Shown here piece by piece: positions 1 through 32,000 of a stretch of 32,000 bases of DNA. Every line of letters starts with the position of its first letter. Within the stretch, counting starts at the first letter, position 1. Origin of the DNA: Methylotenera sp. (lineage in GTDB: Bacteria; Pseudomonadota; Gammaproteobacteria; Burkholderiales; Methylophilaceae); contig NZ_JAUXOY010000014.1 of NCBI RefSeq assembly GCF_030684185.1, positions 1 to 32,000 of the forward strand, given 5' to 3'. Both the position numbers and the translations under genes were made by a program. The notes under the pieces are model-generated. The model saw nothing but the letters and a program-made list of their open reading frames with translations. It did not search any database and was not told the DNA's origin.

Positions 1-3
1 CTT

Positions 4-80
4 CGGCGTGTAGCGTAGCCTGGTAGCGCGCCTGCTTTGGGAGCAGGATGTCGGGAGTTCGAATCTCTCCACGCCGACCA
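4..80 (+). tRNA. tRNA-Pro (anticodon TGG)
   Basis: Cloverleaf read by eye: acceptor cggcgtg/cacgccg, anticodon arm cctgc-tttggga-gcagg (TGG), T-arm gggag-ttcgaat-ctctc, encoded CCA; 77 nt. Confidence 0.9.
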
Positions 81-181
81 AATTTTAACTTGTTGAATTG
101 CTTCGTAAATCATCAACAAATAAAGATGAAAGTCAGCCCGAATAGCTTTATATCTGGCATATAAAGCCTTGTAACCACAAT

Positions 182-258
182 CTGCCCGTAGCTCAACCGG
201 ATAGAGCACCAGCCTTCTAAGCTGGGGGTTACAGGTTCGATTCCTGTCGGGCAGACCA
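182..258 (+). tRNA. tRNA-Arg (anticodon TCT)
   Basis: Acceptor ctgcccg/cgggcag, D-arm gctc-aaccggata-gagc, anticodon arm ccagc-cttctaa-gctgg (TCT), T-arm acagg-ttcgatt-cctgt, encoded CCA; 77 nt. Confidence 0.9.
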
Positions 259-275
259 TGCATTAAAGTCTCTAT

Positions 276-352
276 GGTGGCTGTAGCTCAGTTGGTAGAG
301 TCCAGGATTGTGATTCCTGTTGTCGTGGGTTCGAGCCCCATCAGCCACCCCA
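276..352 (+). tRNA. tRNA-His (anticodon GTG) with extra 5' G(-1)
   Basis: G-1 followed by acceptor gtggctg/cagccac, anticodon arm cagga-ttgtgat-tcctg (GTG), T-loop ttcgagc, encoded CCA. Confidence 0.9.
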
Positions 353-361
353 TATTCTATA

Positions 362-388
362 AGCCTCACAGTGCAGTGGGGCTTTTTT
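362..388 (+). terminator. Rho-independent terminator of the tRNA cluster
   Basis: 8-bp stem agcctcac/gtggggct (one G-U pair), 6-nt loop, then TTTTT. Confidence 0.75.
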
Positions 389-797
389 ACACCTAGAGGT
401 TTTGGTGTTTCGTAGCTATTTTGTAACCGAATTTAATCAATACAAAATCTCATATCCACCACGAACACTATTCACAGACGAGTAGCAACACTAGCCCGAC
501 CAACGAATACCTAAAGGCATTTTAGACATGAGTTAAGTGCGGACCAGCACGATGCGCTGACTGAAGTGTCTGAGGCGCTAATTATGTGGGCAGCTCAAGG
601 GTTTATAAGTTGGCCGTTTTATAGGTTTTACTCGTTAAGTATGTGTTGAAATTGGCTGTATACAACCAAAAATGTTACAAATATGTAAAAAATCAATCAC
701 CTATATATTATTTGGTAAAATATTATCAGTGATAAATTGGCATGGCCTAGCATGTAGTTTTTTGCTTTTATATTGACATTAATATTTGGAGATTAAT

Positions 798-1325
798 ATG
801 TTTCGTTTAACAATGGGCGCTACCCTAATAGCAGCAGCATTTTTTGCAAACACAGCAGTGGCTGGGCATGACACAATCAAGCCTAAGTCTTATGACAGTT
901 TGGGTAAATGCGTTAAAGCAGCACTTAGTAAACACGACGGCAAGATTGTCAAAGTTGAATTCAAATCTGAGAAAAAAACAGGAATTTATGAATTTGATAT
1001 TGAATCAGCTGATGGTAAAGCATGGGATATTGAGTGTGATGCTAAAACAGGCAAAGTGACTGAGATTGAAGAGGAAGTTAAAGCCGATGATGCTAGATTC
1101 ATCGCTCTGGCTAAAGTGACTGAGGCTGAAGCTAAAGCAACCGCATTAGCGGCGCACCCGGGTACTGTGGTTGAAACAGAGTATGAACTTGAATCAGATG
1201 GTAAAGCCTCTTATGAATTCGATATACTTGAAGCTGATGGAGAAGAAATTAAAGTTGAAGTTGATGCAACTACAGGCAAGATTGTAGAGGCTAGTTATGA
1301 GGTTTATCAAATTGGTAAAGAGTGA
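798..1325 (+). CDS. Secreted protein with two PepSY domains
   Basis: SD ggag upstream of the ATG at 798 (the ORF track begins at a TTG at 786). Signal peptide [23 protein letters not shown]. Two repeats of the PepSY-like pattern (..[24 protein letters not shown].. and ..[24 protein letters not shown]..). Confidence 0.8.
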
Positions 1326-1366
1326 TTTTTGTAACATTTTTTGTTAAAAAAATTACGATAGCGGTA

Positions 1367-1405
1367 AAGTAGAAAAGGCGCCACAGGGCGCCTTTTCTAC
1401 TTTTT
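1367..1405 (+). terminator. Rho-independent terminator after the PepSY gene
   Basis: Perfect 16-bp stem aagtagaaaaggcgcc/ggcgccttttctactt, loop acag, followed by a T-run. Confidence 0.85.
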
Positions 1406-1707
1406 AACACATGCGAATTAACAAAACTTAAGTGAGGAATCTATCCAGTTTACTGTACGCACAACCCTTAAAATTATGTAACAGTAAAAAGTCCTAGTGA
1501 TAGTATTCCCTGATACTACATATGCTACAAACGTGCCAAGTTTATATAGTCAATTAATATCTACTTAACCATTTGAATATATTGTATTTTTTATGTTTCC
1601 TGCCAATTCTATTTAATGTGATTATTTGAAGATTTTGGTTATAAGCAACCAGCAGGGTTGTATACAACCACCAACTTTGAAAAATATTACTTTATTCACT
1701 TGTAACG

Positions 1708-3198
1708 TCATGCTCGTAACAATTTAGTTTGCTGATTCAAAAAAACAGCTTTAAGGCGTTTAATGCCTGAGCGAATTTCATCATTATTCAAATTAGCAAA
1801 GCCAAGTCGGATGGCGGGAATCTGGTAGTTAGAAGCTGAAAAATTTACGCCAGCTGATATGCTTATTTTTTCTGATTCCGCATCACTGATTAATATATTC
1901 ATATCGATTGTTTGATTTATTTCAAGCCATATGGCTAAGCCGCTATCTGGCACTCGAAAGCTCACAAACTCACTTAACTCATTATGTATAAGGCTAGAGA
2001 TGAAAGTGCTGCGCTCTTCGTAAATCTTTAGGGTACGTAAATTATGCCTTTTTATTTCACCCGTATGCAGCAATTCCGCAATTGCTAACTCTGTAATAAT
2101 GTCACCTTGACGGTCAATCAAGGTGACTTGGTTTGCACACTGGTGAATGATTTCTTTAGGTGCCACGATATAGCCGATTCGAAAACCAGGCGCCAATACT
2201 TTAGAAAGCGAGCCAATATAAATGACGCGATTAGATTTTTGTATGCTGGCAAGAGGTAGGGTAACTTTTTGAGAAAAATTAAACTCATAATCACTATCGT
2301 CTTCGATAATTAAAAAATCATATTGTTCTGCAAGTGCCAGGAGCTTCTTTCTCCGTTCTTGCGACATACATACGGTAGTGGGAATCTGATGGTGTGGAGT
2401 GACATAAACCGCGCGTATTTTATGCTGACTGCATAGCAGTTCCAGATTGTCTACGTCTATTCCTTCATCATCATGTGCGACGCTCACAATATTAGCACCA
2501 CAACTTTTAAATGCTTCGCGGGCAAGCGGGTTAGTGAGCTGCTCAACAACGACACAATCACCAGTTTCTATAAAAACTCTCGCTGTTAAAAAAACGCCCA
2601 TTTGGCTGCCACGGACGATGCATAAATTTTCAATATTTGCATGAAGCCCTCTCTCCATATTAAGCATTTGAAGAATAGCTTCTCGTAAAATCATAGAGCC
2701 CTTAGGGTCACCGTAGGCTGATTTATTATTTCTTGCAGAAAAAATCAATGCATGTCGCATTGCACGGGAAAGCATTTCAAAGGGCAATAATCGAACATCA
2801 GGTAGTCCTTCGCTGAAGTGGATAAAGTCATGTTCCTGGCGCTTGCTTAGAATAGGTGTTACCTCTTTACTGAGGGGGAGTGATGCCCGATGCTGAATTT
2901 TTAGCGGTGGTTTGTTCTGATGGTTGACAGTAAGGACCCGGGGAGAGACGAATGTTCCGCGCTTGCTCTCGCTAATCAGCCAGCCTTCAGAAATTAGTTC
3001 GTCATAAGCCTGAATGACTGTTTTTCGATTAACTTTGATTTTATTGGCAAGATCTCGTGTGCCCGGAAGTGCCACCCCGGGTGTGAAGCGCCCACTTTGA
3101 ATATCGCCGATGATTTTTTGTGCGATTTGCACATGAATTGCGGTGCCTGATTCACGCGCAATATCGACGTTGAGTTCCCACGGTCTTAGCATAGCCAT
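1708..3198 (-). CDS. MocR/GntR-family transcriptional regulator with a PLP-dependent aminotransferase-like domain
   Basis: N-terminal GntR winged HTH (LPGTRDLANKIKVNRKTVIQAYDELISEGWL). Long fold-type-I aminotransferase-like C-terminal domain with the PLP-lysine motif GSLSKVLAPGFRIGY. 496 aa. Confidence 0.85.
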   Translation of the reverse strand: MAMLRPWELNVDIARESGTAIHVQIAQKIIGDIQSGRFTPGVALPGTRDLANKIKVNRKTVIQAYDELISEGWLISESKRGTFVSPRVLTVNHQNKPPLKIQHRASLPLSKEVTPILSKRQEHDFIHFSEGLPDVRLLPFEMLSRAMRHALIFSARNNKSAYGDPKGSMILREAILQMLNMERGLHANIENLCIVRGSQMGVFLTARVFIETGDCVVVEQLTNPLAREAFKSCGANIVSVAHDDEGIDVDNLELLCSQHKIRAVYVTPHHQIPTTVCMSQERRKKLLALAEQYDFLIIEDDSDYEFNFSQKVTLPLASIQKSNRVIYIGSLSKVLAPGFRIGYIVAPKEIIHQCANQVTLIDRQGDIITELAIAELLHTGEIKRHNLRTLKIYEERSTFISSLIHNELSEFVSFRVPDSGLAIWLEINQTIDMNILISDAESEKISISAGVNFSASNYQIPAIRLGFANLNNDEIRSGIKRLKAVFLNQQTKLLRA

Positions 3199-3559
3199 CT
3201 CCTATCCAGTCAGCATATTGGTGATACATAATTTTTTCTGAGTAAGTGATTTCGTTCAGAAAATTACGCTTAATGGATACTAGGAGAACCCAAGTCGAGA
3301 ATATTACCAAAATTTTCAGTAGCTGCTGAATTTATTAAGTGGACCAGCATGAATTAAAAAACTGGATGGCCTAAAAGGCGGTTTTTTTATATACAGTTAC
3401 ATTCGTTTACAAATTGAAACAATTAAATTTAAAAAGCGTACATATTTGTATGCATTTATTACGTGGTTGAATCAATTGCCTGTCATCCTAGTGCCAGTTT
3501 TATGTGAGCAAATTGAGGTTAATTTACTTCACTCTTTTATATTATCTTTGGAGATAACT

Positions 3560-5431
3560 ATGTTTACAAAAAAACGAGTATTAGGACTAGCGGTAAGCGC
3601 AGCCTTGGCAATGCCAATGATTGCATCAGCAGCCGCTGACCAAGAAGCAGCAATGAAAGACGCAAACAACTGGGCTCACCCACGTGGTCAGCACGACAAC
3701 CAAGGCTACAGCAAGCTAGCGCAAGTAAATAAAGGCAACATCAAAAACCTTAAAGCTGCCTGGACATTCGCAACCGGTGTAAACCGTGGTCACGAAGGTT
3801 CACCAGTAGTTGTTGGTAACATGATGTATGTACATACAGCATTCCCAAACAACGTATATGCACTTGATTTAAACGACAATCAAAAAATCGTTTGGTCATA
3901 TTTCCCAAAACAAGACCCATCAGTACAAGCTGTTTTATGTTGCGATAACGTAAGTCGCGGTATGGGTTTTGGTGATGGAAAAATTTTCTTGCAACAAAAT
4001 GACGGTCACTTGGTGGCTTTAGACGCTAAAACAGGCGCTAAGGTTTGGTCTGTTTCAAATACAGACCCAAAAGTCGGCGCTACTAACACTAACGCGCCAC
4101 ACGTCATTAAAGATAAAGTGCTTACAGGTTGTTCAGGTGCTGAGTTCGGCGTACGTTGCTTTATCGCGGCATACAACATCAAAGACGGTTCATTAGCTTG
4201 GAAAGCTTACTCAACAGGCCCTGATGCTGAAGTGTTAATCGGCGAAGGCTTTAATAAAGATACACCTGAGTACAGTGCATTGTCAGTTTACCAAGACGTA
4301 AACGGCGGTAACAAAATTGGCGGTTCTTTCAAACCATTGCCACATGATCAATTGAAAATTGGCGAAAAAGAATTGGGTACACGTACCTGGTTAAAACCAC
4401 AGGCGGTTAAAGATGGCTGGCAACATGGTGGTGGTTCTGTGTGGGGCTGGTTTCCGTATGATGCCCGTACAAACTTAGTGTTCTACGGAATTGGTAACCC
4501 TTCTGTTTGGAATCCGGATGTACGTCCAGGCGACAACAAATGGTCTATGTCTGTATTTGCGCGTGATGTAGATACAGGTATGGCGCGTTGGGGCATGCAA
4601 ATGACTCCACATGATGAGTGGGATTACGATGGTGTGAATGAAGTGATCTTGTTCGACAAAGGCGGCAAAACTTATGCATGGCACCATGACCGTAACGGTT
4701 TCGCTTACACTTGGGTAGCTGGTACAGGTAAATTGGTTGCTGCTGAAAAAGTACACCCATTCGTGAACTGGGCCACTGGTGTTGATTTAAAAACCGGTGT
4801 GCCTAATAAAACACCAAATGCGTCAACGCACCAAGATTACAATGCTAAAGGCATCTGCCCGGCTGCATTGGGTACTAAAGATCAACAACCAGCTGCATAC
4901 TCACCAAAAACGGGTTTAATGTATTCACCACTTAACCACGTATGTATGACATACGAGCCGGTTGAGTCTAAATACGTTGCTGGTCAACCGTGGGTTGGTG
5001 CTACATTGACCATGTTCCCGGGTCCTGACGGTGTGATGGGTGGCTTTGCTGCTTATGACCCAATGACCAACAAAAAAGTATGGTACAACAAAGAGAAATT
5101 CTCTGCTTGGGGTGGTGTACTAACAACAGCTACTGGTTTAGTGTTCTACGGTACGTTAGATCGTTGGTTTAAAGCGGTGGATGATAAAACTGGTAAAGAA
5201 CTTTGGAAATTCCAAGTAGGTTCTGGCGTGATTGGTAATGCATTCACCTACGGTAACAAAGGTAAACAATACGTTGGCGTGCTATCAGGTATCGGTGGCT
5301 GGGCTGGTGTAGCGATGAACCTTGGTATGACTAACCCAACAGACGCTTTAGGCGCTGCGGGTGGTTATGCAGAACTAGTTAAATACAACGCGGCTCCTGG
5401 CGGCGGTGCATTGAACGTGTTTAGCCTATAA
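3560..5431 (+). CDS. xoxF: PQQ-dependent methanol/ethanol dehydrogenase, XoxF (lanthanide) type
   Basis: SD ggaga 7 nt upstream of the ATG at 3560, which is internal to the track ORF starting at 3446. Signal peptide MFTKKRVLGLAVSAALAMPMIASAAA. Vicinal Cys pair (VLCCDN), repeated W/propeller motifs, and WDYDGVNE, the extra Asp characteristic of XoxF (MxaF has WDYAG). Confidence 0.9.
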   Translation: MFTKKRVLGLAVSAALAMPMIASAAADQEAAMKDANNWAHPRGQHDNQGYSKLAQVNKGNIKNLKAAWTFATGVNRGHEGSPVVVGNMMYVHTAFPNNVYALDLNDNQKIVWSYFPKQDPSVQAVLCCDNVSRGMGFGDGKIFLQQNDGHLVALDAKTGAKVWSVSNTDPKVGATNTNAPHVIKDKVLTGCSGAEFGVRCFIAAYNIKDGSLAWKAYSTGPDAEVLIGEGFNKDTPEYSALSVYQDVNGGNKIGGSFKPLPHDQLKIGEKELGTRTWLKPQAVKDGWQHGGGSVWGWFPYDARTNLVFYGIGNPSVWNPDVRPGDNKWSMSVFARDVDTGMARWGMQMTPHDEWDYDGVNEVILFDKGGKTYAWHHDRNGFAYTWVAGTGKLVAAEKVHPFVNWATGVDLKTGVPNKTPNASTHQDYNAKGICPAALGTKDQQPAAYSPKTGLMYSPLNHVCMTYEPVESKYVAGQPWVGATLTMFPGPDGVMGGFAAYDPMTNKKVWYNKEKFSAWGGVLTTATGLVFYGTLDRWFKAVDDKTGKELWKFQVGSGVIGNAFTYGNKGKQYVGVLSGIGGWAGVAMNLGMTNPTDALGAAGGYAELVKYNAAPGGGALNVFSL

Positions 5432-5490
5432 TTTAACCTTACAGTTTTTAGTAAGATTAAGTTGTAACTAATACAAGGTAGTTATATTAA

Positions 5491-5525
5491 AACGCCTCGA
5501 TTCGTCGGGGCGTTTTATTATTTTT
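5491..5525 (+). terminator. Rho-independent terminator after xoxF
   Basis: 10-bp stem aacgcctcga/tcggggcgtt (one G-U pair), loop ttcg, followed by ttattattttt. Confidence 0.8.
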
Positions 5526-5575
5526 AGTGGTGGATAGTCGCCATTCTATGCAAGTCTTTCAAAATAACCTTGATT

Positions 5576-6886
5576 ATGAGCCTTCAGCTTAAATTGAATT
5601 TGATGATTACTGGACTTCTGCTGCTGCTGTTAAGCGCGAGTGCATTTTTTATTGTGAAAAACGCCAGTGAAGACGTTCGCGCTGAGGTAACGTCTACCGC
5701 CAATTTAGCTTTGCATTTATTAGATGCTGAAATATTGCAACATTCCTCTGATTTTGGCTGGATTAACAATGCCGAGAGTAATTCTATTTTCAGGTTGCAA
5801 AACTTAGGCAATATCAGACACCTGAAAATAGAGTTTTATGACATGAACGGCAAACTGCGTGAAAGCAACCGCAGTAAGCAACAGGGATTAGAAAATAATG
5901 CCCCGCCAAAATGGTTTACTAATGCCATGGGTCTGTCAGGCGCGGGTCTGAGTAAACACACTAGAAAAATTATGTTGAGCGGGCGTTATGTCGGACAGTT
6001 GGTCATCACGCCTGATCCGAGTTATGAGATTGCTGAAGTTTGGGGTGACACTATCTGGATTTTAGGTTTAGCGGCAATATTTTTTGTACTCATCAATATG
6101 TTAGTTTATTTTGCGGTGCGATACACATTCAAACCAGTCGATAGAATTGTAGAAGCACTCACGCAAATGCAGCATGGGTTATTCAGCAATAGGTTGCCCG
6201 ATTTTAAACAAGTGGAACTGCAGGAAATCGGCCAAAAATTTAATGCGATGGCAGATACGTTGCAGAAAAGTACGCAAAATAACCATCGCTTAACGCAGCA
6301 GGTTATCCGTTTGCAAGAAGACGAACGTAAAAACTTAGCACGTGAAATACACGATGAAATCGGTCAGTATTTAACGGCTATTCATATGGATGCCAGTGCA
6401 ATTTTAAACGGCAAGAAGTTGTCAGGTGCAAAAGAAAGCGCAAAAGCCATCAGTGATGTTACGCGTCAGATGATGGATATGGTCCGTGAGATTTTACAGC
6501 GCCTTCGCCCGCGTGTTTTGGATGAGCTTGGGCTTGGTTTAGCTTTAGATGAGTTGATGCACCAATGGCGTCATCGCAGCAGAAATGTCAGGCTGACTCA
6601 CAATATTACTAAAGATTTAGGCGTGCTAGATGAAGCAGTATCCATTACGGCATATCGAGTGGTACAGGAGTGTTTAACCAACATCGTAAAGCATGCCAAT
6701 GCGCGTCAGGTGGCTGTAAGTGTTACGCAAGATGCGCAATATATCTACATTAAAATCGAAGATGATGGTGTTGGTTTTGATACAACACTGGCAACGCAGG
6801 GCTATGGTCTGGCTGGTATGAGCGAGCGTATTCAGGGCTTAATGGGGCATATGAATTTAGATGATAAACGTATTGTTAGCAGATGA
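5576..6886 (+). CDS. Sensor histidine kinase, NarX/HisKA_3 family (HAMP + HisKA_3 + HATPase_c), apparently C-terminally truncated
   Basis: Two TM segments. HAMP-like region (FKPVDRIVEALTQMQHGLFSNRLP...). H-box LAREIHDEIGQYLTAI, N-box ECLTNIVKHANA, G1 EDDGVGF, G2 GYGLAGMSER. The ORF stops 20-odd residues earlier than usual and overlaps the regulator gene by 26 nt. Start is uncertain (TTG 5570 or ATG 5576). Confidence 0.75.
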   Translation: MSLQLKLNLMITGLLLLLLSASAFFIVKNASEDVRAEVTSTANLALHLLDAEILQHSSDFGWINNAESNSIFRLQNLGNIRHLKIEFYDMNGKLRESNRSKQQGLENNAPPKWFTNAMGLSGAGLSKHTRKIMLSGRYVGQLVITPDPSYEIAEVWGDTIWILGLAAIFFVLINMLVYFAVRYTFKPVDRIVEALTQMQHGLFSNRLPDFKQVELQEIGQKFNAMADTLQKSTQNNHRLTQQVIRLQEDERKNLAREIHDEIGQYLTAIHMDASAILNGKKLSGAKESAKAISDVTRQMMDMVREILQRLRPRVLDELGLGLALDELMHQWRHRSRNVRLTHNITKDLGVLDEAVSITAYRVVQECLTNIVKHANARQVAVSVTQDAQYIYIKIEDDGVGFDTTLATQGYGLAGMSERIQGLMGHMNLDDKRIVSR

Positions 6887-7493
6887 TCACACCGTAGTGC
6901 GCGCAGGCTATCGCCATTTATTGCAGTCTGCGCCTGATATTAAAATTATTGCAGAAGCCGATACCGGTGAAGAAGCCTATCGGCTTTGCGAACAACTGCA
7001 ACCGGATGTCACCGTTATGGACATCTCCATGCCGGGCATGGGTGGGCTTGAAGCCTTGCGACGCATACGCGCCCAAAACGAACATGCAAAAGTGCTGATA
7101 TTCAGCATGCACGATGACGCCGTATTTCCTTCACGCGCGCTTGAGGCGGGCGCACGCGGCTATCTTTCAAAGTCCTGCTCGCCAGAGGCACTGATACAAG
7201 CCGTGCGAACCATTGCCGCCGGCAGTAAATATATCGGGCAAGAAGTTGCACATAAGGTTGCATTGCAAATGTCGCAAGGCACAGGTAATTTACTTAAAAA
7301 ACTCACCCCGCGCGAGTTTGAAACATTCACCCTGTTAGCTCAAGGTGTGCCGCTGGCAGCGTTGGCAGAGCAACAGCATATTGACTATAAAACTGTGACA
7401 AGCGTGCAAGCGCGCATACGGCAAAAACTTGGCATAGAAAACACCGCACAATTAGTCATGCTGGCTATTCGGTCTGGGGTGATTAAAGTTTAA
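6861..7493 (+). CDS. NarL/FixJ-family response regulator (REC + LuxR-type HTH)
   Basis: MINVLLADDHTVVRAGY..., phospho-acceptor context VTVMDISMPGMGG, C-terminal LTPREFETFTLLAQG...TVTSVQARIRQKLG; 210 aa. Confidence 0.9.
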   Translation: MINVLLADDHTVVRAGYRHLLQSAPDIKIIAEADTGEEAYRLCEQLQPDVTVMDISMPGMGGLEALRRIRAQNEHAKVLIFSMHDDAVFPSRALEAGARGYLSKSCSPEALIQAVRTIAAGSKYIGQEVAHKVALQMSQGTGNLLKKLTPREFETFTLLAQGVPLAALAEQQHIDYKTVTSVQARIRQKLGIENTAQLVMLAIRSGVIKV

Positions 7494-7648
7494 ACCCAGA
7501 TTTTCCATTAGAACCGAACCGTTCCTTCCCCCTTGCAGGGGGAAGGCTAGGATGGGGGTAGAGCAGCAACATTGCCACGTTTCGACCCCCTCCCTAACCC
7601 TCCCCCTGCAAGGGGGAGGGATCTTTAGCCTAATGGAAAATCTGGGTT
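7494..7648. repeat. About 155-bp palindromic MITE/REP-like element directly after the regulator stop codon
   Basis: 19-bp terminal inverted repeats aacccagattttccattag (7494-7512) and ctaatggaaaatctgggtt (7630-7648). Two internal G/C hairpins, ccttccccc-ttgca-gggggaagg (7524-7546) and ccctccccc-tgcaa-gggggaggg (7598-7620), are near reverse complements of each other. Confidence 0.7.
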
Positions 7649-7878
7649 AAAAGCGAATAATTTTTATAGGGAGTGATATTGGCTGGCGATTAAAAACAAG
7701 CTGGAAAATCACATCGGGAGTTTTTCCCGTAGTTACAGTGGTTTTTTCCTATTAAGAAAAAGAAGTGAGCAACTTTATGATGTCTTATCTGCTAAATGAA
7801 GCGGGTAAGTAAGTAGTAGGAATATTTTAGTAAATTTTTTAAAAAAATTTTAGACATCAATAATCAGGAGAAGCAAAC

Positions 7879-8811
7879 ATGAAAAACTTAAGCATGAAAA
7901 AAATTGTGAAAAAAGAACAGGGTTTTACGCTGTTAGAACTATTAGTGGTGATTACACTATTAGCGATTCTTTCAGTAGGCGCATTAGTCGCTTATGAAGG
8001 TGTTGGCGATAACGCACAAGCCACAGCAGCTGCCAACAACACAGCAGGTGCAGACCGTGCGATTCGTAACTATAAAGCCGTGACATTAAACTACCCGGAT
8101 CAATGGGATATGTTATCTACTACAACAGGTGCAACGCCAACTTTCTTGCACACTAAAACACAAGCAGCATTTGGTGTAATGACAGCTCCTGCTGCTGGTG
8201 CATTTAAAACTAAATTTGATGCAGGCTTTGTATCTGTAGGTATTACAGAGTTGCAAACACGTATAATTCCTGGTTTAACACCCAATGTAGACCCTAACTT
8301 GCAACACAATGAAGGTGCACTTGGTCTTTCTGCTGGTACTGACGTAGTTGAAGATGACTTTGGTAATTTTAACTTCTATTCAATCTTGCCAACATTTGGT
8401 GCGGCTGCATGTCAGATTAATGGTGCTGCACCAGCTGTTTTCACTAAGTTAAACGGTGATGCATTTACAGCAGCTGATGGCCAACGTCAAAACGTAATCA
8501 ATGATTACCTTGGTGCAGACGAATGTCATCTAGTCTTGGCTTTAGGTTTCGGTCACGATGCGGCTCATAGCACTAATAACGCTTCAGTGGCTATTGCAAC
8601 TGCACCTACTTTTGTTAGCAAAGACATCAACCCAGCTAAAAACTATGCACGTTACGTTGCATTGTTCCATGTAGGTGGTGACGGTGAAAATGACGGCGTT
8701 GAAGATGGTGATATTACTGTAGATGAATTATTTGCTAAACCACGTTTATTGGCTGTAGTGGACACTGCTGGCAACGTAATTGACGAAAACATCGCTAAAC
8801 AAAATCCATAA
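7879..8811 (+). CDS. Large type IV pilin/pseudopilin-like protein (putative major subunit)
   Basis: SD aggaga 7 nt upstream. Class III signal MKNLSMKKIVKKEQG|FTLLELLVVITLLAIL with Glu at +5. 295-aa mature part with 2 Cys. First gene of the cluster, followed by a hairpin. Confidence 0.85.
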   Translation: MKNLSMKKIVKKEQGFTLLELLVVITLLAILSVGALVAYEGVGDNAQATAAANNTAGADRAIRNYKAVTLNYPDQWDMLSTTTGATPTFLHTKTQAAFGVMTAPAAGAFKTKFDAGFVSVGITELQTRIIPGLTPNVDPNLQHNEGALGLSAGTDVVEDDFGNFNFYSILPTFGAAACQINGAAPAVFTKLNGDAFTAADGQRQNVINDYLGADECHLVLALGFGHDAAHSTNNASVAIATAPTFVSKDINPAKNYARYVALFHVGGDGENDGVEDGDITVDELFAKPRLLAVVDTAGNVIDENIAKQNP

Positions 8812-8853
8812 TTGATTGGTAATTAAATCGATATAGATTGAAAGCGTAATACA

Positions 8854-8884
8854 AGAGACAGTGCTGTTTTGCAGCGCTGTCTCT
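8854..8884 (+). terminator. Hairpin (possible attenuator/terminator) after the first pilin gene
   Basis: agagacagtgctg / cagcgctgtctct 13-bp imperfect stem (one mismatch), followed by only a short tttaat tract, so probably a partial terminator. Confidence 0.5.
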
Positions 8885-9210
8885 TTAATGTGTAAGCCCC
8901 ATAATTAAAGGCAGTATTGTAAAAATGGTGGTTATAAAAAGTAGTGATTAAAAGACAAAGACTAGGTAGTAAAAGTAATCGCTAAAAAGAAGAGGGTACA
9001 AAAACAATAATGTCTGTGATGTTTGAGCTTAAGCCCAATGCCCGCCATGCCGCTAAACAGCGCCGTGGTTTTTTGCGTTTTTTGGGTTTTGCTGTGAATA
9101 ATAAGCTACAGCTTATGTATTCCACGGTAAAAACCCTTGCGATTTTGGCTGCGGATTTACAGCTTAGCCTAAAACTAAAAACAAGACTAAAAACAACAAC
9201 ACGCCAGTCT

Positions 9211-9593
9211 TGCCCTGTGGTTCGACAAGCTCACCAACCGAGCCTGTCGAGTCGTGCCCTGAGCTTGTCGAAGGGAAACCTACCGAAATGACACAGCCCC
9301 TTCGACAAGCTCAGGGAACGGTAGGGAGTGTAGCCTGTAGAGTCGTGCCCTGTGGTTCGACAAGCTCACCAACCGATCCTGTCGAATCGTTCCCTGAGCC
9401 TGTCGAAGGGAAATCTACCAAAACGACACAGCCCCTTCGACAAGCTCAGGGAACGGTAGGGAGTGTAGCCTGTAGAGTCGTGCCCTGTGGTTCGACAAGC
9501 TCACCAACCGAGCCTGTCGAATCGTTCCCTGAGCCTGTCGAAGGGAAATCTACCAAAACGGCACAGCCCCTTCGACAGGCTCAGGGAACGGTA
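9211..9593. repeat. Tandem array, about 2.8 copies of a 135-bp unit built from nested inverted repeats (core ttcgacaRgctc)
   Basis: Units start at 9211, 9346 and 9481 (exact 135-bp period). Each has a 19-bp-arm hairpin ccctgagcYtgtcgaaggg...cccttcgacaRgctcaggg with a 22-nt loop, plus a second 12-bp-arm imperfect hairpin. The same family recurs at 13413-13565. Confidence 0.9.
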
Positions 9594-9649
9594 AGTGTGA
9601 GAGCGTTGATGCATTTTTTATTTAAAAATATTTTTGTAAAGGCTTATTG

Positions 9650-10765
9650 ATGCCGAAAATTCAAACAAACAAAACCAAGCGCCAACATCAACGCCAGCTG
9701 GGCTTTACTTTGCTAGAGCTGTTGGTGGTCATCGGTTTGTTGGGATTAGTAGCGATGTCTATCACTGGCCTGATGATTGAAGACCAAGGCGTAAAACGCC
9801 AAGAAGTGACTGAAAAGCGCTGGGATGAAATTCGCAAGGCGATTATTGGGGATACCTCACGCACCTTAAACGGCGAGCCTATGTTAAGTGGCTATGTGGC
9901 CGATATGGGCAGGTTGCCACGTAATTTAACAGAGCTTATGGTGAAAGATTATGATGATGATAATGACCCATTAACACCTGATTTTGTACAGCCTGCCTGG
10001 GCAGAATTTGCACTCTACGACCCTATTGCTGGTTGTACGCCTAATCCTTGCACACCTTTAACCCTTGGTGCAGGCTGGCGTGGCCCGTATTTATATACGG
10101 GCGGCAGTAAATATTTTAAAGATGGCTGGAGTGCCACAGAAACAGCGGACCTCGATTTTGATTGGGCGGTGACGTTAACAGGCACATCACCTGCACATAG
10201 TGCTATTGCCGTGCAAAGTTTGGGATTTGATAATGCTGTCGGCGGTACAGAATATAAAGCGGATTACCCAGAGGCTGGCATCAATACGGTGTATGCCAGC
10301 GACTGGCAACTAAGCACATTACCTACACCGCCTACCATTCAATTTACAATTCACTTTAATAAAGCACCATTATTTGCGCAAACCGCACTGGAGCTTAGAA
10401 TTTATTATTTCCAAGATGATGCAAACGTTACGACTTCTCCTGCGGATTTTATAAAAAATAATGAACAAGTAAGCAATGTCCTATTTGATTTGCCAACAAC
10501 TACGCCACCAGTGCCAGTTAGCACAAGCATCACATACAGCCCTCCAACTGCCCCTACTCCCCCGCCATATTTGCCTTTGGGTAAATACGCTGCGCTAGTC
10601 TGGTGTACGGATGACCCAGCAACCCCCACCACTGAGCCAGATGTTATTTATGACGGCAACTGCGACTCTGAACAAGACACTGATGTTAAGCCTTATTACT
10701 TTACTATGCTACCCAGTGCTACGCCTACCATTAAAATCTATTGGAACACCCAGGACACCCCTTAA
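9650..10765 (+). CDS. Large GspG-like pseudopilin with a Pro/Thr-rich C-terminal extension
   Basis: SD aaagg 7 nt upstream of the ATG at 9650. Leader MPKIQTNKTKRQHQRQLG|FTLLELLVVIGLLGLVA with Glu at +5. GspG-like segment (RWDEIRKAIIG...LSGYVADMGRLPRNLTEL). PT-rich tract PTTTPPVPVSTSITYSPPTAPTPPPY. Confidence 0.8.
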   Translation: MPKIQTNKTKRQHQRQLGFTLLELLVVIGLLGLVAMSITGLMIEDQGVKRQEVTEKRWDEIRKAIIGDTSRTLNGEPMLSGYVADMGRLPRNLTELMVKDYDDDNDPLTPDFVQPAWAEFALYDPIAGCTPNPCTPLTLGAGWRGPYLYTGGSKYFKDGWSATETADLDFDWAVTLTGTSPAHSAIAVQSLGFDNAVGGTEYKADYPEAGINTVYASDWQLSTLPTPPTIQFTIHFNKAPLFAQTALELRIYYFQDDANVTTSPADFIKNNEQVSNVLFDLPTTTPPVPVSTSITYSPPTAPTPPPYLPLGKYAALVWCTDDPATPTTEPDVIYDGNCDSEQDTDVKPYYFTMLPSATPTIKIYWNTQDTP

Positions 10766-12589
10766 ATGCGTTTAAATGATTTAGTTGAAAAGCTCCCGTT
10801 TTTACAGCGGGTTAATTCTGTTTTAGTGTGCGAGGTTGACCACGCAGGGTTAAGAGCTGCGGTGGTGGTGCGGCATGGTGATGAAGTCACCAGCACATTT
10901 GAGGCTAGCTCTGCCTTGCTGGACTTTAATGCTGCCGTGGCCGAGGTGGTAAAGCACGTGCGTGAGCAGGGCTGGGTGGGCAAGCATGCAATTTTGCTGA
11001 CACCAGCGGTGTTGCTGGCGATGCTGGATTTACCAATTCCGCAAAAAAACAAGCTGGCCCCTGCCGAAGTGGCAGAAAAAATTGATTGGGAGCTAGAGCC
11101 GCTTATTACCCAGCATTTAAGCACCTTGGCTTTGGGCAGGCTGTTGGTGGCACTTGGGTTTATGACGGCTGACCATGTAGACGATGTGATTAGCCAGCAA
11201 AGCTACAGCAATAATACCCATCATGTAGACCCCAATAAAACTTATACCTATAAGCGTTTTGGCGAGGTGGCGATTGAAATGGGCTATATCAATCAGGCGC
11301 AGCTGCAAAAGTGTTTAGATATTCAAAGCTGGTTTCAATCCACAGGTGATGAAGTTAAATGCGGCTGGTCTGCACAGGGTTTGTTGGCTAGCGATGATAC
11401 GGGCAGTGCAAATATGTATCAGTGGCTGGCCAGCGGTGTGAATCAAAGCCTGTTGCGCCAGTGGCAGGCGGCTTTTACGGCGCATCAAATCAAGCTGGAA
11501 TATCTTTATCCGTTGGCTGGATGTGCTGCCAGCATGCCGGATTTAGCTAATAAGGATTTAAAACATCAGTTATTGCTTGAGGTTTATGAAACCGTTATCG
11601 CGGGTGTTCATATTGCGGGCAACCGCATTGTTAGCTTGCATATTCAGCCCAGCACCTTACAAGACACGCTGGCGAATATTGCCGAAACGTATCACTCGCT
11701 TGAAGCCGCTGAATTGGATGCGGTGTGGCTGGTTGATTCTGTATCTAACAATGAAATTGAAGCCAGTAAGTTACACAGCAATTTAGAGGCGGTGGTGTCA
11801 CTGCCGATTAAAACGCTGGCTCGCCAAACGCATTTAGTCAGTGTAGGCATGCTGGGCGCCGCACGCCACATGTTTAAAATGAAAGGCGCACATTATGTGG
11901 CAGGTGTGCCTGTTAGCAACCCGCAGCCTGGCCTGTTGCAGCGTTTGGAAGTGCGTGCCTTTTTGGCAGGCTTGGCTTTGTTGCTTACTATTGGTTTGGC
12001 TGAAGTGGTGCTGCAGGTGCGGCAAAGTCTGATTGAATCTGAAAATGAGCGCGTCAGCAAAGACCTGAAAGTGATAGATGATGCCATTGCAAGGGTGCAA
12101 GCTAAAGTAGATGAAGTTAAAAAGCTTAAAGGTAGCATCAAAGACTTGCAAGCTGAGCAAAAAGAAACACAGGCAGCAGCAAATTTACTTTCTGCGGATT
12201 TACCCAAGCGCAATCAAACCGTTATTTCCTTTCTTAGTGCATTAGATCGGTCGATTTCTGATGATGTGGTGATAGATAGAATTGCTGAAGACCCGATTTA
12301 TGGTTTTACTATCAATGCCTGGTCGTTAAATGATAAATCTGCACAAGAATTTGTAAAAACCCTTCAGGTGGCGGTGCATCCGTTAGGTTATAAATTGAAA
12401 GATGTAACGGTGTCCAGCCAAACTGGCCGATTAGGTTTAATGGGTTCTTCGGTGAGTTTTAGCGCCACATCGCTGGATGATAAAGCTTGGGCTACCGGCA
12501 AATCGTCGCCTAACAAAGCTTTACCCGCTGCTACCGGTAATGCCAGAGTTGCAATCCCTATACCAGCCCCAGCTAAGGAGGTTCAATAA
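10766..12589 (+). CDS. PilM-PilN fusion / GspL- or MshI-like assembly protein (bitopic)
   Basis: The ATG abuts the upstream stop (taaATG). Cytoplasmic N-domain with PilM-like features (…KIDWELEPLI…). Single TM FLAGLALLLTIGLAEVVLQV (about 11955-12020), then a coiled coil and a periplasmic domain. 607 aa. The fold assignment is by eye only. Confidence 0.65.
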   Translation: MRLNDLVEKLPFLQRVNSVLVCEVDHAGLRAAVVVRHGDEVTSTFEASSALLDFNAAVAEVVKHVREQGWVGKHAILLTPAVLLAMLDLPIPQKNKLAPAEVAEKIDWELEPLITQHLSTLALGRLLVALGFMTADHVDDVISQQSYSNNTHHVDPNKTYTYKRFGEVAIEMGYINQAQLQKCLDIQSWFQSTGDEVKCGWSAQGLLASDDTGSANMYQWLASGVNQSLLRQWQAAFTAHQIKLEYLYPLAGCAASMPDLANKDLKHQLLLEVYETVIAGVHIAGNRIVSLHIQPSTLQDTLANIAETYHSLEAAELDAVWLVDSVSNNEIEASKLHSNLEAVVSLPIKTLARQTHLVSVGMLGAARHMFKMKGAHYVAGVPVSNPQPGLLQRLEVRAFLAGLALLLTIGLAEVVLQVRQSLIESENERVSKDLKVIDDAIARVQAKVDEVKKLKGSIKDLQAEQKETQAAANLLSADLPKRNQTVISFLSALDRSISDDVVIDRIAEDPIYGFTINAWSLNDKSAQEFVKTLQVAVHPLGYKLKDVTVSSQTGRLGLMGSSVSFSATSLDDKAWATGKSSPNKALPAATGNARVAIPIPAPAKEVQ

Positions 12590-13332
12590 TGGCTTTCGAT
12601 AAAATCAGCAGTCGCGAGCAGGTACTTATTTTTATTGTGATTACTACATTTGTCGCGGGGGGCTATGGGTTGCTTAGATTTGTGCCGCAGACCAAACAAT
12701 TAGCCGAGTTGCAAGCCACCGTTAAAGTTAATCAAGACAAAATTAAAAATCCGAACTTTCCTGATGAGCCTACGGAGGATACTGAAGATTTAAAAGACAA
12801 GCTGGAAGATTTAGAAAATGTAATGGTGAATGTGCGCGCTAACCTTGAAGCACTGGAAAAAAATCTTGCGCCAACTGATAGCCAGGAAATGGTATTAAAA
12901 ATATCTGAAGCGGCTCGTGCATCCGGGGTGAGAGTGATTGAAAACGTGCCTTATTTGGTGCAAAGAAAAGATGGCGAAACGGCTAATCAAGCCAATAAGC
13001 CAAAAATATCTAAAAGAGGTCAAAGAAAATTAGATAGAGAAGCCAAAAAAAAAGCGCAGCAAGCGGGTGGTGCTGCGGCAGCTTCTGCCAGCGGCGGCAT
13101 TCCTAAAGAAGGCGAGCTGATTTACCGCTTGGTAAACGAGCTGGAAACATCACGGCCTTTTCAGCGTATTAGTGTTGAGGGTAGTTTTGCAGATTTGCAA
13201 AAATTCGTTCAGTCTGTACGTACCATGCCTTGGCAAGCCACCATTGTGAAGCTGGATATTGATGTGGCGATTCAAACCCCGCCACAAGGTATGCCACAGC
13301 CGATTACCGCACGTATGATTATTGCGATTTAG
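12589..13332 (+). CDS. PilO/GspM/MshJ-like bitopic assembly protein
   Basis: TAATG overlap with the upstream gene. N-terminal TM VLIFIVITTFVAGGYGLL followed by a coiled coil (LAELQATVKVNQDKIKN…LEDLENVMVNVRANLEALEKN). The position after the PilM/N-like gene fits this role. Contains a Lys/Ala-rich insert. Confidence 0.6.
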   Translation: MAFDKISSREQVLIFIVITTFVAGGYGLLRFVPQTKQLAELQATVKVNQDKIKNPNFPDEPTEDTEDLKDKLEDLENVMVNVRANLEALEKNLAPTDSQEMVLKISEAARASGVRVIENVPYLVQRKDGETANQANKPKISKRGQRKLDREAKKKAQQAGGAAAASASGGIPKEGELIYRLVNELETSRPFQRISVEGSFADLQKFVQSVRTMPWQATIVKLDIDVAIQTPPQGMPQPITARMIIAI

Positions 13333-13412
13333 CAGGTTAAATTGATGACCTTTAATCTAATAATACAACTATTTCCTCGCCTCAACCTCCTCTTTAGTCT
13401 GGTCAAGACTAG

Positions 13413-13565
13413 CTGTTCCCTGAGCTTGTCGAGCCGTTCCCTGAGCTTGTCGAAGGGCGGCGGAGATTTAGTTACCATTAGTTCCTGTAGCCCTTCGACA
13501 AGCTCAGGGAACGTGGGTCCTTCGACCACTTCGGCAAGCTCAGGACAGGCAGGCTCAGGGAACAG
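13413..13565. repeat. Solo copy of the ttcgacaagctc nested-palindrome repeat family
   Basis: Perfect 22-bp inner arms gttccctgagcttgtcgaaggg (13436-13457) / cccttcgacaagctcagggaac (13491-13512). 13-bp outer arms ctgttccctgagc (13413-13425) / gctcagggaacag (13553-13565). Confidence 0.9.
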
Positions 13566-13607
13566 CGAGCTTTGGTGCAAAAATTTTAGTTCAATAGTCT
13601 TTAAATC

Positions 13608-15251
13608 ATGGCATTAAACACTGAACAACTCATAGAAGCGGGGCTTAAGCAGAGGCTGATTGAGGCGGATGTGCTTAACCAGTTACGCACAGAATCGCGC
13701 CGTAAGCGTATTGATATTCTGGATGCGATTATGGCGCACTACCGCTTGCCTGTCAGTGCGCTATATCGTGCTGTAGCCGAAATGCGCGGTTTAAAATTTG
13801 TAGATTATGCGCAAGCCAAGCCTGATGCTGAATTATTAAAAAAAATTCCGCAGGCATTGGTTAGGCGTAAAGGTTTATTGCCATTGCTGCATGATGAGCC
13901 AGGTGTATTGTTAGCCACAGCAGACCCAGATGACCGCGCCAGCATTGAAACAGTTAGACGTATTTTAGGCAGTCAGTTGCGCGTGGCCGTGGCAGAGCCT
14001 AATACGCTTAATGCGGCAATCAATCGCGCGTACCTCAGTCAAGCTGCCGCACCTAGTGGCTTGCCAACAGCGGCAGCTGAGGTGGATTTAGTAAGCTTGC
14101 TTGATAGTATTTTTAAAGAGGCTTATTTGCGTAGGTCTTCTGATATTCATTTGGTGCAGGATGAGTTTGGTTTACGCGTACGTTTACGTGTAGATGGCGA
14201 GTTGCAAGATTATGTAACTGATAGTGTGCATGATACAACCGTGGCTAACGGGCTTATTTCACGCATTAAAGTATTGGCTAATTTAGATATTGCCGAGCAG
14301 CGCGAACCGCAAGATGGCGGCATGTCTTATTACTTGCCACCGCCGATTGATAGCGAGTTTAACGTGCGCGTGGCCACCGCGCCAACGCGGCTGGGTGAGC
14401 GTGTGACTATGCGCGTGCTGGGGCAGGATGCGCAGGATTTAACCTTAGAAAAAATCGGCATGTCTGAGCCGGATATGCTGATGTTCAACAAAGCCATCAG
14501 AAAACCATTCGGTATGATTTTGCTCACAGGCCCTACGGGTAGCGGTAAATCCACCACGCTATTTGCGGCATTACGCGAAATTAGCTCGCCCAGCATTAAC
14601 ATTATGACGGTAGAAAACCCGGTGGAATATGTGATGGAAGGGGTTTCTCAAATTCAAACAGGGGCAAAAGTTACCTTTGCCAGTGCGTTGCGGTCTTTAT
14701 TGCGGCACGACCCCGATGTGCTGATGGTGGGTGAAATCCGCGATGAAGAAACCGCCGATACCGCGCTCAAAGCGGCGATGACGGGTCATTTGGTATTTTC
14801 TACCCTGCACACCAATACGGCGGCAGGTACGGTATCGCGTTTAATCGACATTGGCTGTGAACCGTTTTTAATTGGTTCTACCATGAATGCGGTGATTGCA
14901 CAGCGTTTGGTGCGCAAGTTATGTTCGCATTGTAAAACCAGCCATGCTGCAACCGATGAAGAAAAAAATCTATTAGACTTACCAGCAGAAACGGAAGCTC
15001 AAATTTATGAGCCAAAAGGTTGTGCTTTTTGCCAAGGTTCAGGCTATCGCGGGCGTTTGGGCTTGTTTGAAACATTATGGTTTGATGAAGAGCTTAGTAA
15101 ACTGGTGGCCAAAGGCTGTAGTGAAGAAGAGCTGGAGCAGCGTGCAGGCCCACAGCGATTACGCCCGATGTGGGTAGATGGCACTGCAAAAGTATTGGCT
15201 GGTATTACCACCATTGCTGAACTGCAAAGCGTTGCAGTGAAAAGGCATTAA
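13608..15251 (+). CDS. GspE/PilB/MshE-family secretion/assembly ATPase
   Basis: T2SSE_N-like N-domain (…GLKFVDY…LLKKIPQALVRRKGLLPLL…LLATADPDD). Walker A GPTGSGKST, Walker B/Asp box DVLMVGEIRDEETA, His box GHLVFSTLHTN, tetra-Cys CSHCK…CAFCQGSGYRGR. Confidence 0.92.
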   Translation: MALNTEQLIEAGLKQRLIEADVLNQLRTESRRKRIDILDAIMAHYRLPVSALYRAVAEMRGLKFVDYAQAKPDAELLKKIPQALVRRKGLLPLLHDEPGVLLATADPDDRASIETVRRILGSQLRVAVAEPNTLNAAINRAYLSQAAAPSGLPTAAAEVDLVSLLDSIFKEAYLRRSSDIHLVQDEFGLRVRLRVDGELQDYVTDSVHDTTVANGLISRIKVLANLDIAEQREPQDGGMSYYLPPPIDSEFNVRVATAPTRLGERVTMRVLGQDAQDLTLEKIGMSEPDMLMFNKAIRKPFGMILLTGPTGSGKSTTLFAALREISSPSINIMTVENPVEYVMEGVSQIQTGAKVTFASALRSLLRHDPDVLMVGEIRDEETADTALKAAMTGHLVFSTLHTNTAAGTVSRLIDIGCEPFLIGSTMNAVIAQRLVRKLCSHCKTSHAATDEEKNLLDLPAETEAQIYEPKGCAFCQGSGYRGRLGLFETLWFDEELSKLVAKGCSEEELEQRAGPQRLRPMWVDGTAKVLAGITTIAELQSVAVKRH

Positions 15252-15253
15252 CG

Positions 15254-16480
15254 ATGGCAAAATTCAAATACACCGCTATCAATAGTGCAGGTAAAGAAAG
15301 AAAAGGCAGCATTCAGGCCTTGGATACCAATATGGCGTCAGCAGCCTTAAAAGAGCAAGGGCTGTATGTGATTAAAATTGGCGCAGAAACCAGCAAGGCA
15401 GAGGGTGGATTGTCGAAAGAGTTTAATTTTTCAAGTCTGAATAAGTACCGTTCAGTTTCTAAAACGCAATTGGTTTTTTTCTTTAAGCAGCTTTCGTTTA
15501 TGTTGCGTGCAGGTTTGCCTGTGATGCAAGCTTTACAGCTCTCTCAGACTCAGGTTTCAAGCGGGCGCTTACGCTTGGTCATTGGTGAAATGCTGAGCGA
15601 TATTGAAAATGGCAGCCAGGTATCAAAAGCTATGGAGAAGCATAGTGAGGTATTTCCAGCCATCGCCATTAACTTAATGGCGGCAGGTGAAAGTACAGGT
15701 TCGCTGGACTTGGTGGCAAACCGCCTGGCGGATCACCTTGAGAAAAAAGCCGCGCTTAAATCACAAACCATCAATGCCATGATTTATCCATCAGTGGTAG
15801 TGGTTGCCGCGATAGGCGTAGTGATTTTTTTAGTGGTTAAAATTATTCCGACATTCGCTAAGTTTATTCAGGGCAAAGGCAAAAAATTACCGGCTTCTAC
15901 CCAGTTTTTAATCGACGCTTCAGACTTTGCACTCAAATACGGACTATTTTTTGTAGCGGCTTTTATTTTGAGCGTGGTTGTTTTAATCACGGCCTACAAC
16001 ACGCCATTGGGGCGTTTGAAAATTGATGGTTTTTTATTGAAAATCCCCGTAATAGGCAAACTGCTTTCGCATGGGGCCATGGCAGAGTTTAACTGGTCGC
16101 TCTCTATGATGTTGCGTAGCGGTTTAACTGCGTATGAGTCGCTCAAAATATGCGGCAAGGTTATTGCCAATCGCCTTATCTCTACCAAGTTGTATCTAGC
16201 TGCCGACCAAATTTTAACAGGGCGCGATTTGGCTTCCAGCTTAAAGCATCCTGCTATTCCGGAATTAGTGATACAGATGACTGCTGTGGGTGAAAAAACC
16301 GGAACGCTGGACTTAGTGTTGCAAGAAGTTGGCGTGTTTTATGAAATGCAGTTGCAGGTAGGTGTAAAGCGCATGAGCGCAATGATAGAGCCTGCCATGA
16401 TATTGGTGATAGGCGGAATTGTTGGTTTTGTGTATTACGCGTTTTTTCAGGCCATGTTTTCTTTGGTGTCGAAAGGTTAA
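15254..16480 (+). CDS. GspF/PilC-family inner-membrane platform protein
   Basis: Two repeats of the T2SSF-type domain (…FFKQLSFMLRAGLPVMQAL… and …FNWSLSMMLRSGLTAYESL…), 3 TM segments, 408 aa. Starts 2 nt after the ATPase stop. Confidence 0.9.
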   Translation: MAKFKYTAINSAGKERKGSIQALDTNMASAALKEQGLYVIKIGAETSKAEGGLSKEFNFSSLNKYRSVSKTQLVFFFKQLSFMLRAGLPVMQALQLSQTQVSSGRLRLVIGEMLSDIENGSQVSKAMEKHSEVFPAIAINLMAAGESTGSLDLVANRLADHLEKKAALKSQTINAMIYPSVVVVAAIGVVIFLVVKIIPTFAKFIQGKGKKLPASTQFLIDASDFALKYGLFFVAAFILSVVVLITAYNTPLGRLKIDGFLLKIPVIGKLLSHGAMAEFNWSLSMMLRSGLTAYESLKICGKVIANRLISTKLYLAADQILTGRDLASSLKHPAIPELVIQMTAVGEKTGTLDLVLQEVGVFYEMQLQVGVKRMSAMIEPAMILVIGGIVGFVYYAFFQAMFSLVSKG

Positions 16481-16485
16481 AGATT

Positions 16486-16962
16486 TTGAAAATTACTAGT
16501 TTTTATCAAACTGTATTGGGTGTGATTAGTAGTGCTGGTTTGCTGTTTTTTATATCCACCAGCGTCATGGCGGCCGATGCCTTTTCAGGCTATTACGGCG
16601 GTAACGGCCAAAATCAGCAGAACGGCAGAATACAGCGTGACCCCTTTACCACCAGCGACAAAATGTATGGCGAAGTAGGTGCGCAAGCCGCACAAAGGGC
16701 AAGTAACGCACAAGGCTTTATTCCGGGTTATGGGGCGCAGGCAGTGCCAAAAATGCGACTAAAAGGCTTTGTGACTAAAAGCAATAAAAAAGCGGCGGCT
16801 CTGCTGGATGTTGAAGGTGTTGGCGTGTATTTGGTGAGTGAAGGCGATGAAATAGGCTTGCAGGCCATGGGGCAGAATAGTGTTTTAAAAATCATCGGGG
16901 TCAGTGCCAATGGCGTAAAAGTGCAATCTGGTCAGGTGAATCAAGTGATAGTTGTACGTTAA
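16486..16962 (+). CDS. PilP/GspC(HR)/MshK-like small periplasmic protein
   Basis: TTG start. Signal/anchor VLGVISSAGLLFFISTSVMAADA. C-terminal beta-rich segment MRLKGFVTKSNKKAAALLDVEGVGVYLVSEGDEIG…LKIIGVSANGVKV, typical of secretin-docking PilP/HR domains. Located immediately upstream of the secretin gene. Confidence 0.6.
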   Translation: MKITSFYQTVLGVISSAGLLFFISTSVMAADAFSGYYGGNGQNQQNGRIQRDPFTTSDKMYGEVGAQAAQRASNAQGFIPGYGAQAVPKMRLKGFVTKSNKKAAALLDVEGVGVYLVSEGDEIGLQAMGQNSVLKIIGVSANGVKVQSGQVNQVIVVR

Positions 16963-16970
16963 GTAATTAG

Positions 16971-19052
16971 GTGATTATTTTGGTGGGTATGTTAGCAATG
17001 AATAAACCTTTAGATAAGATTTTGGATAAAACAAGAATGAATAAAATGATGGTAACTAAGAAATCACGCCTATCCGCGCGATGGTGTCTGCAATTGGCGG
17101 TTCTAGGTGTTGCACTAACTGCTTTGTTACCAATTCAAGCTTATAGTGACAATGGTGTTTTGATTACCCCAGTAGAACCTGTGCTAGGTGTTGCACCAGA
17201 TGAAAGCGTGATAGTCGCTACACCGGCAACTCAAAACCTGAACACTGAAAAAGCCAATCAAACACGTAATAAAAAAATAGCCGCCAAAGCTACTCCACCT
17301 AAAAATGCGGCACTTAAAAAATCGTCGACCACCGCTGAAAATGCAATTATCAGCAAGCTGGAGTTTAAGCAGGCCAATATGGTAGATGTGGCGCGCGCGC
17401 TGGCAGATATGTCAGGTTTAAACATAGTAGCGACTGAAGAAGCAGCAAAAAAAACCGTGACGGTGTTTTTGCAAAACATAACAGTTAAAGATGCGCTGGA
17501 TACTATTAGCAAGAATAGCGGGCTTTGGTACAGGCAGGATAAAATCAGCAAAACTTATCGCATTATGAGTACCGATGAATATCAGCGCGATATGGTGGTA
17601 TATCGTGACGATGTTACCAGAGTGTTCGATATATTGCACCCTAACCCCATCATTATTGCCAATGCAATCAAAGATTTATATGGCAAAAGAGTGAGGCTGT
17701 CCATCGGGGTTGAAGACAACACAACTATGGGCAATTTTGGAGCTGCGGGTGCAGCATCAGCGACGACTAGAAATATTGGGGGTAATAACTCAAGCCTGAA
17801 TAGCTCGCGCCAGAATAATAATCGCCAAGCGGGTGGGAGTGCAGACGGAAACAATGAAGATGGCAGTAATCGGGTTGTGATTACAGAAAAACTATCAGTT
17901 GAAAAGATTTCCAGGTTGGAGGAGCAATTAAAAGCACAAAATGACGATAAAACTATTTCGGCAGAAATGCTTAGAGATTTATCTACGCAAGAGCAACCAA
18001 TTTTTGTGACGCTAAATCGTGAACACAGTTTTGTGATTGTACGCACTAGCGATACGCTTGCTATTAGCGATATAGATCAATTGATTAAACAAATGGATAG
18101 ACCCACGCAGCAAGTGCTGCTGGAGATGAAAATATTGTCATTAGAAGTAGGAGATGCCTATCGTCAAGCGTTTGATATTGATTACATTCCCAACAGTACT
18201 GCGGTACAAGGGCCATTGACAGATCAAGATAGAAATCCACTACATAGTACTAAGCCAGATAGCATTTCTGAAACCACTCCTTATACCACTTCCGGAGGTG
18301 GTACTGGGACTTTGACTCGTAGTGGGGATATTGCAGTAGGCGGGGTTAGGAACATATTGGGGCTAGGTAACTTTGCGTTGGAAGGGGGTACTTTTGTATA
18401 TCAGTTTATGAATGACAAAATTCGGGCGCGTATTCAACTATTACAAACAAACAATAAAATCAACACATTAAGCTCCCCCATTTTACTGGCGACTAATAAT
18501 AAACCTGCCCGCGTATTCGTCGGCTCAGAGCAGGTAATTACCACGGGGTTTGATGCGGTGGCGGGCGGAGCTAACTCCGTTTCTGTTGGTGCACCTGCGG
18601 TTATTCCTGTGACTGAAATAAGAAACGTCGGTAATACCCTGCAAATCATGCCAAAAATTAATGCAAATGGAACCGTAACTTTGATGATTCAGCAAGACTC
18701 ATCCTCAATACTGCCTGGTTCAAGTTCTATTCCTGTCGTAGTTGGTTCAACTGTACAAAGATTCAATGTAGATACAGTAAAAACTTCAAACATACAAGGC
18801 ACAGTTGTGGCAAAAGATGGCTTAACGGTTGCCATTGGCGGTTTGATTGACAGCTCGGAAAGTGAAGAGGAGCAAAAAGTCCCAATCTTAGGTGATATAC
18901 CTTTAGTCGGTGAGTTATTTAAACGTAAAGCGAAAACAAAAGGAAAACGCGAGCTTTTGTTATTGATTACTCCGCACATTATTGCAAATTCCCTAGAAGC
19001 TGAAAATGTAACGAGAGATGCTATCGAGCCAATTTCAGACCAGGAATGGTAA
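16971..19052 (+). CDS. Secretin (GspD/PilQ/MshL family)
   Basis: PilQ/MshL-style N0 region (ISKLEFKQANMVDVARALADMSGLNIVATEE…VTVFLQNITVKDALDTI). C-terminal secretin signature VPILGDIPLVGELFKRKAKTKGKRELLLLITPHII. Start is uncertain: GTG 16971, ATG 16998 or 17037-17049, and the signal peptide h-region is CLQLAVLGVALTALLPIQA. Confidence 0.9.
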   Translation: MIILVGMLAMNKPLDKILDKTRMNKMMVTKKSRLSARWCLQLAVLGVALTALLPIQAYSDNGVLITPVEPVLGVAPDESVIVATPATQNLNTEKANQTRNKKIAAKATPPKNAALKKSSTTAENAIISKLEFKQANMVDVARALADMSGLNIVATEEAAKKTVTVFLQNITVKDALDTISKNSGLWYRQDKISKTYRIMSTDEYQRDMVVYRDDVTRVFDILHPNPIIIANAIKDLYGKRVRLSIGVEDNTTMGNFGAAGAASATTRNIGGNNSSLNSSRQNNNRQAGGSADGNNEDGSNRVVITEKLSVEKISRLEEQLKAQNDDKTISAEMLRDLSTQEQPIFVTLNREHSFVIVRTSDTLAISDIDQLIKQMDRPTQQVLLEMKILSLEVGDAYRQAFDIDYIPNSTAVQGPLTDQDRNPLHSTKPDSISETTPYTTSGGGTGTLTRSGDIAVGGVRNILGLGNFALEGGTFVYQFMNDKIRARIQLLQTNNKINTLSSPILLATNNKPARVFVGSEQVITTGFDAVAGGANSVSVGAPAVIPVTEIRNVGNTLQIMPKINANGTVTLMIQQDSSSILPGSSSIPVVVGSTVQRFNVDTVKTSNIQGTVVAKDGLTVAIGGLIDSSESEEEQKVPILGDIPLVGELFKRKAKTKGKRELLLLITPHIIANSLEAENVTRDAIEPISDQEW

Positions 19053-19088
19053 GAGAAAATTAGAATATAAAGTTGAAGGAATGTTGAG

Positions 19089-19772
19089 ATGAATTTATTG
19101 AAAACGAAATTACCGAGCTTAGGCGTATTGATTTTAGCGCTATCTTTAACAGGCTGTGCAACCTCTATACCCCAAGCCGAAAACTTTTCTGCAACCAAGC
19201 AGAAAAAGGTAATGGCTGCCCAGCACTGGGGGGTGATTGCTGCTGATGCTGTTGAGCAAACAAGATTGGCATTAGTAAAACAGACATTTGTTAAAGATAA
19301 GCCTTTATATGTCACTGATAACGAAAGCACAGAGTTTAGCCGTGCTTTTCGTAAATATATGATTGCAGGCTTGCTTGATGCAGGGTTTGTGGTTTCAGCT
19401 AAAAAGGAAGGCGCGGTTGAGGTTGGCTTCGAGGCACAGGTAATTCGTCATGCTTCGTCATTCGACCCGCAGGCTTATGGCTATAAGCCTGGCATGGCCA
19501 CGGCTGGCGTAGCAGGTTTTTGGGTACTACGTGATGCACTGCGTTACGGCGCATCGGCAGGCACGGTTTTGGCAACCGTTGCTGCAGCGGGCGGTACTGA
19601 TTACTATAATGCCAAAAATCCAGGTGAAACCGGTGTGGAATTATTAATTAGCACGTCAATTATTCATGCTGACCGCTACGTGATGCTAAACGCCGATGCC
19701 TATTACATTGAAAAAGGCGAGGCGTGGCTGTTTGAAGGATGTAAAGGTAAAAACCGGCGCCAATGTCGTTAG
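19089..19772 (+). CDS. Lipoprotein of unknown function (possible secretin-associated/pilotin-like)
   Basis: SD aagga 8 nt upstream. Lipobox LSLTG|C. Gly/Ala-rich hydrophobic segment GMATAGVAGFWVL…GASAGTVLATVAAAGG. 227 aa. The functional link rests on position only. Confidence 0.7.
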   Translation: MNLLKTKLPSLGVLILALSLTGCATSIPQAENFSATKQKKVMAAQHWGVIAADAVEQTRLALVKQTFVKDKPLYVTDNESTEFSRAFRKYMIAGLLDAGFVVSAKKEGAVEVGFEAQVIRHASSFDPQAYGYKPGMATAGVAGFWVLRDALRYGASAGTVLATVAAAGGTDYYNAKNPGETGVELLISTSIIHADRYVMLNADAYYIEKGEAWLFEGCKGKNRRQCR

Positions 19773-19948
19773 TAATATCAAATTTTCTACAAATCCAAAA
19801 CTAACAGAATAGATATTTAGGTTTTATGAAAAATAGCCCCCAGTTTCCTTCTTAAAGCAAACCTTTCAAACTAAAGCTTTAGCGGATTTTGCCGATAACT
19901 TAAGTACTAAAGTCGTTATCGAAGCAAAAACACTAAAGGATCATCATT

Positions 19949-20137
19949 ATGTTTAAACAAAGAGGAATTACCAGCCTTGAGCTTCTATGCTCATTAACAA
20001 TTATTTCATCTGTAACTGCATATACAGTAAACATGGCCGATGAAGTAGAGATTGCCATTGCAAATTATCAACAAACTACGGATTTGCAGCAGATTAAAGC
20101 TAGAATCCAAACGGCTAAATACGCAGATGATAAATAA
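19949..20137 (+). CDS. 62-aa mini prepilin-like protein
   Basis: SD aagga 8 nt upstream. MFKQRG|ITSLELLCSLTIISSVTAYTV has Gly at -1, Glu at +5 and a hydrophobic helix. The remainder is a predicted amphipathic helix, with no globular domain. Confidence 0.45.
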   Translation: MFKQRGITSLELLCSLTIISSVTAYTVNMADEVEIAIANYQQTTDLQQIKARIQTAKYADDK

Positions 20138-20209
20138 AGGCTAGCCGTATGCGCGACTCAATAACATTTTTAGCGTATTAAAACTAATTTAACTTAATCT
20201 GACTTCGGA

Positions 20210-20223
20210 TTGACTTGAGTCAA
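20210..20223 (+). promoter_or_regulatory. FNR/CRP-family (FNR/Dnr-like) binding box TTGAC-N4-GTCAA
   Basis: Perfect palindromic half-sites ttgac ttga gtcaa. The centre lies about 29 nt upstream of a gataat -10-like hexamer (20245-20250), which is class II (-41.5) geometry, and about 80 nt upstream of the ATG at 20296. Confidence 0.5.
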
Positions 20224-20295
20224 GTGTGATTAGGTAGATTTAACGATAATTTACATTTTAATTTTTAGTCATAATACTAAAGGAAATCTTGCCTT

Positions 20296-21069
20296 ATGGC
20301 TAATGAACTGTTTAATAATGGCAAGCACATATGCGTAAAATTTAGTGATTTGTCTGATTCAGATAAATCACAGGCCGCAGTACAATCCAACCAGTTTTTG
20401 ATTGTTAGTGATGGACATGGTGCTTTAATCGACCCTGGCGGCAACATGACTTATAACGCTTTGATGATGGGCATGGGAAAGTACTTTCATTTCCGTAAAC
20501 TGAACTATATTTTTGCTTCGCATCAAGACCCGGACATTGTGGCTTCAATCAATAAATGGTTGGTGGGCACTGAATGTAAAGTGCTTGCACCAGCAATATG
20601 GGAACGCTTTTTGCCTCACTTTTGTAGTGTTGGCAATACTGAGGATCGTATTATCGGAATCCCCGATCAAGGCATGAATATAAAGCTAGGGGATGCGACT
20701 ATTAAAGCTATTCCCGCACACTTTTTACACTCCGAAGGCAATTTTCAGTTTTACGATGTCACCAGTAAAATCCTGTTTTCCGGAGACCTTGGTGCCTCTT
20801 TAGTTCACCATGATCTTGCGGCAGAACCAGTGACTGATTTTGCATCGCATTTGCCAACCATGCTGCCGTTTCACAGGCGGTATATGACTTCTAATAAGGC
20901 CTGTCGTTTTTGGGCAAATATGGCACGCACTCTGGATATTGAGTCCATCGTACCCCAACATGGGCGTTCGTTTGTTGGTAAGCCTATGGTTGATCAATTC
21001 ATATCGTGGGTAGAAAACCTTGAGTGCGGCATAGATTTAATGACGCAGGATAATTATAGAGTACCTTAA
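20296..21069 (+). CDS. Metallo-beta-lactamase-fold di-metal protein (flavodiiron-N-domain / ODP-like)
   Basis: SD aaaggaaa upstream. Motif series ALIDPGG, SHQDPDIV (HxDxD variant of HxHxDH), PAHFLHSEG, FSGDLG, VPQHG. 257 aa. Confidence 0.75.
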   Translation: MANELFNNGKHICVKFSDLSDSDKSQAAVQSNQFLIVSDGHGALIDPGGNMTYNALMMGMGKYFHFRKLNYIFASHQDPDIVASINKWLVGTECKVLAPAIWERFLPHFCSVGNTEDRIIGIPDQGMNIKLGDATIKAIPAHFLHSEGNFQFYDVTSKILFSGDLGASLVHHDLAAEPVTDFASHLPTMLPFHRRYMTSNKACRFWANMARTLDIESIVPQHGRSFVGKPMVDQFISWVENLECGIDLMTQDNYRVP

Positions 21070-21135
21070 GTGACTATATACGCGGACTGTAATATCAGTC
21101 GCAATCGCACAAAAGGCCTCTATTTGAGTGTTTTA

Positions 21136-21885
21136 TTACAGTGTTCGGCTAAATAAATTAAGTGCGAGTTGATAGCACAATAACGCCGTTTGGGCATCAT
21201 AACGGTCATCGCCGTCACGCATAAAGGCATGTTGCGTATTAAACTCATGCCAAGTAAAGTTCAGGTTGGCGTTAGTCATTTTTGCATAAATATCTACACG
21301 CCCAGCCGTTGGAATGTATGGGTCTTGTTTACCCCAAATCATGAGCATTTCACCAGTGATTTCATTTAGGCGGTCCATGCTATGCTGGCCAGGTTTGTTA
21401 GGAATAAGCTGCGTATTTAAATCGGTGGCATAAAAACATGCAGTACCTTTAACTTCTGGCTGCAATGCTGCACGAAATGCTAAATGGCCGCCAATACAAA
21501 AGCCCATCGCGCCAATATTGCCGTCGTACCATGTTTGTTGTTTTATAAATTCGATGATTGCCACATTGTCGGTATCGTAAGCTTGGACGTCCTTAGTTTC
21601 TTTGTCCGCATTGCCTTTGTTTCGGCCTGCATCGTCATAGCCCAGTACCGTACCAATAGGGTTTAGCTCATGAAAAACCTCAGGCACTAGTACAACGTAG
21701 CCATGACTTGCCATAATTTTAGCGGCGCTTTCAATAGGGCCAGTTTGCTGAAAAATCTCTGAATAAAACAAAATTGCAGGATACTTATTTCCACCATTTG
21801 GCTTGCCATCTACCGGGCGGTGAATATAAGTACGCATTACGCCGGTAGGGGTGAGGATGTCTGCGGACTGGCTTTGAATTTTCAT
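21136..21885 (-). CDS. Dienelactone hydrolase family protein (carboxymethylenebutenolidase-like)
   Basis: Alpha/beta hydrolase with the Cys nucleophile elbow GFCIGGH, typical DLH length (249 aa), and a downstream His (TQHAF). Confidence 0.8.
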   Translation of the reverse strand: MKIQSQSADILTPTGVMRTYIHRPVDGKPNGGNKYPAILFYSEIFQQTGPIESAAKIMASHGYVVLVPEVFHELNPIGTVLGYDDAGRNKGNADKETKDVQAYDTDNVAIIEFIKQQTWYDGNIGAMGFCIGGHLAFRAALQPEVKGTACFYATDLNTQLIPNKPGQHSMDRLNEITGEMLMIWGKQDPYIPTAGRVDIYAKMTNANLNFTWHEFNTQHAFMRDGDDRYDAQTALLCYQLALNLFSRTL

Positions 21886-21928
21886 TGCTTACTTTCTAAA
21901 TTAGCTTTAACTATGGTAATTTAGGTAT

Positions 21929-21954
21929 TGTACAACGCTACAACGCGTTGTACA
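21929..21954. promoter_or_regulatory. Perfect 10-bp inverted repeat upstream of the hydrolase gene (possible operator)
   Basis: tgtacaacgc-tacaac-gcgttgtaca, 44-69 nt upstream of the minus-strand ATG at 21885. Confidence 0.3.
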
Positions 21955-22470
21955 GCATTAGTAAACTGGTCAAATTTTTTATGGGGGCTAGAAATCTAAA
22001 CGCAATCGCAACATGAAGCCAGCAAACGCTGCAGGCTGCTTTCATTTGCAAGTTCGGTCGCGACAGGTTTAACTATTGCTAACGGTTTGGTTTTATCGAT
22101 TGAGACTTTAGTGGTTTTAATCGCTTTTAAGTTTGATGATTGTTGTGTTGCAATTTGCATGTTTCTTTCCTTTTGGGAGTTAAATCGGCTGAAATTTTGT
22201 TTCAGGGTAGATTCGACAATAAATAATTTAAAAATTAAAGCTGGTATTAATGAAATTACTTAATTGCAAGCCTATTCATTAACTGTTTACAACAACGCAC
22301 ACCAAGATAAATAGGATGACAGCTAAATAATCGAGATAAGGTTTGCTAAGCACACTACAATTTTCGTAAAATGGTGCTTTAGATTCACTTGCCTGCATAA
22401 GATAGTAACGACATTTGAGTTGACTTCTTTAATGGCTGGATTGATTAATTTTTAAGCTTAATAACCCACA

Positions 22471-22674
22471 ATGCTACTCATCATCAATGGTAAAGCACGT
22501 AGTTTTGACGCAACAAATTTTAGTGTTGCACATTTAGTAAAAAGCCTTGATTTAGAGGGCAAGCGCCTTGCCATTGAGTGTAATGGTGAAATCGTTCCGC
22601 GTAGCCAGTTTGCAGATACGCAGTTGGCTGATGGTGATAAATTAGAGATTGTCGGTGCTGTCGGTGGCGGGTAA
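22471..22674 (+). CDS. thiS: Sulfur-carrier protein ThiS
   Basis: 67 aa ending in GG (…LEIVGAVGGG). MLLIINGK… is the typical ThiS ubiquitin-like fold signature. Followed by thiG. Confidence 0.9.
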   Translation: MLLIINGKARSFDATNFSVAHLVKSLDLEGKRLAIECNGEIVPRSQFADTQLADGDKLEIVGAVGGG

Positions 22675-22728
22675 CGGCCGTCAGTGCGACTAAGCGTTTG
22701 TTGAAGCATTATTAAGAGGATACAAAAG

Positions 22729-23511
22729 TTGTCAGACTTATTAAAAATTGCAGATAAAACCTATCATTCACGTTTACTGGTGGGTACTGGTAAATATCAG
22801 GACTTTGCCCAAACACGAGCAGCGATTGATGCTAGCGGGGCTGAAATTATCACTGTGGCTATTCGCCGTACAAATATTGGTCAAACTGCGGGTGAGCCGT
22901 CACTTTTAGATTTTTTGCCCCCGGAAGAGTTTACCTATTTGCCTAATACGGCGGGTTGCTATTCTGCCGATGAAGCTGTGCGTACGCTGCGTTTGGCGCG
23001 TGAGCTGTTAGATGGTCACAAACTGGTGAAATTAGAAGTGCTGGGAGACCCGAATACCCTCTACCCAAATATGATAGAAACCATAGCCGCCGCGAAGACA
23101 TTGGTAAAAGATGGTTTTGATGTGATGGTGTATTGCTCAGACGACCCGATTATTGCTAAGCAGCTGGAAGAGATTGGCTGCTGCGCAGTGATGCCGCTCG
23201 CTTCATTAATTGGCTCTGGCATGGGCATTTTAAATCCATGGAATCTACAAATCATTATTGCAAATGCCAATATCCCAGTGTTGGTCGATGCGGGTGTTGG
23301 TACAGCTTCAGATGCGGCGATTGCTATGGAGCTTGGCTGCCAGGGAGTGCTGATGAACACTGCAATCGCTGCGGCACGTGATCCTGTTCTGATGGCAGGG
23401 GCGATGAAGAAGGCCGTGGAAGCAGGCCGCGATGCTTACTTAGCCGGCCGTATGCCTAAAAAACTGTATTCCGCCAGTCCAAGTTCTCCAACTGCTGGTT
23501 TAATTGCCTAG
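22729..23511 (+). CDS. thiG: Thiazole synthase ThiG
   Basis: TTG start with SD gagga 8 nt upstream. …[10 protein letters not shown]…ITVAIRR…LPNTAGC…[12 protein letters not shown]…[14 protein letters not shown]…; 260 aa. Confidence 0.92.
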
Positions 23512-23550
23512 GGGCAATATAAAGTGATAATGTAAAGTGACAACATTAAA

Positions 23551-23934
23551 ATGACCAGCGCCAAACATTATGAATGCACCGTGACAGTTGAAGTGGAGTT
23601 TATTCCAGACCAGTCAGATGTCGCGCGAAATCGTTATGCTTTTGCTTATCATATAAAAATAGCTAACACAGGGAATGTGGCTGCACAGCTAATCAGTCGT
23701 CATTGGATTATTGTGGAAGCGAATGGCGAACAGCAAGAAGTCAAAGGTTTAGGCGTAGTCGGGGCGCAACCTTTGCTGAATCCAAGCGAGCATTTTGAAT
23801 ATACCAGCGGTACGGTTCTAACTACCCCTATGGGGGAAATGCACGGAACTTACCAAATGGTGGCAGATGATGGCACACAGTTTGATGTGATAATTAAGCC
23901 TTTTGCACTCACGATGCCTAGAGTGTTGCACTAG
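23551..23934 (+). CDS. apaG: ApaG (DUF525) protein
   Basis: 127 aa. YAFAYHIKIANTGNVAAQLISRHWIIVEANG…EVKGLGVVGAQPLL…FEYTSG matches the ApaG family pattern. Confidence 0.85.
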   Translation: MTSAKHYECTVTVEVEFIPDQSDVARNRYAFAYHIKIANTGNVAAQLISRHWIIVEANGEQQEVKGLGVVGAQPLLNPSEHFEYTSGTVLTTPMGEMHGTYQMVADDGTQFDVIIKPFALTMPRVLH

Positions 23935-23992
23935 TATGTCGCTAGGTGCCATTAAAACTATTAAATCTGATTAAATTAAGTGAAAAAATCAA

Positions 23993-25300
23993 TTGATTAA
24001 AAAGATAACCGTACTTATTTTGCTGGCAATATCATTGTGCGGTTTAAGCTCGTGCGCAAGTAAAAGTTTAAAAGTGAGTCCGCCAGCGCCGCCAAGTGCC
24101 AAGTGCAACTGTGATGCAAGTAAAAATGCTGCATCAGCGCCAGCTCCAGTTATAGAAGCAGGCAAAATTGCTTTAGAGCCGAAAGCTGCCGAGGTTAAGT
24201 CGGTAGATTTAAAAGCCGAAGAATTAAAAATAGCAGACTATGGTTTATTAAAAGCAGCCAAATGGGAAGATATCGACGGCATAAATCAGGATAATTTAAG
24301 TTTGGCCTGGCCTGCCTGGATGCAAAGTTGTTCTACATTAGTGAACAAGCCAATGTGGCAAAAAGTCTGTGGCGTCGCGGCCCAGCTTAATAGTCAAACA
24401 GCCAACAGGCCTAATTTGGACGCGGTACAGTCTTATTTCAAGCAAAACTTTTCAGTGTATAAAACCACCAATGTCGATGGTACTGAAGATGGTCTGATTA
24501 CTGGTTATTACGAACCGATATTAAAAGGCAGCCGCACAAAATCTGCTAAATATTCTAACCCTTTATATCAACCGCCAAATGATTTAATCACAGTTGAGTT
24601 AGACAGCTTATTCCCGGAGCTTAAATATAAACGCGTACGTGGCAGGCTAGTCGGTAATAAGTTGGTGCCCTATTATAATCGTGCAGAAATTGAATCGGAG
24701 ACATCGCCAGTTAAGGGTAAGGAATTTATTTATATCGACGATATTATCGATGTGTTTTTCTTGCAAATTCAAGGTTCGGGTTTAGTGCTGCTTGAAAATG
24801 GCGAACAAGTACATGTGGGATACGCAAACCAAAATGGTCACACCTACAACTCAATCGGACGTTTGTTAATTGAACGTGGCGAGTTGACGCTGGCGCAGGC
24901 TTCAATGCAAGGTGTCAAAAATTGGGCACGTAATAATCCTAGTAAATTGCGTGAATTACTCAACAGCAATCCTAGTTATGTTTTTTTTAGGGAATTACCG
25001 GCAGGTTTGCCAGGTCCGCTCGGCGCGCTCGGTGTACCTATTTTGGGTGAACGTAGTGTAGCCATAGATCCAAAATTCGTGCCGCTAGGTGCACCAGTAT
25101 TTTTATCAACCACAGAGCCCAATAACACTAAGCCCTTAAAGCGCTTGATGATGGCACAGGATACTGGCGGTGCTATTAAGGGTGGCGTTCGTGCCGATTT
25201 CTTTTGGGGTGCAGGTAATGATGCAGGCGCTAAGGCAGGCGCAATGAAGCAGTCAGGAAAAATTTGGGTGTTGTTACCAAAAGAGTTTGTATTTAAATAG
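23993..25300 (+). CDS. mltA: Membrane-bound lytic murein transglycosylase A (MltA-like lipoprotein)
   Basis: Lipobox GLSS|C. MltA signatures (…LITGYYEP…, …IDDIIDVFFLQIQGSG…, …GHTYNSIGR…, C-terminal 3D domain …MAQDTGGAIKG…RADFFWG). TTG start. Confidence 0.85.
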   Translation: MIKKITVLILLAISLCGLSSCASKSLKVSPPAPPSAKCNCDASKNAASAPAPVIEAGKIALEPKAAEVKSVDLKAEELKIADYGLLKAAKWEDIDGINQDNLSLAWPAWMQSCSTLVNKPMWQKVCGVAAQLNSQTANRPNLDAVQSYFKQNFSVYKTTNVDGTEDGLITGYYEPILKGSRTKSAKYSNPLYQPPNDLITVELDSLFPELKYKRVRGRLVGNKLVPYYNRAEIESETSPVKGKEFIYIDDIIDVFFLQIQGSGLVLLENGEQVHVGYANQNGHTYNSIGRLLIERGELTLAQASMQGVKNWARNNPSKLRELLNSNPSYVFFRELPAGLPGPLGALGVPILGERSVAIDPKFVPLGAPVFLSTTEPNNTKPLKRLMMAQDTGGAIKGGVRADFFWGAGNDAGAKAGAMKQSGKIWVLLPKEFVFK

Positions 25301-25342
25301 AGAAACTTTTACATAAAAATTTTGTAATCTGCGGATAACAAA

Positions 25343-25363
25343 AAGGGTGCTATAAGCACCCTT
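25343..25363. terminator. Bidirectional rho-independent terminator shared by mltA (+) and pqqA (-)
   Basis: Stem gggtgct/agcaccc with loop ata, an A-run on the 5' side and a T-run on the 3' side. Confidence 0.75.
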
Positions 25364-25386
25364 TTATATAGTTTGATTTATTCAGA

Positions 25387-25458
25387 CTATTTGTTCATTA
25401 CGTACATTGTTACTTCAAAACCGAAACGCATTTCAGTAGCTGCTGGTGTTGTCCACAT
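25387..25458 (-). CDS. pqqA: PqqA, PQQ precursor peptide (23 aa), below the ORF-track cutoff
   Basis: The minus strand reads AGGAGAattattATG, then MWTTPAATEMRFGFEVTMYVMNK, then TAG. It carries the conserved E-x-x-x-Y (EVTMY) core and the W-x-x-P N-terminus of PqqA peptides. Confidence 0.85.
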   Translation of the reverse strand: MWTTPAATEMRFGFEVTMYVMNK

Positions 25459-25630
25459 AATAATTCTCCTTTTTAGTTTAGTTCGCATCACATTTGCTTA
25501 AAGCATTTGATTAACGTGTATGAACTATAAGCCTAACTGAGATTAACAACATGACATGAGTCATTAAACAAGGCTAATGAATATCATGAGATTGATTATT
25601 TTATTTTGATTGGATATTGTTTTTGAACGG

Positions 25631-26974
25631 CTACGGTTTCATCCAGGCAACAAATGTTTTTAAATACTCTGGTTGGCGGATACATAGGTAAATTATTACC
25701 AGTGCATTGAGTATTGCGGTTGTTAAAAAAAGCTCTGGAATATTGTAGCCCTGTTTGAACATCCAGATTGAAAATGCCGCTGAAATTACCATAAATAGCG
25801 CATTAAAGATGTTGTTAGCGGCAATGATGCGCGATTGGTGGCTTTTTTCTGAGCGGGTTTGAATCAGTGCGTATAGCGGTACGATATATAAACCACCAAA
25901 AAATCCTATCAGCGCGATGTCTGCCAGTAAGCGCCAGTAGGTGAAAATAATATTGCCGTGCATGTCATGATGTATGCTCACAAAGGCCATGTAATCCAGC
26001 AAGTATTTGTTATTGAGGCTTTCATGGACGCTGGTACCTGACCAATATAAGTCTATTCCAAATAGTGTTAAGCCTATCGCACCAAACACCACAAGGCCAA
26101 TCTCAACTTTACCTTTAGAGAGTTTTTCACACATGAGCGAGCCGATACCAATTCCCAGCGAGAAGATAGAGAGCAATAAAATAAACAAGCTTTCATCCCC
26201 ATAGAGTACATTTTTAGCAAAATTTGGAAACTGCGCGAGCAAGGTTGCGCCATAGAACCAAAACCAGGAGATGGCGACGATGGCGAGCCAAATAGTTTGA
26301 TGTTGCCAAATAAATTTAACGTTACGATACGTTTCCGTAATTGGGTTCCAGTTGATTTTTAGATTTGGCGCGGCTGCGGGTGAATTTGGCACGCCACGGC
26401 TAGTCCAGTAACCTAGTGCCGCAATGGCAATAATGGCGATACTGGTGATGATTTCATGGCTGTTTTGTATGGCAAGCCAGGCACCCAGCACTTGCCCAAG
26501 CAAAATAGCCACGAAACTACCCATTTCTACCATGCCGTTACCACCAATTAACTCGGTTTCTTTTAGGTGTTGCGGCAAATATGAGTATTTAACCGGGCCA
26601 AAAATTGTCGAGTGCATGCCCATCATGAATAACGCTGCTGCCAGCAGCCCTATGTTATGCAGAAAAAAACCTGCGCTGGCAAACAACATAATGCCGATTT
26701 CAAAAACTTTTACATAACGAATAATTTGCGATTTTTCAAACTTATCTGCCAATTGCCCTGTGGTGGCCGAGAATAGAAAAAACGGCAAAATAAACAAGCC
26801 TGGCAGTACCGTCGCAAGTGTGCCGCCATCTATTGTTGTCAGGCTAACCGCATGAAAAGCAACCAGTGTAATGAGCGAAGTTTTGAATACATTGTCGTTA
26901 AATGCCCCTAAAAACTGCGTGAAAAAAAATGGGCGAAACCGCTGCTCAGTCATGAGTTGAAATTGGGTGCTCAT
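25631..26974 (-). CDS. lplT: MFS transporter, lysophospholipid transporter LplT-like
   Basis: 12-14 TM MFS protein. TQFLGAFNDNVFK and YIVPLYALIQTRSEKSHQSRIIAANN resemble the E. coli LplT motifs (QFLSAFGDN…, VVPLNALLQERG…) as recalled from memory. 447 aa. Confidence 0.7.
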   Translation of the reverse strand: MSTQFQLMTEQRFRPFFFTQFLGAFNDNVFKTSLITLVAFHAVSLTTIDGGTLATVLPGLFILPFFLFSATTGQLADKFEKSQIIRYVKVFEIGIMLFASAGFFLHNIGLLAAALFMMGMHSTIFGPVKYSYLPQHLKETELIGGNGMVEMGSFVAILLGQVLGAWLAIQNSHEIITSIAIIAIAALGYWTSRGVPNSPAAAPNLKINWNPITETYRNVKFIWQHQTIWLAIVAISWFWFYGATLLAQFPNFAKNVLYGDESLFILLLSIFSLGIGIGSLMCEKLSKGKVEIGLVVFGAIGLTLFGIDLYWSGTSVHESLNNKYLLDYMAFVSIHHDMHGNIIFTYWRLLADIALIGFFGGLYIVPLYALIQTRSEKSHQSRIIAANNIFNALFMVISAAFSIWMFKQGYNIPELFLTTAILNALVIIYLCIRQPEYLKTFVAWMKP

Positions 26975-27014
26975 TCTTTCCTTCTTGGTAGCACGCTAAA
27001 TGATAATTTATCTA

Positions 27015-28394
27015 TTATTTTCTATCAGCTTTAAGAAGTGAATAGGCCATTCCTGCTAAAAGCAATACTCCTAGAAACAAGCCGGCCCACAACAGCCACC
27101 GTTTATAATCTATGGGCGCTACCCATGCGTTCGCGGTTTGCCCGGTGGGTAGGTTGTTAGCACTTACTACAGCTGTAAGGCTTGCTTTTGTTAACTGTAA
27201 AACATTTTCAATTTTGTAATCAGGAATCAGTTGGGCAATATCAACCGTGTTGATGAATTTTTGATCTTCCCCAACCTGTAAGCTAAATGGTGCTGCGCCG
27301 CGTGCGTTCCACACTGCCGTTTGAGGTAGCCAGCCTAATGATAAATTAGGGTTTTCTGCGCCTATGCCGCCGCCAGACTGGTTAAATTGTAGGCGCCAAT
27401 AACGTGCAGCCGTGGCATTAAGTAAAACATCAGGGTTGGTGTAACTTTTACCGGATTTATCCATGCGGTAAAGCGAGGCTGTGGTGTAATACTGCCATGG
27501 CGCGTCATTTCTGTCTCGCACTAAGATGCTGGCGCTGGTGATGGTATTGGTTTGTGGTAAATGCACGCGTAAATAACTGGCTGGGTAACGCCCCAGCGAT
27601 TCAAAATCGAGATTAATCACACCTTTTTTAGTGTCTAGTTCGCGCTGTAAAAATTGTACATCGTGCCAGAGAGTATCTGGAGTGAGTGAGCGCACGCTGT
27701 TGTATTCAGCGTTTATTTTAGTCAGTACTAGCTTGCCATTTCCTTCAGAAGGACTTAATTTCAAATAGCGTGCTTCTGTTGCGTAGTCTAGAGTAATCAA
27801 GTTTTGCAGCAAGACTTTTCCATCATTCGATGTTTTTAGCAATACTGCATGCCCCACATCTGACCAGTTTTCCAAGTCATTACTGGCTTGAACATCTAAC
27901 GGTAATAATGCATTTTCTCCGTCTATCCATTCAACACTTAATGTCTGAAGTGGCGGGTGTTTTTTTCCTGCATCCACCAGATAAATATTTTTTGAGTCCG
28001 TAATTTGCGTATTTGAATTGACGCTTATTTGCGTGGAATTACTGCTGTTTTCCAGGACTTTTACTGTAAAGTTTCTTTCATTAGGGCTTGTTAGTGCGCT
28101 GTCATTAATTGGTAAAACTACGAGCGGTTTAACGTCTAGTGTGGTGATGGTTTGCGGGTGCAAAGTCTCGTATGGTAGCAATGCATATGGAACCTGCTCG
28201 CCCGCGGCATTGGTGATGGTGAGGTCTTGCAGGCCGGCGCTTCGGCTATATTGATACACTTCTTTAGGCAAGCGACTTTGATATAACGGTTCGCTACCCG
28301 ATGCTTCCAGTTTGAAGCTTGCCGCCATCACCGGCGTGGGAGCAAGCGTAAGTGCGGTTAATAAACCCGCTAACAGGATGTGAGTAGTTTTCAT
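27015..28394 (-). CDS. DUF3999-like exported protein with a C-terminal TM anchor
   Basis: Signal peptide MKTTHILLAGLLTALTLAPTPVMA. About 400-aa beta-rich body. C-terminal TM WLLWAGLFLGVLLLAGMAY. Family assignment is recalled from its usual pairing with DUF2339, not verified. Confidence 0.6.
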   Translation of the reverse strand: MKTTHILLAGLLTALTLAPTPVMAASFKLEASGSEPLYQSRLPKEVYQYSRSAGLQDLTITNAAGEQVPYALLPYETLHPQTITTLDVKPLVVLPINDSALTSPNERNFTVKVLENSSNSTQISVNSNTQITDSKNIYLVDAGKKHPPLQTLSVEWIDGENALLPLDVQASNDLENWSDVGHAVLLKTSNDGKVLLQNLITLDYATEARYLKLSPSEGNGKLVLTKINAEYNSVRSLTPDTLWHDVQFLQRELDTKKGVINLDFESLGRYPASYLRVHLPQTNTITSASILVRDRNDAPWQYYTTASLYRMDKSGKSYTNPDVLLNATAARYWRLQFNQSGGGIGAENPNLSLGWLPQTAVWNARGAAPFSLQVGEDQKFINTVDIAQLIPDYKIENVLQLTKASLTAVVSANNLPTGQTANAWVAPIDYKRWLLWAGLFLGVLLLAGMAYSLLKADRK

Positions 28395-28396
28395 TG

Positions 28397-31228
28397 TTAT
28401 TCCTTAACTAAGTTAGCTGCTTGCGTAGATTTATTTGCTGGTGGAATGGGTGCAAAGTAACCCATGACCAACAACATTAGCCCTGCGCCTATAAATGAGG
28501 CGATGCGTTCTACCGAGCCCGTTTGCGCTAAATCGAGCAGGAATAATTTAGCAACGACAACGCCCATTAACCCCGCACCGACAATCCAAAGTTGACGTTG
28601 TGCACGTTTGTGCGCAAGTAGCATGAGTGCGAAAGCGGTGATGCCCCACAAGAAAGTGAACGACATTTGCACTGTGGAGTTGGTGAATATGGAGGCCCAC
28701 TGAAATGGCGTACCTGCCCAGTGGTGCAGTGTGCGTAACAACATGCCGTTTAGCAAGGCAAAAGCCATTACGCCCGCTAATATGGGGTTGATGTGTTGCA
28801 GTTTGCCTAAATGCTTGCTGACTGCACGCTGCCAGATGAGCAGTAATAGCAACGCCCCTGCCAGCGCAATATCAAGCGGGTTGAGTAGCGTGATATAAGG
28901 CAGCGGTGCTGCATTGCCGCTAGAATTAAGCGACATAAACAAATACCATAAGATAACACCCGCCATGAGCGGCAAGCTGCCCACCCAAGCCCAGGTGCGG
29001 GCGCTGTCGAGCTTTGTGCCACTCAATTGATTTTTTGAAAACTGCCAGTAAGTCACTGCACCTATAATTAGCATAGGGGCTATACCCCAGCCGATGTCAC
29101 CCCACACATGCGACTCTCGCACATATTGCCCAAATTGATGTTGCCATTCTATGATGCCAATGGCTGCCATTAGCCATAACAGCGGGGCGCGCAGCCATGC
29201 TTTGTTAGGTACAAAATTGCGTGAGATTAGCCATGCGTAACTAGCAAGTGCTAACGGCCACGCAATAAAACCATAGTGTTCAAATATCGAGTAATTGCTA
29301 ATGAATAAAGAGGTAATGACTTCCCAAAACACAGCAATCACCATGGCAGGTAATAATAATGTCGTAAGTGACGCCAGCTTTTGCCATTTGAATTTATGCG
29401 CAACAAACGGCAATAGCAAGCTGGTGAAGGCTACAAAAATAAGCCCTGCATGTGCAAAAGTTTTACTTGGCATCATTTCGTCAATTGCTGTTAAGCCGGA
29501 AGCGACCCACCATAGCCATCCCCAAAACGCTAACGGCATGCTAAAGCTGTCCAATTTATTGGGGCGATACGCATTGAGTAACGCGCCACAAGCCCAGCCC
29601 GCTAGTGCAATAAAGCCAACGCCTAAGAACATATTTTGGCTGGTAATACCTGTATGCCCTGTTAAACCCCAGCCGAACACAAACGCCCCTGCACCAAGTA
29701 ATTGCAATGCCAAACCAGAGAGTGCAGGGAAGGTGCGTTTTTGTTTTAAGCCTACCCATAGTAAGCCCACACCTTCAATTGCCCACGCGGCTGATGTCCA
29801 GCGTCCGTCCAGGGCCAGCGGCAATGTGAGCGTGATAAAGCCTATGCCTAAGGCGACAAAGCATTCACCAAGAAATTTAAGGGTTTCGCGTTTACGGGTA
29901 AGTACCCACCATGCTAATCCTATGTAAAAAATTCCCAGCGCGAGCGCACTGTAGGCTAGGCCGAAATGCGAATCGCGTAATAGCGCATATTGCAGGCTAA
30001 AGGCGACTAGTGGCGTACCGAATACCAGCGTAGCATCTACATAATCACTTGCCTTGGTGGCTTGGCGATGCGCAAATAAGACAGCAATACCAGTGAACAG
30101 TAAAAAGAAAATAATCAGGAATGGTTCGGTAGTCGCAAAATGTTCAGGAGTGTAGTTTTTAGCACCCCACAAAGTCCCAATAATAAAGGTGAACGCCCAG
30201 CCTAGTATATTAAGCGGACGCCAGCTTTTGTGAAACGCCACAAAAGCAATCGCCAAATTAAGTACCAAGTAATAGCTAAATAAACCAACGTGGCTACCTT
30301 GGCCAGTTGAAGTGAGAACAGGTGCTAAAAAGCCACCGGTAAATCCTAATATCGCCAGCGGCATTGCTGATTGTTTGACTGCAATAAACGCTGATAAGAA
30401 GGCTACAATCGCAAGCAAGGCAAAAGCCGGGCCTGCGGGTATAAGCTGATAAAGTTTAAGTGCGGCAAAAATAGTCAGATATAAAATACCAATACCGCCA
30501 CCCTGCAACGCCCATGAATATTGCGGGCGTTTATCACGTAAGCGCCAGCCTACCACCAGCAAAGCTATGCCGCCTAACACGATACCCATTAGGCGCAATT
30601 CAATGGGCACTTGCGTACGCTCTGCCGCGTATTTAAGTAAAAAGCTAACGCCAATAAACAAAATTACAATGCCGGAACGCACTAAAGTATTACCGCCAAA
30701 TAGCCAGTCTTTTGCATAAGTAATACCGCGTTCAATAAAATTTGGCTCAGCAGGCTTGATTGGCGGTCTAGTATAGACAGGCTTTATAGCCACTGGTGTC
30801 GGTGGTTTTGTACTCGTTTGACCGGTATTGGTGTTTGTCTGCATTGGTTCTGCGGAGGGCATTGATTCAGCGTCAGCCGCCGCTAAGGCTTGGGCAGTTA
30901 AATCATCTTCTGACACAAGCGATGCTTGCGAGACAGTCATTTCATCAGCCTCAATAGCAGGCTCGACGACAATCGCAGGAGCAGACACTTTTAGCGCTGC
31001 TATTTGTGGCGTTGGTGCTTGCTGAGCTTGTTTATCCAGTGATTTTTTAAGGACATCAAGGCGCGTGCTTAATCGCGTGATTTCTGAGCTTAGCTTGTTG
31101 GTTTCACGCTCAATATCCCGAATTTTCGTATCTTTGCTGTTGGAGGTGAATAGGGAGAAAAAGCTGACAATACCGCCAATAGTGACGACAACCCCCAATA
31201 AGCCCAGCATTAAAAATAATGATGCCAC
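28397..31228 (-). CDS. DUF2339-like giant polytopic membrane protein
   Basis: 943 aa. N-terminal TM, coiled coil (RDIERETNKLSSEITRLSTRLDVLKKSL), Pro-rich linker, then more than 20 predicted TM helices. Stops 2 nt before the next gene. Family name is recalled from memory. Confidence 0.65.
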   Translation of the reverse strand: MASLFLMLGLLGVVVTIGGIVSFFSLFTSNSKDTKIRDIERETNKLSSEITRLSTRLDVLKKSLDKQAQQAPTPQIAALKVSAPAIVVEPAIEADEMTVSQASLVSEDDLTAQALAAADAESMPSAEPMQTNTNTGQTSTKPPTPVAIKPVYTRPPIKPAEPNFIERGITYAKDWLFGGNTLVRSGIVILFIGVSFLLKYAAERTQVPIELRLMGIVLGGIALLVVGWRLRDKRPQYSWALQGGGIGILYLTIFAALKLYQLIPAGPAFALLAIVAFLSAFIAVKQSAMPLAILGFTGGFLAPVLTSTGQGSHVGLFSYYLVLNLAIAFVAFHKSWRPLNILGWAFTFIIGTLWGAKNYTPEHFATTEPFLIIFFLLFTGIAVLFAHRQATKASDYVDATLVFGTPLVAFSLQYALLRDSHFGLAYSALALGIFYIGLAWWVLTRKRETLKFLGECFVALGIGFITLTLPLALDGRWTSAAWAIEGVGLLWVGLKQKRTFPALSGLALQLLGAGAFVFGWGLTGHTGITSQNMFLGVGFIALAGWACGALLNAYRPNKLDSFSMPLAFWGWLWWVASGLTAIDEMMPSKTFAHAGLIFVAFTSLLLPFVAHKFKWQKLASLTTLLLPAMVIAVFWEVITSLFISNYSIFEHYGFIAWPLALASYAWLISRNFVPNKAWLRAPLLWLMAAIGIIEWQHQFGQYVRESHVWGDIGWGIAPMLIIGAVTYWQFSKNQLSGTKLDSARTWAWVGSLPLMAGVILWYLFMSLNSSGNAAPLPYITLLNPLDIALAGALLLLLIWQRAVSKHLGKLQHINPILAGVMAFALLNGMLLRTLHHWAGTPFQWASIFTNSTVQMSFTFLWGITAFALMLLAHKRAQRQLWIVGAGLMGVVVAKLFLLDLAQTGSVERIASFIGAGLMLLVMGYFAPIPPANKSTQAANLVKE

Positions 31229-31251
31229 GATTTACTCCTTTAAATTTTTAT

Positions 31252-32000
31252 TTAAGTAGCTTCTGCCATTTTTTTAAGCGTTACATAGTCGGTCTTGCCT
31301 GTGCCCAGTAATGGCAGTTCTTCAAGCACGATGATTTTTCGCGCAACCGCAAGTTCAGGCAGATTCAGGTTTTTGGCAACGATTTGCAGGTCTTCACGTT
31401 TCAGTTTACTGTCTGTGCTGAACAGTATGATGTTTTCGCCGCGCTGCACATCGGTTTGCGTGCTGGCAGCATGCATGCAAGTTGGCGCTGCGGTGTTGGC
31501 GATTTGCTCAACCACTTCTAAAGAAACCATTTCTCCTGCAATTTTGGCAAAACGTTTTACACGGCCTTTAATATGGATAAAACCTTGTGCATCTACCTCG
31601 ACAATGTCGCCCGTGTTATACCAGCCATCCTCAGGCCGGTTAAGTACACCGGGCTTGTCAAATAGGTAATAACCCATCATGACATTTTCGCCGCGTACGT
31701 GCAGTAATCCGCCAGTATCTATGCCGGGTATGGATTCGAGTTTGTGCTCCAGTCCTGGTACGAATTGACCTACGCTGCCGTTAAAGTTGGCCATGGGTGT
31801 GTTGGCAGAAAGTACCGGTGCGCATTCAGTGGCGCCGTACCCTTCTAAAATTCGAATGCCAAATTTTTCAGTATAGGTTTTGCGCACTTCGTCGTTGAGC
31901 TTTTCTGCCCCTGCAACAACAATGCGGAGTTTATAAAAGTCGTATGGATGTGCAAATTTGGCGTAATTTCCCAAGAATGTGCTGGTGGCAAAAAATACCG
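31252..32000 (-). CDS. aas: Acyl-ACP synthetase / Aas-like AMP-binding enzyme, C-terminal part (5' end outside the window)
   Basis: Adenylate-forming motifs EGYGATECAP, YNTGDIV, IKGRVKRFAKIAGEMVSLEVVE, LLGTGKTDY. The reading frame stays open to the window edge. Confidence 0.75.
   Translation of the reverse strand, partial: VFFATSTFLGNYAKFAHPYDFYKLRIVVAGAEKLNDEVRKTYTEKFGIRILEGYGATECAPVLSANTPMANFNGSVGQFVPGLEHKLESIPGIDTGGLLHVRGENVMMGYYLFDKPGVLNRPEDGWYNTGDIVEVDAQGFIHIKGRVKRFAKIAGEMVSLEVVEQIANTAAPTCMHAASTQTDVQRGENIILFSTDSKLKREDLQIVAKNLNLPELAVARKIIVLEELPLLGTGKTDYVTLKKMAEAT

Follow-up and report, generated by a model that had tools for sequence, protein, structure and literature searches.

The ten co-oriented genes between positions 7879 and 20137 of the present Methylotenera window (the whole 32-kb stretch of DNA analysed here) raise the question of which type IV filament machine they encode, and whether its product is a fibre on the cell surface or a periplasmic piston for secretion.

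A conserved lineage of the type IV filament superfamily

An ORF check recovered all ten genes intact on the + strand (Table 1), about 11 kb in total, with junctions of 0 nt, a 1-nt overlap (TAATG), and then 2, 5 and 8 nt; coordinates and junction lengths bear out the tight coupling described in the original prediction. Two long gaps (8812-9646 and 13333-13607) are taken up by REP-like palindromic repeats, and REP arrays sit in three intergenic gaps, confined to the DNA between genes. The same gene order, with all ORFs intact, is shared by approximately 35 fetched loci from Methylophilaceae, Methylophaga, Methylomonas/Methylobacter, Nitrospina, Nitrospirota, Alphaproteobacteria and a Planctomycetota-related branch. 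Given this conservation in other organisms, the locus is real, far beyond chance, and the synteny proposed for checking across Methylophilaceae holds there and in several phyla beyond. We conclude that the locus is no oddity but belongs to a conserved lineage within the type IV filament superfamily, without a name as yet and with T4aP, MSHA and T2SS as relatives, which supports the distinct sub-type suggested originally; a literature search found no paper describing it.

Table 1. Positions, strand and diagnostic traits of the features in the window
Feature	Position	Strand	Traits
LanP (lanpepsy) orthologue, secreted	786..1325	+	two Pfam PepSY domains
Sensor histidine kinase	5570..6886	+	LapD/MoxY-type periplasmic domain, HAMP, HisKA_3, HATPase (Pfam)
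NarL/LuxR-family response regulator, kinase partner	6861..7493	+	Response_reg and GerE
Palindrome CGGGAGTTTTTCCCG, candidate operator	7715..7729	.	164 nt upstream of first pilin gene
310-aa prepilin	7879..8811	+	N_methyl; 15-aa leader, F+1, E+5
Stem-loop, terminator or attenuator	8849..8893	+	after first pilin gene
371-aa prepilin (372 aa from 9647)	9650..10765	+	N_methyl; 18-aa leader, F+1, E+5; GspG-like core
Signature protein, 607 aa	10766..12589	+	PilM-like actin fold, TM helix, coiled coil, PilN-like domain
MshEN-like insert	11129..11326	+	residues 122-187, inside PilM-like domain
PilO/GspM-like bitopic protein, 247 aa	12589..13332	+	Pfam PilO E 0.0019 (weak)
Extension ATPase, GspE/PilB class, 547 aa	13608..15251	+	T2SSE E 2e-116, MshEN E 2e-17
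Platform protein, GspF/PilC-type, inner membrane, 408 aa	15254..16480	+	two T2SSF domains
Small exported protein, PilP/GspC position, 158 aa	16486..16962	+	faint PilP, E 0.064
Outer-membrane secretin, 693 aa	16971..19052	+	Secretin E 4e-38, weak STN
Lipoprotein, 227 aa	19089..19772	+	lipobox LTGC
62-aa mini-prepilin	19949..20137	+	leader MFKQRG, I+1, E+5; no globular head

The genes encode a complete envelope-spanning machine with all assembly parts present: a GspE/PilB-class ATPase, a PilC/GspF platform, a PilM~PilN fusion, a PilO-like protein, a secretin, three proteins with class III signal peptides and, encoded where PilP would be expected, a small protein. HMMs and structure prediction agree with the roles first assigned gene by gene, the PilP match being weak. 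The ATPase, which is about as distant from PilB structures as from those of GspE, scores 471 bits against GspE (cut-off 630) and 464 against PilB (cut-off 676), the platform protein 312 against GspF (424) and 280 against PilC (700), and the secretin 172 against GspD (351), 128 against PilQ (284) and 117 against MshL (250). All three score slightly better against T2SS than against T4aP models, with GspE, GspF and GspD as top equivalogs, and none of them reaches its NCBIfam equivalog cut-offs (GspE/F/D, PilB/PilQ, MshL). The true start of the secretin is probably a downstream Met directly before the signal peptide. The PilO/GspM-like assignment is borne out by the weak Pfam hit and a family profile match to PDB PilO structures (5uvr/2rjz, E 0.004); the protein has an N-terminal TM segment at residues 11-32, and its gene is translationally coupled to that of the 607-aa protein. 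The 158-aa protein carries an N-terminal signal or anchor (residues 9-30) and occupies a slot between platform and secretin that is conserved in all proteobacterial loci; this position suggests the PilP/GspC role first assigned, the PilP hit being faint and no PDB sequence matching. No family or PDB match was obtained for the lipoprotein, orthologues of which (52-83% identical) lie directly 3' of the secretin in nine Methylophilaceae-type loci, with a Sel1-repeat protein in its place in Methylomonas and Methylobacter; its position makes it a candidate, Methylophilaceae-specific pilotin.

Among ORFs of at least 100 aa in the window, no Peptidase_A24, PilT, GspH-K, MshM/N or Wzy_C was found, consistent with the previously noted absence of a prepilin peptidase, PilT, GspHIJK and MshM/MshN. 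Neither MshM/N nor GspH-K occurs in the approximately 35 loci inspected. MshM is a mandatory MSH component, and MSH loci provide a precedent for a prepilin peptidase outside the locus (Denise et al. 2019). The missed cut-offs and the absence of MshM and GspH-K support the view that the locus corresponds to none of the textbook systems.

Most relatives add a Wzy_C pilin-glycosylase-like gene (PglL/TfpO-like), a third GspG-like pilin and other small genes. The gene with Wzy_C and Wzy_C_2 adjoins the orthologue of the 310-aa pilin in at least 18 relatives, the third, middle pilin carries Pfam T2SSG, and in eight non-methylotroph relatives the locus itself includes a bona fide PilT (TIGR01420, 403-416 bits, cut-off 319), which is absent from every methylotroph locus examined. 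In comparison, Wzy_C, the middle pilin, a retropepsin-like gene and PilT are missing from the present window; the middle pilin is likewise not encoded in L001, L004 and L007, which keep all other genes. The term "compact" thus fits the present strain and not the lineage, and with the additional Wzy_C gene, third GspG-like pilin and non-methylotroph PilT the lineage looks at least as T4aP-like as "T2SS/MSHA-like". Because the window lacks these three genes, arguments on glycosylation and retraction rest on the relatives.

The PilM~PilN signature protein and the three prepilins

The lineage is defined by a PilM~PilN fusion with a tandem MshEN-like motif. The 607-aa protein was modelled (AF2, pLDDT 79) with a cytoplasmic PilM-like actin fold, a TM helix at approximately residues 394-419 (a hydrophobic segment that was also detected separately), a long coiled coil and a periplasmic PilN-like domain, in line with the predicted PilM-PilN/GspL/MshI-like fusion. 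It belongs to no Pfam family, and no PilM, PilN or GspL Pfam model matched; Foldseek retrieved P. aeruginosa PilM (5eou, E 5e-11), Thermus PilM, FtsA and the cytoplasmic domain of GspL (4pht_X, E 9e-7), and a profile comparison with the PDB retrieved PilN (3jc8, E 0.004). The family comprises at least 265 clusters at 50% identity (E <= 1e-30).

The insert within the PilM-like domain contains the tandem 24-residue MshEN-like motifs ALGRLLVALGFMTADHVDDVISQQ and RFGEVAIEMGYINQAQLQKCLDIQ. It matches NCBIfam NF053729 "c-di-GMP_motif, MshE-related" at E 1.6e-8 and 34.2 bits, below the cut-off of 38, and the MshE N-domain 5htl by profile (E 0.0076), and the AF2 model places helix-turn-helix pairs at exactly the motif residues. 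Motif 2, which is conserved in distant family members including Planctomycetota-level relatives, starts with Arg and has Phe at position 2. Compared with the published consensus (PMC11731258), motif 1 starts with A/S/T/V and not with R/K/L, and the spacer between the motifs is 18 residues long instead of 5. The insert is regarded as c-di-GMP-receptor-like and, on account of these two deviations, as no more than a candidate binder. The 24-residue motif was not found in the GSPII/MshEN-fold N-domain of the ATPase, nor in that of 11 orthologues.

The leaders of the two large prepilins, MKNLSMKKIVKKEQG (15 aa) and MPKIQTNKTKRQHQRQLG (18 aa), each followed by FTLLE, agree with the long basic leaders and the F+1 and E+5 residues reported earlier. 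The 310-aa pilin has 643 homologues, and the proposed AlphaFold and Foldseek analysis gave a confident head model (pLDDT 84, pTM 0.80), the alpha1 helix being the sole match in the PDB (59 columns, E 0.34) and the head having no neighbour there. Its gene is preceded by an AT-rich region of its own and followed by a strong hairpin (8812-8900: MFE -31 kcal/mol, z = -7 against 200 shuffles), which a simple terminator scan did not list because of its weak U-tail. This protein is the probable major subunit, with a head of about 240 aa. The 371-aa prepilin ends in a Pro/Thr-rich C-terminal extension, and its matches to PDB sequences are limited to alpha1; hhalign against the T2SSG-bearing middle-pilin family (probability 99.6%, E 2e-23, 157 columns) spans the GWRGPY, DGWxx and SLGxD motifs, and this profile-profile comparison substantiates the GspG-like core originally proposed. 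In the mini-pilin, the leader precedes ITSLE, and a weak ComGE-type match (E 0.0025) covers the N-terminal helix only; orthologues of 58-64 aa (62-64% identical) with conserved G-1 and E+5 occupy the same position in L001, L004, L007 and L012.

Neighbouring genes and rival explanations

In methanol- and methane-using bacteria, the locus is found repeatedly beside lanthanide-response genes, an observation of gene neighbourhood only that is not universal. The LanP orthologue of the window matches PDB 9vy3, "Propeptide, PepSY amd peptidase M4" (E 3.4e-52, residues 33-179), which is the annotation of Mfla_0908, i.e. LanP, a protein with a Sec signal peptide whose deletion left growth unimpaired at 20 uM soluble La (PMC9988556). 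LanP lies within 10 kb of at least nine loci in three methylotroph lineages, PepSY homologues being located less than 10 kb from L001, L004, L009, L010, L012, L021, L022 and L036, and in Methylobacter it stands beside TonB-ExbBD. It is a recurrent neighbour and not a core part. A XoxF/MxaF-family PQQ dehydrogenase is encoded between LanP and the kinase. Kinases of the same architecture adjoin the locus upstream in Methylophilaceae, while those of Methylophaga start 7 nt past the secretin stop in several loci and at approximately 1.1-1.3 kb in others. Regulators with 42-79% identity are adjacent in L001, L004, L009 and nine Methylophaga loci, and a LuxR-type regulator is located near L036; the pair is missing from the fetched flanks of L007, L010, L013 and L014 (Methylophilaceae) and of all non-methylotroph loci. 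The kinase is a candidate regulator of the locus, and the kinase/regulator pair and LanP, which recur in three methylotroph lineages, probably belong to its biology; a literature search found no published link of LanP or MoxY-type genes to a pilus or secretion system. The motif CGGGA-N5-TCC precedes the orthologous pilin by 164-247 nt in the window, L001, L004, L009 and L014, and by 393-478 nt in four Methylophaga loci, against a background of 0.07 per kb over 609 kb. As the pattern was chosen after viewing the sequences, it is suggestive of a candidate operator.

How well does this neighbourhood fit a secretion system? If the machine were an exporter akin to type II secretion, a short pseudopilus of GspG-like pilins would act in the periplasm and drive folded cargo from there out through the secretin; for methylotrophs, Sec-exported LanP is a conceivable cargo, so that the locus would act as a lanthanide-scavenging device under MoxY-type two-component control. 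The E, F and D proteins are slightly closer to T2SS and two pilin families have a GspG-like core; both facts count against a pilus and fit a secretion system. The GspL-like architecture of the fusion, the lack of PilT in all methylotroph loci, and the vicinity and signal peptide of LanP and the unimpaired growth of its deletion mutant on soluble La, with TonB-ExbBD as a further neighbour in Methylobacter, point in the same direction. However, every T2SS equivalog cut-off is missed, GspH-K and a GspC-type HR/PDZ protein are absent, and the pilin that is best conserved and seemingly most strongly expressed has a mass of 31 kDa and a head that is not of the GspG type. Moreover, pilus traits accompany the system, namely the pilin-glycosylase-like gene and, in other phyla, PilT. 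Neither LanP nor the kinase is encoded near the locus in non-methylotroph relatives, and LanP itself is described as periplasmic. We consider the exporter unlikely.

It is very improbable that the locus is a decaying remnant which lost Wzy_C, the middle pilin, the retropepsin-like gene and PilT and was invaded by REP-like elements. The absence of these genes relative to the relatives and the REP arrays would be in accordance with decay, but ten ORFs over about 11 kb are intact, translational coupling is kept, the repeats spare the genes, a 98% identical protein was found in another Methylotenera MAG, and three relatives without the middle pilin retain everything else. Still less credence is given to a DNA-uptake (competence) pilus, with which the PilT-bearing, T4aP-like relatives and the weak ComGE-type match of the mini-pilin would be compatible: ComEA, ComEC and DprA genes are absent from the window and the inspected flanks, the methylotroph loci lack PilT, and the ComGE match is confined to one helix. 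Least probable of all, and largely refuted here, is a divergent canonical MSHA or T2SS with its missing parts encoded elsewhere in the genome, as the peptidase-free MSH loci, the fused MshI, the MshEN-fold domain of the ATPase and the weak best PDB matches of the pilin N-termini to MshA are outweighed by the low equivalog scores, the lack of MshM/N and GspH-K in all loci, a constant gene order unlike either system, an ATPase without the MshE-defining c-di-GMP motif and a 607-aa protein outside the PilM, PilN and GspL Pfam models.

Proposed mechanism and comparison with known systems

On balance, and with some reserve, we favour a surface pilus machine regulated by c-di-GMP and a two-component system. 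A fibre is preferred over a periplasmic piston because the 310-aa pilin has a large, confidently modelled head, hundreds of homologues and a strong hairpin behind its gene, and because relatives have the pilin-adjacent Wzy_C gene and PilT. A prepilin peptidase encoded elsewhere would cleave the long basic leaders, and the ATPase would dock on the cytoplasmic PilM-like domain and drive the platform to polymerise mainly the 31-kDa pilin, the gene of which would be served by a promoter region of its own, with the 371-aa GspG-like pilin and the mini-pilin as minor or priming subunits. The filament would leave through the secretin, the insertion of which is probably aided by the adjacent lipoprotein. 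We hypothesize that the PilM-like scaffold senses c-di-GMP through its four-helix insert, in place of the ATPase, and licenses assembly as MshE does for MSHA, while the adjacent MoxY-type kinase and LuxR-type regulator may adjust transcription to a signal in the periplasm. The machine most likely builds a surface pilus that serves attachment or biofilm formation; methylotroph versions of this pilus may either not retract or rely on a PilT encoded at another genomic site.

With the MSHA of Vibrio cholerae (mshIJKLMNEGF / mshBACD), whose MshI combines PilM- and PilN-like parts in one protein, the locus shares an MshI-resembling fusion with PilO-like and PilP-position proteins and a secretin encoded after it, an extension ATPase with MshEN-fold N-domain, an MshEN-type c-di-GMP motif somewhere in the machine, pilin N-termini closest to MshA among PDB sequences, and the absence of a prepilin peptidase and a retraction ATPase. 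In contrast to MSHA, it lacks MshN and MshM, the latter mandatory in the TXSScan MSH model, has another gene order, misses the MshL cut-off, carries the c-di-GMP motif in the PilM-like scaffold instead of the ATPase, and encodes pilins two to three times larger with leaders of 15 to approximately 40 aa.

The T2SS (GspC-O) is resembled in the best-scoring models of ATPase, platform and secretin, a single GspL-like scaffold polypeptide with actin-like cytoplasmic domain (Foldseek GspL match), the GspG-like core found in the 371-aa pilin as well as in the middle pilin of relatives, and the methylotroph loci without PilT. Unlike a T2SS, the locus reaches none of its equivalog cut-offs, has no GspH/I/J/K, GspC with HR/PDZ or GspO, and has a 31-kDa pilin with non-GspG head as its apparent major subunit, while a Wzy_C-type gene and PilT accompany it in relatives. 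T4aP (PilMNOPQ and PilBCT) offer counterparts for PilM, PilN, PilO, the PilP-position protein, the secretin, the PilB-class ATPase and PilC, as well as F+1 and E+5 in the pilins and, in relatives, the pilin-adjacent PglL/TfpO-like gene and, in non-methylotrophs, bona fide in-locus PilT. They differ in that here PilM and PilN are fused and bear the MshEN-like insert, the ATPase and the secretin stay below the PilB and PilQ cut-offs, AMIN domains and the FimU/PilVWX/PilY1 set are lacking, the leaders are long and basic compared with 5-7 residues, and the whole locus forms one operon-like cluster.

The methylotroph lanthanome is tied to the pilus locus by gene neighbourhood only, and not universally, but the PepSY protein of the window is a close homologue of LanP of Methylobacillus flagellatus, the kinase has the LapD/MoxY periplasmic domain of MxaY/MoxY kinases, and the PQQ dehydrogenase lies between them. 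Compared with the MshEN/GSPII receptors (V. cholerae MshE, T. thermophilus PilF GSPII-B), the insert is located inside a PilM-like actin fold and not at an ATPase N-terminus, has no C-terminal alpha/beta subdomain, and deviates in spacer length, in the start of motif 1 and in the Phe of motif 2. Nevertheless, this candidate binder shares with them two copies of the 24-residue motif, the predicted helix-turn-helix, Gly at position 3, the hydrophobic pairs, the terminal Gln and, in motif 2, the initial Arg.

Layout of the locus and its relatives

The ten co-oriented genes of the original prediction were recovered at the same coordinates in a mechanical ORF list, with junctions of 0 nt, a 1-nt overlap, and 2, 5 and 8 nt. 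Two long gaps interrupt the locus (8812-9646 and 13333-13607), both filled with REP-like palindromic repeats. Those between the two large-pilin genes form a tandem array of three 135-bp units, the 23-nt palindrome of which recurs, in copies of 100% identity, in the gap that separates the PilO-like gene from the ATPase gene; the ORFs 9210-9650 and 13342-13617 are spurious because these repeats create them. Scans with sigma-70 and terminator consensus sequences remained at background level, and Rfam and tRNA scans gave no match inside the locus. The first pilin gene is followed by a very stable hairpin (-31 kcal/mol, z = -7), as would be typical where a major pilin gene is highly expressed and read-through continues into the assembly genes. 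Further downstream, a pair of membrane-protein genes, DUF3999 (459 aa) and DUF2339 (943 aa), was noted at 27015-31228 on the minus strand beside an MFS transporter.

The roles proposed from the sequence were recovered in Pfam and NCBIfam scans as N_methyl for both large pilins, T2SSE (E 2e-116) plus MshEN for the 547-aa ATPase, two T2SSF domains for the platform, a Secretin domain in the 693-aa protein and a weak PilO match for the 247-aa PilO/GspM-like protein. The PilP/GspC-like role of the 158-aa protein stands in part, with a faint PilP match in favor and nothing in the PDB profile search, which likewise returned no match to the lipoprotein. The Pfam scan assigned no family to the 607-aa protein, the lipoprotein or the mini-pilin. 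As anticipated, no prepilin peptidase, PilT, MshM, MshN or minor pseudopilin was found among the scanned window ORFs of at least 100 aa, and the domain scan of these ORFs gave neither Peptidase_A24 nor Wzy_C.

Homologous loci in other organisms (handles L001 to L036) comprise 29 from a scan of one genome per GTDB species plus seven from contig look-ups. The synteny that had been proposed for testing in Methylophilaceae is indeed conserved there and extends beyond that family. The core order, which is constant among the loci, is large pilin, GspG-domain pilin (where present), GspG-like large pilin, PilM-PilN fusion, PilO-like protein, PilT (where present), ATPase, platform, PilP-position protein and secretin. 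Carriers within Methylophilaceae are Methylotenera, including the isolate M. mobilis 13, Methylophilus and others. A dozen loci belong to Methylophaga, including M. thiooxydans DMS010, and Methylococcales also carry the locus, with Methylomonas and Methylobacter isolates reached through a search with the 310-aa pilin. Pseudomaricurvus, Chromatiaceae, Emcibacter, another alphaproteobacterium, Nitrospina/Nitrospinaceae and Nitrospirota are further carriers. Cultured carriers are M. mobilis 13, M. thiooxydans DMS010, Methylomonas sp. LW13 and Methylobacter sp. YRD-M1.

These relatives show that the version of the locus in the window is a reduced one. In at least 18 methylotroph loci, the large pilin gene is adjoined by a gene for a 590-630-aa protein with Wzy_C and Wzy_C_2 domains, the pair typical of PglL/TfpO-type pilin O-glycosylases, suggesting that the pilin is O-glycosylated in these loci. 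In many relatives there is a third pilin (the middle pilin), which measures 200-290 aa and carries the Pfam domain T2SSG, and four Methylophilaceae loci have, after the secretin/lipoprotein genes, a gene for a protein with a C-terminal retropepsin-like aspartic protease domain. Just ahead of the large pilin gene, 16 loci outside Methylophilaceae encode a conserved small protein without Pfam family (consensus HDGFGxIRVEVKILKRxQKEVILHCGKQYRFVVD), which is absent from the window and the Methylophilaceae loci. Eight loci, covering all non-methylotroph relatives, have a second ATPase gene between the PilO-like gene and the main ATPase gene; the two products tested, from L025 and L033, belong to the PilT family (TIGR01420, 403-416 bits vs a cut-off of 319), and PilT is absent from the window and all methylotroph loci. 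L033 additionally encodes two more pilins downstream, together with a third ATPase, which is PilB-like.

The window contains none of these additional genes, and a search of its sequence for remains of the middle-pilin, Wzy_C and retropepsin-like genes detected none. The only similarity is a stretch of 27 aa in translation at 9004-9084 (E 4e-4), which resembles sequence, either non-coding or leader, ahead of the middle-pilin gene in the related locus L006 and may represent a conserved intergenic or leader element that has outlived the loss of this gene. The place occupied by the Wzy_C gene in most relatives is taken by a MITE-like nested inverted repeat (7489-7652), which begins directly after the stop codon of the response regulator and has outer 23-nt arms (7489-7511 and 7630-7652) and inner G/C-rich 40-nt arms (7523-7562 and 7582-7621).

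Coordinates of features in the window, in the 607-aa protein and in homologous loci of other organisms (L handles)
Feature	Sequence	Position	Remark
REP-like palindromic repeats (CGTTCCCTGAGCYTGTCGAAGGG / CCCTTCGACAAGCTCAGGGAACG)	window	9206-9610; 13401-13574	
Methanol/ethanol-family PQQ dehydrogenase, XoxF/MxaF-like	window	3446-5431	TIGR03075, 616 bits vs cut-off 480
Divergent GntR-aminotransferase regulator	window	1708-3198	(-)
Candidate regulator site near pilin gene	window		CGGGAGTTTTTCCCG
Actin-like fold	607-aa protein	residues 18-390	AlphaFold2
Helical insert	607-aa protein	about residues 99-190	AlphaFold2
TM helix, then ~100-residue helix, then ferredoxin-like C-terminal domain	607-aa protein		AlphaFold2
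24-residue MshEN-like motifs	607-aa protein	residues 122-145; 164-187	each on predicted helix-turn-helix
ExbB-ExbB-ExbD-TonB and LanP-like PepSY gene	L036	1426-5687	Methylobacter sp. YRD-M1, CP091424.1
Wzy_C + Wzy_C_2 gene	L001; L010; L023; L035; others	5848-7641; 4941-6710; 4660-6420; 11347-13131	
Retropepsin-like protein, ~336 aa	L001; L004; L009; L014	18044-19054; 18421-19443; 18615-19628; 18423-19430	PF13650/PF13975
Small protein, 60-98 aa	L036; L035; L033	9596-9841; 9479-9718; 5921-6217	also Methylophaga, Nitrospina, L030, L032
Second ATPase	L025; L033	12342-13439; 12766-13833	also L003, L024, L028, L030, L031, L034

Large pilins and the PilM-PilN scaffold

The family of the 310-aa pilin comprises 643 homologues with a nearly invariant N-terminal stretch of 75 residues; two cysteines are conserved, as are the motifs YPNQWD, PNxxHNEG and ALGFGxDAA. 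Its structure was predicted with confidence (pLDDT 84, pTM 0.80), and the head of about 240 aa is without a solved structural relative, since only the alpha1 helix has a neighbour in the PDB. An acidic loop, GGDGENDGVEDGDITVDEL, resembled the calcium site of GspG and EF-hands; this candidate was dropped, as the loop is not conserved in the orthologues. No GspG-like core was found in the 310-aa pilin, of which only the helix aligns. For the 371-aa pilin, the sequence match to known pilins is confined to alpha1, but profile-profile comparison with the T2SSG-bearing middle pilins gave a probability of 99.6% over 157 columns, taking in the GWRGPY, DGWxx and SLGxD motifs, and thus justifies the label 'GspG-like' that it had received.

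The long leaders of 15 and 18 aa were read directly from the sequence of the two large pilins, and both have Phe at position +1. The 310-aa orthologues of Methylophaga (L015-L019, L022, L023, L027) start with a conserved extension of ~40 residues with the consensus MNIxQMKxxIxKFRxADxSxIKDxxxRAKxQKLQxKxKG|FTLLE, which implies a predicted prepilin leader of exceptional length, about 40 residues. Long basic leaders are therefore a trait of the family. Orthologues of the 62-aa mini-prepilin with 62-64% identity occur in four other Methylophilaceae loci, where G-1 and E+5 are kept.

A word-indexed homology search with the 607-aa protein yielded only 47 clusters, all annotated 'hypothetical' and devoid of Pfam domains, from MAGs of Methylotenera, Methylophilaceae and Methylococcales. 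By exhaustive profile search, the family grew to 265 representative clusters at E <= 1e-30 and 432 at E <= 1e-10, most members being full length (550-700 aa) and some clusters originating from Gemmataceae and Planctomycetota MAGs. The AlphaFold2 model (pLDDT 79) has four regions, and its best Foldseek matches are, in descending order, PilM of P. aeruginosa and Thermus, FtsA and the cytoplasmic domain of GspL. With the family profile, PilN (E 0.004) and the MshE N-domain (5htl, E 0.0076) were matched among PDB sequences. The proposal of a PilM-PilN/GspL-like fusion thus agrees with both the structural and the profile matches.

Two stretches of the 607-aa protein match the NCBIfam model NF053729 'c-di-GMP motif, MshE-related' (E 1.6e-8), with 34.2 bits falling below the cut-off of 38. 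The published MshEN consensus consists of two copies of (R/K/L)LGxx(L/V/I)(L/V/I)xxG(L/V/I)(L/V/I)xxxxLxxxLxxQ in a four-helix bundle with a 5-residue spacer (PMC11731258). Motif 2 of the scaffold (RFGEVAIEMGYINQAQLQKCLDIQ) agrees with this consensus except for Phe at position 2 and is kept in distant relatives, motif 1 is without the leading R/K/L, and the spacer has 18 residues instead of 5. Conversely, neither a strict nor a loose c-di-GMP motif was found in the MshEN-fold N-domain of the locus ATPase or of 11 orthologues, whereas a control MshE sequence gave two matches in the same search. The presence of the motifs in the scaffold and their lack in the ATPases suggest that, in this lineage, the scaffold may have taken over c-di-GMP sensing from the motor. 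A literature search found no paper on c-di-GMP sensing placed in a PilM-like scaffold. Should the MshEN-like module in the PilM-like domain bind c-di-GMP, the second messenger would control filament assembly by a new route, via the scaffold and not the motor.

Lanthanide-related genes next to the locus

The product of 786-1325 is a close homologue of PDB entry 9vy3 (E 3.4e-52), which we infer to be the lanthanide-binding protein LanP (lanpepsy) from the shared Mfla_0908 annotation string. It is a secreted, Mfla_0908-like protein with two PepSY domains and a mature pI of 4.65, in keeping with the definition of LanP as an acidic protein of ~19 kDa. The gene lies just after a tRNA-Pro/Arg/His cluster (4-352). 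A LanP homologue was found within 10 kb of the locus in at least nine loci of Methylophilaceae, Methylophaga and Methylobacter. In the Methylobacter locus L036, the ExbB-ExbB-ExbD-TonB and LanP-like genes are situated directly upstream of the secretin gene, and a LuxR-type response regulator precedes them.

Directly upstream of the locus, the window encodes a LuxR-type regulator and a histidine kinase whose periplasmic domain is of the LapD/MoxY type, and the locus has a pair of the same architecture beside it in L001, L004 and L009. In Methylophaga, the pair is found on the opposite side, where it starts 7 nt behind the secretin gene in several loci and at a distance of ~1.1-1.3 kb in others. 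Between LanP and the kinase, the window contains the PQQ dehydrogenase and the GntR-aminotransferase regulator; this pair sits downstream of the pilus locus in L012, so the neighbourhood has been rearranged. The association with LanP and the kinase is absent from the flanks of L007, L013, L014 and all non-methylotroph loci. Aligned upstream regions of the pilin genes were too divergent for a promoter call, and only CGGGA-N5-TCC emerged; the motif CGGGA-N5-TCC(CG), defined after inspection of the sequences, recurs upstream of the pilin gene at ~15 times background.

MoxY/MxaY-type kinases govern methanol dehydrogenase expression and the lanthanide switch (PMC5018670), and the papers on LanP and MxaY make no mention of pilus or secretion genes. 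As recurrent neighbours of the locus, LanP and the MoxY-type sensor provide a testable lead to how lanthanide-dependent methylotrophs sense or reach the metal. One joint reading, which we regard as rather improbable, is that the pilus machine of methylotrophs belongs to the lanthanide-response apparatus. Lanthanide or methanol status would then be sensed by the MoxY-type kinase, perhaps with the help of periplasmic LanP, which in turn would switch the system on, and the output would be export of LanP or another metal-scavenging protein through the outer membrane or, alternatively, an acidic, glycosylated pilus touching poorly soluble lanthanide sources, while c-di-GMP would gate assembly via a receptor module that has left the ATPase for the PilM-like scaffold.

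Surface pilus, exporter and the named systems

The locus encodes a GspE/PilB-class ATPase, a PilC/GspF platform and pilins with class III signal peptides, as do members of the type IV filament superfamily. Its class was assessed by NCBIfam equivalog cut-offs, gene content and the TXSScan definitions of Denise et al. 2019. The ATPase is about equidistant from PilB and GspE structures, and the platform protein scores below the equivalog cut-offs of both GspF and PilC. The methanol-induced 'unique Type II secretion/pilus' island of M. mobilis JLW8 (mmol_1380-1409; PMC3728764) was considered as the same locus and rejected as an unrelated Tad system, because its gene list contains TadE, CpaB, Flp pilin and an A24 peptidase.

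Long leaders and large pilins are shared with T4bP, whereas Phe at +1 in both large pilins, the lack of a peptidase in the locus and the ATPase scores (~330 bits to PilB/GspE vs 117 bits to BfpD) set it apart. From T4aP it differs in the scores for PilB (464 bits vs a cut-off of 676) and PilQ (128 vs 284), in the fusion of PilM and PilN, which are separate genes in T4aP, in leaders of 15 and 18 aa (about 40 aa in Methylophaga) vs about 5-7 aa, and in having no PilT retraction ATPase in the window. With MSH, all loci of which were reported to be without a prepilin peptidase (Denise et al. 2019), it shares the lack of this gene. However, mshA, E, G, L and M are the mandatory MSH genes in the TXSScan model of the same study, and neither an MshM-type AAA ATPase nor an MshN TPR protein occurs in the window or the ~35 related loci; the MshL score is 117 bits vs a cut-off of 250, and the N-domain of the ATPase is without the tandem c-di-GMP motif that MshE carries.

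The T2SS scores are slightly better and favor the main rival reading, a T2SS-like exporter with LanP as an attractive but unproven cargo, although they also remain below the cut-offs (GspE 471 bits vs 630, GspF 312 vs 424, GspD 172 vs 351). The GspG model TIGR01710 reaches just 22-27 bits vs 89, on the N-terminal helix alone, and no GspH-K match extends past this helix. The GspG-like core of the 371-aa pilin, seen only by profile-profile comparison, and the GspG-like middle pilin of relatives would also fit an exporter, but the probable major pilin is large and non-GspG, which speaks for a pilus. Similarly, methylotroph loci are devoid of PilT, as expected of an exporter, but PilT is present in other relatives, and so is, in many methylotroph loci, a glycosylase-like gene beside the pilin gene; both favor a pilus. 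The GspL-type scaffold (Foldseek matches to GspL 4pht_X and PulL 5tkw, with PilM scoring better) and its PilO/GspM-like partner resemble T2SS components; as a scaffold of this type is common to MSH and T4aP, it does not discriminate T2SS. The atypical T2SS of Geobacter (OxpG) was considered as a possible relative, for which the literature search provided no usable information.

Judged from sequence and predicted structure, the best-supported reading is that the locus encodes a dedicated surface-pilus machine of a new lineage. Transcription of its genes would be under the MoxY-type two-component system, and c-di-GMP would exert post-translational control via the scaffold. Domain scans, synteny and missed cut-offs support the original prediction of a distinct type IV filament machine. 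It is made more specific by a signature fusion that contains an MshEN-like insert, by the range of phyla, by the accessory genes, by a pilin head lacking a structural neighbour and by the lanthanome genes nearby.

Methylophaga, Methylotenera, Methylomonas and Nitrospina do not occur in the available part of the supplementary files of Denise et al. 2019. According to surveys of type IV filaments, few new families are left to find (Denise et al. 2019). Contrary to this expectation, the lineage described here combines a gene order that is fixed across several phyla, a scaffold without Pfam family in hundreds of clusters, pilin heads without a structural neighbour in the PDB and leaders of up to ~40 residues. 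As had been claimed, the locus is unlike the textbook T2SS, T4aP and MSH loci: since equivalog cut-offs are missed and mandatory genes are absent, it is, on these cut-offs and its gene content, a member of the T4aP/MSH/T2SS branch that stands outside every named system.

Follow-up and report, generated by a model that had tools for sequence, protein, structure and literature searches.

The type IV filament gene cluster of this Methylotenera sp. raises the question of whether c-di-GMP may act on such a machine through its assembly platform rather than through its motor ATPase. The window (the whole stretch of DNA analysed, 32,000 nucleotides) contains the following genes of the cluster, all on the plus strand:

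7879 to 8811, plus strand: type IV pilin-like protein, 310 aa; methylation motif at the N-terminus (Pfam N_methyl, E 1.6e-8)
9647 to 10765, plus strand: second pilin-like protein, 372 aa (Pfam N_methyl, E 3e-6)
10766 to 12589, plus strand: platform protein, 607 aa; PilM/GspL-like actin-fold domain (residues ~1-390), membrane helix (residues ~397-415), coiled coil, C-terminal domain
12589 to 13332, plus strand: PilO/GspM-like partner, 247 aa (weak Pfam PilO match, E 0.0019)
13608 to 15251, plus strand: PilB/GspE-type ATPase, 547 aa (Pfam PF05157 and PF00437)
15254 to 16480, plus strand: PilC/GspF-type platform protein, 408 aa (Pfam T2SSF, E 8e-49; NCBIfam GspF, 311 bits, and PilC, 280 bits)
16486 to 16962, plus strand: PilP-like small protein, 158 aa (faint Pfam PilP match, E 0.064; position conserved in relatives)
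16971 to 19052, plus strand: secretin, 693 aa (Pfam Secretin, E 4e-38)

The order pilin, platform, PilO-like, ATPase, PilC, PilP-like, secretin was conserved (L001-L005, L047, and L048), and a PilO/GspM-like gene followed the platform gene in all loci examined. No GGDEF or EAL genes were found in the window.

In this cluster, which encodes a divergent type IV filament machine, the 607-aa protein is the assembly-platform (stator) component, of the PilM/GspL-PilN type. No Pfam family covers it, and neither Pfam PilM_2 and T2SSL nor NCBIfam GspL gave a significant match; among 41 relatives, Pfam PilN matched two and GspL matched one, weakly (E 0.0047). Foldseek searches with its AlphaFold model (pLDDT 79) returned PilM at the top (5eou and 2ych, E 4e-11 to 3e-9), then FtsA, and also GspL (4pht_X and 5tkw) at E ~1e-6. 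The coiled coil is long and is followed by a PilN/GspL-like α/β domain (residues ~500-570). Judging from the order of secondary-structure elements in the model, the protein appears to lack the 2B subdomain.

A sequence-only reading had placed two MshEN-type motifs inside this protein, downstream of the peptide WELEPLI (residues 108-114). The coordinates, the residue ranges, and the length of the spacer were all confirmed from the open reading frame:

11129 to 11200, plus strand: MshEN-type motif 1, residues 122-145, ALGRLLVALGFMTADHVDDVISQQ; helices predicted at 123-129 and 135-150
11201 to 11254, plus strand: inter-motif spacer, 18 aa (residues 146-163), a low-confidence loop (pLDDT ~55)
11255 to 11326, plus strand: MshEN-type motif 2, residues 164-187, RFGEVAIEMGYINQAQLQKCLDIQ; helices predicted at 165-171 and 177-187

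The published motif is RLGxx(L/V/I)(L/V/I)xxG(L/V/I)(L/V/I)xxxxLxxxLxxQ, in two tandem copies (Wang et al. 2016). When this strict form was used as a regular expression, it matched neither copy. Motif 1 departs from it at positions 1, 11, 12, 17, and 21 (Ala1, F11, M12, V17, and I21) and motif 2 at positions 2, 6, and 11 (F2, A6, and Y11), all of these changes keeping the hydrophobic character except the one at position 1 of motif 1. With the relaxed form used in the census of Wang et al., [RKPN]hGxxhhxx[GAS]hhxxxxhxxxhxx[QNKRYWST], motif 2 fitted in full and motif 1 at all positions but the first (Ala). The claim that every conserved position is present apart from the first Arg of copy 1 was thus too strong: it holds for the relaxed motif and not for the strict one. 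Gly3 and Gln24 of both motifs, which are the polar ligand-contact positions, are all present (G124, Q145, G166, and Q187). Arg1 is dispensable, because PilF GSPII-B binds c-di-GMP at 6 nM despite having Lys and Leu at this position (PMC11731258) and because changes of R9 cost less than 5-fold (PMC5013675). The spacer departs from the canonical 5 aa, which give a 53-residue unit (Wang et al. 2016); the bundle was nonetheless predicted to form. Indeed, in the AlphaFold model about 75 residues within the cytoplasmic actin-like domain make up an MshEN_N-type bundle of four helices (pLDDT 85-93) that comprises the two 24-residue motifs.

Such a pattern could in principle be a fortuitous likeness to an amphipathic helix hairpin, or belong to a helix-turn-helix DNA-binding element, as suggested by the name ‘XRE family transcriptional regulator’ given by JGI to one relative (P0016). 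The relaxed regular expression is indeed unspecific when taken alone and also matches two hydrophobic membrane-like segments of the window (at 6038 and 30439). Against this, at least one relaxed match was found in 230 of 20,000 shuffles of the 607-aa protein and at least two in a single one, so that the match exceeds chance expectation. The NCBIfam model NF053729 (‘c-di-GMP_motif’) matched the whole protein with E=1.6e-8 and 34.2 bits, the best stretch being residues 164-187 aligned to model positions 1-24. As the cut-off of this model is 38 bits, the protein falls slightly below it when scored whole; the isolated insert scored above it (40.0 bits), and trimming the spacer to 5 aa led to 45.2 bits in a single stretch covering model positions 2-52. 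The same model matched 30 of 41 platform proteins at E<=0.01, and it matched 0 of 40 N-termini of the cognate ATPases.

Searches of 177,635 PDB sequences with the insert sequence and with the family profile matched only the N-terminal motifs of MshE (5HTL), PilF, and PilB, while phmmer with the whole protein against the PDB gave only coiled-coil noise. The three best Foldseek matches of the insert model in the PDB were all of the MshEN type (5htl_A, 8pfa_A, and 9g1w), with probabilities of 0.89-0.95 and rmsd values of 1.6-3.8 A (1.8 A over 65 columns for 8pfa_A), the E-values being ~1 because the domain is short. No helix-turn-helix family of Pfam was matched, and the protein is membrane-anchored and encoded within a pilus operon. 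The NF053729, PDB profile, Foldseek, and family matches effectively refute a chance likeness or a DNA-binding element, to which we attach hardly any probability. The assignment made from the letters therefore stands: judging by homology and predicted fold, this PilM/GspL-PilN-like platform protein carries, as its insert, a genuine MshEN_N-type module. The insert also weakly matched the EpsG model TIGR03029.

The degree of motif similarity does not tell whether such a module binds c-di-GMP. With NF053729, VcMshE and PilF GSPII-B, both proven binders, and the N-subdomain of Geobacter PilB, which bears the motif, scored 64-87 bits, but PilF GSPII-A, a proven non-binder, scored 55.5 bits, i.e., more than the 40-45 bits of the insert. 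We therefore did not use the bit score to predict binding and took it as evidence of homology only. That the presence of the motif is insufficient for binding is known from GSPII-A itself (PMC12002112), for which its authors proposed the role of a landing pad. By analogy, the bundle of the platform protein may be derived from MshEN_N without binding a nucleotide and provide the stator with a rigid ‘landing pad’ for another protein, possibly the degenerate N-terminus of the PilB-like ATPase or a PilT-like ATPase during motor switching. We consider this a serious possibility, with perhaps one chance in three of being correct. It is favored by the noncanonical spacer and by motif 1, which lacks Arg1 and is joined to a long helix (residues 99-121 in the AlphaFold model) that directly precedes it. 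In the model of the isolated insert, helix α1 is unbroken from residue 117 and, by this prediction, could occlude half of the candidate site. In PilF GSPII-A, an N-terminally extended helix α1 blocks the site even when the consensus is restored (PMC12002112).

The ATPase encoded in the same cluster has the following parts:

13608 to 13787, plus strand: degenerate MshEN_N, residues 1-60, aligned to PilF GSPII-B
13788 to 14045, plus strand: MshEN_C/T2SSE_N subdomain, residues 61-146 (PF05157, E 1.9e-17)
residues 161-539, plus strand: T2SSE domain (PF00437, E 2e-116)

In the alignment with PilF GSPII-B, position 3 of the two motifs is Ile and Asp (not Gly) and position 24 is Ser and Met. NF053729 did not match the 547-aa protein even at E<=1, and the relaxed motif was absent from six ATPases. 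All of the 40 cognate ATPases kept an MshEN-like N-terminus without the key glycines, that of L047 being equally degenerate. The L001 ATPase seemed devoid of an N-terminal domain, which suggested a loss of MshEN; it proved to be the product of an extra PilT-like gene, present in some clusters upstream of the PilB-like one. The sequence-only reading was thus right about the degeneracy of the ATPase, though its statement that Gly10 is missing depends on the alignment (the glycine of LIEAG is present), and the pairing of a degenerate ATPase N-terminus with an MshEN_N-type module in the platform protein extends across the family. Its further proposal that control had ‘moved’ from the ATPase to the platform is an evolutionary argument that the data do not carry, as degenerate motifs are common in GspE/PilB-type ATPases, e.g., XpsE (PMC5013675); in addition, we found no insert-free relatives with intact-motif ATPases, which would favor such a transfer. 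The degenerate ATPase N-terminus is strongly conserved across the family (R31, R34, R46, and P48 are invariant), presumably for another function, which is in keeping with a landing pad.

A search with PF05157 had been put forward as decisive. This model matched neither the 607-aa protein nor its 41 relatives, and in the ATPase it matched only residues 61-146. It turned out to be uninformative and was rejected as a diagnostic of the c-di-GMP site, since it also failed on the positive controls, i.e., the N-subdomains of VcMshE, PilF GSPII-B, and Geobacter PilB. Because the model covers the MshEN_C part, its absence from the platform protein and its strong match in the ATPase refute nothing. This is relevant to censuses of receptors, as PF05157, though named ‘MshEN’ (formerly T2SSE_N), misses the subdomain that binds c-di-GMP.

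The platform proteins form a family of at least 1,163 clusters at 50% identity, carried mainly by methylotrophs and methanotrophs in our genome scan. Cultured carriers include Methylotenera mobilis 13, Methylomonas methanica R-45363, and Methylophaga thiooxydans DMS010. As had been asked of the orthologues, most members retained the insert, at the identical site. Among 48 close relatives, motif 1 kept Gly3 in 45 and Gln24 in 46, its first position being never Arg (S, A, or T), while motif 2 kept Gly3 in 48, Gln24 in 45, and Arg1 in 39. In 121 representative clusters, motif 2 was again well conserved (Arg1 in 103, Gly3 in 115, and Gln24 in 111, i.e., 85-95%), and the C-terminal half of motif 1 was poorly conserved, with Gln24 in about one third. 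The spacer measured 11-19 aa in the 48 relatives and 7-9 aa in two distant ones (P0164 and P0178). Some members had clearly degenerate inserts (e.g., P0076 and P0134); when members of the top 150 without a match to the insert HMM were examined (P0076, P0118, P0134, P0166, P0181, and P0186), a degenerate remnant was still present in each. Such persistence suggests a structural role that outlives the loss of the motif, as expected of a landing pad. The conservation pattern of the close relatives argues the other way: Gly3 and Gln24, for which no structural role is known other than contacting the ligand and starting the helix, were 94-100% conserved, more so than the structural turn glycine, Gly10 (83-85%). 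Furthermore, these positions drift in proteins that do not bind, to H33 and R62 in GSPII-A (PMC12002112) and to Ser, Met, and others in the cognate ATPases.

MshEN_N alone is sufficient for c-di-GMP binding (PMC5013675). From sequence and model together, we put the chance that the insert binds c-di-GMP, as a putative receptor module on the stator, at about even. One molecule of c-di-GMP would span both helix hairpins and be held by main-chain amides (Gly124/Arg125 and Gly166/Glu167), by Gln145 and Gln187, and by two hydrophobic clusters (Leu123, Leu180, and Leu184; Phe165, Val138, and Ile142), with Arg164 stacking on one guanine. The bound ligand would rigidify or reorient the bundle, and this change might alter the docking of the platform to the PilB-like ATPase or the stimulation of the latter. 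Because the MshEN_N of the ATPase would be ligand-blind across the family, the stator, and not the motor, would be the entry point of the second-messenger signal. That c-di-GMP is read directly by the stator of a widespread, previously uncharacterized type IV filament subfamily is, in our estimation, somewhat less probable than binding as such. In a bolder version, the ligand-bound bundle of the PilM-like domain would pair with the ligand-blind MshEN_N remnant of the ATPase, making motor docking dependent on c-di-GMP.

The module might also bind another nucleotide second messenger, such as 3'3'-cGAMP, instead of c-di-GMP. MshEN can bind cGAMP too (PMC5013675), and one half-site is noncanonical, motif 1 lacking Arg. 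As no sequence feature points specifically to another nucleotide, and all characterized MshEN_N modules are primarily c-di-GMP receptors, we find this improbable.

Known control of type IV filaments by c-di-GMP is exerted through the N-terminal MshEN of the extension ATPase or through FimX/PilZ adaptors (PMC11656802). If c-di-GMP binding by the platform protein is true, it would represent a third route beside these two, placing the signal at the socket where the extension and retraction motors dock and offering a concrete, testable handle on the regulation of stator-motor engagement. With our analysis, a large family that is annotated as hypothetical and for which Pfam has no covering model also gains a domain assignment and a function that can be tested. 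Neither the literature nor the tables in the supplement to Wang et al. yielded a description of a PilM/GspL-MshEN architecture.

The closest known counterparts of the insert are the MshEN_N of Vibrio cholerae MshE (VcMshE; 5HTL) and PilF GSPII-B of Thermus thermophilus (8PDK/8PFA), which are its best PDB matches in sequence and fold. They likewise consist of tandem 24-residue helix hairpins that form a four-helix bundle, and both copies of the insert share with them Gly3, Gly10, the hydrophobic residues at positions 2, 6, 7, 11, 12, 17, and 21, and Gln24. Unlike in these proteins, the module sits inside an actin-like platform protein, not at the N-terminus of an ATPase, and no MshEN_C follows it; its spacer is 18 aa long instead of 5, motif 1 starts with Ala (Ser, Ala, or Thr in relatives) instead of Arg, motif 2 has Phe at position 2, and the module is a candidate ligand binder. 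PilF GSPII-A (9G1W), which is among the three best structural matches, shares with the insert a high motif similarity that does not guarantee binding, but in GSPII-A neither motif still has Gln24 and motif II no longer has Gly3 (PMC12002112), residues that the insert retains.

Isolated MshEN_N modules also occur as portable c-di-GMP sensors on unrelated output domains, as in the MshEN_N-only fusions listed by Wang et al. 2016 (Suppl. Table 4), e.g., Methylobacillus EpsG (MshEN_N-AAA_31), Bd2402 (REC-MshEN_N), and fusions with CheA and CheX. The present module is internal and not terminal, and none of the fusions catalogued contains PilM, GspL, or PilN. PilM of type IVa pili, GspL of type II secretion systems, and fused PilM-PilN proteins share with the 607-aa protein the actin-like cytoplasmic fold (Foldseek E 4e-11 to 1e-6), a single membrane helix, a periplasmic coiled coil, and an α/β domain; the likeness extends to the neighboring pilO/gspM-like, ATPase, pilC/gspF, and secretin genes. 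The 607-aa protein is set apart from these proteins by its four-helix insert of about 75 aa, by the apparent lack of a 2B subdomain, and by the absence of significant matches to the PilM and GspL models. Finally, in the control of PilB by FimX or PilZ adaptors, c-di-GMP also reaches the motor without binding directly to the ATPase (PMC11656802). FimX and PilZ adaptors are separate soluble proteins with EAL or PilZ-type sites, whereas the candidate sensor described here is built into the stator.

Translation of the ORF of the 607-aa platform protein placed both motif copies, the 18-aa spacer between them and the WELEPLI stretch (residues 108-114) as the sequence-only reading had described them:

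10766-12589, + strand: 607-aa protein (ORF)
11129-11200, + strand: motif copy 1, ALGRLLVALGFMTADHVDDVISQQ, residues 122-145 (ORF translation)
11255-11326, + strand: motif copy 2, RFGEVAIEMGYINQAQLQKCLDIQ, residues 164-187 (ORF translation)

The same reading held that all conserved positions of the published MshEN motif match, apart from the first Arg of copy 1. This is correct only if hydrophobic substitutions are permitted, as in the relaxed census motif of Wang et al., which a pattern search found fully matched by copy 2 and by copy 1 except at position 1; the strict published motif was matched by neither copy. The relaxed pattern is unspecific by itself, as it also picks up two other, hydrophobic segments of the window. 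A pair of copies within a single protein is rare (1 in 20,000 shuffles of the 607-aa protein), and we hold it highly improbable that the resemblance of the insert is due to chance.

PF05157 (Pfam 'MshEN', formerly T2SSE_N) had been proposed as the deciding test for MshEN, a role in which it fails. It gave no match to the N-subdomain of VcMshE (7-62), PilF GSPII-B (both proven binders) or Geobacter PilB, all of which scored 64-87 bits on the NCBIfam model NF053729 ('c-di-GMP_motif'). What PF05157 detects is the MshEN_C/T2SSE_N subdomain; the N-subdomain with the c-di-GMP site lies outside it, despite the family's name. Since NF053729 for its part gave 55.5 bits to the proven non-binder PilF GSPII-A, neither model alone can call a receptor.

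Four independent lines, drawn from sequences and predicted structures, say that the insert is an MshEN_N module. NF053729, a curated model of 53 positions (24+5+24) with a cut-off of 38 bits, was the sole meaningful match of the whole protein (E 1.6e-8, 34.2 bits); the isolated insert scored 40.0 bits, and 45.2 bits in a single stretch (model positions 2-52) when the spacer was cut to 5 aa in silico. Among 177,635 distinct PDB sequences, the only matches of the insert, and of a profile built from 25 inserts of the family, were the N-terminal motifs of MshE (5HTL), PilF and PilB (E 4e-5 to 0.01). AlphaFold predicted insert helices at residues 123-129, 135-150, 165-171 and 177-187 of the full protein (pLDDT 85-93) with a floppy spacer, and modelled the insert alone with a pLDDT of 81. 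The three best Foldseek matches of the insert model in the PDB were MshE with c-di-GMP (5htl_A), PilF GSPII-B with c-di-GMP (8pfa_A; rmsd 1.8 Å over 65 columns) and PilF GSPII-A (9g1w), with probabilities of 0.89-0.95; the E-values were near 1, no surprise for a helical domain of 60 residues, so that the weight rests on ranking and probabilities.

A word-indexed search returned 47 relatives, each roughly 600 aa long; the closest carry the name Methylotenera. Named relatives in public sources are all 'hypothetical' except P0016, labelled 'XRE family transcriptional regulator' by JGI. With an exhaustive profile search the family grew to 1,163 representative clusters at E<=0.001, of which 265 reach E<=1e-30. 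Whether orthologues keep the insert had been raised as a check: most of the best 150 of these 1,163 clusters carry it at the same site. It is clearly degenerate in relatives such as P0076 and P0134, while the motifs of a few distant relatives come close to the textbook form and have short spacers between them, as in P0164 (PLGAILMRRGLLSEAQLAEVVAEQ, 7-aa spacer, RLGTLAIEFGFLGAPDLEDALAIQ; 43.9 bits on NF053729 in a single stretch). A scan of one genome per species gave 41 loci, nearly all in methylotrophs and methanotrophs of two proteobacterial classes (Methylophilaceae, Methylococcales, Methylophaga; genera Methylotenera, Methylophilus, Methylophaga, Methylomonas, Methylomicrobium and Methyloprofundus), plus two Nitrospirota, one Hyphomicrobiales and one Pseudomaricurvus assembly, a distribution biased by the use of a single peptide pattern.

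Whether the insert binds c-di-GMP is, in our judgement, evenly balanced. Every contact position that the 5HTL structure defines, polar or hydrophobic, is present, and the ligand-contact positions are the most conserved ones in the 48 closest sequences: Gly3 in 45/48 (motif 1) and 48/48 (motif 2), Gln24 in 46/48 and 45/48, and hydrophobic residues at positions 2, 17 and 21 in 92-100%, versus only 40/48 and 41/48 for the structural turn Gly10. Binding of another nucleotide by the insert appears improbable. None of the 48 sequences has Arg at position 1 of motif 1. Arg1 is dispensable for binding (PMC5013675; PMC11731258), and in MshE the isolated N-subdomain suffices (PMC5013675). Against binding, PilF GSPII-A is a non-binder despite its score, and even the full consensus did not rescue it as long as its helix alpha1, extended at the N-terminus, protruded into the site (PMC12002112). 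In the 607-aa protein, motif 1 is welded to a long preceding helix; the full-protein and insert-alone models disagree on a helix break at residue 122. The spacer is non-canonical, and some members of the wider family have a degraded motif 1: in a set of 121 representative clusters, motif 2 is intact (Arg1 in 103, Gly3 in 115, Gln24 in 111), whereas motif 1 drifts in its C-terminal half, where about one-third retain Gln24. That the insert is instead a ligand-blind docking module is possible, if somewhat doubtful.

In the cognate PilB/GspE-type ATPase, PF05157 matched residues 61-146 only. The first 60 residues (window 13608-13787) align to the PilF GSPII-B N-subdomain, with Ile and Asp at position 3 and Ser and Met at position 24 of the motifs. 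Gly-to-bulky changes at position 3 of MshE (G11L, G40I) abolish c-di-GMP binding, and Wang et al. attributed the loss of binding by XpsE to changes including G11V and G40L (PMC5013675). The contrast first noticed in one cluster, motifs in the platform protein and a degenerate ATPase, extends to the family: NF053729 matched 30/41 platform proteins and 0/40 cognate ATPases. The degenerate N-terminus is strongly conserved in 40/40 of these ATPases (consensus EQLIxAG..LIE...L..LR..ARRxR..LL....AHYRLP.SALYRA.AE), with R31, R34, R46 and P48 invariant within the 'ARRxR ... AHYRLP' signature. Such conservation despite loss of the c-di-GMP motif residues implies that the N-terminus is constrained by some other function, for which docking to the platform protein is a candidate.

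The 607-aa protein matched no Pfam or NCBIfam platform-protein model. Its full model resembled PilM (5eou, 2ych; E 4e-11 to 3e-9), FtsA and the GspL cytoplasmic domain (4pht_X, 5tkw) in Foldseek, and continues from residue 394 as a single long helix including a hydrophobic membrane segment, then a coiled coil and an alpha/beta domain (500-570); Pfam PilN matches this C-terminal region in 2/41 relatives. By fold and layout, the protein is thus a predicted fusion of a PilM/GspL-like with a PilN-like domain. Judged from the order of secondary structures in the model, the insert would follow a long helix after the first beta-sheet subdomain, in a region probably corresponding to PilM subdomain 1C or GspL domain II.

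The gene order in the window (pilin, pilin-like, 607-aa gene, PilO-like, PilB/GspE-type ATPase, PilC/GspF, PilP-like, secretin) recurred in every related locus examined. Some distant clusters, but neither the window nor its close relatives, have one more gene between the pilO-like and the pilB-like gene, encoding a PilT-like ATPase of some 365 aa (L001 5852-6952; L034 9415-10524; L035 2313-3491; L048 10980-12077; L049 7360-7860), which speaks for a retractile pilus and against a secretion system of the classical type. In the window, the pilO-like and ATPase genes are 275 nt apart, compared with almost none in relatives (5 nt in L002), and this gap holds a 36-nt element with a 25-nt inverted repeat (13401-13574), related to a 135-nt tandem repeat (2.9 copies, 95% matches; 9206-9593) between the two pilin-like genes. 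Together they look like the result of an invasion of the operon by a mobile intergenic repeat element. The pilin genes are directly preceded by genes for a sensor kinase of MoxY type (LapD_MoxY_N + HisKA_3) and a response regulator of REC-LuxR type (window 3446-7493), an arrangement shared by two distant relatives (L002 3608-5633; L047 1110-3190); in the window they adjoin a PQQ-dependent (XoxF/MxaF-like) dehydrogenase gene, which suggests methanol-oxidation-type two-component control of the pilus cluster. A Wzy_C/O-antigen-ligase-like gene, absent from the window, immediately precedes the pilin gene in some relatives (L002 5848-7641; L004 5368-7179), suggesting pilin glycosylation. Directly downstream of the secretin gene is a 227-aa ORF (19089-19772) with no Pfam match; L002 has an aspartic-protease-like gene at this position, and a few genes beyond it L047 encodes a prepilin peptidase.

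PilM/GspL proteins both stimulate the ATPase and provide the socket in which it docks on the cytoplasmic side (PMC6325625; PMC11656802; PMC5013675). A ligand-stabilised four-helix bundle on this socket could alter docking or stimulation of the motor, and the stator would then receive a c-di-GMP input that the motor of this system would be unable to read. Full-text literature searches found nothing on an MshEN_N module in a platform protein, and a 2024 review of pilus-motor regulation covers ATPase and adaptor routes only (PMC11656802). MshEN_N is a known, promiscuous receptor module, and the 2016 catalogue of its fusions (REC, CheA, CheX, AAA_31 in Methylobacillus EpsG, M23 peptidase and others) holds none to PilM, GspL or PilN (PMC5013675). 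We classify the present case as a new variant, in which an already known receptor module is placed in a PilM/GspL-PilN-type protein.
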